Origin: Candidatus Altiarchaeota archaeon
Lineage (GTDB): Archaea > Altiarchaeota > Altiarchaeia > IMC4 > SCGC-AAA252-I15
Reading direction: 5' to 3'
Length of the DNA: 64,000 bases
Assembly (NCBI GenBank): GCA_043813075.1
Contig: JBDRLL010000010.1
Coordinates: 1 to 64,000, forward strand
In this document: piece by piece, positions 1 through 64,000 of the stretch
Numbering within the stretch: the stretch's first letter is position 1
Layout of the letters: every line of letters begins with the position of its first letter
The notes under the pieces: generated by a model
Database searches by the model: none
Seen by the model: the letters and a program-made list of their open reading frames with translations, nothing else
Told to the model about the DNA's origin: nothing
Translations under genes and position numbers: made by a program

Positions 1-1
1 C

Positions 2-808
2 AAGAGCTGCACTAACGGGAAAGACGATGACTGCGATAAAAAAGTAGACTGTAAAGACCCTAGTTGCAGTAACTTCAAGAAATGCCGGAATTCCCCGACA
101 ACCACACTAGTGGATGGCTGCCGAGATACGGATGGAGGAGACAATTACTTCAAGTATGGGATAGCTATCAAGGGTAATCACGTAGAGACTGATAGTTGCG
201 GCAATAACAACTATCTGTCTGAAGCCGTCTGCCAGGGAGGCCCGTCAAAGGTACTGATCCAGTGCCCCTTCAAATGCAGTCAAGGAAGGTGTTTGAGGCC
301 GCCAACCACTACCCTCAAAGGACAGTGCACTGAGACGGACTATGGCGAATACGACTACTTTAAGAGGGGTGTCGCCAAGAAAAAAGGGGTCAGGAGAGTC
401 GACACTTGCTCTACATTCGACCATCCTAACCCCGTGTACGGTCAAATGCTTCTGGAGGCTAGTTGCATAACTGGAGAGCCTAAATGGTTTACGTACAACT
501 GTCCTAACGGATGCAAGAGAGGTGCTTGCTTGCTCAATCCCACAACAACATTAAAGCCACAGCCAACAACTACCCTGCCCTATCAGCGTTGCAGGGACTC
601 AGATGGGGGGATGAACTTATTGGTGCACGGGGGAGCAGTAAACATGAATAATGGAATCTTCTATGTGGACGGCTGCTCTAAGAAATACGATAACATGATA
701 CTCGAGGCATACTGCTATCACGGCTACGATCCAGAATATTCTATGACAACATTCTGCCCTACAGGCCACGTCTGTGATGCGGGAGTTTGCGCTCCAAAAC
801 CCAGTTGA
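2..808 (+). CDS. Cys-rich repeat, probably extracellular/surface protein (5'-truncated by window edge)
   Basis: The frame is open from position 2 (KSCTNGKDDDCDKKVDCKDPSC...). Three C-x-[DE]-[TS]-D-x-G...D-x-C...L-x-E-A-x-C...C...C..G.C repeats are separated by PTTTL linkers. Confidence 0.8.
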   Translation, partial: KSCTNGKDDDCDKKVDCKDPSCSNFKKCRNSPTTTLVDGCRDTDGGDNYFKYGIAIKGNHVETDSCGNNNYLSEAVCQGGPSKVLIQCPFKCSQGRCLRPPTTTLKGQCTETDYGEYDYFKRGVAKKKGVRRVDTCSTFDHPNPVYGQMLLEASCITGEPKWFTYNCPNGCKRGACLLNPTTTLKPQPTTTLPYQRCRDSDGGMNLLVHGGAVNMNNGIFYVDGCSKKYDNMILEAYCYHGYDPEYSMTTFCPTGHVCDAGVCAPKPS

Positions 809-822
809 AAGAAAAAAAGTTT

Positions 823-914
823 AGCCCCGACCGGGAATTGAACCCGGGACCTCGTGCTGTTTGGGATTATCTGGTCCTACCAAGCACGCGCTCTACCGAC
901 TGAGCTATCGAGGC
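823..914 (-). tRNA. tRNA-Thr(GGT) with 19-nt canonical intron at 37/38 (intron 877..859)
   Basis: The minus strand folds as a cloverleaf: acceptor GCCTCGA/TCGGGGC, D-arm GCTC/GAGC, anticodon stem CGTGC/GCACG, anticodon GGT at 881-879, T-arm CCGGG-TTCAATT-CCCGG, discriminator T. The intron GGACCAGATAATCCCAAAC forms a bulge-helix-bulge (TTGG/CCAA central helix). Confidence 0.95.
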
Positions 915-1073
915 AACCTTACTAAGGTTGACGGATGAGCAGCATGCGCTTAATGTGTTCGCTTAGCTGCTCTGTGCTATGATACGAATTCTCGCTGGAG
1001 TCTGTAACTCCAGGTCATCAAGTCCCTCAAGGGGGACGAAGATGGCCTTCGCGTGTGAACGGAGCGAGCCGTT

Positions 1074-1092
1074 CCGACTGAGCTATCTAGGC
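1074..1092 (-). repeat. Partial duplicate of the tRNA-Thr 5' end (acceptor 5' strand plus part of D-arm)
   Basis: GCCTAGATAGCTCAGTCGG versus tRNA GCCTCGATAGCTCAGTCGG (896-914), 18/19 identical. No matching 3' half follows it. Confidence 0.8.
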
Positions 1093-1119
1093 GGACCTTT
1101 AATAAAGGTAATTATTTCT

Positions 1120-1989
1120 TTATATGCTTATCAATTTGGCTGATAGGAATGCTATGAGGCTTAGGGTCATGCCGCCGACCATCGTCCTCTGTGCGAGGGC
1201 GGGGTGCATGGTGAATGATGCTATGAACATGAGGTCTGCTAGGGATATGACCACCAGGTACGGTAGGGTGTTAAAATCCGGCATTTGCGGGAATATGGGG
1301 GTCAGGCTTATCAGGACTGCGATGACTCCCATGGCTGTCGCGAAGACCTTCGACTTCTTCTCCCCGAAGACTATCGGCAGCGACCTTGCGTAAACCTTGT
1401 TGTCCCCCTCTATATCCTCGATATCCTTGATTATCTCCCTGGCCCACGTCATGAGGAACGAGCAGGCTACCACCACGGTCAGGAAGAAGTTGCTGTAGAC
1501 TGAGAACACGCCGCCCACTATCGTCGATAAAGCCCCGTATATGAAGACGCTGGCTACAAGGTAGCTTATGCTGATGTTTGAGACAAGCAGCATGCTCTTC
1601 GAGTACCTGGCGTACACGACGAGTATGATAGTGTTCACCAACGCTATCATGAGGCAATACTTGTTCACAGCCTTGGAAATCCCAATCCCTATCATGAAGA
1701 AGGCTATGCCCAGCATCAGGGCGTCACTCTTGGTTATGCGCCCTGAAGGTATGGGCCTCCAAGGCTTGTTCGTCTTGTCCGACTCGATGTCGAAATAGTC
1801 GTTTAGCATGTTCCCCCCGCTCAGTATCAGTGAGGCTGAGAACCCAGCTATGAGAACAGGGCCAAGCGGCGTGTCCGGGGCGTAGATGATTGCGCCCACA
1901 AACACGCCTAATAGCGCTATCAGTGCGTTGCGTATCCTCATCAATTCCAGTAACGTCGTGAATCTGTTATAAGTCCTCTTTAAATCCAT
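1120..1989 (-). CDS. UbiA-family prenyltransferase, likely digeranylgeranylglyceryl phosphate synthase
   Basis: NDYFDIESDKTNKPWRPIPSG and REIIKDIEDIEGD motifs; multiple TM segments. Confidence 0.88.
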   Translation of the reverse strand: MDLKRTYNRFTTLLELMRIRNALIALLGVFVGAIIYAPDTPLGPVLIAGFSASLILSGGNMLNDYFDIESDKTNKPWRPIPSGRITKSDALMLGIAFFMIGIGISKAVNKYCLMIALVNTIILVVYARYSKSMLLVSNISISYLVASVFIYGALSTIVGGVFSVYSNFFLTVVVACSFLMTWAREIIKDIEDIEGDNKVYARSLPIVFGEKKSKVFATAMGVIAVLISLTPIFPQMPDFNTLPYLVVISLADLMFIASFTMHPALAQRTMVGGMTLSLIAFLSAKLISI

Positions 1990-1997
1990 GTTAAACC

Positions 1998-2567
1998 CTA
2001 CTCCTCAAAACCGACTTCACTCTTTATCTCAGCGGCTTTCGCGTTGTCTACGCCAGGAACCTTAGCCAGCTCCTCTTCAGTGAGTCTCTTCAGCTCGTCC
2101 AGGCTTATTATGCCAGAGTCATAGAGCACTCCAGCAAGCTTGTCGTCTATGGACTCGTATGAAACGAACTTCTCCAGAACCTCCTCCCTGCTGTCCCCCT
2201 CCCGTTTGCCGCTCAAATAGTTCTGAATAGCCTTGTGCAGTCCGTCGGCCGCCAGGTTGGAGCAGTGCATTTTGATTGGCGGGAGACCGTCCAATGCTTC
2301 GGCCACATCGCTTCTGCTTATCTTCAAAGCCTCCTCCAGAGTCTTCCCCTTGGCCAGTTCGGTGATCATGGATGATGTGGCTATCGCCGCCGCACAGCCC
2401 ATGGTCTTGAATCCTATCTCTATGATGATGTTGTCCTTAACCTTTATGTAGATGTGCATGATGTCCCCGCACACGGGGTTCCCGACTTTGCCTATGGCGT
2501 CAGCATCCGCTATGGCACCCATGTTCCGTGGGTTGGTGAAGTGGTCTATCACAGTATCCGAGTACAT
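1998..2567 (-). CDS. iscU: Fe-S cluster scaffold IscU/NifU with C-terminal helix-hairpin-helix extension
   Basis: YSDTVIDHFTNPRNMG, GNPVCGD, GCAAAIA and LPPIKMHCSNLA motifs; tail EELAKVPGV is HhH-like. Confidence 0.92.
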   Translation of the reverse strand: MYSDTVIDHFTNPRNMGAIADADAIGKVGNPVCGDIMHIYIKVKDNIIIEIGFKTMGCAAAIATSSMITELAKGKTLEEALKISRSDVAEALDGLPPIKMHCSNLAADGLHKAIQNYLSGKREGDSREEVLEKFVSYESIDDKLAGVLYDSGIISLDELKRLTEEELAKVPGVDNAKAAEIKSEVGFEE

Positions 2568-2758
2568 TCTAGGTCAACTATCGTTGTTATGGCATAAAAA
2601 TATGGTCTAAAAGCTTGTAATGCCGGAATCCAATGGTTTCAGGAGGTTTTAAACCCTAGGACACACCCCTCCCGGCGCAACGTTAATAACACGCATTCTC
2701 AAATAAAAATCCTATCCAACCCAACACTTTACGGAGTGATTAACACCCGGATAACCGC

Positions 2759-4978
2759 ATGATGCAGTCAACTAGTAATCCCAAGCCAGGTAGGGGGCAA
2801 TTTCACGCAAAAGTCCTCGATTACTATGGGCGTCTAAGCGGACGTTTTAACCGCTTGCCTGCATTCAAAAAAATTGCGGCCATAACATCCGTAATGTTTC
2901 TCGCATTCAGCATACACCCCAGCATATTATCCTCCGGTTATCCTGTGGTTGATGGTGTGTGGGATTACTCCTATTCCAATGATTTTGCTGGCTGGTATTG
3001 GGGTAACGCTAGTCTTGACGGCTGGTGGACTGGCCCGCTCCCAATCCAGGTTGGCGGGTTGAGGCAGGTTCTTTTTCGTGGTGTTGTTAACCTGTCTCGC
3101 GCCGACTCCCTCTCCATGGATGTTCTAGCTGATGATTGTGTGAGCGAGTTTTACGTTAATGACCGTCTTGTCTTCGAGGAGAAGAATTGCGGTAAGTGCA
3201 CTCATTGTTTCGGCCTGGCCTTGAATGTGTCTGAGGGTCTTAAGGCCGGTTCGAACACCCTCGCATTCAAACTATTGAACGGCGGCGGAGATCCAGTGGG
3301 CCTTAAGATAGGCTATGTTAAAGAGGAAGGTGTTGGCAGCCCTCCTGTGGTTGGTGGTGTCTGGAATTACTCCTACTCCAATGATTCTGCGGGCTGGTAT
3401 GGAAGTAACTCTAGTCTTGATGGCTGGTGGAATGGTTCTCTCCCCCTGAGGGTTGGCGGGTTGAGGCAGGTTCTTGTTCGTGGTATTGTTAATCTTTCCC
3501 GTGTTGAGCCATTGTCTATCGGTGTTTCCGCTGATGATTGTGTGAGCGAGTTTTACGTTAATGACCGTCTTGTCTTTGAGGAGAAGAATTGCGGTAAGTG
3601 CACTCACTGTTTCGGCCTGGCCTTGAATGTGTCTGAGGGTCTTAAGGCGGGGTCGAACACCCTCGCGTTCAAACTATTGAACGGCGGCGGAGGGCCGGTA
3701 AAACTCGAAATGAGCACTCCAAAAAACACGGATACACGCGCTATCAGACTCCGGCTAATACTGGTCGCCGTATGCGCCTTGCTTGTGCTTATAATGCCTG
3801 GCAGAAAAGCCAGCACACTAATCGTGCTGCTGTTATTATCCTCCTACCTAATGTACTATGGGTCAATGGACTGGCGGTCAAAACGCCTCTATGACTTTAA
3901 CTTCCGCCTTTTCACAGGTATAGCCGACAAAATAATATCCCACGGGTTTTTCAAGGCAAGATTCGGACAGCCAGTCTACACGGATGGCAATGGCACTGTA
4001 AACTACTACGTCCACCACCCCCCACTACTAAGCATATTCACTGCATTAAGCTTCAAGGCCCTCACGCCCATTGGCACGTCACGTAGCACCGCAGCATTAA
4101 TAGTTCCAACAATCTTTTCATTTGGGGCTCTCGCACTACTCTACCTAATCGCAGACAGATTATGGGGTCGTGTGATCGCATCCGTTTCCGTCCTAGTAAT
4201 GGCGTTGACCCCGATGTTCCGCTCATTCAGTCGAATGCTCTGCCACGAACCAGTCGTGACATTCTTCCTGCTGGCCGTCTTGTACTACTACATCCTCTGG
4301 ATGGACACTAGAAAGAAGAGATACTTCACGCTAGTCTGCCTGATATTGGCTGTCGGATGCTTCACAGGATGGCCCGCATACTACATCATGCCCCTACTGG
4401 CAGGCCATCACCTCCTATTCAGCCCAAAAAAGGATGCGAGGATTCTCGCACTCCCTATTCTCGGAATAGTCTTCTTCTCGGTCTTCATAGCCCACATATA
4501 CGTGCTCGGGGGTATGGCGGCGATAGAGGACTTGAAAGGCAGCGTCAAGTTCCGCGTGGACTACAACCGTCAGATAGACGCCTTAGGGTATCCCAACTAC
4601 ATGTCTCTCGTAAACTCTGTTGATGTTCTAAAATCATTTTTCACGCCAACCCTATTCTACGCCTCCATACTCTTCATGGTGTCAGTCATACACGATATCA
4701 TAAAGAAGAGGAGCATACTCCCAGATTCATACATCATCATCCTACTCCTGGTGGCAGTCACACACAATTTTCTCTGGCCATTCGGCAGACAAGTACACGG
4801 CTACTGGAGCTACTACTTCACCCCCGCAATAGCGCTGGCGTCAGTGGTCGGATTGAATAAGATAATAAAGAGCAGCAGAGAGGACTCCAAGACAATGGTA
4901 TGGATCATACTGCTGGCAGCATGGATATCGACATTAAGCATCGAGCTTGTTAACCCCCTCATAGTGTATCTAGACTAG
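2759..4978 (+). CDS. ArnT/PMT-like (GT-C) membrane glycosyltransferase with two tandem N-terminal beta-rich extracellular domains
   Basis: HHPPL motif, many TM helices, duplicated domain containing ADDCVSEFYVND...GSNTLAF. Confidence 0.75.
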   Translation: MMQSTSNPKPGRGQFHAKVLDYYGRLSGRFNRLPAFKKIAAITSVMFLAFSIHPSILSSGYPVVDGVWDYSYSNDFAGWYWGNASLDGWWTGPLPIQVGGLRQVLFRGVVNLSRADSLSMDVLADDCVSEFYVNDRLVFEEKNCGKCTHCFGLALNVSEGLKAGSNTLAFKLLNGGGDPVGLKIGYVKEEGVGSPPVVGGVWNYSYSNDSAGWYGSNSSLDGWWNGSLPLRVGGLRQVLVRGIVNLSRVEPLSIGVSADDCVSEFYVNDRLVFEEKNCGKCTHCFGLALNVSEGLKAGSNTLAFKLLNGGGGPVKLEMSTPKNTDTRAIRLRLILVAVCALLVLIMPGRKASTLIVLLLLSSYLMYYGSMDWRSKRLYDFNFRLFTGIADKIISHGFFKARFGQPVYTDGNGTVNYYVHHPPLLSIFTALSFKALTPIGTSRSTAALIVPTIFSFGALALLYLIADRLWGRVIASVSVLVMALTPMFRSFSRMLCHEPVVTFFLLAVLYYYILWMDTRKKRYFTLVCLILAVGCFTGWPAYYIMPLLAGHHLLFSPKKDARILALPILGIVFFSVFIAHIYVLGGMAAIEDLKGSVKFRVDYNRQIDALGYPNYMSLVNSVDVLKSFFTPTLFYASILFMVSVIHDIIKKRSILPDSYIIILLLVAVTHNFLWPFGRQVHGYWSYYFTPAIALASVVGLNKIIKSSREDSKTMVWIILLAAWISTLSIELVNPLIVYLD
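2942..3692 (+). repeat. Intragenic direct repeat, two ~349-bp copies (2942-3290 and 3344-3692), 402-bp period
   Basis: Near-identical DNA; for example gctgatgattgtgtgagcgagttttacgttaatgaccgtcttgtctt occurs in both copies. Confidence 0.95.
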
Positions 4979-5000
4979 GCCTCATCACCAGGGTAAGTCA

Positions 5001-6089
5001 TCAGATCCTGTATCTTAGTAGCGCTGCCTTGCCCTTGAACGTGTTCCACAGCTGGAAGCCCTCCTCAAAGTCGACGGACACTATCTCCACAACGCTGCCA
5101 GTGGACTTCGCCTTATCGTACATGACCTCTATCTCATCCTCAGGAAGGTTCTCGCTCAAGAGTAGGGTGTCCACTGCATTGGAGTCAAGGGCCGCTTCAA
5201 TGTCCGGGCCGTATGCTATGTTGCCTTCGCCTATAAGGCCCTTCATGAACCTTTCCATGAGCTTCTTCTGCCTCACCATCTCGACCTCAGACAGGTCGTC
5301 TTCAGCAGCCTTTATGAGCTCTCTTATCCCAGACTCGTCCGTGTATGTTATGTCTTTGACGGCGATAATCTTCTTCTTCAGCTCATGGTGTATGTACTCC
5401 CCATTAATGAAATCATCCTTCGTTCCGGCAGGCCCCCCCACGACTATCCCCCTTAAATCCTTGGTTGACTCAAGGAATGCCTCTGTCATCGATGAGCCAA
5501 CCCTCTTCTTGAACTCATGGCTCTGCTCGGTCACAAGTCGTTCGAATCTTCTAGCCGACTGCCCTCCAGCCCTGTGTTTCCCGCTGTATCCTGACGTGAG
5601 CTTCTTTAGTATGGTATACCTCGAGCCCTTGAGTGTCGCGAGGGTTGCCGTCTTATTGTCTATCGCAACCAGTGCGTACGAGTCCTTTGGCGCGGCGAGC
5701 TCCCTCAACGGATCCAGTATGAACTCCTTATCACACCTGTACAAGCGTATCCCTATCGGCTCCGGCGGCTCGAGAGACCAGACCTTCAGGTCCTGCACGC
5801 CCTCCCTCTCAGAAATGTTACCGCAGAATAATACAAGCCCGTTGGGGGGCGTCTTTGTGAACAGCCTCAAGTGTTGTATCGTCTTCTCCAGCGCATCCAC
5901 CACATTCTTCTTCGTGGTCTTTGACTTGATGTTCGTTGCAGTGCCCTGTTCGGACGCGAGCTGGCTCATCACGTTGTTCAAGTCGTATCCTGCTGGAACG
6001 TAGACTGATATCAGTTCGGTGTGCCTGCCCTGCTTTGACTCCAATTCCCTAACTAACTTCCTAAGCTTGTATTCAGAGTGAGAATCCAT
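5001..6089 (-). CDS. prf1: Peptide chain release factor aRF1 (compact form)
   Basis: NIKS, YRCDKEF (YxCxxxF) and GGQS motifs. Confidence 0.96.
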   Translation of the reverse strand: MDSHSEYKLRKLVRELESKQGRHTELISVYVPAGYDLNNVMSQLASEQGTATNIKSKTTKKNVVDALEKTIQHLRLFTKTPPNGLVLFCGNISEREGVQDLKVWSLEPPEPIGIRLYRCDKEFILDPLRELAAPKDSYALVAIDNKTATLATLKGSRYTILKKLTSGYSGKHRAGGQSARRFERLVTEQSHEFKKRVGSSMTEAFLESTKDLRGIVVGGPAGTKDDFINGEYIHHELKKKIIAVKDITYTDESGIRELIKAAEDDLSEVEMVRQKKLMERFMKGLIGEGNIAYGPDIEAALDSNAVDTLLLSENLPEDEIEVMYDKAKSTGSVVEIVSVDFEEGFQLWNTFKGKAALLRYRI

Positions 6090-6097
6090 GTTGAACG

Positions 6098-6919
6098 CTA
6101 CTTTATTGCCCTGTTCAGGCTAATCTCAAAAGCCGATACCGGGACTTCAAGGCCGAAGGCGTCCAGTACTCCAGGCTTCAGTTCCCCGAAAAAACCAGAG
6201 CCGATTTCTGCGGCACGCCCATCTATGAAACTGCCGTGAACGCAGGCTTTGACGTCGCACTCCCCACCCAACTCCACCATCAGGCCTGATACAACCGACT
6301 TGACTTCGCTGAAAGAAGATCTAGAGTGGGCTAGGACTCCCGCAACCTTCCTCTCCTGGCTTCCATCAGCTTTAACGCAGTCACCCACCTCAAAGAGCAT
6401 CTGCGGGTACTCCCTGCTCCTGTTCTTCTCCAAAACGTTCATGAGTGACGGCATGAGCCAGGTCCTGGCCACAGAATGATCTGAGCTTACTGGGTTGACT
6501 GCCTCAGCAACCTCCTCGTCCGGAAAACCCATCTTCTCGAATAGCTCGTGCTTGTTAGTCATTATGAGGGTCATAACTTCCATGAACCCGTACCCAACCA
6601 TCAGCTCCCTTATCCTTTCGCTGAAAAGTTCGAGCTCGTCAGCCTTACCGAGCGTGCTTATCCCTGGTATACTGGTCTTGAAGTTCATGTAACCGTATGC
6701 TATGGCGATGTCTTCAACCAAGTCTATGGGATGCAGTATGTCAGCCCTAAAGGCGGGGACCTTAACCTTAAGTACACTGCCCTTAACTTCCACGCCGAAA
6801 CGCATGCGCTCCAGATACTCGCCCACTTCACCGGACGTGAGTTCAAGGCCTAGAAGCCGGTTCGCGTATCCCACATCCAACTCCACCACACGCGGTTCCC
6901 ATACTGGTGTCTTCATCAT
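6098..6919 (-). CDS. pheT: Phenylalanyl-tRNA synthetase beta subunit, C-terminal part only (B5 plus catalytic-like domain)
   Basis: VPAFRADILHPIDLVEDIAIAYGY and RTWLMPSLM...YPQMLFEVG motifs. It is 273 aa, about half the usual archaeal length. Confidence 0.88.
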   Translation of the reverse strand: MMKTPVWEPRVVELDVGYANRLLGLELTSGEVGEYLERMRFGVEVKGSVLKVKVPAFRADILHPIDLVEDIAIAYGYMNFKTSIPGISTLGKADELELFSERIRELMVGYGFMEVMTLIMTNKHELFEKMGFPDEEVAEAVNPVSSDHSVARTWLMPSLMNVLEKNRSREYPQMLFEVGDCVKADGSQERKVAGVLAHSRSSFSEVKSVVSGLMVELGGECDVKACVHGSFIDGRAAEIGSGFFGELKPGVLDAFGLEVPVSAFEISLNRAIK

Positions 6920-6973
6920 CTCAAACTATTGATAATGTGGGTTAATAGTTAAATAAATAATAGCAGTTCGTCC

Positions 6974-8299
6974 TCACGGCTTCAGCGCATTCAAGAGCAT
7001 GTCCCGCACAATCTTGTTCGACAGCGTGAAAACAGACATTATGAACGATACTATGATTATGCCCGCATAGTCTGAGAACGGGTAGCTGGTCCACGGGGAG
7101 TTCACGGCCAGCAGGTTTATCAGCCCTATGAACACGGAAGTCAGGGCTGTTAGCAGGAATATCAAGTAAGCCCACATGCTCCTCCCCTCCTCTAGGAAAG
7201 ACTTGCTGAGATATGCCAGTATGGGTGTCGTTGGCACAAGCCACCGGAAGCTGTATGCGATGCCCCCATAGCCTGAGGTGGAAGTAAGGTAGAATATGAA
7301 CAGCATAGCGCAACCTGAACCGAGGAACAGGACTTCCCTGCCCGTCTTCCGCTTCTTCCTCAGGACTTCCGACACTATCACTGCCGCAGAGAAAAGGTGC
7401 ATGGGGGTGTTCGAAAAGAATCCCTGGACTCCGAAAAGGGAGTTTAGGATGTACGTCAGCCTCGACACGTCGCCCTGATCCACGTCGACAGGGTCAATCC
7501 CGTCTTCAGTGAACTTGAATCCAGAACCAGGGTAACGGTAGTATTCCGGGTGTAGTTGGGCAGGCTTCAGGTCGCCGAGTATCATAACGTTAAGGTATGC
7601 GTGCAATGTAAGCGGCAGCAGCATTCCTATCACAAACAAATGCGCCTTACCCCTCAGACCACCGTCAAATATGATGTATCCAATGAAAACTACGCCAAAA
7701 ACCAGTCCCGGCGGTATGTCTATCCCAGCAGCAAGACCGCTCGCCAACCCGGCGAGAAAAAGCCTCAACACCCCACCATTCTTCGAGTCCAGTATGAGGT
7801 AGAAGGAGGCGAATATCAACGCGGCGGCTGGAGTGTGATTATTGTACGTAACAGTATAATTCATCAACGGGGTGGCGGTCACAAGGAGCCCGGTCAACAC
7901 GATGCCCTGTCTCACAGTCAGTCCATAATACAGCAGGCTCCTGTAGAACAAGACGGCAAGCAATGACGTCAGAGAACCCATCACACTCAGCGTCACGATA
8001 TAGTATGCCAGCGACGCGTGACTCCTGAACGTCACGCCCACAGCCGACAGCATGAAGTAGGGTATGGCGCCGATTAGCGACAGCATGGGCGGCTTGCTTG
8101 AATAATAGTGCCCTCCGACAAAGACCTTGTCGACAAGAGGCTTGACGCTGGCTTCGTCTATGATGAACGTGCCCCCCTCAACTATCGACTCTATCGTCGC
8201 CATCCTCGAGAGGTCGTTTTCAACGTAATAATCGTTCGTGAGCACTATGAACAAGAGAAATACCGCTGAAAAAATCAATATCCCATCCCTGCTGGCCAT
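6974..8299 (-). CDS. Polytopic membrane protein, probable GT-C glycosyltransferase
   Basis: NDLSR...YYSSKPP loop after the first TM; about 10 TM segments; glycosylation-cluster context. Confidence 0.6.
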   Translation of the reverse strand: MASRDGILIFSAVFLLFIVLTNDYYVENDLSRMATIESIVEGGTFIIDEASVKPLVDKVFVGGHYYSSKPPMLSLIGAIPYFMLSAVGVTFRSHASLAYYIVTLSVMGSLTSLLAVLFYRSLLYYGLTVRQGIVLTGLLVTATPLMNYTVTYNNHTPAAALIFASFYLILDSKNGGVLRLFLAGLASGLAAGIDIPPGLVFGVVFIGYIIFDGGLRGKAHLFVIGMLLPLTLHAYLNVMILGDLKPAQLHPEYYRYPGSGFKFTEDGIDPVDVDQGDVSRLTYILNSLFGVQGFFSNTPMHLFSAAVIVSEVLRKKRKTGREVLFLGSGCAMLFIFYLTSTSGYGGIAYSFRWLVPTTPILAYLSKSFLEEGRSMWAYLIFLLTALTSVFIGLINLLAVNSPWTSYPFSDYAGIIIVSFIMSVFTLSNKIVRDMLLNALKP

Positions 8300-8342
8300 C
8301 CCTTTAGATTATTATTTGCCTAGGGATAATAATACAACCAAC

Positions 8343-9290
8343 ATGGTCGATATAAGTGTCATAGTGCCCGTATACAATGAGAGGGAGTCGGTCAAAGCAC
8401 TCTACTCCCGGCTGGTGGGCGTCCTCCATGAGCTGGGCAAAACCTATGAGATAATATTCGTGGACGACGGCTCTAGGGACGGGTCGCTTGAAGTCCTCAA
8501 GGACTTGAATAGCAGAGACGATTCCGTGAGGATAATACGCTTCAGGAGGAACTTCGGCCAGACTGCTGCGATGGACGCGGGATTCAAGAACGCGTCAGGG
8601 AAAACCATCGTCAGCATGGACGCGGACCTACAGAACGACCCCTCAGACATACCCACACTCCTGGATCGCATGGACGAGGGATTCGACGCGGTATGCGGCT
8701 GGCGCTATGACAGGAAAGACTCCATCCCAAAGAGGATAATGTCACTGGTGGCAAACAAGATGCGCAACATCCTCGTCGGAGACAGCATACACGACTCCGG
8801 ATGCTCCCTCAGGGCATACACAAGCGAGGCCGCTAAAGACTTGGAGTTGTACGGTGAAATGCACCGTTACATACCCACACTCCTCATGTGGAAGGGCTAT
8901 CGCGTGTCCGAAGTAAAAGTCAAACACCATCCGAGGGAGCATGGAAAGACGAAGTACGGTGCTGGAAGGCTCCTGCGGGGGATGCTGGACCTGATAACAG
9001 TGAAATTCCTAGTCACCTACAATTCAAGCCCCCTGCACCTGTTCGGAATACCGGGGATAATATCCACTGCGACCGGCCTGATGATATCAGCCTACCTGGC
9101 GTACATAAGGGTAGTACACTACGAGCCGATATCCAGCAGACCCCTCCTGTCGCTCGGCGTCCTGCTCATACTCCTCGGCGTACAATTCATATCCATAGGA
9201 CTGCTGGGGGAGCTGATAACCAACCGCTTCTTCGCGGAATCAAACCTATCCACCAGAAGACAGTACTCCATCAAGGAGATAATCGAATAG
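8343..9290 (+). CDS. GT2 glycosyltransferase (DPM1/ArnC-like)
   Basis: SVIVPVYNE, VDDGSRD, RNFGQTAA and MDADLQNDP motifs; two C-terminal TMs. Start moved to ATG 8343 to avoid overlap with the divergent gene. Confidence 0.93.
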   Translation: MVDISVIVPVYNERESVKALYSRLVGVLHELGKTYEIIFVDDGSRDGSLEVLKDLNSRDDSVRIIRFRRNFGQTAAMDAGFKNASGKTIVSMDADLQNDPSDIPTLLDRMDEGFDAVCGWRYDRKDSIPKRIMSLVANKMRNILVGDSIHDSGCSLRAYTSEAAKDLELYGEMHRYIPTLLMWKGYRVSEVKVKHHPREHGKTKYGAGRLLRGMLDLITVKFLVTYNSSPLHLFGIPGIISTATGLMISAYLAYIRVVHYEPISSRPLLSLGVLLILLGVQFISIGLLGELITNRFFAESNLSTRRQYSIKEIIE

Positions 9291-9989
9291 TCACTTCCTC
9301 CTGCACACGAATATGTTCAGGAAACACCAGTTCGGGTAGGCAAGGAACGTGTTGAGGATCCTATGCCAGAAAACCATCCTGCGCGGGAACCAGTACGTCA
9401 ACAGCGACGACACCGGGAACGTCGGGAACAAACCCCTCCTATCCATTATCTCAAACTTTTCTGAAATCAGCTTCCTGTACTCGTTTATCGGCCGGTCTCC
9501 GGGATGCCGGTCGACTGTTGACGTTCTTATGAAGTCGCCGGTCATCATGAAGGATATCCTCGACAGCAGGTGCGCGAGGTTCGGTATTGTCGCGATAAGC
9601 ATGCCCCCCGGCTTCAGTATCCTATGGACTTCATCGAGGACTCTCCCGTGCTCGCACACGTTTAAGTGCTCTATGACGTCCAACAGCAGTATGAGGTCGA
9701 AGGATTCATCGTCAAAGTCGGTCCTCCTGACATCCCCCCTAACGACGAGTTCAGAATGATAGTCCGAGTCCATGCCGATGATGTCATAGCCCAAGCCCCT
9801 GTATTTCTCGACTATAACGCCCTCACCACACCCGACGTCAAGAATCTTCTTTTCCTTGGGGAATCCTGAGAGAAATTCGTCTATGAACCTGATTTTCTCC
9901 GCGTATACCGGATAGTACGTCCAGTCGTCTTTTATGTGCTTATGGTACTCCCCCTTCTCCGAGTATTCACCAGACATGACGGCGGGCAT
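9291..9989 (-). CDS. Class I SAM-dependent methyltransferase
   Basis: ILDVGCGEG, FDLILLLDVIEHL and RILKPGG motifs. Confidence 0.9.
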   Translation of the reverse strand: MPAVMSGEYSEKGEYHKHIKDDWTYYPVYAEKIRFIDEFLSGFPKEKKILDVGCGEGVIVEKYRGLGYDIIGMDSDYHSELVVRGDVRRTDFDDESFDLILLLDVIEHLNVCEHGRVLDEVHRILKPGGMLIATIPNLAHLLSRISFMMTGDFIRTSTVDRHPGDRPINEYRKLISEKFEIMDRRGLFPTFPVSSLLTYWFPRRMVFWHRILNTFLAYPNWCFLNIFVCRRK

Positions 9990-10050
9990 GTGAATTCATC
10001 CATCCTGTTTTTGTATTTACAATATGGTCGTATGCATATAAACCGGAACG

Positions 10051-11466
10051 TCACCCAGCCTTCCTGTAGACCCTGACCCCATCGTACTCCATGACCAAGG
10101 CAAACCTGTTGGCGGTTAACACATCATCCACCCTATCGTCCCCAGCTATCAGGTAGTTTATCCCATCCTCCGCCAGCACCTGATCCAGCGGACTACACTG
10201 GAATCCGATCAAGTCCATGCTCGGCCTGCCGCAGTCAACCATCTCGAGCCCAGGGTCCATAGCCCTCTCAGAGATGAATACCGCCGGTATCTTCCTGTTG
10301 AGGTAAGTGTATGCCCCTGACTCGAACCACGGCATGGTGTACGCGACTCCCATCGAGTCCGCCTGCAATCCAACATACTCCATAGCCTGCATGTTGCCCC
10401 AATAGTCATCCCACCCGATGTCTGACGAAGTGTATGCCCCCTGCAGTACCGTGAGGGCTAGTAGGCCATAGGCGAGCGTCCTCCCGTTAGCCTCAATGAA
10501 CTTCTCCATGCCCCTTCCCGCAATGATGAACAGCAATGGGAGTGCAGGCACCATGAACCTCATCTCCTTGTGGGGGACCAGGGAATATGCGAGGAAGAAG
10601 AACACCAGGCTCATGGAGAGGAATATGAATCCCGGCTTCCTCTCCACCGCGTAAGGCAGCAGGAAGAGGCAGGACATGTGTAATGCAAGCACTACCACAT
10701 AGAAGTATGGCGGATGCGTCCCGAATAGGCTGGACTTGGAGTGATACAGGTTCTGGGATACAAACGATATGGGCGAATGCAGGAACGAACCCCACGTTAT
10801 GTAGTCCAGCACCCCCTGCAGCGCGAGCATGACTACCATGCCGCGAACAAAGAACCCTATGTTCTTGTATTTCTTACCTGCCAGAGTGAAGAGCGTCAGG
10901 GGGACTATGAACAGCATGGAGTCGAACCTGAACATGAATGCAACGCCCATGCTTATGCCTGAAATGAAGTAATTGTTTCCAGAGCCCTCGTTCCAGGCCC
11001 TATAAAACAGGAGCATGGAGAGCGTCGTGAACAGTGTTGCGGGTATGGTGCTGCTGGTGTCCGCACTCCACACCCAGAGCAGGCCGGAGAACACCCCGAA
11101 AAACAGGGAGTAAAAACCAGCCTTCCTCCCGTAGACGACTGAGGACGCCTCATAGATTATGTACAGCAGGGCCATAGAGCAGATGGTGATAATAATCCTG
11201 TTGATGAAGACAATCGAGTTCACGCCAGTAAAACCAATGTTAAAACCGAGCTTGAATACCAATGCTATGAGTGTTGGCTGGAGCATGGACCGCATGCCGT
11301 GAACGTACTCCCATGGAACGAAGCCATACCCGAACACCATCCGGTGGGCCGGCTCGAGGAGCTGGTAGAGGTTGTCGAAATGCATCATGCCCCTCGTACG
11401 GGTTAAGGCGTAGAGCCTTGAAGCAAACCCTATCAACACAAGGAATCTAACCCTCTTATCCATCAT
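10051..11466 (-). CDS. Alg9/PIG-B-like (GT22) membrane mannosyltransferase
   Basis: YQLLEPAH, PWEY..GMRS and PHKEMRF motifs; multiple TMs. Confidence 0.8.
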   Translation of the reverse strand: MMDKRVRFLVLIGFASRLYALTRTRGMMHFDNLYQLLEPAHRMVFGYGFVPWEYVHGMRSMLQPTLIALVFKLGFNIGFTGVNSIVFINRIIITICSMALLYIIYEASSVVYGRKAGFYSLFFGVFSGLLWVWSADTSSTIPATLFTTLSMLLFYRAWNEGSGNNYFISGISMGVAFMFRFDSMLFIVPLTLFTLAGKKYKNIGFFVRGMVVMLALQGVLDYITWGSFLHSPISFVSQNLYHSKSSLFGTHPPYFYVVVLALHMSCLFLLPYAVERKPGFIFLSMSLVFFFLAYSLVPHKEMRFMVPALPLLFIIAGRGMEKFIEANGRTLAYGLLALTVLQGAYTSSDIGWDDYWGNMQAMEYVGLQADSMGVAYTMPWFESGAYTYLNRKIPAVFISERAMDPGLEMVDCGRPSMDLIGFQCSPLDQVLAEDGINYLIAGDDRVDDVLTANRFALVMEYDGVRVYRKAG

Positions 11467-13385
11467 CCCACACGCTTTCTCAACTCAAGGACCCTAAGCT
11501 CCCCAGTCCTCTTCTCAACAATCCTGTGCTTGCTGAAAATCCTGTCCACCCGCTTAATCCACGGGCCACTGGTGAACCCCATCCTGCCGACATAATCGTT
11601 CTCAAACATCTCCGCCACTACATACACTGGCACGCCTTTCCTAACGTAATAGTCCGCCAGCCTGCCGGCATCCCTGGAATTGTCTCGCCCAGCGTCGGCA
11701 ATCCTCACCCTCCTCCCAGCCTTCACCAGTCCAATGTAGTTCACGTTCATCGAACCGTGGAACAAGACCAGTGAATCCTCCCTTATGAAGCCGAGTCCGC
11801 CGGCAGCCATCGAAGTGAACGTCCTGACGTGAATCCCGTTCGCCACCTCAAACGCATTCACAACAAAACCATACGCGATGGAGACGACGACAAATAACGT
11901 AAAAACGGTTTTGAAGGCCCTCAAACCTCTCGCGGCAGGGTAAGCCAATGCCATGAGCATCGTTGAGATGATCAGGGGTAATGTCCTATTGTAAAACCCG
12001 CCTTCAAGGAGTATCCCTCCACCATACGGTATGAACGGCAGGAAGATGAATGCCAGGGAAGAAAGGCACCAGCCCGCAAGCAAACGCCTACCCATGCCCC
12101 TGAACACATTCACTAGAACATAGGCGACGAGAACGCTCATGTAAGGGAGTGACTGGAGGAAATACCTCATCAAGTGGGTCAGGCCCCCGTGCTGGTTGAC
12201 TCTCCCAGAGAAAAACAGCACTTCAGTGAACGACAGGAGGGTTAGCAGCAGGAATGCGCTCTTCCCCTCGTTCTTCCTCACCCAGACTATCCCTGGGACC
12301 GCTAGCACAAGTATCGGGGAAGCCTGCAGGAGCGACTTCTTCACTGCCGAAACCTTCACGCCGTCAACAGGGAACCTGGATATGTCAACGACCTCTGAAA
12401 ACAAGACTCTGATGGATGTCGAGGCATGGCCTATGAACCCGGCATCAATGACGTAGAAGCATGCTAGGACTGCAAGCAACACACTCAGCGTAATGCCTCC
12501 CGCATGCTCTTCGCCCAACACCCTTCCAGCCGCGTGGGGCAGAACAATCGCCAGAAAAGCCAGTATGAAGAACTGGAAGTACATGTAACCGCCGAAGTCT
12601 CCACCCATCTCGCTGTATCCTGAACTGAAAAAGCTCCCGTAAGACATCCAGCTCACTACTGAGAGGCCCAGCAAAGGCAAGAAAGTGCCCGCCATGAACA
12701 AGGCCGGCAGTCTCCTGGACTTGGACTCAAGGAGCACGTGGAAGAAGACTACTCCAGTGAACAAGACCGCCTGATACCTGACCCCAATAGCTGACGCGGA
12801 AACGAATCCCGCCAAAAACATTGCCTTGACACCCCCTGCGGAAAGGCTTCTGACAGCCAGGTAAACGGAAGACGACACGAGAAACACGGTGAGCGAGTGG
12901 GGCCACAAGTCCACCGCAAACCTTATGGAGTACGTTGATGTAACATACACGACTAATGCCGTGAGCGACACTAACTCGTCTTTGAGGAGAATCCTTACCG
13001 TATGGTAGACGCAAATCATCGTCCCGCAGAATGCAATAAGGTTCAGCATGAACAGGCCGTAGACTCCTGCTATGATGTAGAACGGGGATGCGATCACCGC
13101 GTAAATGTGCGGGTATTGGGGGTAAAGCCTTCCGTCATGCGCGTCAACAGCCTCGATGAACTCTAGCTCGACACTATCATACTCCATCCCGTTCCATATG
13201 CTCAGGGAATGGTCTCTGACAAGCGAGTCCACCATCAGCAGGTAGACTGACTCGTCGTTGATGTATAATCCGGTCCTGACTGCGGGCGCGAGGACTATCA
13301 GTGTGAGGATGACGAGCGCATAGAAGAGTAGGTCGTGCTTGTTGTTCCTGCAGAAGATGTCTAACTCACCAGGATTGAGCTTCAT
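11463..13385 (-). CDS. GT-C/ArnT-like membrane glycosyltransferase
   Basis: INDE acidic motif after TM1, YPQYP loop, about 12 TMs. Confidence 0.65.
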   Translation of the reverse strand: MKLNPGELDIFCRNNKHDLLFYALVILTLIVLAPAVRTGLYINDESVYLLMVDSLVRDHSLSIWNGMEYDSVELEFIEAVDAHDGRLYPQYPHIYAVIASPFYIIAGVYGLFMLNLIAFCGTMICVYHTVRILLKDELVSLTALVVYVTSTYSIRFAVDLWPHSLTVFLVSSSVYLAVRSLSAGGVKAMFLAGFVSASAIGVRYQAVLFTGVVFFHVLLESKSRRLPALFMAGTFLPLLGLSVVSWMSYGSFFSSGYSEMGGDFGGYMYFQFFILAFLAIVLPHAAGRVLGEEHAGGITLSVLLAVLACFYVIDAGFIGHASTSIRVLFSEVVDISRFPVDGVKVSAVKKSLLQASPILVLAVPGIVWVRKNEGKSAFLLLTLLSFTEVLFFSGRVNQHGGLTHLMRYFLQSLPYMSVLVAYVLVNVFRGMGRRLLAGWCLSSLAFIFLPFIPYGGGILLEGGFYNRTLPLIISTMLMALAYPAARGLRAFKTVFTLFVVVSIAYGFVVNAFEVANGIHVRTFTSMAAGGLGFIREDSLVLFHGSMNVNYIGLVKAGRRVRIADAGRDNSRDAGRLADYYVRKGVPVYVVAEMFENDYVGRMGFTSGPWIKRVDRIFSKHRIVEKRTGELRVLELRKRVG

Positions 13386-13428
13386 ATCGGTTATTATTGT
13401 TCATACCTCTAATAATATACCGGTTCAA

Positions 13429-14283
13429 ATGCCAGAGATAAGCGTCATAATACCAGTATTCAACGAAGAACAGGCTGTTGGGGGTGTGATAGACGAGCTA
13501 GTCAAAACACTCGCCCGCCTCCCTGTTGAATACGAGATAATAGCAGTAGACGACGGTTCCACGGACGATACGAAGACTATACTCAAGGCACGGGGGGTCG
13601 ATATACTGGAACACGTCTACAACATGGGGTATGGCGCATCCATAAAGACTGGTCTAAGACATGCTTCAGGCAGCAAGGTGCTGATAATCGACGGCGACGG
13701 CACATACCCTCCTGGGGAGATAGCAAAACTCTTTGAACACAAGGACGACTACGACATGGTGGTTGGCTCGCGGACAGGAGATAGCGTGAATGTGGAGGCT
13801 TACCGCAAGCCGGCGAAATTCATATTAAACCAGCTCGCCAACTACCTTTCAGGGGTCAAGATACCTGACCTCAACTCAGGCCTACGGATAATCAGCAGGG
13901 AGAAGGCGCTAGAGTTCCTAGAACTGTGCCCGTCAGGATTCTCATTCACAACGACAATAACGCTCGCATTCCTTTCGAACGACTATACCGTGAAATACGT
14001 TCCGATAAACTACGGGCGCCGGGTTGGCGAGTCGAAGATACGCCCCATACGGGACGGCATGAACTTCATGATACTCATAATACGGTCCATAGTCTACTTC
14101 AACCCGTTAAAAGTTTTCCTGCCTGTTTCCGCACTCCTATTCACCGCCAGCCTAGCAGTGTTCCTATACAGCTGGGTGATACTCGGCAGGGTTATGGACA
14201 TAACAGTCACAGTAATCCTAATGTCCTCCGTTCAGGTCGCATTGTTCGGTCTTCTAGCCGACATGCTCGCGAAGAAGAAGTAA
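13429..14283 (+). CDS. GT2 glycosyltransferase
   Basis: SVIIPVFNEE, VDDGSTD, NMGYG, IDGDGTY and DLNSG motifs; ATG at 13429. Confidence 0.92.
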   Translation: MPEISVIIPVFNEEQAVGGVIDELVKTLARLPVEYEIIAVDDGSTDDTKTILKARGVDILEHVYNMGYGASIKTGLRHASGSKVLIIDGDGTYPPGEIAKLFEHKDDYDMVVGSRTGDSVNVEAYRKPAKFILNQLANYLSGVKIPDLNSGLRIISREKALEFLELCPSGFSFTTTITLAFLSNDYTVKYVPINYGRRVGESKIRPIRDGMNFMILIIRSIVYFNPLKVFLPVSALLFTASLAVFLYSWVILGRVMDITVTVILMSSVQVALFGLLADMLAKKK

Positions 14284-14284
14284 G

Positions 14285-15700
14285 ATGAAGGTTCTACTAG
14301 TAAACCCTCCGACAGACAACATGATACAGCCTGAAGTACCCTCCGTCGTGAACGAGGAGAGGGGCTTCAACCCGCCCCTCGGCCTCCTATACGTCGCCTC
14401 AACACTCTTGCGTGAAGGCCATGAGGTGGGCGTCTTCGACATGCCGACTGAGGGTGCTGGTCACGGAGAACTGGAGGCCCGTCTAGAACGGGACAAGCCG
14501 GACGTGGTGGGGTTCACTGTCATGTCCTTCACGTTGATAGACGTCATGATAGCCAGCAAGACGGTTAAGGAATACGACAGCAGGATTAAGGTGGTGTGGG
14601 GGGGACCCCACGTCAACATATACCCTGAGGAGTCTGCCAGGCTTCCTGACGTGGATTACATAGCGCTGGGTGAGGGCGAGCTTACGATGCCGCGGCTGCT
14701 AGACGGCATGGGCGACACCAGAAGGCTGCAGGAGTCGGCGGGAATCGTATTCAAGAAAGACGGGAGAGTCGTGAACACGGGGAACCCGTGGTTCATAAAC
14801 AACCTTGATGGAATACCCTTCCCAGCCAGGCGGCTGACGCCCTACAAAAAGTATTCCTCACTGCTAGCGAAGAGGAGTCCGATAACGACCATGATAACCA
14901 GCAGGGGATGCCCCGACAAATGCCTCTTCTGCGACAGGCCGCATCTAGGCAAGATGTTCCGGGCCAGGTCAGCCAGGAATGTTGTGGACGAGATGCAGGA
15001 GTGCTTTGACATGGGGGTGCGGGAATTCCTGATATACGACGACACGTTCACCATAGACCGCCAAAGGGTCCTCGAGATATGCGGTGAAATACGGGAACGC
15101 GGCCTCGACATAGGATGGGACGTCCGCGCCAGAGTCAACACCGTAGACAAAGAGATGCTCAAGACGATGAGGGAGGCTGGGTGCGAGCGCATACACTTCG
15201 GCGTCGAAGCAGGGAACGAGGAGATACTCCGGATACTCCGTAAGGGGATAACCCGGGAGCAGGCTGTCTCAGCCTTCAAGGACGCGAGAGACGCGGGCAT
15301 GGAGACTCTCGCCTACTTCATGATAGGCTCACCAAGGGAGACGAGGGATACGATAAAAGAGTCCATAGAATTCGCAAAGCAGTTGAAGCCGGACTACGTC
15401 CACTTCAGCGTCACAACACCCTTCCCAGGCACAGACCTCTACCGTATGGGCCTTGACGAGGGAGTGTTGGAGAGGGACTTCTGGCGGGAGTTCGCCGTAG
15501 ACCCGACTCCAGGATACACGCCGCCCCTATGGGAGGAGAACATGCGCCGTGAGGAGCTCATATCACTACTCAACCTAGCCTACAAATCATTCTACACGAG
15601 GCCATCCTACGCGGTCAAGGAACTGATGCGTGTCCGGTCTCCAGCAGAGTTATTCCGCAAAATCAAGGCGGGCGTTAAACTAGTTGCCAGAGTGTTTTAG
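14285..15700 (+). CDS. B12-binding-domain radical SAM protein
   Basis: PPLGLLY, WGGPH, GEGE and SRGCPDKCLFC (CxxxCxxC) motifs. Confidence 0.92.
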   Translation: MKVLLVNPPTDNMIQPEVPSVVNEERGFNPPLGLLYVASTLLREGHEVGVFDMPTEGAGHGELEARLERDKPDVVGFTVMSFTLIDVMIASKTVKEYDSRIKVVWGGPHVNIYPEESARLPDVDYIALGEGELTMPRLLDGMGDTRRLQESAGIVFKKDGRVVNTGNPWFINNLDGIPFPARRLTPYKKYSSLLAKRSPITTMITSRGCPDKCLFCDRPHLGKMFRARSARNVVDEMQECFDMGVREFLIYDDTFTIDRQRVLEICGEIRERGLDIGWDVRARVNTVDKEMLKTMREAGCERIHFGVEAGNEEILRILRKGITREQAVSAFKDARDAGMETLAYFMIGSPRETRDTIKESIEFAKQLKPDYVHFSVTTPFPGTDLYRMGLDEGVLERDFWREFAVDPTPGYTPPLWEENMRREELISLLNLAYKSFYTRPSYAVKELMRVRSPAELFRKIKAGVKLVARVF

Positions 15701-17341
15701 ATGAACGCATCCAGGGGAAAGACTCCCACCACATGGCTGGCGGCATTGCTGCTGCTTGCGCTGGCGTTAAGGACGACGGGCATAGGACACCCATTCTACT
15801 CCAATGACCCGGCGGAGATAGCGTTATACTCCACAGTATACTACCCCTCGTCTCCAGGCGGATTGATGAAGGCCTTCGGGTTCTACCATGGGGCAGGGGA
15901 GCTCCTATTCGGCTTCGCAATACTCTGGGTGTACGGACTCCTGGGACTACACGTCACGGAGTTCATGTGGAACCTGCCGTACGCTATAATCGGCACCCTA
16001 ACAGTGCTCACGTCATACTATCTTGTGCTACTGTTCACGCGACGAAAGAGCACCGCACTGACCGCGGCATTGTTCATAGCACTCTACCCACTCCACGTGG
16101 GTGTCTCAAGGGGATCGGGATACGGCCACCACACCATCCCACTATTCCTACAGACCCTCGCAATCATCTCCGCGCACTACTACTATTCACGGCCGAACGG
16201 GAGGCGCGCTCTCCTACTCTCCACGATACTGGCCCTAGAGATACTCTTTGACCTCATATTCCCCTTCATACTTCCGCTAGTGCTATACGTGGGGATGATG
16301 ACGTCGAAAGAAAAGAATCTAATCCAGCAATCAGCCGCGTCCCTCAGAAAGCTTTTGATGCCTGAATTCATCCTACCCTCTCTAGTCCTGCTGGTGAAAG
16401 TCTACTTCCTCCTCAACGCAACAGGCTCAATGGTATACGTGCTCGCGAGGCCGGACGTAATGCTGGGATTCTACCCCCTACACTTCATCATAAACCTGTC
16501 CTACTACCTCAATCCAATCGTGCTGGCGGCATGCCTAGCCTCCCTCGCGCACAATGTAAAAAACCTTTCAAGGGACGGTGCTAGGCTATTCCCGGCATGG
16601 GCGGTCATCTACTCGACCCCCCTCATCTTCATGTTCGGGAGGTGCGTGACTATGCACGCGCTCTCGCCCACGGTGCCACTGCTGATTGCTCTTGCAGTGG
16701 CTGTAAACGATGAGGGAATACTATCAAAGAAAAACCGCATACTGGCAGTATCAATACTGTCCGCGCTCCTACTCGCAGGCACGCTCGCCTCAGTATACCG
16801 GGTGCCTGGCATACCCCTCCAGGATTCATTAGGGAAAATATACTGCAGCAGCACAGTCACCTCCACGTGCAGGCTCAACGTGTGCACCAGCGTGTATGCG
16901 GGAAGAGTATATGGCGACGAGGGGTATAAGGCCGCCGGATACTGGCTCCGTGAGAATACTCCCAGGAACGCTATAGTCTTCAGCGACACCTACGGGCTGG
17001 TGATGGGCAAGAGGAAGAACGTGAAGTACTACACACAACGAAGGCTGGAAGGACTCAACGTAGGCTCACGGAAGTCCATGCTGCGGATATACGGGTCAAA
17101 CAAGAGCAGTTACGACGCACTCCTCATACGGCCTCGGAATGTAGGGCTCTTCAAGGGGTTGGGTCGCTTCCACAAGACTCTCGCAATAACGTCGGGAGGC
17201 AAGACAGTGTTGTTCATCTACACCCGCGAGAAACACTACTCCAACACCCTCCCGGTGAATGCCAGGTTCTACAACGCACTATTCGACCGCAAGTACGCTA
17301 CACCAGAGCAGCTTGCCAGATACCCGGAGGTGCCTGATTGA
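15701..17341 (+). CDS. GT-C/ArnT-like membrane glycosyltransferase (paralog of next gene)
   Basis: Multi-TM; shares FGFYHGAG, TEFMWNLPYA and DEGYKAAGYW with 17338..19062. Confidence 0.7.
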   Translation: MNASRGKTPTTWLAALLLLALALRTTGIGHPFYSNDPAEIALYSTVYYPSSPGGLMKAFGFYHGAGELLFGFAILWVYGLLGLHVTEFMWNLPYAIIGTLTVLTSYYLVLLFTRRKSTALTAALFIALYPLHVGVSRGSGYGHHTIPLFLQTLAIISAHYYYSRPNGRRALLLSTILALEILFDLIFPFILPLVLYVGMMTSKEKNLIQQSAASLRKLLMPEFILPSLVLLVKVYFLLNATGSMVYVLARPDVMLGFYPLHFIINLSYYLNPIVLAACLASLAHNVKNLSRDGARLFPAWAVIYSTPLIFMFGRCVTMHALSPTVPLLIALAVAVNDEGILSKKNRILAVSILSALLLAGTLASVYRVPGIPLQDSLGKIYCSSTVTSTCRLNVCTSVYAGRVYGDEGYKAAGYWLRENTPRNAIVFSDTYGLVMGKRKNVKYYTQRRLEGLNVGSRKSMLRIYGSNKSSYDALLIRPRNVGLFKGLGRFHKTLAITSGGKTVLFIYTREKHYSNTLPVNARFYNALFDRKYATPEQLARYPEVPD

Positions 17342-19062
17342 AGAATGATCGGCGATATCTCCTGGCTTTCATCCTGCTACTCGCATTCATCACCCGCTCC
17401 TACGGCATAGGCACGCCATTCCTGAAGAACGACTCCACAGAGATAGCATTCTACGTCAGCAAATACTACCCCCAGTCGATGGGAGACCTAACCAGGGCAT
17501 TCGGATTCTACCATGGCGCAGGCAACGTGTTCCTGGGATACGCGATAGCCTGGCTCTACAAGGCCCTCAGCATCCCACTCACTGAATTCATGTGGAATCT
17601 ACCATACGCCCTCATAGGGACCAGCACAATACTCGCGGTTTACATAACCACACTACACTTCACCAAAAACGAGAACACCGCACTAACATCATCACTGCTG
17701 CTATCACTGTACCCGCTCCACATCGGATACTCCAGGGTCTCAGGCTACAGCGAAGGCAACATCGGGCTGCTCCTGCAGCTCGCCACCATAACACTGTTCC
17801 ACAAGCACTACTCGAAGCCCACCGGCAAGACCGCTATCGCTGCCGCAATATCACTCGCAATGCTCGCGCTATCAGACATGTTCTCCCCCATGATATTCCC
17901 ACTCATACTCTACATCGGCATATCCGCTTCAGAAGGGAAAACCATGGCCGACTCACTGAAGACCGCTATCCGGAAGACCATGCGCCCAGAGTTCACGATA
18001 CCCCTCCTAGCCATACTGCTAAACTCTGCAGTACTCCTCGGATACCTGCAGAACCCCACGACACCATCCATAACAGCAGGACCACTAATGCACGTCCTAG
18101 ACCGGCCTGACGTCGTGCTAGGATTCTACCCGAAGACCTACGCCATAAACCTCCTCTACTTCATGGGCCCCATAATGTTCCTCGCAGGAATAGTGTCCCT
18201 CACCCACCTCGCCAGAAGGTTCTTCCTTCGCGACGGCAGCAACGTTATAATAGCGTGGTTCACTGCGTACTCGCTGCCATTCCTATTCATGTTCCCCCGG
18301 TGTGTCACAACCTACACGCTCTTCCCCTCAACGCCATTGATGATCCTCACAAGCATCGCTTTGACGCAGCTTCTCGAATCAGGTAAAAGACGAATAAGAT
18401 ACTCTGCGATAACCCTAATCACGGTCATATGCCTATCCCTGCTAGCCAACGACATGTACGCGCTATATAATGTGTGGGAGCATCCGTTCAAAGATTATGC
18501 CGCCAGCCTCTACTGCACCACCATATTCTCCTCATGCCGTTTCACCCCATGCCAACTGCCGATGATAGGCAAGATGCTTCCAGACGAAGGCTACAAGGCC
18601 GCGGGATACTGGATACGTAAAAACACCCGCGAAGACTCCACAATCCTCGACCTGGAGGGCAGGTGGATTTCACGCCGGAAAAGCATCCTATACTACACTC
18701 GAAGACAGCTAGCCGGATGCCTACGGGCCGGGGATTCAGGGGACTGCTCGCCTGAAGTACTGGCTCCATCAATCGGCGGGATAGATGTCGTCCTCAGCAG
18801 CCCGTCCACCGACTTCATGGAAACCCACTACAAGAAATTCCACAAGACTCTTCAGGTAATGGACGGAGTGGAAAAAATCCTAAACGTGTACACGAGGGAG
18901 AGACACTACGACAAGACCCTTCTAGTGCAGGCCTCGGAATACAACCGCCTATACGACATGGAATACGCTGACCCAAGCCTGGTCATAGACGCGGACATGC
19001 GTTCAGACGTCCATATTTTTACGGCAGACGGTAATATAACTATCCCCTCATACTTCCAATAA
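17338..19062 (+). CDS. GT-C/ArnT-like membrane glycosyltransferase (tandem paralog)
   Basis: Same shared motifs as the previous gene; TTG start overlaps the previous stop. Confidence 0.7.
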   Translation: MKNDRRYLLAFILLLAFITRSYGIGTPFLKNDSTEIAFYVSKYYPQSMGDLTRAFGFYHGAGNVFLGYAIAWLYKALSIPLTEFMWNLPYALIGTSTILAVYITTLHFTKNENTALTSSLLLSLYPLHIGYSRVSGYSEGNIGLLLQLATITLFHKHYSKPTGKTAIAAAISLAMLALSDMFSPMIFPLILYIGISASEGKTMADSLKTAIRKTMRPEFTIPLLAILLNSAVLLGYLQNPTTPSITAGPLMHVLDRPDVVLGFYPKTYAINLLYFMGPIMFLAGIVSLTHLARRFFLRDGSNVIIAWFTAYSLPFLFMFPRCVTTYTLFPSTPLMILTSIALTQLLESGKRRIRYSAITLITVICLSLLANDMYALYNVWEHPFKDYAASLYCTTIFSSCRFTPCQLPMIGKMLPDEGYKAAGYWIRKNTREDSTILDLEGRWISRRKSILYYTRRQLAGCLRAGDSGDCSPEVLAPSIGGIDVVLSSPSTDFMETHYKKFHKTLQVMDGVEKILNVYTRERHYDKTLLVQASEYNRLYDMEYADPSLVIDADMRSDVHIFTADGNITIPSYFQ

Positions 19063-19068
19063 CAAAAG

Positions 19069-20733
19069 ATGGATGAATCCCAGAAAGACTGGCGGGTGAC
19101 TCTCTTGCTCGTAGCGTCAGTCGCCGTAGCACTCCTCCTCAGAATCCCTAACCTTTCCTCAACACCCCACTGGTACTGGGATGAGGGCTACAACATGAAC
19201 TACGGGTGGAACCTCTCCCACCTTCGGATACAATGGTTCTCCATAAAATACACCTTCATACCCCACCCACCGCTATACTTCGCGGTTCTCGCGGCAATGA
19301 TAAAGACATTCGGATACTCCCTCTACGCCGCCAGACTCCTCAACGTGCTATACTCCATAATAACCCTGCTCCTAATCTACCTGACGGCGTCAGAGGTGGC
19401 AGACCGTAGGACAGGGGCAATCGCATCCATGCTATACGCAATATACCCTGCGGCAGCATACTGGTCGCGGACAGCCATGATAAACAACCAGTTCTCCCTT
19501 CTTGCAATGTTGTCGCTATACTCGCTGATAGCCTACGCTAGGAAAGGCGGGAGATGGTGGATGCTGTCGTGCGCGAGCGCGGTAGCCGCCACGCTCACAG
19601 CCTACATGGGACTGTCGATAGTGGCCGCCCTACTCCTCTACATGCTGGTCCGCGAGCCGGTGAAGATGAGGAAGGCGTCATTAATACTCGTCACCCCCCT
19701 ACTGTTGTTCACAGCATCCATGCTATTGATACGTGGCAGCTACTTCACCGAGGACATGGCCTACCAGCTAAACCGCTTCCACCTGCTTAGCATAAAAAAA
19801 CTGGCGGCCATACCCGTCCTAATCCTGTTTGCCGCCAACTACAGGAGGCTGAAGCCATTCCTAACCAACCTATTCGACTCTGAAGTCGAGTTGATGTTCG
19901 ACAGCAGGGAATACTTCAATGAAGTATTCGTCCCATCCTGCCTGCTCGCCATAAACTTCCTCCTCGCATACAAGCTGGTGACACCATTCTCAGACGACTC
20001 AGTCTTCTCGGGGGGAGACTACTTCTGGCTTGGAATCATAGGCCTGCTCTTCATAGGCAGGTTCCGGGTTCACGTCGTACTCCTCTACTTCCTACCCCTG
20101 TTCATAACCACAATACTATTGGGGAGGTCAGACCACATGCTCATGCAATTGTATCCATTCTTCGCCATCGGCATAGCAGTACTCCTCGTGGAATACCAGA
20201 AATTCCTGTCCCGAATACTCTCCAAGTGGAATATACCCTCTCCAGCATACGTTTCAATCCTGCTCCTGGCCTCTCCCTTCGCGTTCACGGCATACCATGA
20301 CGCGTCAGCATTCATCATCGGCGGCGTGTTGAGGGAGGAGGACGTTTCTTCCGCGTTCTCGGCGGCAGGATACGTGAATTCAATCGCCGGTGATGAAGAC
20401 CTTGTGCTTACCACAAGCAACCTGGCGGGCATGATAAACGCGAAAACCAACATAATAACCCAAGCATTCGTCTACGAGGGCCGTGGGATAGCATACTACC
20501 GGGCCAACATGACCTCCGACTGGTTCGCATACAACACGTCCATAGACCGGGCGTCATATGTTGTAGTGCCTAAGGGGTCTCTCGAATGGTTTGAGGAGCT
20601 GGGTTACGATGACTTGTACTCCAAGATAGACGGATGGCCTAGGATATACGAAAACCGGATCTACATGGTCTACGCGAACCCGGTTTCACACGATCCAACC
20701 GCTCCAGAAGACAAGCCAAGTCCAAAACACTAG
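19069..20733 (+). CDS. ArnT/PMT-like membrane glycosyltransferase
   Basis: WYWDEG, HPPLY and ARLL motifs; multi-TM. Confidence 0.8.
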   Translation: MDESQKDWRVTLLLVASVAVALLLRIPNLSSTPHWYWDEGYNMNYGWNLSHLRIQWFSIKYTFIPHPPLYFAVLAAMIKTFGYSLYAARLLNVLYSIITLLLIYLTASEVADRRTGAIASMLYAIYPAAAYWSRTAMINNQFSLLAMLSLYSLIAYARKGGRWWMLSCASAVAATLTAYMGLSIVAALLLYMLVREPVKMRKASLILVTPLLLFTASMLLIRGSYFTEDMAYQLNRFHLLSIKKLAAIPVLILFAANYRRLKPFLTNLFDSEVELMFDSREYFNEVFVPSCLLAINFLLAYKLVTPFSDDSVFSGGDYFWLGIIGLLFIGRFRVHVVLLYFLPLFITTILLGRSDHMLMQLYPFFAIGIAVLLVEYQKFLSRILSKWNIPSPAYVSILLLASPFAFTAYHDASAFIIGGVLREEDVSSAFSAAGYVNSIAGDEDLVLTTSNLAGMINAKTNIITQAFVYEGRGIAYYRANMTSDWFAYNTSIDRASYVVVPKGSLEWFEELGYDDLYSKIDGWPRIYENRIYMVYANPVSHDPTAPEDKPSPKH

Positions 20734-20844
20734 GAATAGGATTAAACCTATGAAAAGCATGATGTCCTTCTGGTTGATGTCTTCCCTAAGCTCTATCTCC
20801 ATTTCGCATAAACCTATTGGTCCTTCTTTTTAATAAATAATCCC

Positions 20845-20859
20845 GTATACTTATATACA
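20845..20859. promoter_or_regulatory. GTATAC-nn-ATATACA motif, copy 1 (overlaps the TATA-like box of the small regulator gene)
   Basis: gtatacttatataca, ending about 22 bp upstream of ATG 20882. The same motif recurs at 21203-21217. Confidence 0.45.
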
Positions 20860-20881
20860 CATTCTGACAGGTGTCTGACTC

Positions 20882-21160
20882 ATGCGTCCAAGAAAGAAGA
20901 ATAAGGTGGAGTACACCACCCAGCGGGTGGATGTGGAGACCCTGGCTAGGATAAAGAAGATCAGTTTCCATCTTGCCAAGCAGGGCGTCCGCATCAGCCA
21001 GAGCGACATAATCAAGTACGCCCTAATGTTCTCAGTCTGCAAGGAGGCGGAATTACTAGACTTCATCATACGCGGCGAAGCGAAGGAGCCTGAAGGAGCT
21101 TTCGACACACTAGTCAGCATAACAGGAAAACCCTGGTTCCCGTACGGGAATCTGATATGA
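20882..21160 (+). CDS. Small basic protein, probable ribbon-helix-helix DNA-binding regulator
   Basis: YTTQRVD strand followed by two helices (…ISQSDIIKYAL); 92 aa; lies directly upstream of the pilin gene. Confidence 0.55.
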   Translation: MRPRKKNKVEYTTQRVDVETLARIKKISFHLAKQGVRISQSDIIKYALMFSVCKEAELLDFIIRGEAKEPEGAFDTLVSITGKPWFPYGNLI

Positions 21161-21202
21161 TTCTGGCTTAAAAAGACCTAAAGACAATAAAAACGAGTTT
21201 TT

Positions 21203-21217
21203 GTATACAAATATACA
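21203..21217. promoter_or_regulatory. GTATAC-nn-ATATACA motif, copy 2, upstream of pilin gene
   Basis: gtatacaaatataca, overlapping the palindrome tttgtatacaaa. An SD-like GAGGTGA lies at 21273-21279. Confidence 0.45.
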
Positions 21218-21285
21218 AACTGTTTTTATTTTTATAGTAGTCTGCCCCATAATCATTCAAAACCTATAAAACGAGGTGAACAACT

Positions 21286-21633
21286 ATGAATAGGAAAATA
21301 AGTATGTTTGCTGTTTTGGCCTTGGTTGCCTTAACGCTAGCAGGAACAGTTACCGCAGCAATATCAGCGGCAACAGGAATGATAAGCGCAAGGTCAGCCA
21401 TATGTACAATACTAGCGAACATTAGGATGCTACTGAGCTTTATCGCAGCAGCAGTAGCCGCAGTAGTTATTACACTACAGGGTATTAAGTGGGCCGGCTC
21501 AGCCGAAGACCCAGGAGCTAGAAAACAGGCGAAGCAGGGCATAATCCACGCGATAGTCGGTCTAGTCATAGTACTGGCTGCAGTATGGATTGTTACCATG
21601 ATCTTCACTGGAGACCAGTGCGACGACCTTTAA
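21286..21633 (+). CDS. VirB2/TrbC-like pilin (probable major pilin)
   Basis: Signal peptide, then two hydrophobic helices flanking GIKW-x5-DPGARKQAKQGIIHAIVGL; strong SD; own terminator. Confidence 0.75.
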   Translation: MNRKISMFAVLALVALTLAGTVTAAISAATGMISARSAICTILANIRMLLSFIAAAVAAVVITLQGIKWAGSAEDPGARKQAKQGIIHAIVGLVIVLAAVWIVTMIFTGDQCDDL

Positions 21634-21640
21634 AGCCTGA

Positions 21641-21695
21641 TTTTTTAGAGGGGATATAATCCCCTTTAATTCTTCTTTTTTCCCTTATTCTTTCA
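21641..21695 (+). terminator. Putative terminator after pilin gene
   Basis: T6 run, hairpin AGGGGAT-ATA-ATCCCCT (21649-21665), then a long T-rich tract. Confidence 0.6.
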
Positions 21696-21774
21696 TATAT
21701 ATTTAAGATTCAACCATAGCTTAATACTTATCCTCCAACAGCGAATATGCGTTTCCCCGCAACTTTCGCTAACC

Positions 21775-24700
21775 ATGGTTCAGGCGAGAATGGTGGAATC
21801 AAAACACAATACGAAATCGAAGAAAAAGCTGAAATCAATCATACTCGTCACGCTAACGCTCACGCTAATCCTCTCCATCACCGGCGGCATACGCAGGTCA
21901 ATAGCGCCTACCGGCGGATTCTTCCACACCCTCGCGGACGAGACCGCGTCATGCATGAAGGCGTCGACCGTGCAGCCCAACAGCTGGCCGTGGGGTCTTC
22001 GCTGGCTTGGATGGGGCGTTGAGGGGGTGGTTAAGGTCACTATGGCAGGCCCCTGCGTGATATGGGGTACTGCGGTCGCAGGCCTGGAGGCGATAGTCAA
22101 GTTCATACTCAGCATCACTCTCGCGATATTCATCGGCCTGATGAAACTGGCGATGCTGTACTTCACTTCAACATACCTCTCGCACATAGGGGCAAGCCTG
22201 TTGATAAACGTGTCCGGCCCTACGGGACTGGCTTCTAACGCGGCATACGACAACATACTCTCGACAATGCTTTTGATACTATGGCCATTCTACATGATAC
22301 AGATAGTGTACGTCGGCGGCTACCTGATATTCGCGGCCATCGACCCTGGACAGAGGGCTGGAGCCAAGAAGAGGCTTCAGAACCTCATACTAAGCCTCGT
22401 GTTGGCCGGCCTCTCCAAGCCAATCTACCTGATGCTAGTCGACATATCCAACGGCCTTATAACAGAGTTCGAGGCCATGTCCGGTTCAATAATACCCTCA
22501 TCCTGCGGCACCAGCTATAACATGCTTGCCGGAATGACGACGATCATACTCGCGAAGAGCATAAGCTGGTGGGTGATAGTCCTAGTCACAGTCTTCGTGT
22601 TGGGCGTGTCACTGCTCGTCGCCATGAGGTATGCTTTGGTGATACTATTCTACCTACTGTTCCCTGCCACAATCTTCCTATACTTCTTCGACTTCACGAG
22701 ACAGCTGGGCGGCGACTTGTTTGCCAGGACCATAATGTGGCTGTTCACCGGGCCGGTCATGGCATTGATGGTGCTGATGACAATGTCCCTGATATACGCC
22801 AACATGATGAACATATCCTGCAGCGGCGGCTCGGTCACTAGCGTCGGCAGCATGAAGGCCAGCCTAAGCAGCGACATATTCAGCGCCCCGGACGGCGAGG
22901 GAATAGACCTGCCCTCCGGCGGGAAACCCGGAGACATGAAGGTCATAGGAGACGACGGCAAAGTCGAGTTCAAGGGATCATTCCCCAAGTTCGAGGATGA
23001 CTTGAGCACTGACACTCTTGCTGTGCAGGAATTCCTGAGGAACTTCACAGGCCTCATAATGATTCTCGCATGCTTCAGCGGAATATTACTCGTCCCCATG
23101 TTCATGACCGCGTTGATGAAGTGGGTTGGCGGCGCTATCGCCGCGTCCGGCATGTACGGGCTCGCCCAGGGCGGACCCACCGTCGAGCGGTGGAAGAATT
23201 TCGGCCGTGTCGCAGTGGGCGGCGCGATGATGGGCCAGGGCACAAGGGGTATAGTCTCAGCAGCAACCCAGGCTTCCTGGATGATGTCAGACGGCCCTGC
23301 GCGCGGCGGCGGCCTGTTCCCAAGCCTGTCGGGCAGTCATTCAGGCGGAGGCAAGGCTGCCGGCGGAGGTGGCGGCATATCCTCGTCCACAAGGTCTGGC
23401 GTATTCGCCAGCATGGTCAACCGGTTCTTCGGTCCAGGTTATTCAGACTCCTCTTCAGGCGGCGCTGCAGGCGGAGCAGGCGGTGCTGGTGGTGCTGCAG
23501 GCGGTGCTGGTGGTGCTGCTGGTGGTGCTGGTGGTACTGCTGGCGGTGGCAGGTCTTCCGGAGGATTCCTTGGCCTCGGTAATCTTGCGGGCGTTTTCTC
23601 GAGCGACTTCAAGAACGCGGAGGAGGCTGCCCACGAGTGGTCTGGCATGAGCAAGGGCGCTCCCATCTCTTCTCCAGGCATAATGAGCGCTGGCGGAGCA
23701 GGCTCCGGAATCTATCATGTTGATGACAGTAGGGTTCAGTCCAAGCTTGGCGGCGGTCCTCCGAGCACCGGCACACAGCAGCCTGGGATGTATCCCTACA
23801 CTCCTGACGGAAGCTCTAAGATGGGTGAAGGCGGCTCCGGATACCAGGACCAGTTCGTGGAGATGGATACCGAACAGACACTCAGAAACAGGAAGTCTGC
23901 TGAGAACTTTTTCGGCACCTTCGTCCCGCAGCCTGACATGGGCGGCAGGGTTACCCACGGCGTGGAAGGCTCCATGACAATGGGCCGCGGACTAGTCAAC
24001 CTCTTCATGGGCGGCGTGGTCAGGCCGTTGTCCGGGCGTGAGGGCGCCAGCCTCAGGGCGGCCGCCATGTCGGATTTCGGCCACGGGCTCGCCAAGGTAT
24101 TCTACTCCATCCGTCCCCTCAGCTTCCTTATGCCTGTGAGGGCTGCGGGCAGGATGCTGTTCGGCATAACCCCGGAGATTCTGCCCCCGATGTTCCAGCC
24201 TTACGGCTACTGGCTTGGCCGTCATATGGCGAGCCTGAGCCTGCGGCAGCTGGGGAGGAGGAGCATGTGGAAGGCCGGCTTGCTGGCCGAACGTAGCAGG
24301 TTCGAGGGTTTGAGCGACCAGATACGGGAGGCGGAGTCGAAGGGCGACTTCACCAGGGCCGAGCAATTGCGGGAGCAGCGGGACGCTGTCGGCGACCGGA
24401 TAGCCAACACCCTCGAACGAATCGGCTACGGCAGCGAGTCCGGCATGTTCGTGGGCGAGAACGTGAGGGACTGGAACTTCTACCGCAGGCAGATGGACAT
24501 ACTACGCCAATACAATCCGGAACTATACTCGCACATAATGCGGAACTCGCGTTATTCCATGAATGAGTTCGGGGATAAGGACAACTTATTTTCAAAGAAG
24601 GATAAGACCGCGAAATACTCGGACATAGAGAAGGGAATCAGGGGTAACGAGGATTTGACTCGGCTGGCTGCAATAGACTCGGAGCTGGATAATCCTAACC

Positions 24701-27700
24701 TAGATGCTGCGGATAAACAAAGACTTGAAGCCGAGAAAAAGGCTTTGGAGAAGAAGTATCATGAAGATGATAAGGTTGGGAGGCTTGTCGCGCAGACTGC
24801 TGAGCGTATCGCGTTGAGGGATGGGCGTGAAGTGAAGGACGTCCTGAAGGAACTCCGGGCTGGTCTAACCACCAAAGACGTTGCCGCCCACTCCCGTGCG
24901 ATGTCTGCAGTCGGCATGACCCTGATGATGCAGGACATGGGTTTGAAGGAGACCGTCGACCAGGCCCACTTCGAACGCTCCTTCGGCAGCGACATACTGT
25001 CAGCGAACACCATCACCAACACCTCATTCAGCGCGTACGGCGACAGGGGGCCCACCAGCATTTCGGCCGCAAACTACGGCGAATACTTTGACGCTAACGG
25101 GGCTGCCAGGCAGACGGTTTACTCTTTCGACCCGAACACGGGAGCCAAGGTTAAGATACTTGGCGGCACACTGAACGCGGACGGTACTTTGACTCTCACT
25201 CTCGACGGCTTCAAGGCCCGGAGGTACCATGAGCTGAAGGAAGCCTACCTCGGGGCTGCCGGCAGCAACGAATACCTCTTCCACAAGGAACTATACGAAG
25301 TATTGCTGAACGCCGGCTACAGTCGGGCTGAGGCGTTGGCCCGCTGCAAGTCCGTGAACATACACATGCAGAGGGACGGTGAAGGCCGCCGGTATGTGGA
25401 CAGCACGCGCCTGGGTTATGTGGTCGCCATCCGCGAGTGGGAGGGCGGGCTGGCTGAGGACCGGGGCGGCGACAGGAACCTGGACTCAATGGGCGCGGGC
25501 TTGAAGGGGGAGTCCACCAGCGAATTCATGGACCGGGTTAAGCGCGGTGAAGTCACCGACGAGGAAGTGAGGCTCATAGGAGAACTCCATGCCGGCAGGA
25601 GTGTCGCGGACATTGAGGCTGACATAGACCGGATAGCGGAAGCCCAGGTCGACGCTGAGCAGGCTAGGCGGCTGGCTGACACGACCGGGAAATCCATTGA
25701 CGAAGCGAAAGAGGAGTTGAAGAAGCGGAATGCCGCGGCCCTAAAGCAGACCCTGCAGGTCGTGCAAGGCATGGAGGTGGCGGCAGCGAAGAGGGCTGCC
25801 AACGACGTCATCACAGAGCAGGAGAAGCAGGGCCTGCTCACGCGGGAGCAGGCTGAGGCTGCCAGGTCCGACGTCGACCAGAAGAGGGGGCAGTATGTGG
25901 ACCAGTTGGCGCAGCTTCAATCCAGGATGAGGGAGAACGCGGCGGAATACGTCGCCTCGCTGGGCGCCTATAATGGCATGGACTTCAGGTTCCGCAGCCT
26001 ACATGTTCCAGGCAGCGTGGAGGAGTCAGACCTGGAGGAGCGCAGTTTCTCGCAGGAGATATCCCGCGCCGGCGGAAGGGTCACCGGATTCGCGATACAC
26101 CAGATGACCGAGGACGAGACGCCGAGAGAAGGCCAGGCGGTAAGCCACCGTGGCCAGAACGTCCAGCTGCTGGGCAACGCAGCCCACATAATCGAGGGCC
26201 AGCGGATGATCATCGTGGAGACGGAGTTCAACAGGACCGCCAGCCAGCACACTATATACGATTCCCGCGGCAACGCCATAGCGCTCACTGCAGCCAACAT
26301 GGACGACATAATCCGGAGGGCGCGGGGCGGCGCGGAATTCAGCGTCATGGACCATGAGGGCAGGCGCACCCGCATAAAAGACATTGCCGCAGACTCTTCA
26401 GGGAATGTGACATTAAGCTACGACAAATACTACCACCTCGGCCAATGGCGGCTCAGGGGCGCGGGCCACGGCCACACCGTCGAGGTGGTGGCTTCACCAG
26501 ACCTGTTGGGGAGGGAGGATGTTAAGTCCTCTGGGTATGATGCTTCAAGGAGGCATAGCAAGCTTGCTGTCGGCCACTATACTATTGAGCGCCTGTCCCA
26601 TAACGAGGAACTGGTTGCTGACGCTAACAGGCGTTACGACGAGGATGCGGGCTTGAGGAGCGTGCTGGAGAAGCAGGCTGAGGAGAGGTATACTGCATTA
26701 TACGGTGACGGGTGGGGTGCGCTTGCTCCCGAGCGCAAGGAGGCTTTTGTGCGGAGGGAGTTCATACTCCATGAGATGAGCATAGTCCGCACGCAAATGC
26801 ACGTTAATCCCGGGCAGGTGCACGAGATGATTACCCGGCACGGGTATACATCAGAGCAGATAAACGACATGCTATGGCACGCGTGGAAGGCGAACGAGGG
26901 CTTCAACAACAGCCACTGGAGGCGGGCTATACGCGCGCACCTCAAGGAACGCGGACAGCTGTCACCCGACGAGGACACCGCCGGACAGCAGGTGGAGGAC
27001 CAGCTGAAGGCCTACCGTTCTGGCGGCGACATGGACCGGTCTCTGAGGGAGCGTCTGGATCGGGAGGGCGTGCGCATCAACAGCGTCACCCTCGAGCACA
27101 ATCCGGGCGACGACAGCCCAGCGAGGGTGATAGTCGACGGCTTGGGTGCCAACATAAAGGTGAACATGGGGTACGCGGACCGGATTGCTGAGGAGCATGT
27201 CATCACAGACCTGTCCCACCACATCATGCGGGACCAGGCGATGGAGGAGATATACGGTGCCACAGGATTGGACAGGAGTGTGGAAGCCGACGTAGAGCAG
27301 GCCGAGCAGTTGTGGTCCGAGTACGTTTCCGGCCGCATGCAGAGGTCTGATATTGCGGAGGAGCAGCGGTTGGCTGAACGCCTCGCGCAAGTCAGCGTGC
27401 CCGCGAGGGAGGAGGCTGAGCGGGTGTACGACAACTATCAGACTGGCATGATGAACTACGACGACCCCCGTCAGCTGGAGCAGGCGCACGTGATAAGACA
27501 GCTTGAAGACCACCATTCCGCATCATCCATGCAGGAGTTCAGTGAGGGCCTCAGGCACGACTACCTGTCCCACGAGTTCCGCCACTCCTACGTGCGGAGG
27601 AAGATGTCTGATGTGCGGCAGAACCTACTGCACAATGAGAGCAAGCCCGACATAGACGGGCCCACCATAAGCGAGCACTATGACAGCCTCACTTCGTCCA

Positions 27701-28152
27701 TGGGCGGCGACCTGGTCGACAGGTATGTGGAGGAGTTCGCAGCCGACTTGAGGAGTCCTGAAGAGCATCCAGTCCACGGTCCTGGGAAGACCGCGTACGG
27801 TGAAGACGTTGAAAAACAGTTGGACGCCAGGCAGAGGGTGCGTCAGGACGTCCTGGACTCAAATACGACAAGCGGGGTTCAGGGCAGGGCGGACATACTC
27901 AACAAGGCCCGTTTCGCGGTGGAGGAGGAGATGGCTGTCGACATGAGCAGGCTGGGCCGCACAGGCTATGAGGAATATCCGGAACGCCAGGTGGGGAACG
28001 CGTCATACCAGCCGGGGGCTGACCACACGTCCTTCGACAGCCTGGTCGAATCGTCTCTCGGGCCTGACAGTCCGGAGTACGTGCAGTACCATTCATTCAA
28101 GAGGATACTGCACAGCATAGGAAGCCAGGTCACCGAAGGGCATCTACTATAA
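21775..28152 (+). CDS. Giant (2125 aa) protein: N-terminal VirB6/TrbL-like membrane domain, Gly-rich linker, large soluble region with HEXXH motif
   Basis: TM-rich first ~480 aa aligns by eye with 28625..30937; GGAGGAA linker; coiled-coil stretches; HEFRH at 27571-27585. Confidence 0.65.
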   Translation: MVQARMVESKHNTKSKKKLKSIILVTLTLTLILSITGGIRRSIAPTGGFFHTLADETASCMKASTVQPNSWPWGLRWLGWGVEGVVKVTMAGPCVIWGTAVAGLEAIVKFILSITLAIFIGLMKLAMLYFTSTYLSHIGASLLINVSGPTGLASNAAYDNILSTMLLILWPFYMIQIVYVGGYLIFAAIDPGQRAGAKKRLQNLILSLVLAGLSKPIYLMLVDISNGLITEFEAMSGSIIPSSCGTSYNMLAGMTTIILAKSISWWVIVLVTVFVLGVSLLVAMRYALVILFYLLFPATIFLYFFDFTRQLGGDLFARTIMWLFTGPVMALMVLMTMSLIYANMMNISCSGGSVTSVGSMKASLSSDIFSAPDGEGIDLPSGGKPGDMKVIGDDGKVEFKGSFPKFEDDLSTDTLAVQEFLRNFTGLIMILACFSGILLVPMFMTALMKWVGGAIAASGMYGLAQGGPTVERWKNFGRVAVGGAMMGQGTRGIVSAATQASWMMSDGPARGGGLFPSLSGSHSGGGKAAGGGGGISSSTRSGVFASMVNRFFGPGYSDSSSGGAAGGAGGAGGAAGGAGGAAGGAGGTAGGGRSSGGFLGLGNLAGVFSSDFKNAEEAAHEWSGMSKGAPISSPGIMSAGGAGSGIYHVDDSRVQSKLGGGPPSTGTQQPGMYPYTPDGSSKMGEGGSGYQDQFVEMDTEQTLRNRKSAENFFGTFVPQPDMGGRVTHGVEGSMTMGRGLVNLFMGGVVRPLSGREGASLRAAAMSDFGHGLAKVFYSIRPLSFLMPVRAAGRMLFGITPEILPPMFQPYGYWLGRHMASLSLRQLGRRSMWKAGLLAERSRFEGLSDQIREAESKGDFTRAEQLREQRDAVGDRIANTLERIGYGSESGMFVGENVRDWNFYRRQMDILRQYNPELYSHIMRNSRYSMNEFGDKDNLFSKKDKTAKYSDIEKGIRGNEDLTRLAAIDSELDNPNLDAADKQRLEAEKKALEKKYHEDDKVGRLVAQTAERIALRDGREVKDVLKELRAGLTTKDVAAHSRAMSAVGMTLMMQDMGLKETVDQAHFERSFGSDILSANTITNTSFSAYGDRGPTSISAANYGEYFDANGAARQTVYSFDPNTGAKVKILGGTLNADGTLTLTLDGFKARRYHELKEAYLGAAGSNEYLFHKELYEVLLNAGYSRAEALARCKSVNIHMQRDGEGRRYVDSTRLGYVVAIREWEGGLAEDRGGDRNLDSMGAGLKGESTSEFMDRVKRGEVTDEEVRLIGELHAGRSVADIEADIDRIAEAQVDAEQARRLADTTGKSIDEAKEELKKRNAAALKQTLQVVQGMEVAAAKRAANDVITEQEKQGLLTREQAEAARSDVDQKRGQYVDQLAQLQSRMRENAAEYVASLGAYNGMDFRFRSLHVPGSVEESDLEERSFSQEISRAGGRVTGFAIHQMTEDETPREGQAVSHRGQNVQLLGNAAHIIEGQRMIIVETEFNRTASQHTIYDSRGNAIALTAANMDDIIRRARGGAEFSVMDHEGRRTRIKDIAADSSGNVTLSYDKYYHLGQWRLRGAGHGHTVEVVASPDLLGREDVKSSGYDASRRHSKLAVGHYTIERLSHNEELVADANRRYDEDAGLRSVLEKQAEERYTALYGDGWGALAPERKEAFVRREFILHEMSIVRTQMHVNPGQVHEMITRHGYTSEQINDMLWHAWKANEGFNNSHWRRAIRAHLKERGQLSPDEDTAGQQVEDQLKAYRSGGDMDRSLRERLDREGVRINSVTLEHNPGDDSPARVIVDGLGANIKVNMGYADRIAEEHVITDLSHHIMRDQAMEEIYGATGLDRSVEADVEQAEQLWSEYVSGRMQRSDIAEEQRLAERLAQVSVPAREEAERVYDNYQTGMMNYDDPRQLEQAHVIRQLEDHHSASSMQEFSEGLRHDYLSHEFRHSYVRRKMSDVRQNLLHNESKPDIDGPTISEHYDSLTSSMGGDLVDRYVEEFAADLRSPEEHPVHGPGKTAYGEDVEKQLDARQRVRQDVLDSNTTSGVQGRADILNKARFAVEEEMAVDMSRLGRTGYEEYPERQVGNASYQPGADHTSFDSLVESSLGPDSPEYVQYHSFKRILHSIGSQVTEGHLL
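23479..23541 (+). repeat. 3 x 21-bp tandem repeat encoding GGAGG[AT]A linker
   Basis: ggcggtgctggtggtgctgca / ggcggtgctggtggtgctgct / ggtggtgctggtggtactgct. Confidence 0.85.
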
Positions 28153-28167
28153 CTTGATGGAAAAAAA

Positions 28168-28638
28168 ATGAGTGAAGAAGACGGGGTGAAGGGCCTCAGC
28201 GAGGAGGACATAATAGAGTACTACGTGCAGTCCCACCTGGAGGACCGTGAGCTCATGGAGGACGACTCCAAGGACGCTTTCACCAGGATGATTGTGGAAC
28301 ACTTGTACGGCGGCGTCACTCTGTCGCTGCCGATGGTCGACTGGAACCGGCTGTTCAGCGAGAACAAGTGTCCGGTGTGCGGTGACATGATGAGTCTCAC
28401 AGGAGAGGAATACTTGTGCGGCAAATGCGATTTTCACGTGCCCGCGAAGCTGTACGACAAGGCGAAGAACCGGCATGAACGTGAGATGGGGTTGATGAGG
28501 AAGAGGCGCGAGTTCTCAGGGAAGTTGGGTGAAGCCAAGTTGTCCCACGAGAAGATGATGTCCCTGTACGTTAGGGCGTCTTCCATAGCGTCCTCCAGAA
28601 AACCGATAATGGAGAAGAAAAAGGATGGGCAGGACTAA
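28168..28638 (+). CDS. Zinc-ribbon protein
   Basis: CPVC-x11-CGKC motif; operonic spacing with both neighbours. Confidence 0.7.
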   Translation: MSEEDGVKGLSEEDIIEYYVQSHLEDRELMEDDSKDAFTRMIVEHLYGGVTLSLPMVDWNRLFSENKCPVCGDMMSLTGEEYLCGKCDFHVPAKLYDKAKNRHEREMGLMRKRREFSGKLGEAKLSHEKMMSLYVRASSIASSRKPIMEKKKDGQD

Positions 28639-30937
28639 GCTAATACTATGGGTGGTGTTGTCGACCGTGATATTCCAGGGCATTCTCCTAGCCGTGGCCA
28701 CACCCCCCTCCGGAGTGGTCCCGGACAAGAAGACTACCGCGGAGATAGTGAAGGTCTTCTCCTCCGACGTTGACGAGGCGGTGGAGGGTCTTGCGGGAGT
28801 CAAGATAGGCTCGCTAACATACAATCCAACCGTATTCTGCCCTCCAGGAGCGTCAGACTGCAAGGTGACTGCCGGCGTCAGCGAGATGATAGACACGTTC
28901 ATAAGCCTGACCATCCCATTCTACGTCATAGCAGTCCTGTTCACCGGATTATTCTTCATATTCAAGAGCGGCTCCCCAAAGGCGCGGGCAAGAGCGAGGT
29001 CCATGTTCCTGAAACTCCTGTACGGAATGTTCTTCGTCGTCATGTCGCCCGCAATCTACCAGGTGATGCTGGACATGGACGTCCTGCTCGTAAGGTACCT
29101 GGTGCACGACATACCTGTGACAATGGACTTATGGTTCTTCGAACTCTCACTGCCAGGCAACCCGCTGCCCCCGGTCGGAAAATACCTGAACGTGCTATCC
29201 CATCCCATAAGCTACGCTCCGGGAGGCATAGCATACTGCATGTTCATGATAGTCTACCTGATGGCAGTCATATTCGCCTCCATAATCGCGTGGGTGCGCA
29301 ACATACTGGTGTTCGTCTACGGCGTATTCTTCCCCATAATCGTCTTCTTCTACTCATTCGACCCCACCAAGGCTTGGGGCAAGAAGTGGTTTAACGACGC
29401 GATAAAATGGGTTTTCGTTCCCGTAATACAGGCCGCGATACTCGCCTTCACCATCGCCATAGTCTTCAGCGTTTCACAGTCAATGAGCTTCAACACCCCT
29501 GTGATGAATTCAATGGTCTTCTTCGCGATATGCGCTGGAAACGCGTTGTTCGCGGCAGCACCCCTCATAGTCGGACAGGTCATGGGATGGTTCGGCAACG
29601 CCATAGTCGCGATGGGATTGGGGAGCGGTAGGACGTGGATGGTGGCGTGGGGCGGGATACTCGCAGGCCAAGGCCACTCCGGCATAGCATACGCTCACTC
29701 GGAATACTCGCGACAGAGGGCCTATGAAAACATGATGGCAGCCAACTACGGGATGATCGACATGGGCTACCAGGTTCAGGGCATGCGCGGTGCAGGCGCT
29801 ATCGCCGCAGGCAGGGACGGCGGCGGGATGATAGGCGGCGGTGGCGGTGGAGTGCAAGCACTCGGCGCAGACGGTACCGCAGCATCCGTAGTGGCTCCTG
29901 CTGTAGGCCACGCCAGGCCTGGCATGAGACGGACTGCGCTAGGCAGGATGCGTGCCGCAGCCCAGAGGGCGCACGGCGACTACAGCAGTTTCGTCGACCA
30001 CAGCGACGACTTCAGCGCAGAAGATTCAACGGAGGGAGGCGGTGTTCCAAGTTCCGCTGGGGGGGAAGATAGTGTGGGCGGGCATGCGGGAACCACAGGC
30101 CACGGAAGCCCTGGAAGAGCTGGCGGCAGAAGGGGGCGTGCCGGCGGAGTCACTTCAGCGCGCCGACAGCCGGCTGGAAGGCCTACGGCACCCGGTCCTG
30201 CAGGCGAACCTGCAGTGGAGGCGGACACTGGCGCGTCAAATCCTATGGACAAGAGCCTCGACGAGCTGGCGATGGATCAGGCTACTGGTGGAGGAGACAA
30301 GCCAGCAAGCCCTTACGCTGTTGACTCGAATGCTGACGATGGGCAGGGCGTGTCAGGCGGCATGGACATGGACATGCCTTCCGCAGTGGCTGCCGCAGCA
30401 AGGGCGGGCAAGGGGGGTAAGGGCATATTCTCTGAGATAGCTAATGAACTGGATTCAAAGCAGTCTGCCGAGCAGAAGGTGACAGCCTCTCCCGGCAAGC
30501 CTGAACCACTGCCTGTGGACCAGCAGGGCGGGGACGTGGATCAGGGCAAGGTGGGCGGTGACGACGAGTACCATGACCGGTGGGAGGCTAGCGACAACAA
30601 GGATGTTGCTGGCATGAAGCCCGCGTTGGCTGCAGGCATGGGCGGCGGCAAGGCCGGCTCGACACCCGACGGTAGGCGGATGGAGAATCAGTCCGCTGAG
30701 GCTGCGAAAAAGCAGGCTGATGACATGCGGACCGCCGAAGAACAGCGTGCGTTAAGACAGAGCGGGGAGCGGGAGCATGAGGAGGCAGGCCAGAGGGGTG
30801 TGGCAGTGCACCAGCGGTTGGGGCGTGAAGGAGTCAAGGATCACGAGGCAAAAGGCAAGGAAGGCAGTGCAGAGTCAGAGGAGTCTGCTAACGCTGAACG
30901 ACGCAAGCAGGATATGAAGAAGAATTCTAGGAAGTAG
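28625..30937 (+). CDS. VirB6/TrbL-like membrane protein with long Gly/acidic low-complexity tail
   Basis: About 7 TMs; R...FP....Y.FDPTKAWGKKW...F.P motif; C-terminal ~400 aa appears disordered. Confidence 0.65.
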   Translation: MGRTKLILWVVLSTVIFQGILLAVATPPSGVVPDKKTTAEIVKVFSSDVDEAVEGLAGVKIGSLTYNPTVFCPPGASDCKVTAGVSEMIDTFISLTIPFYVIAVLFTGLFFIFKSGSPKARARARSMFLKLLYGMFFVVMSPAIYQVMLDMDVLLVRYLVHDIPVTMDLWFFELSLPGNPLPPVGKYLNVLSHPISYAPGGIAYCMFMIVYLMAVIFASIIAWVRNILVFVYGVFFPIIVFFYSFDPTKAWGKKWFNDAIKWVFVPVIQAAILAFTIAIVFSVSQSMSFNTPVMNSMVFFAICAGNALFAAAPLIVGQVMGWFGNAIVAMGLGSGRTWMVAWGGILAGQGHSGIAYAHSEYSRQRAYENMMAANYGMIDMGYQVQGMRGAGAIAAGRDGGGMIGGGGGGVQALGADGTAASVVAPAVGHARPGMRRTALGRMRAAAQRAHGDYSSFVDHSDDFSAEDSTEGGGVPSSAGGEDSVGGHAGTTGHGSPGRAGGRRGRAGGVTSARRQPAGRPTAPGPAGEPAVEADTGASNPMDKSLDELAMDQATGGGDKPASPYAVDSNADDGQGVSGGMDMDMPSAVAAAARAGKGGKGIFSEIANELDSKQSAEQKVTASPGKPEPLPVDQQGGDVDQGKVGGDDEYHDRWEASDNKDVAGMKPALAAGMGGGKAGSTPDGRRMENQSAEAAKKQADDMRTAEEQRALRQSGEREHEEAGQRGVAVHQRLGREGVKDHEAKGKEGSAESEESANAERRKQDMKKNSRK

Positions 30938-30938
30938 A

Positions 30939-32147
30939 ATGGCATTCAGTGACGAGAAGGAGTCTGAGATAAAGAAGGTCCAGGAAGACATCCAGATGGA
31001 CGAGCGGGACATAAGGCGTATCGAGGAGATAACAGAGGAAGCCCGCATAAGAAACAAGATAATACGGGCGGAGATAATGGACGCCGGCAGGCTCCAGGTC
31101 AGCGACTCTGCTGAAGAGTCTGGTGAAATACGGCACGGCGGGGACGGGGACGATGATGACGGCAGCGGCGGGAAGAAGATTGAGCTAACGCTAGGCAAGA
31201 AGGATGTGGAAGGAGGTTCACTAACAACGTTCGGGGAGATATTCGGCCCCGGAGCGGAGATATCATTCAGGCCTTCCGGTGACGTGACTGTCCGAATGGA
31301 TTCCGGCAGGCTCGACTCAGCGCTCGGCAACGTGATGCATCAGGAGAGCGCCTTCCTCGGCAAAACAGGGTCGCGAAGCACCCCCCGCACACGGGTGCCT
31401 GTCGTCAGCGGCTTGAGGGAGCTTTTAACCAGGCGTTCCATGGACCGCCTAAGGTTGATAAACTCCAGAAGGCCTCTGAACTCGGAGGAAGTCAATCAAT
31501 TCCGGTGGCTCATGGAAGGGCAGGACCATTCTCACGTGAGGCGGTGGTTCGCTCCCGGATTGGACTCGTTCAACGCGGTCCGCATGGGGGAGGAGTTACG
31601 CCAGCTCAACAAGAGGTCTCTCCACGAGAACCTGGAGCAGGATGATGAGGAGAAGCGGGCCTGGCTCAAACAGCAGATTGGCTGGCGTCTGTCAGACGAC
31701 GAGAGGAAGGAACTCGGATGGACGGGCCCCCGCTACGGCGAGGAGGCTGGCGTGTTAGGCTATGTGAAGCCCTACCTGTTCATCACCAACTACGACATGC
31801 TCACTTGGAGGAGGAGGAACGCGTACTGGTGGTGGCGTGACAACCTATTCCTCAGGACCCAGCACAACCTAGTCCGCAGGTGGCTGCCAAAGAAGTCTAA
31901 GCTATGGTGGGCGACCAAGTACAAGAGGAAGGCGATAGAATCCATGTTCGACGACATGGACGAGGAGATATACAACGAGAAATGGTATAAAGAGCAGGGT
32001 AAGGTTCATAAGGAGCTGGAGGACTACGAGGAGGAGATACGCGGATTCGACGCCTTCACAGTGCAGGAGGAGAAGGAGATAGAGAAACTATACGCTAAAT
32101 GGCTTGACGAGCAGAAGAAGTGGGAGACGTTACAGGAGGCATACTAG
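30939..32147 (+). CDS. Hypothetical soluble protein (N- and C-terminal coiled coils, Trp/Arg-rich patch) in T4SS-like operon
   Basis: 402-aa ORF starting 1 bp after the previous stop. Confidence 0.7.
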   Translation: MAFSDEKESEIKKVQEDIQMDERDIRRIEEITEEARIRNKIIRAEIMDAGRLQVSDSAEESGEIRHGGDGDDDDGSGGKKIELTLGKKDVEGGSLTTFGEIFGPGAEISFRPSGDVTVRMDSGRLDSALGNVMHQESAFLGKTGSRSTPRTRVPVVSGLRELLTRRSMDRLRLINSRRPLNSEEVNQFRWLMEGQDHSHVRRWFAPGLDSFNAVRMGEELRQLNKRSLHENLEQDDEEKRAWLKQQIGWRLSDDERKELGWTGPRYGEEAGVLGYVKPYLFITNYDMLTWRRRNAYWWWRDNLFLRTQHNLVRRWLPKKSKLWWATKYKRKAIESMFDDMDEEIYNEKWYKEQGKVHKELEDYEEEIRGFDAFTVQEEKEIEKLYAKWLDEQKKWETLQEAY

Positions 32148-32188
32148 CACATTAATTAACAATTATACTAAATTCCTAATGTAATAAC

Positions 32189-33073
32189 ATGCCCTACGCG
32201 ATACCTGCAAACATAAGATACGAGGAGAGACTTGTCGGCCCCCTAACCATAAAACAAAGCCTATACCTCGCGTTCAGCCTTGTTGGGGCATGGATGATAT
32301 ACAACAACGAGGGTATTCCCGAAGTAGCGAGGCTTCTGGGCGCTCTATTTCTCACCGGAATCGGTCTCGGACTTGCCTTCGCCAACCTTGACGTATGGGC
32401 TAGGAACTACTTCAACTTCATGAGGCAGGCCAAGAAGACCTCATGGATATCGCCTGCCGCAAGAAAGCTCATGAACATACAGTCGATAAGGGCTGACACG
32501 GTATTCCTAAAGGATCATGGCGTCCTTGGTCTTATCGGCGTTAAGCCCATAAACTTCGGCGTCCTCTCCGAGCAGGATAAGGACACGGTCATCTACGGTT
32601 TCCTCGAGTTCCTGAACTCCCTCAACTTCCCCATACAGATAGTCATGCGTAGCGTCAACCTGGATCTTGAGGACTATCTCACCCACCTTAAGCGGCGCAT
32701 CACCCAGCGGGACGACAAGGTCGCGCTCGCCTACTACGAGCACTTCGCGGAGTACATGCGGAGTTACATCAAGATAAACAAGATCAACGACAGGCACTTC
32801 TACGTGGTTGTTCCGGGAAAGAAGAAGAAGACAGAGAAGGAGACAATAGACTACCTGACCACCCAGTGCAATGAGATAATGGCGAGGCTGGGGCTTTCCG
32901 GAATAGTCGCCGAGAGGCTTAACACGAACCAGCTGATAAACTTCTACAGCAGCTACTTCACGGAGACTTTCGAGATATACGAGAGCTACATAAGCCCGAT
33001 AACGCTATACCGTAAGATGTGGCGTGAGGCGCCTAAGATGGTGAATCCAAAGCATTCCAAGGGGGGGGCGTAG
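32189..33073 (+). CDS. PrgI/VirB3-like protein fused to a VirB4-N-terminal-like domain
   Basis: IPANIRYEERLVGPLTIKQ plus two TMs (PrgI pattern); KPINFGVLSEQDK...FLNSLNFPIQI; RHFYVV. Confidence 0.8.
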   Translation: MPYAIPANIRYEERLVGPLTIKQSLYLAFSLVGAWMIYNNEGIPEVARLLGALFLTGIGLGLAFANLDVWARNYFNFMRQAKKTSWISPAARKLMNIQSIRADTVFLKDHGVLGLIGVKPINFGVLSEQDKDTVIYGFLEFLNSLNFPIQIVMRSVNLDLEDYLTHLKRRITQRDDKVALAYYEHFAEYMRSYIKINKINDRHFYVVVPGKKKKTEKETIDYLTTQCNEIMARLGLSGIVAERLNTNQLINFYSSYFTETFEIYESYISPITLYRKMWREAPKMVNPKHSKGGA

Positions 33074-35353
33074 ATGGCCATGGTTGGCGGTGGCAGCAAG
33101 TCGACGGTGGCTAAGCCGAAGGTTGAAGTCGAGTCCTACACAGAGTATGAGGACCGTCTTATCGAATACCTTACTTCCCCATCCACGATAGTCACGCACT
33201 CCAAGACCATACAGATAGCGAAGTTCCACCAGGTTATCGCTGCCATAAACTATCCCCGCCTCGTGGACCCGGGTTGGATGACCCGGCTCATCGAGATGAA
33301 CATGGACTTCGACCTGGCGCTCCACATAAACCCGTACACCGTCGACACGACCATAAAGCTCCTGGAGAACGAGATAAAGAAGCAGAAGACGGACATATAC
33401 TCGATGGAGACTGAGGGCAAGATAGTCCCCCAGTCGCTAATACAACAGCACCAGGATACCATGGCACTCCTCCAGCTGATACAGGAGGGCACTGAGAAGA
33501 TGTTCGACATAAGCCTCTACATAGACGCGAAGGCCTATACCACGGAAGACTTGGAGCGCGTGAGCAAGCAGATACGCGACACCATGAACTCCCTCATGAT
33601 AACGCCCAAAGTCCCGGCATACCAGATGTATCAGGCGCTGCGTTCGGTGCTGCCCATAGGAGTGGACGACCTACATGTGACGAGGAACATAACGTCTTCC
33701 GCGGCGGCAGCATGCTTCCCGTTCGCTATAACATCGCTAGAACAGCATGCGACAGGCATACTAATCGGATTCAACGAGTATAACAGCATACCCATAATAG
33801 TGGACCCGTGGGAGCTCAGCAACCCAAACATACTCGTCTTAGGGACGTCAGGGGGCGGTAAAAGCTATGCCATAAAACTGTTGCTCATGCGGGAATTCAT
33901 GGAGGGGGTCAGCATAAACGTCATAGACCCGCAGGGCGAGTACGCCGACCTAATACGCACGTTCAACGGGGATGTTATAAACATCGCCCCCAACTCGGAC
34001 AGCGTCATCAACCCGTTCGACATGATGGACCAGACATTCGACGAGAAAAAACTATCCCTCCTCGCGTTCTTCCGCTGCCTTCTCGGAGAGCTGACAGAGC
34101 CCCAGCGGGCTATACTGGACGAGACAATAGACCGCGCATACGAGGAGAAGGGGATAAACGCAGACCCGAAGACGTGGAGCAAGGAGCCGCCACTGCTTGA
34201 AGACCTATACAATGAAGTGCTGCCCCTCACAAAATCAAGCAAGGACATAATCTACAAGCCGGCGATGGCGATAGTCAACCGCGTTAAGAGCTACGTGTTC
34301 GGCCCCATGAGGTTCCTGAACCAGCACACCAAGATAGACCTATCCAACCGGATGATATCATTCGACATAAAGGACTCCCCAGACATCGGCAAGGGCGTTG
34401 TCATGTTCCTAATACTCGAATACGTCTACACCCAGATGAAGAAGTCCAAGTCCCGGAAGATACTTGTGATAGACGAGGCATGGACCGTGTTGAGTGCCGG
34501 CGAGCAGGCTGAATACATCCTAAGGCTTGTGAAGACCTGCCGTAAATTCAATCTCGCCCTCGTGATGATAACCCAGGACGTGGAGGACGTGCTTGTTTCA
34601 AGGGCAGGTCGTGCAGTGCTCACGAACACTTCAACCAAACTATTCCTCAAGCAGGACACGTCAGTCATAGACCAGATCGCGGAGAGATTCCACCTTAACA
34701 TGTCTGAAGTCAGGTTCCTGAAGGTTGCCACAATGGGCCACGCACTTCTGATGGCGGAGACCATGAAGGTTCCGATATACGTCACCGCATCGCCTGAAGA
34801 GCATAGGATAATCACCACCCGGCCTGATGAGATGATGCAGATGGAGGCTGTCAGGCGGCCGGAAGGCACGGACCTGGTTAAGGAGCTTGACATAAACTAT
34901 CCAATACACCGTAAGAGCGAGCTGTCAGACCAGCATATCGTAGTGCTGTCTCAGAGAGGATTCCAGGAGCTCAGGGTGAAGACACTGCACGGGGAGTCGG
35001 AGCTGTTCCTCGTTAAAAACGAGACGGACGAGACGGACGAGCACTTCATAATACAGCACCTGATACTGCAGGAGATAAAGAACTACACTCAGAAGGGCCT
35101 GATACACCACACCCGGCTGCCTGACGTGACTTTCGAGAACAATATAGGGAAGATGATTGCAGTGGAGGTTGAGGCTGAAGTGGGGCTTAAGAGGAGCTTA
35201 GACAACCTCCAGGAGAAGCTTAACGTTATGAAGAAATACGACGACTACTTTATAGTGACCACCAACCCCGTCCTGAAGCGGGATTACGCCCAGAATTTCG
35301 GCGTAATCATATCCCCCCTTGAGGTCCCCGCCAAGATAGCCTCATACTTTTAA
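33074..35353 (+). CDS. VirB4-like (HerA/FtsK superfamily) ATPase with C-terminal PD-(D/E)xK-like domain
   Basis: Walker A GTSGGGKS, IDPQGEY, INPFD, Walker B LVIDEAW and RKFN..ITQ motifs; tail EH...LPDV...IAVEVE. Confidence 0.88.
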   Translation: MAMVGGGSKSTVAKPKVEVESYTEYEDRLIEYLTSPSTIVTHSKTIQIAKFHQVIAAINYPRLVDPGWMTRLIEMNMDFDLALHINPYTVDTTIKLLENEIKKQKTDIYSMETEGKIVPQSLIQQHQDTMALLQLIQEGTEKMFDISLYIDAKAYTTEDLERVSKQIRDTMNSLMITPKVPAYQMYQALRSVLPIGVDDLHVTRNITSSAAAACFPFAITSLEQHATGILIGFNEYNSIPIIVDPWELSNPNILVLGTSGGGKSYAIKLLLMREFMEGVSINVIDPQGEYADLIRTFNGDVINIAPNSDSVINPFDMMDQTFDEKKLSLLAFFRCLLGELTEPQRAILDETIDRAYEEKGINADPKTWSKEPPLLEDLYNEVLPLTKSSKDIIYKPAMAIVNRVKSYVFGPMRFLNQHTKIDLSNRMISFDIKDSPDIGKGVVMFLILEYVYTQMKKSKSRKILVIDEAWTVLSAGEQAEYILRLVKTCRKFNLALVMITQDVEDVLVSRAGRAVLTNTSTKLFLKQDTSVIDQIAERFHLNMSEVRFLKVATMGHALLMAETMKVPIYVTASPEEHRIITTRPDEMMQMEAVRRPEGTDLVKELDINYPIHRKSELSDQHIVVLSQRGFQELRVKTLHGESELFLVKNETDETDEHFIIQHLILQEIKNYTQKGLIHHTRLPDVTFENNIGKMIAVEVEAEVGLKRSLDNLQEKLNVMKKYDDYFIVTTNPVLKRDYAQNFGVIISPLEVPAKIASYF

Positions 35354-35379
35354 CCCACCCCACGTAATACATAACCGTT

Positions 35380-35547
35380 ATGATTAACCTATTGCGGGAC
35401 AACAGTTCATGCAGGTATAGGGTAAACAACAGGTGCTCCAACTCGCAGATTGCCAGCAGTCCGATAGTGGATGACTCGCTCCAGTCCCGGTGGTATTGCA
35501 GCAACTGCGAACACTATTCTGCTTCAACACAGGCTGGAGTCGAATAG
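35380..35547 (+). CDS. Small 55-aa four-Cys protein (below ORF-track cutoff)
   Basis: MINLLRDNSSCRYRVNNRCSNSQIASSPIVDDSLQSRWYCSNCEHYSASTQAGVE*; fills the gap between the ATPase and pilin 2 on the same strand. Confidence 0.55.
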   Translation: MINLLRDNSSCRYRVNNRCSNSQIASSPIVDDSLQSRWYCSNCEHYSASTQAGVE

Positions 35548-35570
35548 AGTTAAAACACCTTTGATTCGAG

Positions 35571-35873
35571 ATGAGGAACTGGAAGGCACTACTTTGTTTG
35601 ACGGTCATCGCGGGCTTGGCTGGCTTAGCTTCCGCTGCCGTCCCGGCGTGCGGCATAAACATAGCTGAATTCAGTTTCGTCATAGAGCAACTCAAGACCA
35701 TCGGGGAGGCGGGCGCCGTACTGATGATAACATTCGAGGGCGCGAAATACATAACTTCAACCAGCGCCGAGGAACGGGAGAGCAACAGGAGGGGTGTTAT
35801 ATACGTGGTGATAGGCATAATCCTCATAAATGTGGCAGTAGACCTCGTAAGTTATTTCATGTGTTCAACCTGA
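35571..35873 (+). CDS. VirB2/TrbC-like pilin 2
   Basis: Signal peptide; GAKYITSTSAEERESNRRGVIYVVIGIIL matches the pilin 1 pattern. Confidence 0.72.
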   Translation: MRNWKALLCLTVIAGLAGLASAAVPACGINIAEFSFVIEQLKTIGEAGAVLMITFEGAKYITSTSAEERESNRRGVIYVVIGIILINVAVDLVSYFMCST

Positions 35874-35908
35874 TTTTTTTGCTTTTAATCACCTAATTTC
35901 AATAATCT

Positions 35909-36268
35909 ATGATGGAATTAAGCTTATCTACGGCTTTAAAAAGGGGTTTTCAGCTGCTATTCCTGCTGTCGATAATATCCTCTACAGCAGCCTCCATATC
36001 CCTAAAGGATGCGGTCGGAAGCATGTGCGAGCTCGCTGACGCATTGGGCCTGCTGGTCATAGGCATAATGGGTGCCCGCTGGGTCATAGCAGACAGCGCC
36101 CAGGAGCGGTCTGAGGCGAAGAAGGGCATAATATACGTGGTGGTCGGCCTCCTGGTGGTCCATAGCATGGGGACCCTTATGACCGAACTATACATAAATC
36201 CTGCCAACGCTGCAGGCATATCCATAAGCCTTGGGCCTGGGATTCCATCTCAATGTCAAATAATTTAG
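35909..36268 (+). CDS. VirB2/TrbC-like pilin 3
   Basis: Signal peptide; GARWVIADSAQERSEAKKGIIYVVVGLLVV. Confidence 0.72.
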   Translation: MMELSLSTALKRGFQLLFLLSIISSTAASISLKDAVGSMCELADALGLLVIGIMGARWVIADSAQERSEAKKGIIYVVVGLLVVHSMGTLMTELYINPANAAGISISLGPGIPSQCQII

Positions 36269-36281
36269 CTTCTGTTCGATA

Positions 36282-37826
36282 ATGGCGTTCAACACCCGTG
36301 AGATAAAAGAGTCGTCTAGGGAAGACTTCCGGAAAGCATGGCTGGAGACTGCCAGCCTAATACCCGGCGAGAGCAGTATAGACTACTCCGGCGGCGCAGG
36401 CAGGCCCCACGCCATACACGATCTCATACAGGATGTGAGAATAGTATTCCTGAAACTCGGCTTCGACGAGGTCGAGAACCCCATATTCGTTTCAGAGGAG
36501 GACGTGTACAAGCAGTACGGTCCTGAAGCCCCGGTCATACTCGACCGCTGCTACTATCTTGCCGGCCTACCCCGCCCCGACATCGGTTTAAGCGACGAGA
36601 CGGCAGGGGAGATAAGGAAGATTGCTGACGTGAAGATTGACGCACTGAAGAACATATTCCGCCAGTACCGTGCGGGGGAGATAGAGGGCGACGACATGGT
36701 GGAGGAGATGGTGAAACGCCTAAAGCTGGATACTGAGGAAGCCTCCCAGATACTCGGCCTGTTCCCGGAGTTCAAGAACATAACGCCCCAGGCAGGCAAG
36801 AACACCCTCCGCAGCCACATGACTGCCGCATGGTTCCCGACTCTAGCGGCAATGCAGGACGTCTACGACCTCCCGATGAAGCTCTTCTCTGTGGGCCTCA
36901 GGTTCAGGAGGGAGCAGAAGGTCGACTCCAGCCACCTTCGCGCACACTATGGCGGCTCTTGCGTGATAATGGGCGAGGACATAAGCCTCAAGGCCGGGAA
37001 GAAGCTGACTGAAGAGATACTCAACGCCCTCGACTTCGGTGACGTGCGCTTCGAGCTAAAGAAGGCGACCTCCAACTACTACGCCCCAAAGACGGAATAC
37101 GAGGTGTATTCCGGCGACATAGAGGTTGCTGACATCGGAATGTACTCGCCGGTAGCGCTCGCGAACTATGAGATAAGGCATAACGTATTCAACCTGGGGT
37201 TCGGGCTCGAGCGCATACTCATGGTGAAAAACAAGGTTGCGGACGTTCGTGAAGTACTATACCCCCACATGCACGGCAGGATAGAGTTGGATGACAGCCA
37301 GCTGGCCGGCGAAGTCGGCGTTGAAATAAAACCGTCAACAAAGGAGGGTAAGATGATTTCAGACGCGATAGTCGAGACAGCGTCCGCAAACGCGGAAGCC
37401 AAGTCACCCTGCGAGTTCACCGCCTACAAGGGGAACGTGGGCGGCAGAAACGTTGAAGTCAAGGTGGTTGAACGCGAGAAAGACACGATGCTCCTAGGCC
37501 CCGCAGCATTAAACCAGGTGTACGCTTACGACGGAAACCTCTACGGGCTGCCGGAAGACACCTCAAAGCTTAAGGCCAACATGGCGGAGGCGCTGGAGAA
37601 GGGCGTGAATTCAGGGGTCTCCTTCATAAGGGCGGTCGCCGACTATGCTGCCGCTGAGATAGAGTCCGCCAGCGATGACGGGACAGTACGATTCAAGATG
37701 GCGAAGACTCCAGCGGACGTGAACATACTCGTCAAGGGAAAGGCCAGGAGATTCATACTATCCCACAACAAGACCATATCCGTCAAGGGGCCGGTGTTCA
37801 CCAGCATAGAGTATTCCTTCAACTAG
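36282..37826 (+). CDS. sepS: O-phosphoseryl-tRNA(Cys) synthetase (SepRS)
   Basis: KQYGPEAPVILDRCYYLAGLPRPDIG, TLRSHMT, FRREQ, GMYSPVAL and NLGFGLER motifs. Confidence 0.93.
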   Translation: MAFNTREIKESSREDFRKAWLETASLIPGESSIDYSGGAGRPHAIHDLIQDVRIVFLKLGFDEVENPIFVSEEDVYKQYGPEAPVILDRCYYLAGLPRPDIGLSDETAGEIRKIADVKIDALKNIFRQYRAGEIEGDDMVEEMVKRLKLDTEEASQILGLFPEFKNITPQAGKNTLRSHMTAAWFPTLAAMQDVYDLPMKLFSVGLRFRREQKVDSSHLRAHYGGSCVIMGEDISLKAGKKLTEEILNALDFGDVRFELKKATSNYYAPKTEYEVYSGDIEVADIGMYSPVALANYEIRHNVFNLGFGLERILMVKNKVADVREVLYPHMHGRIELDDSQLAGEVGVEIKPSTKEGKMISDAIVETASANAEAKSPCEFTAYKGNVGGRNVEVKVVEREKDTMLLGPAALNQVYAYDGNLYGLPEDTSKLKANMAEALEKGVNSGVSFIRAVADYAAAEIESASDDGTVRFKMAKTPADVNILVKGKARRFILSHNKTISVKGPVFTSIEYSFN

Positions 37827-38382
37827 CATCCCAGAGGCCTTGGAAGTATCCTTCAAAGTATCCTGCAGCCTCCCTGTCCCGTATCAGCACGTCAACCTCA
37901 TTGTTCCTCTCCAGTCCGTAGTAGCTTAGGTTCGTGCTGCCGAGTACGACTATCTCGCCGTCTATCACCACGAGTTTCGCGTGCGTGGTCGTGCTCTTCG
38001 AGTCGTTCCTCACTTCAATCCCGTTAGCCGCTAGGATATGGTGGGCGTTGTCCGCCTCTGAGAACTCGTCAACCACTATCCTCACGTCCACGCCACGGTT
38101 CTTCGCGTCAATCAGGTCCTGGATGATAACGTTCATGCTGCTGTTGGGGTAGCCTTCATAGTACTTCAGCTCGAAGGATACGATGTGTATGGATTCACCA
38201 GCATTCGATAATGCGTTATGCAACTGCATGAAATATCCCCTGTCGCTTATGGGCACCACATCAGCGGAGTCCACGCAAATCCTGCTGGGGCACACGTTAC
38301 CGTAACCATAATCCGCCACCATCATCCCCGCCAGCATGCCGACAAACACCAGGATAATGCCGCCAGCCAACCTGTCCCTCAT
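37819..38382 (-). CDS. Membrane-anchored phospholipase D-like (single HKD, Nuc-type) protein
   Basis: HAKLVVID...GSTN...N.E motif; N-terminal TM. ATG 38382 is preceded by GGTG. Confidence 0.85.
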   Translation of the reverse strand: MRDRLAGGIILVFVGMLAGMMVADYGYGNVCPSRICVDSADVVPISDRGYFMQLHNALSNAGESIHIVSFELKYYEGYPNSSMNVIIQDLIDAKNRGVDVRIVVDEFSEADNAHHILAANGIEVRNDSKSTTTHAKLVVIDGEIVVLGSTNLSYYGLERNNEVDVLIRDREAAGYFEGYFQGLWDAS

Positions 38383-38386
38383 CACC

Positions 38387-39553
38387 CTAAATCCTCCTGA
38401 CCCAGTAATTACCGTAATCCACGCTAGGAGGGTCACTGATCTCCGGTTTCACGTCACCCCAACCGCCATATCCTCCTGGAGGCGTCTCGTCACTGCCATA
38501 AGCCCTGCCCATCCTACTCCTCAACCCGTGGGCCTGCACATCCCTCCCCACGCAAGACCTCATCGCCTCCCTAAGCTTGGGCACAATAGAATACTTCACC
38601 CCCATGCCTGCCATGTCAACGTGCATGGCCTGCCTCAAAAGGTCAGGCCACTCTTCGATGCCGAGGCCCCTGGTCTCCCTTGGGTCATGGTCTGACTGTA
38701 GCTCATGCTGCAGACCCCACCCTCCCCCAGGACATACGCTGAAGGAGTTGAATGAAAGCGCTCCCGGTATGTTGTTCTTCTTTAGCCGCGGATACTGGGT
38801 CTTCTGCAGGCGGTTCAAAACCTCCTGGTCCTCAGGCATCAGTGTTATGAAATAACTCTCACCCTTGAATTCAAGCGGGCTCTCGTCCGGCAGGACGGCG
38901 AACCTGACCGGGAATCTCGTGCGGACTGTCATCCCGCCCTCAGGGTTCTCAAGCATCCTAACATATCTCCTAACGTCGTCTTCCGACACAATCGTCGGCA
39001 GGTCGTGGACGATGCCTGCGATGAAGTCGTCGTGGGCCCCGACGCCCGGGGTATCCGACTGCATCCTAGAGAGGAACTCGGACAAATCCGCTTTCCCCGC
39101 ATACTTCACGCCCCTGCTCTTGTAATATCCTGCGAGACGCGAAGGCGGATTCCTCCATGATGGAAGCCACTCGTGATGCCCCGCTTCAAACTCCCCTAAA
39201 ACACGTTTAAAGAACCCTAGTAAGCTTTCATTCACATCGTCAAACCGGGAGGGCCTCCAGCAAACCCTACTGTTTATCTCACTCTCCCTCGCCTCCAGCT
39301 CGCCGACAGTCCTACCCCCCTCCCTCCATTCTATGAAGTTCTTCATCAGGAAAGGCGCGGTATCGCTCGCGTAAACCCCCCTCTTCATGAAGAACAGCGC
39401 GCCCTCGTCTATGTGCTCCCCCAACTCTTTGACAGTCCCAAGGTCTTTAAGCATCCTGGCGAGGGACATGGCAGGCCTCCTACCATAACCCGCCTTATGC
39501 AGCCTGTCAGTCAGCTCTCGATGATCCTTCTCCAGCGTGACATCAACCATCAC
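38387..39553 (-). CDS. Hypothetical protein
   Basis: 388-aa ORF filling the space between same-strand genes; no family recognised. Confidence 0.7.
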   Translation of the reverse strand: MMVDVTLEKDHRELTDRLHKAGYGRRPAMSLARMLKDLGTVKELGEHIDEGALFFMKRGVYASDTAPFLMKNFIEWREGGRTVGELEARESEINSRVCWRPSRFDDVNESLLGFFKRVLGEFEAGHHEWLPSWRNPPSRLAGYYKSRGVKYAGKADLSEFLSRMQSDTPGVGAHDDFIAGIVHDLPTIVSEDDVRRYVRMLENPEGGMTVRTRFPVRFAVLPDESPLEFKGESYFITLMPEDQEVLNRLQKTQYPRLKKNNIPGALSFNSFSVCPGGGWGLQHELQSDHDPRETRGLGIEEWPDLLRQAMHVDMAGMGVKYSIVPKLREAMRSCVGRDVQAHGLRSRMGRAYGSDETPPGGYGGWGDVKPEISDPPSVDYGNYWVRRI

Positions 39554-39584
39554 TAAATATAAGCGACGGAGAGAGTATTAAGAA

Positions 39585-40391
39585 CTAGCCCTTCAACTCA
39601 CTGCTCTTCTCCCACCCCAACCCCAGCTCGTCGAGTAGTCCGGTAACCCTCTTCTTCTCCTCCCCACGCATCCCCTTCCAGTCAAGCACGGCAAGCTCAG
39701 GACGGGGCACAGTCCTCTCCACCATCTGCTCCACCATAGCAATGTCGACGTATTCCAGCGCGTATTTCGGGGCGATATGCCCTAAAGCAACAGTCTTAAC
39801 AACATCATTGAAGTTGGGCGCATAATGCGGCCCCCCGAACCCTATGGCGGAAGGCACCTCCTCAACAGGAAGGCTTACTAACGCATCAGCGACTTCCGCC
39901 ACCGCAGTGCACGCGTCCATGTCATTCCACTGCTCCTCGCTGCTGCCGACTTCGACATACAATAGGGGGAACGGCAGTCGCGTGGGACCGTGGTGCGTCA
40001 CCTCAAGGCTCACTTCATAGCCCTCGACCTGGTTCAGCCTCAAGTATTCGAGGGACTTCCTCAAGTACAGTGCGGGGGCGATGGAGAGTCTCCCAGGCTC
40101 CCCGCCCACATCCGCGGAACCGAAGTTGCCTGTCACGTGACTCGTGAGCGTCGGAGTCCCAGACTCGCTCCTATGCCGTGATACCACGACACACACTTCA
40201 GGATGGAGGCTGCCGAAGGATTCTATGCGCGTGATGTTCTCCCTGCTGGCGACGAGCAGCGTATCGTCACGACCGCATATCCTCACGCCATCATGCTCCT
40301 CCCCCCTCTCAATGAACCCGAAGCCGTCTCTGAGGACTTCAGCGACGTTAGAGCCTGCAATATCATCCATAGAGTAGGCGATGAGCTTCAC
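39585..40391 (-). CDS. dtdA: Archaeal D-aminoacyl-tRNA deacylase (DTD2)
   Basis: SRHRS, LTSHVTGN, EVTHHGPT, EVGSSE and GFGGPHYAP motifs. Confidence 0.93.
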   Translation of the reverse strand: MKLIAYSMDDIAGSNVAEVLRDGFGFIERGEEHDGVRICGRDDTLLVASRENITRIESFGSLHPEVCVVVSRHRSESGTPTLTSHVTGNFGSADVGGEPGRLSIAPALYLRKSLEYLRLNQVEGYEVSLEVTHHGPTRLPFPLLYVEVGSSEEQWNDMDACTAVAEVADALVSLPVEEVPSAIGFGGPHYAPNFNDVVKTVALGHIAPKYALEYVDIAMVEQMVERTVPRPELAVLDWKGMRGEEKKRVTGLLDELGLGWEKSSELKG

Positions 40392-40432
40392 ACACTCATA
40401 TTACCCCTAGATTCCAATATATTACCCTAAAT

Positions 40433-41500
40433 ATGGCACAGTCCCAGGACAACAGCGGAGGGCACCACCTATCCCGTTTCAGCGGGTTCGCTGGGACAAC
40501 ATCCGAGGATATACAGGCAGTCCCCCGGGAGGCTAGGGAGTGGGCGAAGCTGGCTTGCAGGCGTTTTGACGCATTCAACCCAGACCACGGGGGAGCCCCC
40601 ACAGTATTCGAGCTCACCGACCCCTCCGGCACCCGCCGCTTCCACATGGCCGTCAGAGACACGATACCCGAGAGGTCCACAACAAAGAACTCCAAGACCC
40701 TTGAAATCTACGAGGAACGAGACATAGGCGGGAGGCGTATGAGGGTTCTCGCAGGATTCGTCCGAGACCTCAACTTCACGTCATTCGACCCGGAGATAGA
40801 ATGCCCGACCGGACTGGTGTCAGGCAAGAACGGGTGGATAGGGGTCTACAACTACAGCGGCCACGGGGGCATCGACGAGAGCGTTGCGAGAGTCCAGTCT
40901 GCCGCAAGCTTCGGGGAGGCATTCAGCGAATACAAGTCCGGCATGAGGTATCTCGCGGACTTATGGCGTTCAGACGAGCGCGTATGGCAGGACGACCCCT
41001 CCAAACGCTTCGACCATCTAATCTACACCGGCAACCTCGTGCTCGCAGACCATCTCGAACACAACATGAAGCGGCAGTATGGAACCCAATACCCGAAGTG
41101 CCTGGAGGACGTCGTCCACGAGGGCGGCGACTACACCACCGACGGGAGGATACTGCGCAAACTCTTCGAGGGAGTCCGCCTCATACTGCCCAAAGACGGA
41201 AAATGGACCCTCTACGGCATATCACACCCGCCCACGATGGTGCAGATGCTCGGCCTAAACCACCCCCACTCACACCGCCACGGCCCAGTGCCATTCGACG
41301 AGACAGGCTACGGCTTCGTGGTCGGCGAAGCAGGCCTCGAATGGGTGCGCGGCGAACTAGAGGAGAAAGTCAAGCCAGCCCCCGGAAGCCTCATCGCAAT
41401 GCAAGTCCGCCTATCACCCGTAGTCCGGAAAGCCACAGACGAAATACCCCACGGATGGCTCGAGCCGGAGAGATTCCAGAAACTACCAGACACAAGATAA
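40433..41500 (+). CDS. Hypothetical protein
   Basis: 355-aa ORF; no family recognised. Confidence 0.7.
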   Translation: MAQSQDNSGGHHLSRFSGFAGTTSEDIQAVPREAREWAKLACRRFDAFNPDHGGAPTVFELTDPSGTRRFHMAVRDTIPERSTTKNSKTLEIYEERDIGGRRMRVLAGFVRDLNFTSFDPEIECPTGLVSGKNGWIGVYNYSGHGGIDESVARVQSAASFGEAFSEYKSGMRYLADLWRSDERVWQDDPSKRFDHLIYTGNLVLADHLEHNMKRQYGTQYPKCLEDVVHEGGDYTTDGRILRKLFEGVRLILPKDGKWTLYGISHPPTMVQMLGLNHPHSHRHGPVPFDETGYGFVVGEAGLEWVRGELEEKVKPAPGSLIAMQVRLSPVVRKATDEIPHGWLEPERFQKLPDTR

Positions 41501-41537
41501 AAACAATATATATTACCTCTGATTCCATTACTATACC

Positions 41538-43427
41538 ATGCGTGTTTTGCTGGTTCACAGTGATTATCTCCGTTTTGAGGCCAAGAAGAAGGCTTTGAAG
41601 ACTGCTGAGGATCTTGTGGAGAAGACGGGTTCCGTGGATGATGTGCTGGTGGTCTTCATGGCGGGTGAGAAGGCTGATGAGGTTAACCCTGATTCTGTGG
41701 TAGAGAAGCTTGTGGCCGACGTCAGGGACACGTACGGGAAGGTTAAGGCCCATTCCATCGCATTATACCCTTACGCTCATTTGTCCAGCGACCTCTGCAG
41801 CCCCCAGCTGGCCCAGGAGATGCTGGAGAAGGCTTATGAGGCATTGAAAGGCGATTATAACGTGTTAAAAGCCCCTTTCGGATGGTATAAGGGGTTTGAA
41901 ATCAAGTGTAAAGGCCATCCTCTGAGCGAGCTGTCACGGACGATTCTCCCGGATGGGGTTTCCGCGGGGACTAAGGCCTCTGTGAAGGAGGAGAAGGTCT
42001 CTGAAGCGTTATCCAGGGAGGAGAAAATCAAGAGCACCTGGCATATAATGACGCCCGACGGGGAGTTCCATACTGTCGGAGACTTCGACTACGGCGGCCA
42101 TGAGGGGCTCAGGAAATTCGCCATATACGAGGAATCCAAGTCCAGGACTGTGGACAAGGCGCCCCCCCACATAGAGTTGATGCGGCGGCTGGAGCTCGTG
42201 GACTACGAGCCAGCCAGCGACCCAGGCAACTTCAGGTACTACCCTAAAGGCCGTATGATCAAGGCCCTCCTCGAGCAGTACGTGACCGAGATGATACTCG
42301 ACTACGGTGGGGTGGAAGTCGAGACGCCGCTCATGTACGACTTCGAGCACCCCACCCTCGCAAGCTACCTGAACAGGTTTCCGGCAAGGCAGTACACTCT
42401 GGAGAGCGAGGACAAGAAGTACTTCATGCGGTTCGCAGCATGCTTCGGCCAGTTCCTCATGGCCCATGACGCGACGCTAAGCTACCGGAACCTGCCGCTC
42501 CGGCTGTACGAGCTTGCCCGCTACGCGTTCCGCAGGGAGAAGAGCGGCGAGCTCGCTGGTTTGAGGCGGTTGAGGGCATTCACGATGCCGGACGTCCATG
42601 CTCTCTGCTCCAGCCTAGAGCAGGCGATGAAGGAGTACAAGCGCAGGTTCAGGCTTTGCGTCGACACCATAGAGGGTGTTGGATTGTCGAAGGATGATGT
42701 CGAATTGGGTATCAGGGTAACTAAGGAATTCTACGACGAGCACAGGGAGTTCGTCCAATACCTGGTAAAGGAGTTTGGGAAGCCCGTGCTCGTGGAGATG
42801 TGGGACACGCGGATATTCTACTTCATACTGAAATACGAGTTCAATTTCGTCGACTCCCTCGACAAGGCGTCAGCGCTTTCCACAGACCAGATTGACGTGG
42901 AGAACGGGGAGAGATACGACATCAGATTCGTGGACGCGGACGGCTCCAGCAGGCACCCGATAATACTCCACTGCTCTCCGTCCGGAGCGATAGAGAGGAT
43001 AATATACGCCCTCCTAGAGAAAGCCAACATGGTGCAGGAGTCCGGCGGCACCCCGCAGCTGCCCGTATGGCTGGCGCCAACACAGATCAGGGTGATACCT
43101 CTTTCAGACAAGTTCCTAGACCACGCCGTGAGGGTGGCGGACCGCCTTGAGTCAATGGAAATCCGGGTTGACGTCGACGACCGGAACGAGAGCATGGGCA
43201 AGAAGATACGGGACGCTGAACGCGAGTGGATACCCCACATAATGGTCATAGGCGAGAAAGAGGCGGAGGCAGGCATGGTGTCCCTCAGGACGAGGGGCAG
43301 CAGGGACCAGAAGACGGTTAAGCCAGAGGTCGCGGCAATAGAAGTCAAGCAGCAGACCAAGGGCAAGCCCTTCAGGAAGATACCATTGTCCCGCATGATA
43401 TCTGAAAGGCCGAAATTCGTGGGTTAA
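41538..43427 (+). CDS. thrS: Threonyl-tRNA synthetase (archaeal type)
   Basis: N-terminal editing domain (YPYAHLS, APFGWYK, CKGHPLSELSR); RFAACFG, LRAFTMPD and LHCSPSG motifs. Confidence 0.97.
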   Translation: MRVLLVHSDYLRFEAKKKALKTAEDLVEKTGSVDDVLVVFMAGEKADEVNPDSVVEKLVADVRDTYGKVKAHSIALYPYAHLSSDLCSPQLAQEMLEKAYEALKGDYNVLKAPFGWYKGFEIKCKGHPLSELSRTILPDGVSAGTKASVKEEKVSEALSREEKIKSTWHIMTPDGEFHTVGDFDYGGHEGLRKFAIYEESKSRTVDKAPPHIELMRRLELVDYEPASDPGNFRYYPKGRMIKALLEQYVTEMILDYGGVEVETPLMYDFEHPTLASYLNRFPARQYTLESEDKKYFMRFAACFGQFLMAHDATLSYRNLPLRLYELARYAFRREKSGELAGLRRLRAFTMPDVHALCSSLEQAMKEYKRRFRLCVDTIEGVGLSKDDVELGIRVTKEFYDEHREFVQYLVKEFGKPVLVEMWDTRIFYFILKYEFNFVDSLDKASALSTDQIDVENGERYDIRFVDADGSSRHPIILHCSPSGAIERIIYALLEKANMVQESGGTPQLPVWLAPTQIRVIPLSDKFLDHAVRVADRLESMEIRVDVDDRNESMGKKIRDAEREWIPHIMVIGEKEAEAGMVSLRTRGSRDQKTVKPEVAAIEVKQQTKGKPFRKIPLSRMISERPKFVG

Positions 43428-43485
43428 AAAAGCCCGTGTTTCACGCGGAATATTTAAATATTATAGTGTTGAAGAATTAACCCAA

Positions 43486-44181
43486 ATGGCGAAAGACAGG
43501 AAACAAGAGGAGTCAAAGAAGGCGGCCGCGCTAGCCGCCGTAAGGGAGGTCAGGGGCAACATGAAGCTCGGCCTCGGGACCGGCTCGACAGTAAACTACT
43601 TCATAGAAGAGTTGGGGAAGAAGAAGTTCCCAGGGTCTGTCGTAGCATCATCAAAATCCACGGAACAACTCGCGAAGAAGATGGGTTTAAATCTCAAGAC
43701 ACTCGACGAGGTCGCTAAGGATGCTAGGGGGGGTGAGGAAGGCCAGACACTATTGGACCTGTATGTGGACGGGGCTGATGAAGTCGACCCGACATACAAT
43801 CTCATCAAGGGCGGTGGCGGCGCTCTGACCCGGGAGAAGGTTGTTGCGTCAGCGTCCGCGGAATTCATCTGCATTGTCGACGAGTCGAAGAAGGTTAAGA
43901 AGCTTGGGAAGTTCCCGTTGCCTGTTGAGGTCCTCCCATTCGCCAAAGCCTACGTGGAGTTCGAGCTGCGGGAGCTGGGTGCTCAGGTGAAGGAGCGCGC
44001 CAAGTTCATCACAGACAACGGTAATATAATACTTGATGTGTCAGGACTCGACTTCAGCGACCCGCTGCAGCTTGAGACCGAGTTGAACAACATACCCGGG
44101 GTCGTGGAGAACGGCATATTCTCAGTGCGCCAGCCGGAACGGGTTCTTGTCGGGAAGGACGGTAGGGCGGAGTACATGTGA
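43486..44181 (+). CDS. rpiA: Ribose-5-phosphate isomerase A
   Basis: GLGTGST, DGADEVD and IKGGGGALTREK motifs. Confidence 0.97.
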   Translation: MAKDRKQEESKKAAALAAVREVRGNMKLGLGTGSTVNYFIEELGKKKFPGSVVASSKSTEQLAKKMGLNLKTLDEVAKDARGGEEGQTLLDLYVDGADEVDPTYNLIKGGGGALTREKVVASASAEFICIVDESKKVKKLGKFPLPVEVLPFAKAYVEFELRELGAQVKERAKFITDNGNIILDVSGLDFSDPLQLETELNNIPGVVENGIFSVRQPERVLVGKDGRAEYM

Positions 44182-44624
44182 AAATGGCTGAAGACAAGCT
44201 ACAGGCAGACATGCAGTCCATAATGCTGCAGTTGGAGTCCGGTAAAAGGCAGCTCGAGGCGATGACCCGCCAGGGCCAGCTTATAGAGTCCGCGATAGCG
44301 GAAATCAATTCCACCATCGAGGCGTTGGATGCGATAAAGGAAACTGAGGAAGGCACCGAACTCCTGGTCTCAATCGGCTCCGGTTCTTTCATTAAGGTTT
44401 CCCTCAAGGACAATGAAAAAGTCATAGTCGGCGTCGGCGCTGGAGTGTCCCTTGAGAAGAAACTACCTGAATCATTGAAGACGCTGAACTCCAGGAAGGA
44501 CGAGCTACGGAAATCCCTCGAAAAGATAAGCAAGAGCGCGGCCGAACTTACCGGCAGGATAGAGGAGTTGAACATGGTCGCGCAGGCTGTGATCAGGGAT
44601 AGCCAGTCATCGCATAAACAGTAA
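44178..44624 (+). CDS. pfdA: Prefoldin alpha subunit
   Basis: Coiled coils around LVSIGSGSF..VIVGVGAGV; conserved position upstream of ftsY. Confidence 0.9.
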   Translation: MKMAEDKLQADMQSIMLQLESGKRQLEAMTRQGQLIESAIAEINSTIEALDAIKETEEGTELLVSIGSGSFIKVSLKDNEKVIVGVGAGVSLEKKLPESLKTLNSRKDELRKSLEKISKSAAELTGRIEELNMVAQAVIRDSQSSHKQ

Positions 44625-44626
44625 AA

Positions 44627-45583
44627 ATGTTCGGAGTTCTAAAGGACAGGATCAAGTCCTTCATCGGTGGAGTGGAGGACAAGGCTGAAAAGGAATACCG
44701 CATAACCGCTTCAACAAAAGCCAAATCACTTCTAACCGGGAAAATACGGCTTTCCCCTGGGGACATAGAAGACACTCTATGGCAGCTCAACCTGGACTTG
44801 ATTCAGAGCGACGTGGCGGTCGAGACTGCCGAACACATCACAAACACCATAAGAGACCGGCTGTTGAACTCTGAAATAGACCGCGACAGGATACACGACC
44901 ACATAACCGAGACAATACGCGGCACACTATCCTCCATATTCGACTCATGCGGCCATCTCGACGTGGTGGGGGTGATAAGGTCGTCAGAGAGGCCGTTCAA
45001 GATAATGTTCCTCGGCGTCAACGGAACCGGGAAGACCACTACGATAGCGAAAGTCGCTAAACACCTGATGAACAACAACCTGAAGGTGGTCCTCGCCGCT
45101 GGAGACACATTCAGGGCCGGTGCAATAGAGCAGCTGCAGACTCACGCTCAACGGCTGGGTGTAAAGCTCATAACCCACCAGAAGGGGTCCGACTCTGCGG
45201 CAGTCATTTACGACGCGGTCGAGCATGCGAAAGCCAAGGGCATAGACGTGGTGCTGGCGGACACCGCAGGCAGGATGCAGACAAACACGAACCTGATGGA
45301 CGAGTTGGAGAAGATAATAAGAGTCAACAAGCCTGACCTGAGGGTATTCGTCGGCGACTCGCTTACAGGCAACGACGCGGTCGAGCAGGCGCGGGAATTC
45401 AACAATTCGGTCGGCTTCGACGCGGTCATACTCACAAAGCTGGACGCAGACTCAAAGGGAGGTTCAGCCATCTCCATAGCCCATGAGACCCGGAAGCCGA
45501 TAATACTCGTCGGCATGGGCCAGGGCTACGACGACCTTGACGAATTCAACAGCGAATGGTTCATAGACAAGATACTAAAATAA
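44627..45583 (+). CDS. ftsY: SRP receptor FtsY
   Basis: GVNGTGKTTT, DTFRAGA, DTAGR and TKLD motifs. Confidence 0.97.
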   Translation: MFGVLKDRIKSFIGGVEDKAEKEYRITASTKAKSLLTGKIRLSPGDIEDTLWQLNLDLIQSDVAVETAEHITNTIRDRLLNSEIDRDRIHDHITETIRGTLSSIFDSCGHLDVVGVIRSSERPFKIMFLGVNGTGKTTTIAKVAKHLMNNNLKVVLAAGDTFRAGAIEQLQTHAQRLGVKLITHQKGSDSAAVIYDAVEHAKAKGIDVVLADTAGRMQTNTNLMDELEKIIRVNKPDLRVFVGDSLTGNDAVEQAREFNNSVGFDAVILTKLDADSKGGSAISIAHETRKPIILVGMGQGYDDLDEFNSEWFIDKILK

Positions 45584-45591
45584 ACGAGAAG

Positions 45592-46254
45592 ATGAACTAC
45601 CTTAGTGTTGACGTTGAGGAAGACTTCCCCCCTCACATGGGGACGCTGAATGGTGTTGAAGGCCTCAGGAAAATAGCAGGCCTACTAGCGGAACACAATT
45701 CAGAAGCCACATTCTTCATAACCGCGGAAATACTCGATGAACTACCTGACATAGCGGACATCGTCCGCGGCCATGAGGTTGGATGCCATGGGCTACGGCA
45801 CATAGACTACTCCAGGATGCCTAAGGAAAGGTTCGAGGAAGAGACGCTCAAAGCGATAGACACACTCAACTCTCACGGCCTGGAGCCTGTCGGGTTCAGA
45901 GCCCCCTACGCCAGCATAAACGGGGGCATGCTGGAGGTGGTTGGAAGGCACTTCCGCTACGACTCATCCAAGAGATTCTACAATCCACGGCCGGCGGGCG
46001 TGAGGGAGATACCGATATACGCTGGCGGAAAGGCGTTCGGCATAAACCCAATAATATTCAACATAATCCGGTCAGCGCCCATACGCTGCAAAGTATACTT
46101 CATACACCCCTGGGAGTACGGGGGCCTTGACTTCAACAAAATCAGCTCCCGCCGAAGGGGCATGAGGCTTCTCGGGTATTCCAGTGGTAATTACGTGGAA
46201 AACCTCGCTGGCCTGCTCAAAGAGGGTTGCGTTAGTATATCCAATCTATTGTAG
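45592..46254 (+). CDS. Polysaccharide deacetylase family protein
   Basis: SVDVEED, ATFF, HEVGCHG..H, GFRAP, YDSS and HPWE motifs. Confidence 0.88.
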   Translation: MNYLSVDVEEDFPPHMGTLNGVEGLRKIAGLLAEHNSEATFFITAEILDELPDIADIVRGHEVGCHGLRHIDYSRMPKERFEEETLKAIDTLNSHGLEPVGFRAPYASINGGMLEVVGRHFRYDSSKRFYNPRPAGVREIPIYAGGKAFGINPIIFNIIRSAPIRCKVYFIHPWEYGGLDFNKISSRRRGMRLLGYSSGNYVENLAGLLKEGCVSISNLL

Positions 46255-46277
46255 AATCAGTTTCTGTTCCAGCCGGA

Positions 46278-46480
46278 CCACCCCGGATTTTACTCCGGGG
46301 TGGGGGGTGGTTGGCTGAATTACCACATCCAAGTGATGTGATCAGAAAGCCACCCACAACCCTATATTGTGGGTGGTGGTGGTCTCATTCCATGGACCTC
46401 TTTCTATGTTGGAGTGATGTGTGACCATGATCCACCCCCGGCTTCTTCAGCCGGGGGTGGGGGGGTGGTTGGGGTGATGT
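46278..46480. repeat. Three CCACCC...GGGTGG palindromes with G-rich tails and GTGATGT boxes
   Basis: Stems at 46278-46303 (10 bp), 46350-46376 (10 bp) and 46432-46460 (12 bp); GTGATGT at 46333, 46414 and 46474. Confidence 0.9.
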
Positions 46481-46486
46481 ATAAGC

Positions 46487-46933
46487 CTAACTCTTGAGTC
46501 TGTAGTAGACTCTCCTACCTGAATATGTCTTCTCCAGGTGCCCTTCCTTGAACAGCTTGCTCAGCCTTGCGCTAGCCGCATTGCTGCCTCGGTACTGGAA
46601 TTTTTCCTTAAGTATGTCGGCGTTGACCTTCCCTTCTCCCTTTATGAAGTCAAGTACTTCCTGGTCTCTTTCAGAGAGGTTTGCGTCCTCCAGCTCCGCC
46701 TTACTCCCCCTTATCTCCTGGACTTCACCCTCCAATTCCCTTATCTTGGAGATTATCACATCGAACTTCGCGTTTATGTCTCTAATAAGAAGGTTTGTGC
46801 TGTTTTTTTCCTGCGCAATCGAGTATAGCATAGCCCCTATGGCGACCGGGTCGCTCATCTGTTGGGTTGTGTGGGCGATATCGCCTACAAGCTCCTCAAA
46901 TTCAGCCTCATGTCCAGCCAACGAATCTTTCAT
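46487..46933 (-). CDS. Coiled-coil plus winged-helix DNA-binding protein
   Basis: C-terminal LSERDQEVLDFI...NAASARLSKLFKEGHLEK..GRRVYY. Confidence 0.75.
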   Translation of the reverse strand: MKDSLAGHEAEFEELVGDIAHTTQQMSDPVAIGAMLYSIAQEKNSTNLLIRDINAKFDVIISKIRELEGEVQEIRGSKAELEDANLSERDQEVLDFIKGEGKVNADILKEKFQYRGSNAASARLSKLFKEGHLEKTYSGRRVYYRLKS

Positions 46934-46990
46934 GACTATTATGATATAGTCATGACTATTTAAAAACCTTTCGTTTTCAGTATCATGACT
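46930..46990 (-). promoter_or_regulatory. Promoter with palindromic operator upstream of wHTH gene
   Basis: Perfect palindrome ATAGTCATGACTAT (46946-46959) next to TTTAAA; TCATGACT occurs at 46930, 46950 and 46983. Confidence 0.6.
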
Positions 46991-47010
46991 CTGTCTCTAG
47001 AATCAGGCCT

Positions 47011-47667
47011 TTACTCGCGTTTCCTACGTGATACCTCATCTTCCAGTGGCGTGTTTATCACATGTGAATACTCCAAATAAGAATCATCGTGATTACGGTC
47101 CTCCCACTTCTCCCAGTGCACCACATCCCCCATCTTCCGTTTAGGCGGCTTGATGTGGCTGACGGCCTCCTTTCCGATGCAGATGACCGCGATAGCATTG
47201 TACCTGTCGGTTAGCCCGAGGTACTCCTCCAGCCCGTCATTGTCGAATGCGCCTATCCACAGGGAGCCTAAACCCATGCTGTGCGTGGCTAGCAGCATGT
47301 TCTGTATCGCGGCAGCAGCATCCTGATACAGGAATTTCTTGATGCCCTTCCAGTGGGTTGTCACATCGTGGGGTGATATGTCCCCAACAGCCCTGGCCTT
47401 CTTCAAGTCACCCAATACGACTATCACGACCGGGGATTGTGCGGGCTGCTCCTGCCTCGAGTAAAAGGCTATCCTCCTCCTCTTCTCAGGATCCCTTATA
47501 ACAACATATTCAAGGGGCTGTATGTTCCTAGCCGACGGAGCCCATCTAGCCGACTCTAGGATAGCATCAATCTCATCATCGCTTACGGGATGATCTTCCA
47601 TAAACGCGCGAATGCTCCGGCGAGTCTTTATAACATCAAGGAGCCATTCCTTTTCTGTTCCACCCAC
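47011..47667 (-). CDS. Nitroreductase family protein
   Basis: TRRSIRAF, WAPSARN and AIQNMLLA..GLGSLW motifs. Confidence 0.92.
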   Translation of the reverse strand: MGGTEKEWLLDVIKTRRSIRAFMEDHPVSDDEIDAILESARWAPSARNIQPLEYVVIRDPEKRRRIAFYSRQEQPAQSPVVIVVLGDLKKARAVGDISPHDVTTHWKGIKKFLYQDAAAAIQNMLLATHSMGLGSLWIGAFDNDGLEEYLGLTDRYNAIAVICIGKEAVSHIKPPKRKMGDVVHWEKWEDRNHDDSYLEYSHVINTPLEDEVSRRKRE

Positions 47668-47697
47668 AGAATAATTTAAGCATGTGAAATATAAAAA

Positions 47698-48273
47698 CTA
47701 AAAATTAGAAGACACGGACACGGATTTACCGACATCAACTCTGACCAGCGTCTTAACCATGAATCCTGTCTCCTCAAGCACCCTTTCCACACCATCCCCC
47801 CGTTCTATGGCGCACACCACGTCCTTGACTATAGCCCCTTTCCCGACAAGACCCTTCAAGACGGCAATGAGCGTCCCACCAGTGCTTATCACAGAGTCTA
47901 TGACGGTGACAACATCACCCTTCTCAACGTAATTCATGAAAAGACTGCCACTACCGTACCCCGTGCTCTGGTTCAAGACAGCCTCGCCCGGAAGCCAATA
48001 CTGCTTCTTGCGCACGATATTAACGGGAATACCCGTCTTCTGGGACACGACAGACGCCAAGTGTATGCCCATTGACTCGACAGTCATGATATAATCAACA
48101 TCCAATTCCGCCACACCGACTATGGCATCGCACACCTCACCCATCAAATCCGGGTCAAGACGGGGTATGCCGTCGGTTATGGGATGGATGAAATAGTTGT
48201 ACTCCCCCCTCTTTATCACCGGAGCCTGCGCGAGACTCGACTTAAGCAAATCAAGCATCCTAGGTTTAATCAA
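47698..48273 (-). CDS. hpt: Purine (hypoxanthine/guanine) phosphoribosyltransferase, archaeal Hpt type
   Basis: YNYFIHPITDGIP, STGY and IDSVISTGGT motifs. Confidence 0.85.
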   Translation of the reverse strand: MIKPRMLDLLKSSLAQAPVIKRGEYNYFIHPITDGIPRLDPDLMGEVCDAIVGVAELDVDYIMTVESMGIHLASVVSQKTGIPVNIVRKKQYWLPGEAVLNQSTGYGSGSLFMNYVEKGDVVTVIDSVISTGGTLIAVLKGLVGKGAIVKDVVCAIERGDGVERVLEETGFMVKTLVRVDVGKSVSVSSNF

Positions 48274-48296
48274 TCAGCATGATCCTTTAAAACAAT

Positions 48297-49553
48297 CTAC
48301 CTGGACTTCAAGTCCTCAGCAACATCCGACGCCTTCTCCATAACCTCAACGTCCCCCTCAATAACCCCGTCAGACATTAGAACCCTGCCGTCACATATGA
48401 CCGTGTCCACGCAAGACCCGTTGGTGCTGTAGACTATGTCCGACTCCAGGTTATGATGGGGCGTCAAATCCGGCCTCCTTAAGTCCATCAATATGACGTC
48501 CGCCAGCATGCCCTCCTCAATAGCGCCAGCATTCAAGCCAAGGCTCCTAGCGCCATCAATGGTCGCCATCCGAAGCGCATCCGACGCAGGCATCGTGGTT
48601 TGACTATTGTAGTGCATCTTCTGCAGCAGGGCCGCGAACTTCATGCTCTCGAACATGTCCAGGTTATTGTTGGAAGCGCACCCGTCTGTTCCAAGCGACA
48701 CCGTGACTCCCGCATTCCTCAGGTCATCATACCTCAATGCGGAGCCAACGGCAAGCTTCATGTTGGACACCGGACAGTGTGAGACCTTAACCCCCCTCTC
48801 AGCCAGTATCCTAATCTCATTGTCGTCAAGCCAGACCGAGTGGGCGCACACGAGGTTCGGCCCCAGAAAACCAAGTCCATCAAGGTATTCTACGGGACGT
48901 TTCCCGTTCTTTTTCACGCAATCTGAAACCTCCCTCTCAGTCTCACTAAGATGGAAGTGCACCAGCATGCCATTCTCCCTAGCGTATTCCGCACACCACT
49001 TGAGGCTGTCGGCAGATACAGTATACAATGCGTGCGGTCCGAGCGTCAGGTTGACCCTGCCACCGAACTCACCCCTCAGTCTGGGTATGATCCTCTCATT
49101 CTCCCTTATCTGCTCCTCCGCCTTCCCCTCGTCAAACATGTCTATGAGGACTCCGCCCATAAAGCCCCTGATTCCTGAATCATCGACCGCCCTGCAGGCG
49201 CCCTCCATATGCCAGTACATGTCGTTAAAGCACGTCGTCCCAGACCTTATCATCTCAAGACACGCGAGCCTCGTGCCCCAGTAGACGTCATCCTCTGTAA
49301 GATTCGCCTCCAGCGGCCATATGTGCTTTTCAAGCCATTCCTGGAGGGGCAGGTCGTCCGCGTATCCCCTCATCAAAGTCATAGCCGCGTGAGTGTGTGT
49401 GTTCACAAGCCCCGGCAGCGCGCACTTTCCCCTACCATCTATAACATGCTCAGCACTCTCCTCCACCGCTCCGACTCCAGCAATCCTATCGCCTTCTATG
49501 AGTATGCTCGTCTCCCTGCCGTAAAGCATGACATCCTTCAACAGTATGCTCAC
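48297..49553 (-). CDS. mtaD: MTA/SAH (5'-deoxyadenosine) deaminase, amidohydrolase family
   Basis: NTHTH, HLSET, HCPVSNMKL and GTDGCASNNNLD motifs. Confidence 0.85.
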   Translation of the reverse strand: MSILLKDVMLYGRETSILIEGDRIAGVGAVEESAEHVIDGRGKCALPGLVNTHTHAAMTLMRGYADDLPLQEWLEKHIWPLEANLTEDDVYWGTRLACLEMIRSGTTCFNDMYWHMEGACRAVDDSGIRGFMGGVLIDMFDEGKAEEQIRENERIIPRLRGEFGGRVNLTLGPHALYTVSADSLKWCAEYARENGMLVHFHLSETEREVSDCVKKNGKRPVEYLDGLGFLGPNLVCAHSVWLDDNEIRILAERGVKVSHCPVSNMKLAVGSALRYDDLRNAGVTVSLGTDGCASNNNLDMFESMKFAALLQKMHYNSQTTMPASDALRMATIDGARSLGLNAGAIEEGMLADVILMDLRRPDLTPHHNLESDIVYSTNGSCVDTVICDGRVLMSDGVIEGDVEVMEKASDVAEDLKSR

Positions 49554-50236
49554 TCCAACAACCCCCTGATCAATGAGACTATCCTATCAGCGTTCGCACC
49601 CGCCTTCAAGACTATGTCAGCGAAATCAAGCCGCCCCCCGCCAACGCCATTCGCGTAGTTGTCGACACTGCACACGCACGCGTACTTCAAACCCAACTCT
49701 CCCGCGAGAGTCGCTTCAGAGCCCACTGTCATGCCAACCACATCCGCAAAACCGCCCAAAAACGCGACCTCAGCCTTTGTCTCAAGCCGGGGCCCCCTAG
49801 TCTGAACGTAGACGCCCCCATCAGTGACCTTAACACCCGCCCTAGCGGACGCTGAGATTATCCTACCCCTCAACTCCCCGTCAAAGCCGGGTGTGACATG
49901 CCGCACCTCCCCGTCAAAGAACGTGACATGGCTTGAGAAGTCGATGTAGTCTGATGGGACGACAATGCTTCCAGGACGGAACTCCTCCCTCAGACCCCCG
50001 ACGCTCGACACGCCAATCACATCCGCAACGCCAACGGACTCAAGTGCCTTTAGATTCGCCCTATGCTCTATCCTATGGGGCGGCGTCTCATGGCCTAGCC
50101 CATGCCTTGGGAGAAAGCAGAAATCATCTGCCATACGCAGGCTCACAGTACCGTACGGCGTCTCGACTTCAACAGGGTCAGCATCCCCCACCAGCATATT
50201 GTGCTTAAGGCCGGTCCCCCCTATAACGCCGATCAT
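49550..50236 (-). CDS. MTAP-family nucleoside phosphorylase (methylthioinosine/adenosine phosphorylase)
   Basis: IGGTG, TPYG, LPRHG, GPRLETKAE, VVGMT and VDNYA motifs. Confidence 0.9.
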   Translation of the reverse strand: MIGVIGGTGLKHNMLVGDADPVEVETPYGTVSLRMADDFCFLPRHGLGHETPPHRIEHRANLKALESVGVADVIGVSSVGGLREEFRPGSIVVPSDYIDFSSHVTFFDGEVRHVTPGFDGELRGRIISASARAGVKVTDGGVYVQTRGPRLETKAEVAFLGGFADVVGMTVGSEATLAGELGLKYACVCSVDNYANGVGGGRLDFADIVLKAGANADRIVSLIRGLLE

Positions 50237-50300
50237 GTCAAGAAATACCCCTCTTTTAAGCTTATTTTATTTATTGTATCAAATACTTAAATCAGTTAAC

Positions 50301-50765
50301 ATGGGTTCAGTAGCCAACACTATAATGCGGATAAAATGGCGTTCAGTATTCGCCCTGCTCATAGTGATAGGGGCGATATACTTCCTGGTGAACTCGCTTC
50401 CATCCAGCTACCAGGTCAAGAACAACATAGCGTTGAAGACTACCGCCGACCCGGAAGTGATAATGCCTGGCGGAACCTCCACAATAACAGTCGAAGTAAA
50501 GAACCTGGACAAGGAGAAGTCCATAACAGTCAGCGTGAAGGCGAAGACCACCGACAACTCCATGTTCTTCTCCACCACCTACTCTGGAGACTACCTCAAG
50601 GGAGGCATACTCATCGGGCCTCAGGAATCCCGCAAACTCAATTTTGACGTTAAGTCCAAGGCAGGCTCGCTGGAAGGAAGGTACGGGATAACGGTTGAGG
50701 CGGTGGAGGACGGCAGTGTTGAGGGCGCAGCCGAGACAGTCTTCATCAATGTCGAGGACGTATAA
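50301..50765 (+). CDS. Membrane-anchored Ig-like beta-sandwich protein
   Basis: One N-terminal TM then beta-strand-rich PGGTSTITVEVKN...; ATG 50301. Confidence 0.7.
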   Translation: MGSVANTIMRIKWRSVFALLIVIGAIYFLVNSLPSSYQVKNNIALKTTADPEVIMPGGTSTITVEVKNLDKEKSITVSVKAKTTDNSMFFSTTYSGDYLKGGILIGPQESRKLNFDVKSKAGSLEGRYGITVEAVEDGSVEGAAETVFINVEDV

Positions 50766-50767
50766 TG

Positions 50768-53700
50768 CTACATGAATTCAGCTAGACTCGCCTGCTTGGC
50801 CAGCTCGTTAGTGAAGAGGGACTCGGTCTGTTTCTTTATGAGGTAGAGCCTCTGTTTAAGGTAGTTTGAAAGCCCGTACTTCTCAGCCATCTTGATGGAC
50901 ATGTCCAGGTACTTGACTATGTTCCCCTCGCTCACCGTCAGGAGAAGCCTTCCGCCGCACTTGACGCACTTTCCGACAAGCGGGACCCTCCGGTAGTTCT
51001 CATTGCACTTGACGCACCTGAAGTGCTGCCTGCTGAATGCGCGCAGATTCCCGTAAGTGTCCCTCATGAAATGCGAGTTGATGACTATCTCAGCCACCTC
51101 CTTCTCGTCGATAGCCCTTATCTTCTCCGCGACAGCTAGCTGCGCCTTCATCTTCTCCTCCATGGTCCCCAGACTCACGTACCTGCTCACGTGCACCGGA
51201 CCGTTAACGTCTCCTGTGTCGTGGGTGAAGTCCAGCCCTCTGTAGGGGTCGGTCTTCAGCATGTTCTTAACAATCTTCACCTTGACTTCAGAGGGGTTAA
51301 CGTTCCTGAGCGTCGCCTCATAGAACTCTCTTGAAAAGCAGCCCACAACCTCCATCTTATGGGCCTCATCATCTATCTCGTTGGGGTCCATTATGGTGGT
51401 TATGACGAGGGGCGCGTCCATCTTACCCCCCCTCTTCTCTGGAAGGTACTTCCTCGAGAAGTTCAACAGCGCGTCCATCAAGAGCATCACAGCATCCTCA
51501 TCGCCATCACAGTTCCTGCGTTTCGCAGCATGCCAGTAAGGGTGGGCGTAGCACACCCTCGCCTTCGTGAAGCCTATTATCCTCCCAACCACTCCCGCTG
51601 AAGTGTGGGGTGCAAGCCCCACCACCAGCTGGCCTAAAATGTCGTCGACACACTCGACGTTATAGAACCTCTCCATCTGATAAAGTTTAACGAGCGTGTC
51701 GTCTATGAACCTGCACGCCTTCATCAGGTATTCGCCGCACGATTCCGATATTATTATGTCCTGGGTCCGCAGTTCCACGATCTGATCGTCTGACGCGAGT
51801 TCCACCCCCCTATAATCCTTAATGTAGCCGAGCTCCCGGAGCCTCTCGACAGAAACCCCTATCTCCCTTGGCTTAAAGTGCGTGAGGGGAGCGTCCGTGG
51901 AATCATGCCTAACAGTCCCGTCCTTGAACACGTAGACCCCATGGAGAGCCCTCAATATGCCCTTTTCGAGGGGCTCAGGTATCTTGTAGCTTGAAATCAT
52001 GCCCATAACGCCCTTAACGTCAACAGACCTGCCGACCCTCTCAACAGCCTCCAACCACCTCTTGCGCATCTCCATGTCATGCCTCCCGTACAGCCTGGTG
52101 TTCGCCCCGCACCTCGGGCATTTCTCGCTAGCACCCCTATAGCTGCAGGAACCGCATACCCTTATCAACTCCGTGCTGCCACCGCAATCCGGGCATCTCG
52201 TGCTAAGCGTCTTAGTCCTGCACTTCTTACAGTAGAATTGCGATACGTCAACACTAATGGTATTCCTCTCCGCAGCCTTGTTCACGCTCCGCTCCCTGCC
52301 GCCAGCATTACCTATCGGAAACAGGGCGTGCACTGCCGGACGCATCTTCCTCTCAGCAGACTTCTCAGGCCTCCCCATCCTGCATCCGATATACGACCCA
52401 ACCTTCCTTCTAACAATCACGCTGGAGGTCTCCCGTATAAGATCAAAAGCGTTGGAATCATCTGCAATGCCTGCCACCTTTGAAGCGAACACTCCCGCAT
52501 CCAGCTTGTCGTCCATCCCCAACTGGGCTAGCAGGGGCTGGTATCCCCCTATGACTACGCTACCCTCAGACACCTTATGCGGCACGCCAAGCAACTCAAG
52601 CACCCTCTTGGCCCTCTCATCCATGAATACTATGAGCTCTTCCCCAGCATTCCCCCTACCCAGCCAGTCCACCAGCACTCGAATGTCGCCGACACTCAAA
52701 TCCTCCCAGTGATAAGTGTACCTAGGGTGCAGTGGGATGCCCTTCTCAACAGACAACCTGACTGCGTCCGAAGGACCGGGCATGGAAGCATCAACACCAG
52801 CATCCAACGCCTCAATAGCCCACCAGTCCTCGCAGTATCCGGAAGCCTCAAGGCTAGTGTTGGTTTGGAGGAAATCCCCGTAGGAGACTAGTATGTCCCC
52901 GAGGAACAGGACTTCAACCACATCATCCCTGACTTCAAGAGCCCTAGCCCTATCCCCTATCAACTCCACGCTACCATCCTTAAGCTTAACCACCGGACCC
53001 TCTATAGTGTCGCACTCGGTTATTATACAACCCTTGCCCGGACGCTCCACCTTAACCTGGGTTCCGGTGGCTATGAAGTCATCCAGTACAATCATGGTGG
53101 CAGGATGTATGGACTTAGCCGCTATACCCGAACACCTGGCCCTACCATACCTCAGCCTGAAGGCGCCCTTAGCCGAAGGGGCTGCGAAGATGGGCCTTCC
53201 ACCGACAACCTCGTCCATGAACTTTGACTTGGGCTTCGAATCCTCCCCAGACTCGTCCTTCCTGGACTTCCCTATGCCTGAAAGCCAGCCCCAATCCAAA
53301 CCCAGCTTGCTGGAGTAGCCCCTAACCTTCTTGGACTTCTGGGCTATGCCCTCAGCTATGACCAGGCACATCCCACCCCTCACCCTGTTGGAGTCCACCC
53401 GCTCCAAGTCCCTGTGCAACGCAACCTCCACATCCTCGGTAGGATCACCGTCAACACACACATCCAGGTTATTAACAATCAGACGCACCTCATCATCACC
53501 AGGCTTGTACTGGAGCCTCGAAGCCCTCTCATCGTAAAGCTTAATCTCCTCAACATAACGCTCAACCTCATCCTTCGTAGGCCTATACCCCTGCAACCCT
53601 ATCTTACTCCTTATGTAATCCCCCACCAGCACTGCGAGGCCCTGAGCCGTGCCGCCAGCGCTTCTTATGGGTCCTGCGAAGTATATGGCAAGGTATTCAC

Positions 53701-54073
53701 TGCCGTCCGGATTCTTCTTGACGCACACCTTCGATATCCCCTCTATGGGCGCGGCCACCACACCCTCCGTCAGTATGGCGAGGGATGTCCTCAACGCCTG
53801 CTCCATCCGCTCATCCCTCCCCTTAGGGTCCAGCGGCATGTCCTCCAGCATGTAGTCTATTATCCTCGAAAGATTCTCCCTACCATACTCCTTTATCCTC
53901 TCTGCTATGCCCTCAGGGCCGACAAGACCCTCCACCCTCGTCGCAAGGTCTCCGGCAGGCACAGCCTCAACGTCCGGACTAGGGTCTATGTTCAGCTTCC
54001 TCGCCCTCCTGGCTATCTCATAGGTCCTCTCAATCTCGCCCGACAGCCTGCTGAAATATTCCTTAGTGTCCAT
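50768..54073 (-). CDS. polC: DNA polymerase D large subunit DP2 (no intein)
   Basis: AGPIRSAGGT, FRLRYGR, RRNCDGDED and the C-terminal Zn finger. Confidence 0.98.
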   Translation of the reverse strand: MDTKEYFSRLSGEIERTYEIARRARKLNIDPSPDVEAVPAGDLATRVEGLVGPEGIAERIKEYGRENLSRIIDYMLEDMPLDPKGRDERMEQALRTSLAILTEGVVAAPIEGISKVCVKKNPDGSEYLAIYFAGPIRSAGGTAQGLAVLVGDYIRSKIGLQGYRPTKDEVERYVEEIKLYDERASRLQYKPGDDEVRLIVNNLDVCVDGDPTEDVEVALHRDLERVDSNRVRGGMCLVIAEGIAQKSKKVRGYSSKLGLDWGWLSGIGKSRKDESGEDSKPKSKFMDEVVGGRPIFAAPSAKGAFRLRYGRARCSGIAAKSIHPATMIVLDDFIATGTQVKVERPGKGCIITECDTIEGPVVKLKDGSVELIGDRARALEVRDDVVEVLFLGDILVSYGDFLQTNTSLEASGYCEDWWAIEALDAGVDASMPGPSDAVRLSVEKGIPLHPRYTYHWEDLSVGDIRVLVDWLGRGNAGEELIVFMDERAKRVLELLGVPHKVSEGSVVIGGYQPLLAQLGMDDKLDAGVFASKVAGIADDSNAFDLIRETSSVIVRRKVGSYIGCRMGRPEKSAERKMRPAVHALFPIGNAGGRERSVNKAAERNTISVDVSQFYCKKCRTKTLSTRCPDCGGSTELIRVCGSCSYRGASEKCPRCGANTRLYGRHDMEMRKRWLEAVERVGRSVDVKGVMGMISSYKIPEPLEKGILRALHGVYVFKDGTVRHDSTDAPLTHFKPREIGVSVERLRELGYIKDYRGVELASDDQIVELRTQDIIISESCGEYLMKACRFIDDTLVKLYQMERFYNVECVDDILGQLVVGLAPHTSAGVVGRIIGFTKARVCYAHPYWHAAKRRNCDGDEDAVMLLMDALLNFSRKYLPEKRGGKMDAPLVITTIMDPNEIDDEAHKMEVVGCFSREFYEATLRNVNPSEVKVKIVKNMLKTDPYRGLDFTHDTGDVNGPVHVSRYVSLGTMEEKMKAQLAVAEKIRAIDEKEVAEIVINSHFMRDTYGNLRAFSRQHFRCVKCNENYRRVPLVGKCVKCGGRLLLTVSEGNIVKYLDMSIKMAEKYGLSNYLKQRLYLIKKQTESLFTNELAKQASLAEFM

Positions 54074-55618
54074 CTAATCACCGAAGTAGAGCATGGAGAC
54101 ATCATGGTTCCGCAGGTTCATGGCCGGCACCCTCGCGGGAGTCGGCTGGTGCCCCAACTGCTCCTGATACTTGGTCTTACCCTGCCATGTGCCTGAGTTG
54201 ATGACGTTAACGCCCCTATAGTTAGCGAAACCGTTCGTGTGGACGTGCCCACAGTGGAACACGTCCGGAACATCCTTTATGAACAGGTAATCCCTCTCCT
54301 CCGGGAGTATGCTGTCGCCCCCATACATGGGTACGAGATGCCTCCTCCTCAAGTACTCTATCATAGCGTATTCCGGCCGGTTGTAGCTGCATTCCGGTAC
54401 GTTGCTTATTATAGTGTCCAGCGACGTCCCATGGTACATGAGCACGTCAACCCCATGCGCGGTAACCTTCACCGGGTTCCCCACAACATGGACGTTCGGC
54501 AGCTCATAGAGTGGCGCGCCAATATCCTCCGGAAGCCTCGGCTGCGGCTCAGCAAGCCTGACTGCATCGTGGTTGCCCATGCTCAACACAACCTCAATGT
54601 AGTCCGGTATGTTCTCCAACAGCAGGGATAGAAAGTCGTACTGCTTGTAGATGTCCGGTATGGTGAGCTCCTTCTCCTGATGGGGGTATATGCCTATCCC
54701 ATCGACAAGGTCTCCCGCAACAAAGATGTACTTCACCTTCTCAGACACGTCCCTCTTGTCGCCGTGGCCGTGAAGCCACTTGATGAACGACTCGAACTCG
54801 CGCTCAAGGAACAGGTAGCTGCCCACGTGTATGTCCGACATGAACAGGGCGTACACATCTTCCTCGGAATAATTCGGCTGCCTGTTGAAAGGTATGTCCG
54901 GCTGGGTTATGTCAGATGCTATGAAAAGCTCGTTCCTCAGCACCCCCTCAACGCCAACCACCTCGTCAGGCAGTATCCGGTTGAACGCCCTCGCAAGCTG
55001 GTCGTTCTCATTGCTGATGAACACGGTAAGCTCTCCAGTAGGGTCCTCGACGTCAAGGAACCTGTATCCCTTGTCGCTCTCCCTCTTGTTGTTCACCATG
55101 CAGATTATCCTGCACCTGCCATCAACGTTCCCTGACTTCAAGTCGTCTATGCTCAGGACGCTCCTGTACTCCACCCGGTTCTGGAGAACACCCTTCACGT
55201 TAGAGTACCTGGTGTTAAAATAGTCTATGAAATCCTCCACCTTGCCCTCGCAAGTCGACTTCCCAGTGACATCGCTCTTATCGTGGATGACGAGTTCAGC
55301 CTCTATATCGCTTGCAGAAGGCTTCCTAGACCTCACGACCTCGACAACAGACTCGCCCGCCTTAGGGCCAGCTTCACTCAGGGTCTCAGGCTCCGGGGAT
55401 ACGACGCAGAGCTTCTCCTCCTTTGAATCCAGCACGTACTCGTCAATGAACTCGCTGGTCACAAGCCAAATGTTGTTCTCCCTCGACCTCCCTATTATCT
55501 CGTCAACGTCAAGGTTGCAGGATATTATCTTGTCTATGCAGGCGGCGCCTATGATAAGCCCGTTCTGAGTGAACTGGTATGCAATACCCCTCTTCCTGTC
55601 GCCACCCCCCGTACTCAT
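54074..55618 (-). CDS. polB: DNA polymerase D small subunit DP1
   Basis: SDIHVGS, GDLVDG, GNHD, YHG, HCGHVH and NSGTWQ motifs. Confidence 0.96.
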   Translation of the reverse strand: MSTGGGDRKRGIAYQFTQNGLIIGAACIDKIISCNLDVDEIIGRSRENNIWLVTSEFIDEYVLDSKEEKLCVVSPEPETLSEAGPKAGESVVEVVRSRKPSASDIEAELVIHDKSDVTGKSTCEGKVEDFIDYFNTRYSNVKGVLQNRVEYRSVLSIDDLKSGNVDGRCRIICMVNNKRESDKGYRFLDVEDPTGELTVFISNENDQLARAFNRILPDEVVGVEGVLRNELFIASDITQPDIPFNRQPNYSEEDVYALFMSDIHVGSYLFLEREFESFIKWLHGHGDKRDVSEKVKYIFVAGDLVDGIGIYPHQEKELTIPDIYKQYDFLSLLLENIPDYIEVVLSMGNHDAVRLAEPQPRLPEDIGAPLYELPNVHVVGNPVKVTAHGVDVLMYHGTSLDTIISNVPECSYNRPEYAMIEYLRRRHLVPMYGGDSILPEERDYLFIKDVPDVFHCGHVHTNGFANYRGVNVINSGTWQGKTKYQEQLGHQPTPARVPAMNLRNHDVSMLYFGD

Positions 55619-55638
55619 TCTATCCTACAGGCCCTAAA

Positions 55639-56550
55639 TCACTTAGAGAAAAACTCCCTGAATTTTTCCACAACCATCATCCCGCCCTTAAGCTGGCACT
55701 CGTCTGTCCCAGCCCCAATGTGGGGTGTCAGCACGACGTTGGGCAGTCCCGTCAGCGGACTGGCCTCCAAAGGCTCCTTCTCGTACACGTCCAAAGCGGC
55801 TCCGGCGATAACCCCCTCCTTCAAAGCCTTGACCAAAGCCTCCTCGTCCACGACCTTTCCGCGTGCAGTGTTCACCAGCAACGCATTCTTCTTCATCAAC
55901 GAAAGCCTATCCGCGTTAATCATCCTGATGGTCCCCTCAACGGCCGGAACGTGCAGCGAGACGATGTCCGACTCTTTCAGCAATTCCTCGAGTGAAACCC
56001 CCTTAACGCCGTGAACATCCTCCTGCGCCTGGTTGAACGCGGGATCGTATACTATCACCTTCATGCCGAAGGCATTCGCCCTAGCAGCAACCTCCTTACC
56101 AATCCTACCGAATCCGATTAGTCCTAGCGTCTTCCCTGAGAGTTCAAAGCCCTTCAACTGCTTCTTCTCCCACAGGCCGTCCTTCATGGACTTGTCAGCC
56201 TTCGCGATATTCCTCGCGTAAGACAGCATCAATGCGATAGCCATCTCCGCGACACTAACGCTCGAAGCCTCCGGAGTGTTAACCACCGTAACCCCCTTCG
56301 CCTTGGCGGCTTCACGGTCAACGTTGTCGAGGCCGACTCCAGCACGACCTATGATCTTCAGGTTGCCGGCTTCTATCACTTCCTTCGTGACTTTGGTGGC
56401 GCTCCTCACGAGTATCGCATCATATCCCCCAATCTCCTTCACCAGCTCCTCTGGAGTCAGCTTCTTCTCGTCCACGTCAGCGAACGTCCTCAACTCCCCA
56501 ATAGCCTTCTCATGATACTTGTCCGTTACGAGAACCCTAGGTTTTTCCAT
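55639..56550 (-). CDS. D-isomer 2-hydroxyacid dehydrogenase (SerA-like, no ACT domain)
   Basis: [27 protein letters not shown] and TPHIG motifs. Confidence 0.9.
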
Positions 56551-56600
56551 GCAAGATATTAGTAAACAATTAATATTAATCGCCTCCCATAATCTATAGC

Positions 56601-57521
56601 ATGACCTCCCTAGCCGTAGAATTAGCGGGTTTAAGGCTCAGCAACCCCACAATACTCGCTTCTGGAGTCATGGGCTCCACTAAGGCTTCCCTAAACCGGG
56701 TCGCAGGGGCGGGAGCGGGGGCGGTCACCACAAAATCCGTCACACGCGAGCCACGTCCAGGCCACGACAACCCACAGATGGTCGAGGTCACATCCGGCTA
56801 CTTGAATGCGGTCGGCTACACCAATATGGGCTTGGATTCCGCCAAAGAAGAGTTCACAGGGCTCGGTGATGTCGGCGTCCCCGTCATAGGCAGCATTGTA
56901 GCCGAGGATGCTGAGGGATTCTCCCTTCTCGCTAGAGAGTTCAACTCCATGGAGTTCGACGCAATTGAGGTTGTCCTATCCTGCCCCCACACTCCGGGGC
57001 TCGGGCTGATGGGGGGGCAGGGAACACCAGAGGCGGCTTGTGAAGTCGTGTCTGCCGTCCGCAGCCAGGTGAAGAAGCCGTTGATAGTCAAACTCTCCCC
57101 CAGCGTCGGCAACATCGGTTGTGTGGCGGAGGCTGCAGTATCCTCCGGAGCCGACGTACTCAACATGGGAAACACTCTAGGTCCGGGGATGGTGATAAGC
57201 CTGGAGGCAAGGAAGCCTGTGCTCGGATTCAAGGTGGGCGGCATGTCAGGGCCAGCGGTCAAGCCGATCACTATCCGGTGCGTGTACGACGTCTACGAGG
57301 CGGTGGGGGGAAAGACACCGATAATCGCCACTGGCGGAATAACCTACGGGGTTGACGCCATCGAGGCATTAATGGCTGGAGCATCCGCGGTTGGGGTGGG
57401 CACTGCGGTAAAATACCGCGGGCTCAATGCATTCACCATGATCAGCGAAGAAATCTCAGGATGGATGGAATCCAATAATGTCGGCAGAATAAAGGACCTG
57501 GTTGGTGTAGCCCATGGATAA
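56601..57521 (+). CDS. pyrD: Dihydroorotate dehydrogenase catalytic subunit
   Basis: LASG, TTKS, SCPH, VKLSP and GGMSGPAVKP motifs. Confidence 0.95.
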   Translation: MTSLAVELAGLRLSNPTILASGVMGSTKASLNRVAGAGAGAVTTKSVTREPRPGHDNPQMVEVTSGYLNAVGYTNMGLDSAKEEFTGLGDVGVPVIGSIVAEDAEGFSLLAREFNSMEFDAIEVVLSCPHTPGLGLMGGQGTPEAACEVVSAVRSQVKKPLIVKLSPSVGNIGCVAEAAVSSGADVLNMGNTLGPGMVISLEARKPVLGFKVGGMSGPAVKPITIRCVYDVYEAVGGKTPIIATGGITYGVDAIEALMAGASAVGVGTAVKYRGLNAFTMISEEISGWMESNNVGRIKDLVGVAHG

Positions 57522-58275
57522 GCCTGTCATGGTCGAGATAATCGGCGTCAAGGAGGAGAGCAAAAACCATAAGACCTTCACACTGGACGTCAAAGTGGAT
57601 GCTGTTCCAGGCCAATTCTGCATGCTCTGGCTGCCTGGGCTAAACGAGAAGCCCATGAGCTTCAGCGGCATAGGCGAGCAAGCTAAGGTTACTGTAAAGA
57701 AGCTGGGGGACTTCACTAAACAAATGTTCCGGATGAAGCAGGGGGATGAGATAGGCTTCAGGGGCCCATACGGCCGCGGATTCGCGGTCCTGGATGGGGA
57801 GGCGTGTCTTGTCGGAGGCGGGTGTGGTATAGCGCCTCTACTGCCTCTAGCTGATGAAGTCGACGGCCTCGCTATAGTCGCCGCGAAATCCAGGTCAGAC
57901 CTCATCCTGGTCAAAGAGTTCAGGGATTCCGGCCTCGACGTTGTCGTCGCCACAGACGACGGCAGTGAGGGAGTCAAGGGTTTCGCCCATGAAGTCCTGG
58001 CCCAGCAGATCAGTGAAAGGGACTTCGGATGCGTATACACGTGCGGTCCTGAAGTCATGATGAAGACGATAATGGATGTGTGCGATGAAAGCGATACTGA
58101 ATGCCAGCTCTCGCTCGAACGTTACATGAAGTGCGGCATCGGCATCTGCGGTTCATGCACCCTGTCCGGCATGAGGGTTTGCGTTGAAGGCCCAGTCTTC
58201 AACGCCGACGAATTACGTGGCACGGAATTCGGCGTATACACCCGTGACGGTTGCGGGTGCAGGAGGGTTATATGA
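57514..58275 (+). CDS. pyrK: Dihydroorotate dehydrogenase electron-transfer subunit
   Basis: PGQF, GPYGRGF, GGGCG, CGPE and MKCGIGICGSC motifs. Confidence 0.95.
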   Translation: MDKPVMVEIIGVKEESKNHKTFTLDVKVDAVPGQFCMLWLPGLNEKPMSFSGIGEQAKVTVKKLGDFTKQMFRMKQGDEIGFRGPYGRGFAVLDGEACLVGGGCGIAPLLPLADEVDGLAIVAAKSRSDLILVKEFRDSGLDVVVATDDGSEGVKGFAHEVLAQQISERDFGCVYTCGPEVMMKTIMDVCDESDTECQLSLERYMKCGIGICGSCTLSGMRVCVEGPVFNADELRGTEFGVYTRDGCGCRRVI

Positions 58276-58913
58276 TGGATAAGCGGGATGTTGCGGGAGT
58301 CCTCTTGAAGATTAACGCAGTAAAATTCAATGTCGACGAGCCTTTCACTTACGCGTCTGGGATAAGGAGTCCAGTGTACACTGACTGCCGCCTCCTCATG
58401 TCCCATCCTCTGGAGCGGAGGCAGGTCGTTGACGCGTTGAAGTCGATGATTGAGGATGAAATCGGTGTTGAGCAGTTCGACGTTGTTGCGGGCACAGCCT
58501 CGGCTGGAATACCTCACGCAGCATGGTTGTCCGAGCTGTTCGGGAAGCCGATGGTATACGTTCGCAAGAAGTCAAAGGGTCATGGCCTCCAGAAGAACAT
58601 AGAAGGCACTGTGCCTGAAGGCAGGAAGGTCCTGTTGGTCGAGGATCTTGTCAGCACCGGCGGCAGTTCCATGGACGCCGTCAGGGTGTTGAGGGATGCT
58701 GGTGCGGTAGTGGAACATGTTGCGGCGATATTCACGTACTCGCTTCCACGTGCAGAAAAGCTATTCCATGATAACAGCATTCAACTACACCCTCTGACAG
58801 ACTTCGAGACCGCTCTCGCAGAAGCCGTCAACTCCGGTTATATGGCTGAAGAACAGTCTTCAAGGGCTTTAGGGTGGAAGAGAGACCCTGAGGGATGGCA
58901 AGACAAAAAATAA
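58272..58913 (+). CDS. pyrE: Orotate phosphoribosyltransferase
   Basis: FTYASGIRSPVYTD, YVRK and VEDLVSTGGS motifs. Confidence 0.96.
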   Translation: MMDKRDVAGVLLKINAVKFNVDEPFTYASGIRSPVYTDCRLLMSHPLERRQVVDALKSMIEDEIGVEQFDVVAGTASAGIPHAAWLSELFGKPMVYVRKKSKGHGLQKNIEGTVPEGRKVLLVEDLVSTGGSSMDAVRVLRDAGAVVEHVAAIFTYSLPRAEKLFHDNSIQLHPLTDFETALAEAVNSGYMAEEQSSRALGWKRDPEGWQDKK

Positions 58914-58953
58914 AAACTTTTTATATAATATAAACAAATATTGTATTGTAAAA

Positions 58954-59748
58954 ATGGATTTCACGGAAAAATACGTGCAGGCACGGGATGAGAAAAAAAG
59001 CAGGCTATGTCTTGGACTGGACCCTGCGCTGCCTGACCAAAGGAGGACTGACGTCATGCGGGAGATCTACCCTGGGGACTCGGGAGACGCGATACTGCAA
59101 TACTGCATCGACATGGTCGAGTCTGTGTCAGACTACTGTTCAGCGGTAAAGGCAAACTCACAGTACGTGCTGTTCGCCCTAAGCCCAAGCAAGCTGGAGG
59201 CGCTGAACCAGGCTATACACGATAAAGGCATGATATCCATACTGGACCACAAGCTGGGTGACATAGGCGCGAGCAACGACAGCGCATTCTACTGGGCGAA
59301 AAAATGCGGTTTCGACGCCATAACATTCTCCCCCTACGCCGGCAACATAAGGGATGCCACCGACATGGCACACCACAGGGACCTGGGCATAATAGTCCTG
59401 GACCTGATGAGCAACCCGGAGGCGGAGGGCTTCCAAAAGAAGGCTAAATTCAACACCACCCCATTCTTCGTCAGGGTGGCGGAAGACGCCAAGCACGCCG
59501 GCAGTGACGGAGTGGTCGTCGGCGCCACCGGACACATACGGGAAGTGGACGTAAAGAAGATACGGGGCATAGTAGGAGAGAAATGCCTGATACTATTCCC
59601 GGGAATCGGGAACCAGGGCGGCGACATAAAGAAGGCTGTTGAAAACGGCGGTAAAAACATACTCATAAACGTCGGACGCGGAATACTATACTCCACAGAC
59701 CCTGTGAAAGCAGCCATGAAATACCAGAAAATCATCGAAGGGCATTAG
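58954..59748 (+). CDS. pyrF: Orotidine-5'-phosphate decarboxylase
   Basis: LCLGLDP, DHKLGDIG, VVGAT, PGIGNQGG and NVGRGI motifs. Confidence 0.93.
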   Translation: MDFTEKYVQARDEKKSRLCLGLDPALPDQRRTDVMREIYPGDSGDAILQYCIDMVESVSDYCSAVKANSQYVLFALSPSKLEALNQAIHDKGMISILDHKLGDIGASNDSAFYWAKKCGFDAITFSPYAGNIRDATDMAHHRDLGIIVLDLMSNPEAEGFQKKAKFNTTPFFVRVAEDAKHAGSDGVVVGATGHIREVDVKKIRGIVGEKCLILFPGIGNQGGDIKKAVENGGKNILINVGRGILYSTDPVKAAMKYQKIIEGH

Positions 59749-60154
59749 GCCATCGAAGCAGCTTAACGTCATCCTCAGTGGCGCTGACCGCTAGGATGGC
59801 GAATATGCCCACGAACGGGAACACTATGCTGTTTGTGTAGAAATAGTACTTAACCAGGAATAGGAATGCCACCATCCTGTCCACCAGGAAGTCTAGTTTA
59901 GCCCCGAATTCCGAGCTCCTTCCCGAAACCCTCGCGAGAGTCCCGTCAAGGACGTCGAGGACAACATAGGAAAGCACAAGGACCGCCGATAGGATCCCCC
60001 TCTCAAAAACGAAATAAACGCCGATGAACCCGCATAACGCTGAGATAAAAGTGAGGTGGACTGGCCTAACGCCAACACCATCCGCGAACAGCATGGGCCT
60101 CCTCAAGGCCCTGTCGATAAGCCTCTTGACTATCTTAAGCCGCTTGTACACCAT
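59732..60154 (-). CDS. CDP-alcohol phosphatidyltransferase family protein
   Basis: DVLDGTLAR...SEFGAKLDFLVD motif. Confidence 0.88.
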   Translation of the reverse strand: MVYKRLKIVKRLIDRALRRPMLFADGVGVRPVHLTFISALCGFIGVYFVFERGILSAVLVLSYVVLDVLDGTLARVSGRSSEFGAKLDFLVDRMVAFLFLVKYYFYTNSIVFPFVGIFAILAVSATEDDVKLLRWPNALR

Positions 60155-60186
60155 GTCATATTATTAATATTAAAGCAATAACTATC

Positions 60187-60633
60187 ATGCTAAAATCCAT
60201 TGTGCTGACATACGGTTCCGCGGGGCTTTTCACGTCCTCACTGCTGGGTTCCACCATATTCTTCCCATTCGCGAGAGAACTGCTGTTCCTGCCGCTCATA
60301 AAGGCTGGCGTAAGCAGGTACAAGATAGTCCTATACTCTGCTGTAGGTTCCGTGTTAGGCACCTACCTGAACTACCTTATAGGCTGGTATGGGATAAAGA
60401 TAGCCTACCGGCACAAGAACAGCACCAGGCTAAACCAGTTCAAACGCTACATAGACAAATACGGGTGGCTCGGGGTGTTCATAATATTCGTATTGCCCCT
60501 TCCACTGCCAGTAGACCCGCTTGCAATACTCATAGGGCTGACTAAGATGGAGTGGAAGCGGTTCCTAATCACAATATTCCTGGCCAAGATAGTGAAGTAC
60601 TCGCTGGCTGTCGGGCTATTCTCCCTGATATAA
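60187..60633 (+). CDS. DedA/YqaA (VTT) family membrane protein
   Basis: GSVLG..NY.IG, KYG and DP...G motifs. Confidence 0.85.
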   Translation: MLKSIVLTYGSAGLFTSSLLGSTIFFPFARELLFLPLIKAGVSRYKIVLYSAVGSVLGTYLNYLIGWYGIKIAYRHKNSTRLNQFKRYIDKYGWLGVFIIFVLPLPLPVDPLAILIGLTKMEWKRFLITIFLAKIVKYSLAVGLFSLI

Positions 60634-60660
60634 ATATGTCCTATTAATCTATGATAGACG

Positions 60661-60903
60661 ATGTCAAACATGCTCTCAGCCATCCTGTCACTCCTGGTTT
60701 TGTGCCTGATATTCGCCTTATTCTACCTGCAGGGATTCCCTGACATACTCCTGGTCGTTGTCGGAGCAGGTTTCCTGCTCGGACTCGCCGCAGTCTACGG
60801 GGAAGTGCATTCACTGGACATCATACTCAAGGACGAGCATCCGGAACCCGACGAGCTGGAGGCAGGACCTGACGCCAGCCGCATAATAAGGATTGACGAT
60901 TAG
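60661..60903 (+). CDS. Small two-TM membrane protein
   Basis: 80 aa; hydrophobic N-half and acidic tail. Confidence 0.6.
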   Translation: MSNMLSAILSLLVLCLIFALFYLQGFPDILLVVVGAGFLLGLAAVYGEVHSLDIILKDEHPEPDELEAGPDASRIIRIDD

Positions 60904-61116
60904 CTAGGCTCCAGGCTTAAGGTACTTCAACAATGGAAGGCTATACGCCACAAGGATGACTGCGACACCGACATAGTGCATGGCCCTGTCGTCCATCATC
61001 ATCAGGAATAATCCTAGCATAAACGTTGCCACAAACCATGGGTTGCAGAACGGGCATGACGGCTGGCAAGTCTTTCCCACAGCCACAACCTCCGGCTTAT
61101 TAACGTCGTCAGCCAT
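60904..61116 (-). CDS. Small membrane protein with CxxxCPxC motif
   Basis: CQPSCPFC followed by two TMs. Confidence 0.6.
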   Translation of the reverse strand: MADDVNKPEVVAVGKTCQPSCPFCNPWFVATFMLGLFLMMMDDRAMHYVGVAVILVAYSLPLLKYLKPGA

Positions 61117-61127
61117 GCTAAAAACCC

Positions 61128-61967
61128 TTACTCCTCCTTACCGCCCATGAACAGGCTCAGCGAAATCCCGGTAACCAACGCGACCATCGAGTCTGTGGCA
61201 AAATACTCCAGGGAAAAAAGACTCCCCACAGCATAACTCCCCCAGAAATGCCCTAGCAGAAGTGACAAAGCCAGCCCCACAATGAAAGCGACAGTAAGGT
61301 GGGTGAAGCCCCTATCGTGGTCACGATACCTGTAATAAACGTAAAGGACTGCGGCAACCATGAATACGACAAAGAATCCCAGTCCAACACCGGCACTCGG
61401 TGCGGCAATCGTCTTGGATGAGAACACTCCGAACTCCGCTATCACAAGATAAGCGAGGACTGCGCCAAGGCTCTTATCGTTCTTCATCGTCTTGATGGAC
61501 ATAATCTCCCTGATCCCTGGCATAGAGTACTTTTCGGGCGACACGGAAGCTGCAGCAACCCCCTCAACGCCAGCATCATCTGTCTTCTCCCGCCCTTCAG
61601 TAATATTGACTTTAAGCGTCCTCACAGACCTTAAGGCAGCGTAAATAGCTATGCTCATGGCTATCACCGCAATGATAATCCCTCCTGCACCGAATAGTAC
61701 GGTCTCATTCGTGAAGCCATCCGCGGCAACCCTGGAAAGGAACTTCTGGATGAACTGGTATGATGCAAGACTGACTATGACAAGGAGGAACACCCTCTTC
61801 ATGACGAATATTAATATGCCAGTCAGCTTGTTGACTATGTATACTGCAGTATATGTGGTTATCAGGAGTATCGAGACTGCGAACACGTCGCCAGAGAAGA
61901 CTTTGGTCATGAAGTCAACCAAGTGGTCCAGTACAATGACCATTATAGCATGCGGATCAACCACCAT
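61128..61967 (-). CDS. Hypothetical polytopic membrane protein
   Basis: 279 aa, about 7 TMs; GGTGG SD upstream. Confidence 0.75.
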   Translation of the reverse strand: MVVDPHAIMVIVLDHLVDFMTKVFSGDVFAVSILLITTYTAVYIVNKLTGILIFVMKRVFLLVIVSLASYQFIQKFLSRVAADGFTNETVLFGAGGIIIAVIAMSIAIYAALRSVRTLKVNITEGREKTDDAGVEGVAAASVSPEKYSMPGIREIMSIKTMKNDKSLGAVLAYLVIAEFGVFSSKTIAAPSAGVGLGFFVVFMVAAVLYVYYRYRDHDRGFTHLTVAFIVGLALSLLLGHFWGSYAVGSLFSLEYFATDSMVALVTGISLSLFMGGKEE

Positions 61968-62054
61968 AAGCCACCACCTTAACTAATGGGATTCCCCATA
62001 TAAACAGTTAAAACCACTGAAAACTATTTAAATAGCGCCTGATAATACTATACC

Positions 62055-62132
62055 ATGAAAGTGGATGTAAAGGACCTACTACTCTTTGTGGTTGGATTGG
62101 CTGTCGGATACCTGGCTGCAGGATACGTATAG
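62055..62132 (+). CDS. Putative 25-aa single-TM microprotein
   Basis: MKVDVKDLLLFVVGLAVGYLAAGYV*; TATTTAAATA box about 20-30 bp upstream. Confidence 0.5.
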   Translation: MKVDVKDLLLFVVGLAVGYLAAGYV

Positions 62133-62224
62133 GCGCACGCCGTTTTCAATAGGTCACAGCATAATCCCCGCCATAACACCACATATTTTTTATCCTATTG
62201 TTCTAATCAATAAAAACGCTGTTC

Positions 62225-63532
62225 ATGATGGACATACTGTCTTTAATACGCTCAAAGAAGGCGGAGATATTACTTCTAACCTGCTCCCTAATCGTATGCG
62301 CCTCAATACTGGAACTATCATCGGCATGGGTATACTCCCACCATTTCAACAGGGAATTCTCATACCAGTACACTCAAAAAAGAATTACGGACTCACTAAA
62401 CACGACAAGCTTTTCGATAGAGGAAGACTTCGAAAAGAATCTAAAATACGGGGATAAAAAATTCAGCATCCTACACCCCTATATGGGCTACGTGTTATCA
62501 GAGGACTTCCACAGCAACGATTACGGTTTCTACTCAGACGAAATGATAATCCAGAAGTCCTCCGACAAGGTCATAATCGGCATATTCGGCGGATCACTAG
62601 CACTATTCAACTTTAACAACCCCGAAGAACTCAAGAAAGAGCTCAGCAAATCACCACTCTTCCGTGATAAGGACATAAAAGTAGTCGTATTAGCCCTAGT
62701 CGAATACAAGCAGCCTCAGCAGCTAATGGCCTTAAACTACGTTTCAGTCATGGGGGGAGAATTCGACTACGTGATCAACCTCGACGGATTCAATGAAGTA
62801 GTGCTCACACAGGCAGTTAACGTACCCCTTGGCGTGCACCCCATCTTCCCGCACGCGTGGAACATGAGATCTCGCTCCACATCCAGCCCGGACATAATGC
62901 CCCAGTTATACAAGATCCAGGAGATAAAAAAGGATAGGCTATGGTTCACCGAGATGGCCTCGAAAACCCCGTTCAGGCACAGCACATTCTTCCTAACACT
63001 ATGGGAGATCCTAGACCAAGAAAAAGAGAACGAGCTATACTCGGCAAACAACGAGCTAAAGAAAATACTCTCAGATGACAACAAGAAAAGACAGTCGAGG
63101 GGGCCGCTATTTGAATACACGGATTACGATACTCTGGTGTCTGATTCGGTTGACATATGGCGTAGGTCCTCCATGATGATGTCAAAAATCTGCGAGTCGA
63201 AGGGAATGACCTACCTCCACTTCCTACAGCCCAACCAGTATGTAACAGGCTCTAAGAAATACTTCACAGAATATGAGGAGCAGAAATACATCCCAGACAG
63301 CCCCTATGCTATCGCCGCTACGCGAGGTTATCCAGTCCTCCTCTCCCAAGGGAAGTTCCTCCAGCAGCACATAAACTTCTACGACCTGACAATGATATTC
63401 GAGAATGAGACGGAAACAGTATACTACGACTCATGCTGCCATGTTAACCGCTATGGCAAGTCAATAATCACAAAAACGGTGGCGGAAAAGATAATACAGC
63501 AGGAAGCATTGAAGAGACAGTCTGAACGTTAA
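62225..63532 (+). CDS. Membrane-anchored SGNH/GDSL-like protein
   Basis: IFGGS, LDGFNE, LQP and D.CH..G motifs; N-terminal TM. Confidence 0.7.
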   Translation: MMDILSLIRSKKAEILLLTCSLIVCASILELSSAWVYSHHFNREFSYQYTQKRITDSLNTTSFSIEEDFEKNLKYGDKKFSILHPYMGYVLSEDFHSNDYGFYSDEMIIQKSSDKVIIGIFGGSLALFNFNNPEELKKELSKSPLFRDKDIKVVVLALVEYKQPQQLMALNYVSVMGGEFDYVINLDGFNEVVLTQAVNVPLGVHPIFPHAWNMRSRSTSSPDIMPQLYKIQEIKKDRLWFTEMASKTPFRHSTFFLTLWEILDQEKENELYSANNELKKILSDDNKKRQSRGPLFEYTDYDTLVSDSVDIWRRSSMMMSKICESKGMTYLHFLQPNQYVTGSKKYFTEYEEQKYIPDSPYAIAATRGYPVLLSQGKFLQQHINFYDLTMIFENETETVYYDSCCHVNRYGKSIITKTVAEKIIQQEALKRQSER

Positions 63533-63534
63533 AG

Positions 63535-64000
63535 TCACCTGAACTTCAGCTTGAATGCGGCGTACAAGCACATCTTTAGGAGTATCAGGCCGTGGGAGAA
63601 TCTTCTTATGTTTGTGTTACCGTAAGACCGCTCCCTATACCTTATGGGAACCTCAATAATCCTCAAACCCATCTTCCACGACCCGAACAACAGGTCGAAG
63701 TCTCCGAAAGGGTCGAAGTCGCCTAAATAATGCCTGCATTCAGCCAGCAACCCGTAATCCCGCCTCGATATGACCTTTGTCCCGCATAAGGTGTCCTTTA
63801 CGGTCTGGCCGAGTATGTATGAGAAGAGCATGCTGAAGACCTTATTCCCCAAGAGGTTCAGCAGCCTCATAGCCTGCTTTTCCTGCGGGTAGACAAGCCT
63901 GCTGCCGTTTATGAACTCCCCCCTGTTTGAAGCCATGGCTTCATAGAATTTAGGCAAGTCGCATGCAGGCACCGTCATGTCTGCGTCATAAATCATGAGC
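63535..64000 (-). CDS. GT2 glycosyltransferase, C-terminal part (truncated by window edge)
   Basis: DAD, GSRLVYP, DTLCGTK and DPFGDFDLLFG motifs. Confidence 0.88.
   Translation of the reverse strand, partial: LMIYDADMTVPACDLPKFYEAMASNRGEFINGSRLVYPQEKQAMRLLNLLGNKVFSMLFSYILGQTVKDTLCGTKVISRRDYGLLAECRHYLGDFDPFGDFDLLFGSWKMGLRIIEVPIRYRERSYGNTNIRRFSHGLILLKMCLYAAFKLKFR

Follow-up and report, generated by a model that had tools for sequence, protein, structure and literature searches.

A giant VirB6/CedA-like protein with a gluzincin-type tail signature and an adjacent, predicted zinc-ribbon partner in a type IV secretion-like locus of an uncultured archaeon

The locus and its membrane subunit

VirB6/TrbL proteins (Pfam PF04610) and the CedA/TedA channel subunits of the archaeal Ced/Ted DNA-import systems are polytopic membrane proteins whose genes neighbour those of a VirB4-type ATPase and of VirB2-type pilins. 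Longer forms have also been described: the RvhB6 paralogs of Rickettsiales are reportedly extended VirB6 proteins, several per genome, and TraG of the F plasmid joins a VirB6-like membrane domain to a very long C-terminal extension. The giant protein P0001, encoded in the window (the whole 64,000-nucleotide stretch of DNA analysed here), shares the polytopic build and the gene neighbourhood of the former and the general layout of the latter. As in Ced/Ted, the locus is chromosomal, and neither a relaxase nor a convincing coupling protein was found for the machine; the genes on either side are housekeeping ones and include no integrase or relaxase. On the other hand, P0001 itself has no TrbL match in Pfam, unlike VirB6/TrbL, and the membrane domain occurs in two to five paralogs per genome, unlike VirB6, CedA and TedA. 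RvhB6 and TraG are bacterial whereas P0001 is archaeal, and no sequence similarity to them was detected.

The conserved chromosomal locus comprises a pilin, the giant, p156, a second VirB6/TrbL-like protein and a split VirB4 (Table 1). The gene order pilin, giant, p156, p770 is repeated in the fetched relatives; 9 fetched orthologous loci have the VirB2-type pilin on the 5' side of the giant, the position of p770 is conserved, and a p402 homolog occupies the same position in one relative locus (L012). The 294-aa protein matches NCBIfam VirB4_plasma over positions 83-277 (E 2.6e-15) and, weakly, a PrgI/VirB3-like family (Pfam PrgI, E 0.0062), while the VirB4-type ATPase is present as a single copy in the source assembly and has orthologs of 59-87% identity in 45 of the 61 genomes of the phylum. 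The two downstream pilin-like genes are similar to the first pilin (phmmer E 1.5e-05 and 2.5e-05).

Table 1. Coordinates of P0001, its parts and the neighbouring genes in the window
Feature	Position	Strand	Basis
VirB2-type pilin, 115 aa, signal peptide and two-helix hairpin, loop AEDPGARKQAKQG	21286..21633	+	T4SS_pilin E 7.6e-12; TrbC/VirB2 E 1.1e-05
P0001, giant protein, 2125 aa: membrane domain, linker, orphan middle, gluzincin-type C-terminus	21775..28152	+	open reading frame
P0001 membrane domain, aa 1-455	21775..23139	+	hydropathy of P0001 and 16- and 29-sequence alignments
Pilin-like helical hairpin within membrane domain, aa 159-222	22249..22440	+	Pfam T4SS_pilin E 0.0084
Gly/Ala/Ser-rich low-complexity linker, about aa 505-700	23287..23874	+	composition per 100 aa
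Conserved middle motif P781-x-S783-...-P787-x-R789-..-G792-...-P804	24115..24186	+	invariant columns
Gluzincin-type C-terminal domain, aa about 1765-2125	27067..28149	+	AlphaFold model, alignments
Helical insertion, ~110-120 aa, between sheet and active-site helix	27172..27534	+	alignment, model
HEXXH motif, H1933 E1934 F R H1937	27571..27585	+	conservation; within predicted helix, model residues 149-204
E1987, candidate third zinc ligand, E-x-x-x-[D/N/S] (EFAAD)	27733..27735	+	invariant; predicted helix, model residues 229-242
p156, 156-aa soluble CxxC...CxxC zinc-ribbon protein	28168..28638	+	sequence, complex prediction
p770, second membrane-domain paralog, disordered Gly/Asp/Glu-rich tail	28625..30937	+	Pfam TrbL E 0.0087
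p402, soluble, highly charged	30939..32147	+	no Pfam/NCBIfam family match
294-aa protein, N-terminal TM segment and VirB4 N-terminal domain	32189..33073	+	VirB4_plasma, PrgI
VirB4-type ATPase, 759 aa	33074..35353	+	NCBIfam conju_CD1110 E 1.7e-88; Pfam P-loop_TraG E 7.1e-26
Two more pilin-like genes	35571-35873, 35909-36268	+	T4SS_pilin E 3.5e-07 for 35909-36268

By architecture, the N-terminal domain of P0001 is VirB6/CedA-like. A K-rich N-terminus precedes a signal-anchor (aa 21-39), hydrophobic segments span about aa 21-455 in the hydropathy profile, and conserved ones lie at approximately aa 105-137, 161-185, 204-222, 265-305, 318-345 and 422-452 in P0001 and the alignments. Several copies of this family occur per genome in 39 of 41 related genomes. 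A TrbL scan of the whole assembly returned only two matches, p770 and a 1740-aa protein, both paralogs of the P0001 membrane domain and both below the curated cut-off; p770, the best TrbL/VirB6 match of the genome (22.6 bits, E 6.5e-5; cut-off 25.9), matches the P0001 N-terminus at phmmer E 6e-08.

The sole Pfam match of P0001 is T4SS_pilin, at a hairpin whose loop, AIDPGQRAGAKKRLQ, is similar to that of the neighbouring pilin, AEDPGARKQAKQG; T4SS_pilin is also matched at E<0.05 by 8 of 14 long ORFs of relatives, one of them over the cut-off (28.9 bits). With several pilin paralogs in the genome, P0001 might instead be a pilus-associated giant rather than a channel subunit, the hairpin being placed in the base or tip of the pilus and the tail displayed as an adhesin or enzyme. 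We consider this very improbable: at least four more conserved hydrophobic segments lie beyond the hairpin, the only two TrbL matches of the genome are homologs of the domain, and a pilin-like N-terminal part is described for CedA and VirB6 themselves by Beltran et al. (2023, PMC9905601). Both the VirB6-like identity and the layout given in the preliminary description (polytopic N-terminus, Gly/Ala-rich linker and long tail with HEXXH) are borne out; P0001 is a polytopic protein that lies in a T4SS-like locus, contains a pilin-like hairpin and has paralogs with sub-threshold TrbL matches.

The linker, with 38 Gly per 100 residues at aa 501-600, is poorly conserved among 14 full-length orthologs (alignment A5); the columns of the middle motif from P781 to P804 are invariant in the same number of full-length orthologs. 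Searches of Pfam, PDB and Atlas gave no match for the middle region and no recognisable fold or family for the ~1000 aa of tail at aa 700-1750.

The C-terminal HExxH...E domain

P0001 contains one HEXXH only. Its composition predicts 0.09 such motifs, and at least one appears in 1770 of 20000 shuffles, so the motif is not significant in the single sequence. It is the conservation of HExxH and E1987 across the alignments that exceeds chance: H1933, E1934, H1937 and E1987 do not vary in any of the 16 domain sequences of alignment A3, whose identity is 14-47%, or in any of the 14 full-length orthologs of A5, where only 17 columns are invariant altogether. Also conserved in A3 are N1797 (at least 90%) and the invariant A2045. 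Gluzincins are recognised by HEXXH with E-x-x-x-D/N farther downstream, and the E-x-x-x-[D/N/S] pattern around the Glu resembles the Glu-helix motif of thermolysin and neprilysin. The tail carries this conserved gluzincin-type HExxH...E signature.

The sequence does contain the elements named in the preliminary description: HEXXH at 27571-27585, a β-strand stretch (ARVIVDGLGANIKVN) and two candidate third-ligand helices, EEFAAD (with E1986 beginning at nt 27730) and EEEMAVD. Of these two helices, the first remains the candidate for the third ligand, its second Glu (E1987) being conserved, whereas EEEMAVD occurs in the closest relatives only. A comparison of orthologs, proposed there as a refuting test, did not refute the reading: it found the canonical HEXXH retained in the 16 genomes where it is readable, and metagenomic proteins P0002, P0007, P0008 and P0009 have it too. 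Swapped C-termini, also raised there, are not seen among orthologs, which keep the domain; the idea applies loosely to paralogs that share the membrane domain and bear different tails. Two genomes of one genus (G004 and G013) have HELAGH, with one residue inserted between the two His, and retain the Glu and p156 (E 1.6e-54 and 1.4e-54); catalysis there may be dispensable or altered.

AlphaFold models of aa 1750-2125 (pLDDT 84.3, pTM 0.78) and of an insert-free ortholog (pLDDT 84.1, pTM 0.81) were obtained; the 15 other domain sequences in the alignment lack the helical insertion. The model runs from a three-stranded sheet (aa 1767-1774, 1783-1788 and 1791-1797) through the HEXXH helix and the Glu helix to a helical C-terminal part, and HEXXH and E1987 are predicted to sit on helices behind the sheet. 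Foldseek returned nothing at E<=0.001 for the domain models, and in the VIA searches the best Z values (5.3-5.8) belong to unrelated helical proteins, with many of which the zincin rows tie. When rows aligned from residue 1-2 of the insert-free model (sheet plus both helices) were counted, they were zinc peptidases, HExxH-domain proteins or one 'conserved hypothetical' protein (2ejq). Such rows made up 4 of the 50 listed in search one (ZMPSTE24, Ste24p, M1 aminopeptidase and LTA4 hydrolase; Z 4.5-4.9) and 16 of the 50 listed in search two (DPP III, M61, MATCAP, selecase, jannalysin, abylysin and others; Z 3.0-4.2). Both motif elements are thus predicted on helices, and the zincin-type fold suggested earlier is weakly supported by the gluzincin matches (Z 3.0-4.9), with no significant Foldseek match. 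The domain matches no Pfam or NCBIfam family, and 1 of its 16 members weakly matches BSP (E 0.01).

HExxH oxygenase-like domains exist, and the weak fold matches include that of the oxygenase ChlB (8s5f, Z 3.1). It is conceivable that the metal of HExxH...E is structural or supports other chemistry, or that the domain is a pseudo-enzyme docking p156 and other factors, which would agree with the HELAGH variant and with the lack of a significant match to any peptidase family. However, in the alignments HExxH keeps its catalytic Glu as invariably as its two His, peptidases make up 14 of the 16 counted rows of search two (the exceptions being ChlB and 2ejq), and the signature itself is that of gluzincins; a non-proteolytic module is accordingly unlikely in our view.

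p156 and the side of the membrane

The sequence of p156 contains no signal peptide and no TM segment, and W59, F63, C68, P69, C84 and C87 are invariant in its homolog alignment. Full-length homologs are present in 19 of 61 genomes, immediately 3' of the giant in every case where the DNA can be seen, and the giant is followed by p156 in all 18 genomes in which the domain and the DNA after it could be examined. Complex prediction for p156 and the domain, run with two own alignments, unpaired, gave a median ipSAE of 0.73 (best control, 0.00). Solved complexes attain this mark in 116 of 157 cases and mismatched pairs in 2 of 215, counts that are only roughly valid here, as own alignments were used. 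Contacts agree by at least 83% across three runs, with a partner pLDDT of at least 77. The predicted interface includes E1934, H1937, E1987, A1990 and sheet residues 1776-1795, which places p156, in the model, across the active-site cleft of the gluzincin-type domain. What is new here is that p156 always follows the protease domain and is predicted to bind across its active site. The preliminary idea of a toxin-like cargo gains an immunity-like element through this predicted downstream binding partner.

The orientation of the tail depends on aa 265-305, which carries the invariant Arg285: one passage of this segment through the membrane puts the tail inside, two put it outside. In the latter case, the tail could be an extracellular protease that opens the S-layer of its own or a partner cell for the pilus or channel, or matures pilins, filling in an archaeon the place that VirB1-type wall hydrolases have in bacterial T4SS. 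By analogy with the five-span VirB6, to which one helix is added, the tail would likewise end outside, and the locus shows no other hydrolase candidate in Pfam or NCBIfam. Wall hydrolases or peptidases occur in monoderm-bacterial and Patescibacteria T4SS loci, according to PMC12102498. However, K+R counts in 29 family members fit the tail-inside model better, with 4.5, 2.4 and 1.7 in the inside loops (the hairpin loop averages 4.5) and 0.9, 1.3 and 1.0 in the outside loops. In addition, the 1670 aa of the tail contain a single Cys, and their N-glycosylation sequons number 7 where 6.5 would be expected; this weak evidence gives no sign of a surface protein. Because p156, itself signal-less, is predicted across the active site and the positive-inside rule favours the cytoplasm, the results suggest a protease that is capped (latent) in the cytoplasm, not one that cuts an S-layer. 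The S-layer cutting and pilin processing first suggested both need an outside tail, and we regard an envelope-cutting protease as improbable.

Proposed arrangement and comparison with known systems

Based on the results presented above, P0001 may serve as the VirB6/CedA-like membrane component of a type IV secretion-like apparatus that is encoded on the chromosome and inherited vertically, and whose other parts would be VirB2-like pilins, another VirB6-like protein (two in all) and a split VirB3/VirB4 ATPase. The host, an uncultured archaeon, probably belongs to the Altiarchaeota. A flexible Gly-rich linker would tether the tail to the last membrane helix. At its end the tail would carry a domain of metallopeptidase type that represents an unclassified gluzincin family. 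There, H1933 and H1937 of the HEXXH helix and E1987 of the next-but-one helix would hold a zinc ion, with E1934 as the putative general base. The domain would be produced on the cytoplasmic side, and p156, by binding across the cleft, would cap it, leaving the protease latent or gated while it is attached to the base of the machine. We give this reading as a whole an even chance. As for its role, we lean slightly toward a machine-associated job at the channel entrance, where it would process a component of the machine or a substrate that is transferred, over the tail being cargo that is released and uncapped on transfer.

CedA, TedA and VirB6 do not have the ~1650-aa tail with an enzyme-type domain, and we know of no peptidase motif in the RvhB6 and TraG extensions and of no dedicated zinc-ribbon partner downstream of them. 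The domain itself is comparable to the gluzincins, especially the minigluzincins selecase, projannalysin and proabylysin (PDB 4qhj, 4jix and 4jiu), M48 Ste24/ZMPSTE24, M1 and DPP III, in which a HExxH helix lies behind a small sheet and is followed by a later Glu helix; gluzincins are also the proteins aligned across sheet and helices in the fold searches, although at Z of only 3.0-4.9. Unlike them, it has no sequence-family match and is fused to a subunit of a membrane machine. At the C-terminus it is extended by ~130 aa of helical structure, and an insertion of 110 aa is found in this genome alone. Protease-inhibitor, zymogen and toxin-immunity pairs resemble the present one in that a small protein is encoded right after the catalytic domain, constantly co-occurs with it and, as predicted for p156, covers the cleft. 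In contrast to these pairs, p156 is a zinc ribbon that matches no known inhibitor or immunity family in Pfam or NCBIfam, and its pairing with the giant is fixed at one locus in at least two archaeal families, with no swapping between strains.

The HEXXH...E domain of the giant protein

The giant protein P0001 is encoded by an open ORF of 2125 aa. Its hydropathy profile shows a K-rich N-terminus, a signal-anchor at aa 21-39 and more hydrophobic segments up to approximately aa 455; past aa 455 there is a Gly/Ala/Ser-rich stretch (38 Gly per 100 residues at aa 501-600), followed by a charged, Cys-poor tail. The HEXXH motif placed near the C-terminus in the preliminary description is found there as H1933-E-F-R-H1937 (nt 27571-27585); it is the sole HEXXH in P0001, and the other sequence strings cited in that description are all present. 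However, a lone HEXXH is unremarkable by chance, with 0.09 motifs expected at the size and composition of P0001 and at least one motif in 1770 of 20000 shuffles, and the case therefore rests on relatives.

In the 16-sequence alignment of the domain (A3), in which identity to P0001 ranges from 14 to 47%, the invariant columns are H1933, E1934, H1937, E1987 and A2045, and conservation reaches at least 90% at Asn1797, where the third strand ends. The same five columns are among just 17 that are invariant in the alignment of 14 full-length orthologs (A5). Two downstream candidates for the third ligand had been put forward. EEFAAD is retained, as its second Glu is E1987, invariant in 16/16 and 14/14 sequences, whereas EEEMAVD, kept in the closest relatives only, is dropped. 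The spacing from H1937 to E1987 is 50 aa in P0001 and 42 aa in its relative P0002. The context of E1987 reads E-x-x-x-[D/N/S] (EFAAD, ELNSN, ETLSD, ESAAN and ETLAS), a pattern also known from the Glu-bearing helix of thermolysin and neprilysin. Of the 16 aligned sequences, P0001 alone has a helical insertion of approximately 110-120 aa within the domain (window 27172-27534).

The AlphaFold model of aa 1750-2125, built on a 16-row alignment (pLDDT 84.3, pTM 0.78), contains in order a short helix, strands 18-25, 34-39 and 42-48, a helical insertion, helix 149-204 and helix 229-242. The HEXXH motif (184-188) lies within the long helix 149-204, and E1987 (238) lies within helix 229-242. Fold searches with this model, which includes the 110-aa insertion, gave nothing interpretable, and therefore the last 241 aa of P0002, an ortholog domain that lacks the insertion, were modelled (pLDDT 84.1, pTM 0.81). 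In this model the elements follow the order seen in P0001, helix 59-90 holding HEXXH and helix 109-122 the Glu. Foldseek with the P0002 domain model returned no match at E<=0.001 (E>=0.2); the matches listed, at E 0.35-2.1, include MATCAP, DPP III, M61 aminopeptidase, 4l7a (a putative zinc metallopeptidase), SPRTN (6mdw) and proabylysin. In a VIA search of 48161 chains with the same model, run independently of Foldseek, the best Z was 5.3, to unrelated helical proteins; among the rows listed, only four align from model residue 1, and all four are gluzincins, namely, ZMPSTE24 (Z 4.9, 145 aligned, rmsd 6.7), M1 aminopeptidase (Z 4.7, 141 aligned, rmsd 5.3), LTA4 hydrolase (Z 4.7, 144 aligned, rmsd 4.9) and Ste24p (Z 4.5, 155 aligned, rmsd 6.5). 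When Foldseek's 857 best chains were re-aligned by VIA, 16 of the 50 rows listed started at model residue 1-2, with Z of 3.0-4.2, a range that is common for helical models according to VIA itself. These 16 rows are DPP III (four), M61, MATCAP (two), 4l7a, 3e11 (a predicted zincin-like metalloprotease), jannalysin, selecase, abylysin, M1 peptidase, PprI, the ChlB HExxH domain and 2ejq. The entry 2ejq is titled 'conserved hypothetical' only; every other row that extends over the sheet and both helices comes from a zinc peptidase or a protein with an HExxH domain. The modelled order of secondary structure and the fold rows are thus consistent with a zincin architecture, although they are not proof of it.

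Family searches placed the domain in no established group. P0001 has no peptidase family match in Pfam or NCBIfam, and the 16 domain sequences, searched at E<=10, matched BSP-peptidase alone (1/16, E 0.01). PDB sequence searches with P0001 and with the profiles A3, A5 and A7 (a further family alignment) gave no meaningful match. ESM Atlas returned low-score leads only for the C-terminal domain (0.80-0.83; LPD23 and Peptidase_M78) and nothing usable for aa 1000-1759.

Distribution of the domain and its p156 partner

When 5.8 billion protein clusters were searched with length matching, only two relatives emerged, P0002 and P0003. P0002 (1878 aa; source label Candidatus Altiarchaeota archaeon) is 35% identical over 84% of P0001 and retains YLTHEFRHAW, EEFIAD and VEEE, without the approximately 110 aa found in P0001 between the NIKVNMG strand and HEXXH; P0003 resembles P0001 at the N-terminus only. 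The domain profile, run against 1.84 billion representative proteins, gave nine matches, eight of which are true members, and the domain would define a new gluzincin-type family that is very rare. P0007, P0008 and P0009 each carry HExxH together with E-x-x-x-D. The ninth match, P0010, is a PDZ protein and was rejected as a false positive.

In 39 of 41 related genomes, a six-frame search located the membrane domain (aa ~150-340), with several copies each, in ORFs of ~300 to more than 2000 aa, and the rest of P0001 was matched in far fewer. At 14 fetched loci with long copies, HEXXH lies 151-254 residues from the C-terminus in 11 ORFs, the exceptions being L011, L015 and L016. L011 and L016, from G004 and G013 of genus g4, read HELAGH, with one extra residue between both His; the G013 gene is broken into two ORFs, an N-terminal one of 481 aa and another of 2031 aa. 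L015, from G030 of family f5, encodes a 2018-aa giant without the gluzincin-type domain. Some orthologs have a second HEXXH, IIRHEELHAKYDG in P0007 (aa ~1810) and IIRHEKLHAEYEG in the L016 ORF (aa 1365), on approximately 650 aa added at the C-terminus beyond the first domain.

Across 61 genomes of the phylum, the profile search detected the domain in 18, in one copy each and always within the giant ORF: in 15/20 genomes of family f1 plus the own genome and in 2/2 of f3. It had no match in f8 and f9 (0/12) or in f5 (0/22, with VirB4 in 20/22). Genomes of f5 (e.g. G026:C1:1245575-1250041, G040 and G034) carry tandem arrays of three to five membrane-domain copies of ~300-400 aa. An unfiltered local search added two diverged copies in genus g6, one in G014 (HETTH, EGLAD) and one in G006 that is cut by the contig end. 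The canonical HEXXH is present in 16 genomes, and the motif is unreadable at contig ends in G010 and G006. The idea that C-termini are swapped between strains was not borne out: orthologous loci keep one domain in 20 genomes, and different tails on a constant membrane domain occur only in paralogs at other loci.

The zinc-ribbon protein p156 starts 16 nt past the stop of the giant. Inspection of its sequence revealed no signal peptide and no hydrophobic segment, and the invariant residues of its family are W59, F63, C68, P69, C84 and C87. Full-length homologs (E <= 1.1e-18) are encoded in 19/61 genomes, in 18 of them directly 3' of a giant with the protease-type domain (the G006 copy of the domain is truncated by the contig end, and the G013 giant has approximately 660 aa more at its C-terminus). 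In the 19th, G023, just 771 nt of contig precede p156, too little to judge the upstream gene; the contigs of G001 and G010 stop at or within the giant. No p156 homolog is present in the stretch fetched for L015, whose giant is without the domain. Weaker profile matches (E>1e-6), present in 17 genomes, are confined to the zinc ribbon of unrelated 300-aa ORFs and were not counted. The HELAGH genomes G004 and G013 retain both the downstream Glu motif and a p156 homolog. This retention would agree with a non-proteolytic or pseudo-enzyme module, a reading that we consider quite doubtful.

Complexes of giant aa 1400-2125 (A5) with p156 (alignment A6) were predicted in three runs. The ipSAE values were 0.72, 0.73 and 0.78 (median 0.73), and the best of three controls gave 0.00; the ipSAE mark is attained by 116/157 solved complexes and 2/215 mismatched pairs, counts that are rough because our own alignments were used. 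The runs share at least 83% of contacts, with a partner pLDDT of at least 77. These predictions support, but do not demonstrate, binding of p156 by the giant's domain. On the giant, the predicted contacts include E1934, H1937, E1987 and A1990, residues 1776-1795 of the sheet and, in addition, 1959-1983, 2029-2043 and 2094-2107; p156 contributes residues 47-61, among them the invariant W59, together with its helical C-terminal part. As modelled, p156 lies over the putative active-site cleft. It may be the counterpart of the cognate small protein that effector-immunity modules encode directly downstream: its position is constant, and its predicted contact is on the active-site face.

Membrane domain and the T4SS-like locus

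The components of the locus are listed in the table. The VirB4 gene is split over two adjoining ORFs (window 32189-35353), the second of which begins at the base immediately following the stop of the first.

Components of the T4SS-like locus in the window
Feature	Coordinates	Description
Pilin	21286-21633	T4SS_pilin, E 7.6e-12
Giant P0001	21775-28152 (+)	2125 aa
p156	28168-28638	Soluble; CxxC...CxxC zinc ribbon
p770	28625-30937	Membrane domain, second copy; TrbL, E 0.0087
p402	30939-32147	Soluble, charged
294-aa protein	32189-33073	TM segment (weak PrgI/VirB3-like match) and VirB4 N-terminal domain
VirB4 ATPase part	33074-35353	759 aa; conju_CD1110, E 1.7e-88
Two additional pilin-like genes	35571-36268	

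The genes flanking the locus on both sides serve housekeeping or glycosylation (eRF1, PheRS beta, SepRS, ThrRS, both PolD subunits and AglJ-like/PMT-type transferases), and no integrase or relaxase was found in the locus or its flanks. The assembly (1.8 Mb, 89% complete) contains a single VirB4. Orthologs of this VirB4, with 59-87% identity, are encoded in 45 of the 61 genomes of the phylum searched, all of one order and none in families f8 or f9, and the order of pilin, giant, p156 homolog and p770 homolog is repeated in the fetched loci. The T4SS-like system is chromosomal and vertically inherited. As for a coupling protein, the profiles matched just through N-terminal profile stretches of 45-78 residues (two ORFs of ~510 aa, one of 501 aa, and VirB4), and these candidates were rejected. 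Directly upstream, window 13339-20733 holds a glycosylation-type cluster (an AglJ-like GT2, a B12-binding radical SAM enzyme and a PMT_2/Agl23-like protein), which also includes 546- and 574-aa membrane proteins without assigned function. Four tandem VirB2-type pilin paralogs are located at a distance from the locus, at C36:84738-86028 of the own genome (L025). ARAGORN reports a tRNA-Pro of 92 nt at window 823-914 (-), with anticodon AGG at position 37; at this length, it may contain an intron or be a miscall.

The preliminary description had called the N-terminal part of P0001 VirB6-like. The conserved hydrophobic segments of P0001 agree with the five or more spans of the polytopic VirB6, TrbL and CedA, and the typical partners of these proteins, a VirB4-type ATPase and a VirB2-type pilin, are encoded with it. 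Pfam gives a single match in P0001, to T4SS_pilin, over aa 159-213 (E 0.0084, under the cut-off). This profile also matches 8/14 long ORFs of relatives at E<0.05, one of them at 28.9 bits against a cut-off of 26.6, and an own-genome paralog at 26.4 bits; in addition, the hairpin loop AIDPGQRAGAKKRLQ of P0001 is similar to the loop AEDPGARKQAKQG of the neighbouring pilin. Beltran et al. (PMC9905601) describe a pilin (VirB2/CedA1)-like N-terminal module as a feature of VirB6/CedA; the module therefore favours, rather than contradicts, a VirB6/CedA-type identity of P0001. The TrbL/VirB6 profile PF04610 has no match on P0001. Below its cut-off of 25.9 bits, TrbL matches p770 of the window (16.3 bits with hmmscan, 22.6 bits in the genome scan), the p770-type proteins of L014 and L022 (20.4 and 17.8 bits) and a 1740-aa paralog on the same contig (13.8 bits, profile positions 27-211). 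In the six-frame scan of the assembly, the only two TrbL matches are both sub-cut-off and within the membrane-domain family. PDB sequences searched with the family profiles A5 and A7 yielded nothing. By architecture and context, the N-terminal domain is a likely member of the VirB6/TrbL/CedA group.

For the topology, K+R residues were counted in the loops of 29 family members. The means are 4.5 for the pilin-like loop 186-203, 2.4 for loop 306-317 and 1.7 for the 40 residues past the last span, and 0.9, 1.3 and 1.0 for loops 133-160, 223-264 and 346-421, respectively. These counts fit a cytoplasmic tail if aa 265-305, with the invariant R285, span the membrane once; if they span it twice, the tail would be outside. 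The positive-inside count and the signal-less p156, two weak independent lines of which neither is decisive, favour a cytoplasmic tail. An outward-facing tail would suit a protease acting on the S-layer or on pilins, which is unlikely; that the giant is displayed on the pilus is highly improbable. A C244-C349 disulfide was considered as a topology marker and discarded, each Cys being kept in just 3/14 orthologs.

Proposed role and comparison with known systems

Based on the results presented above, P0001 may be the VirB6/CedA-like subunit of the machine, with a gluzincin-type domain that would be made in the cytoplasm and capped by p156. Motif conservation, the make-up of the locus and the co-occurrence of the domain with p156 are observed directly, and the helices, the sheet and the interface come from models. 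We infer that this domain binds zinc, is catalytic and latent, and lies on the cytoplasmic side of the membrane. Whether such a capped protease would act at the channel entrance or would itself be exported as cargo is nearly balanced, with a slight leaning toward the channel entrance. If it is cargo, the membrane domain would be a delivery platform and the tail a cis-encoded effector, capped by p156 and then uncapped, cleaved and passed to a neighbouring cell; paralogs with other tails (four more in the own genome) would be further cargoes. This full sequence of events seems rather unlikely to us. The gene arrangement is immunity-like, the tail and p156 diverge fast (14-47% and 22-37% identity) compared to VirB4 (59-87%), and four other own-genome proteins share the membrane domain and differ in the tail, all of which speak for delivery; on the other hand, one domain has been conserved long-term at one locus.

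Three further giants with the same pilin/VirB6-like membrane domain are encoded in the own genome at C10:78561-83780 (-), C20:12072-17273 (+) and C20:17277-23846 (+) (1736, 1727 and 2188 aa; loci L023 and L024). Their tails differ, one ending in a helix-hairpin-helix motif, and no VirB4 adjoins them; the C10 giant is in an apparent operon with uncharacterized proteins of 266, 1502 and 148 aa.

Extended VirB6 proteins, T4SS-associated hydrolases and gluzincins are all known already, and archaeal T4SS-like machines are represented by the Ced and Ted DNA importers and a few plasmids; to our knowledge, the accessory enzymology of these archaeal machines is almost blank. What is new here is the fusion of a VirB6-type subunit to a protease-type domain whose family is unclassified and very rare, the fixed pairing of this domain with a zinc-ribbon protein predicted to lie over the active site, and the setting of such a fusion in the chromosomal T4SS-like system of an archaeal order. 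In the open-access literature, we found no description of such a fusion, pairing or setting. An entire archaeal order retains a chromosomal VirB4/VirB2/VirB6-type machine, to which at least two families add the protease-type domain and its predicted cap. If the domain is active, it would offer a handle on substrate processing by such machines, or on the delivery of protein cargo between archaeal cells, through one catalytic Glu that can be mutated and one partner that can be removed. If the giant's tail is indeed cargo, the channel subunit would contain its own effector, and the whole would be an effector-immunity system of archaea based on a T4SS. The Ced and Ted DNA importers (PMC9905601) and the T4SS of Patescibacteria (PMC12102498) are closer to this chromosomal system than a conjugative element is.
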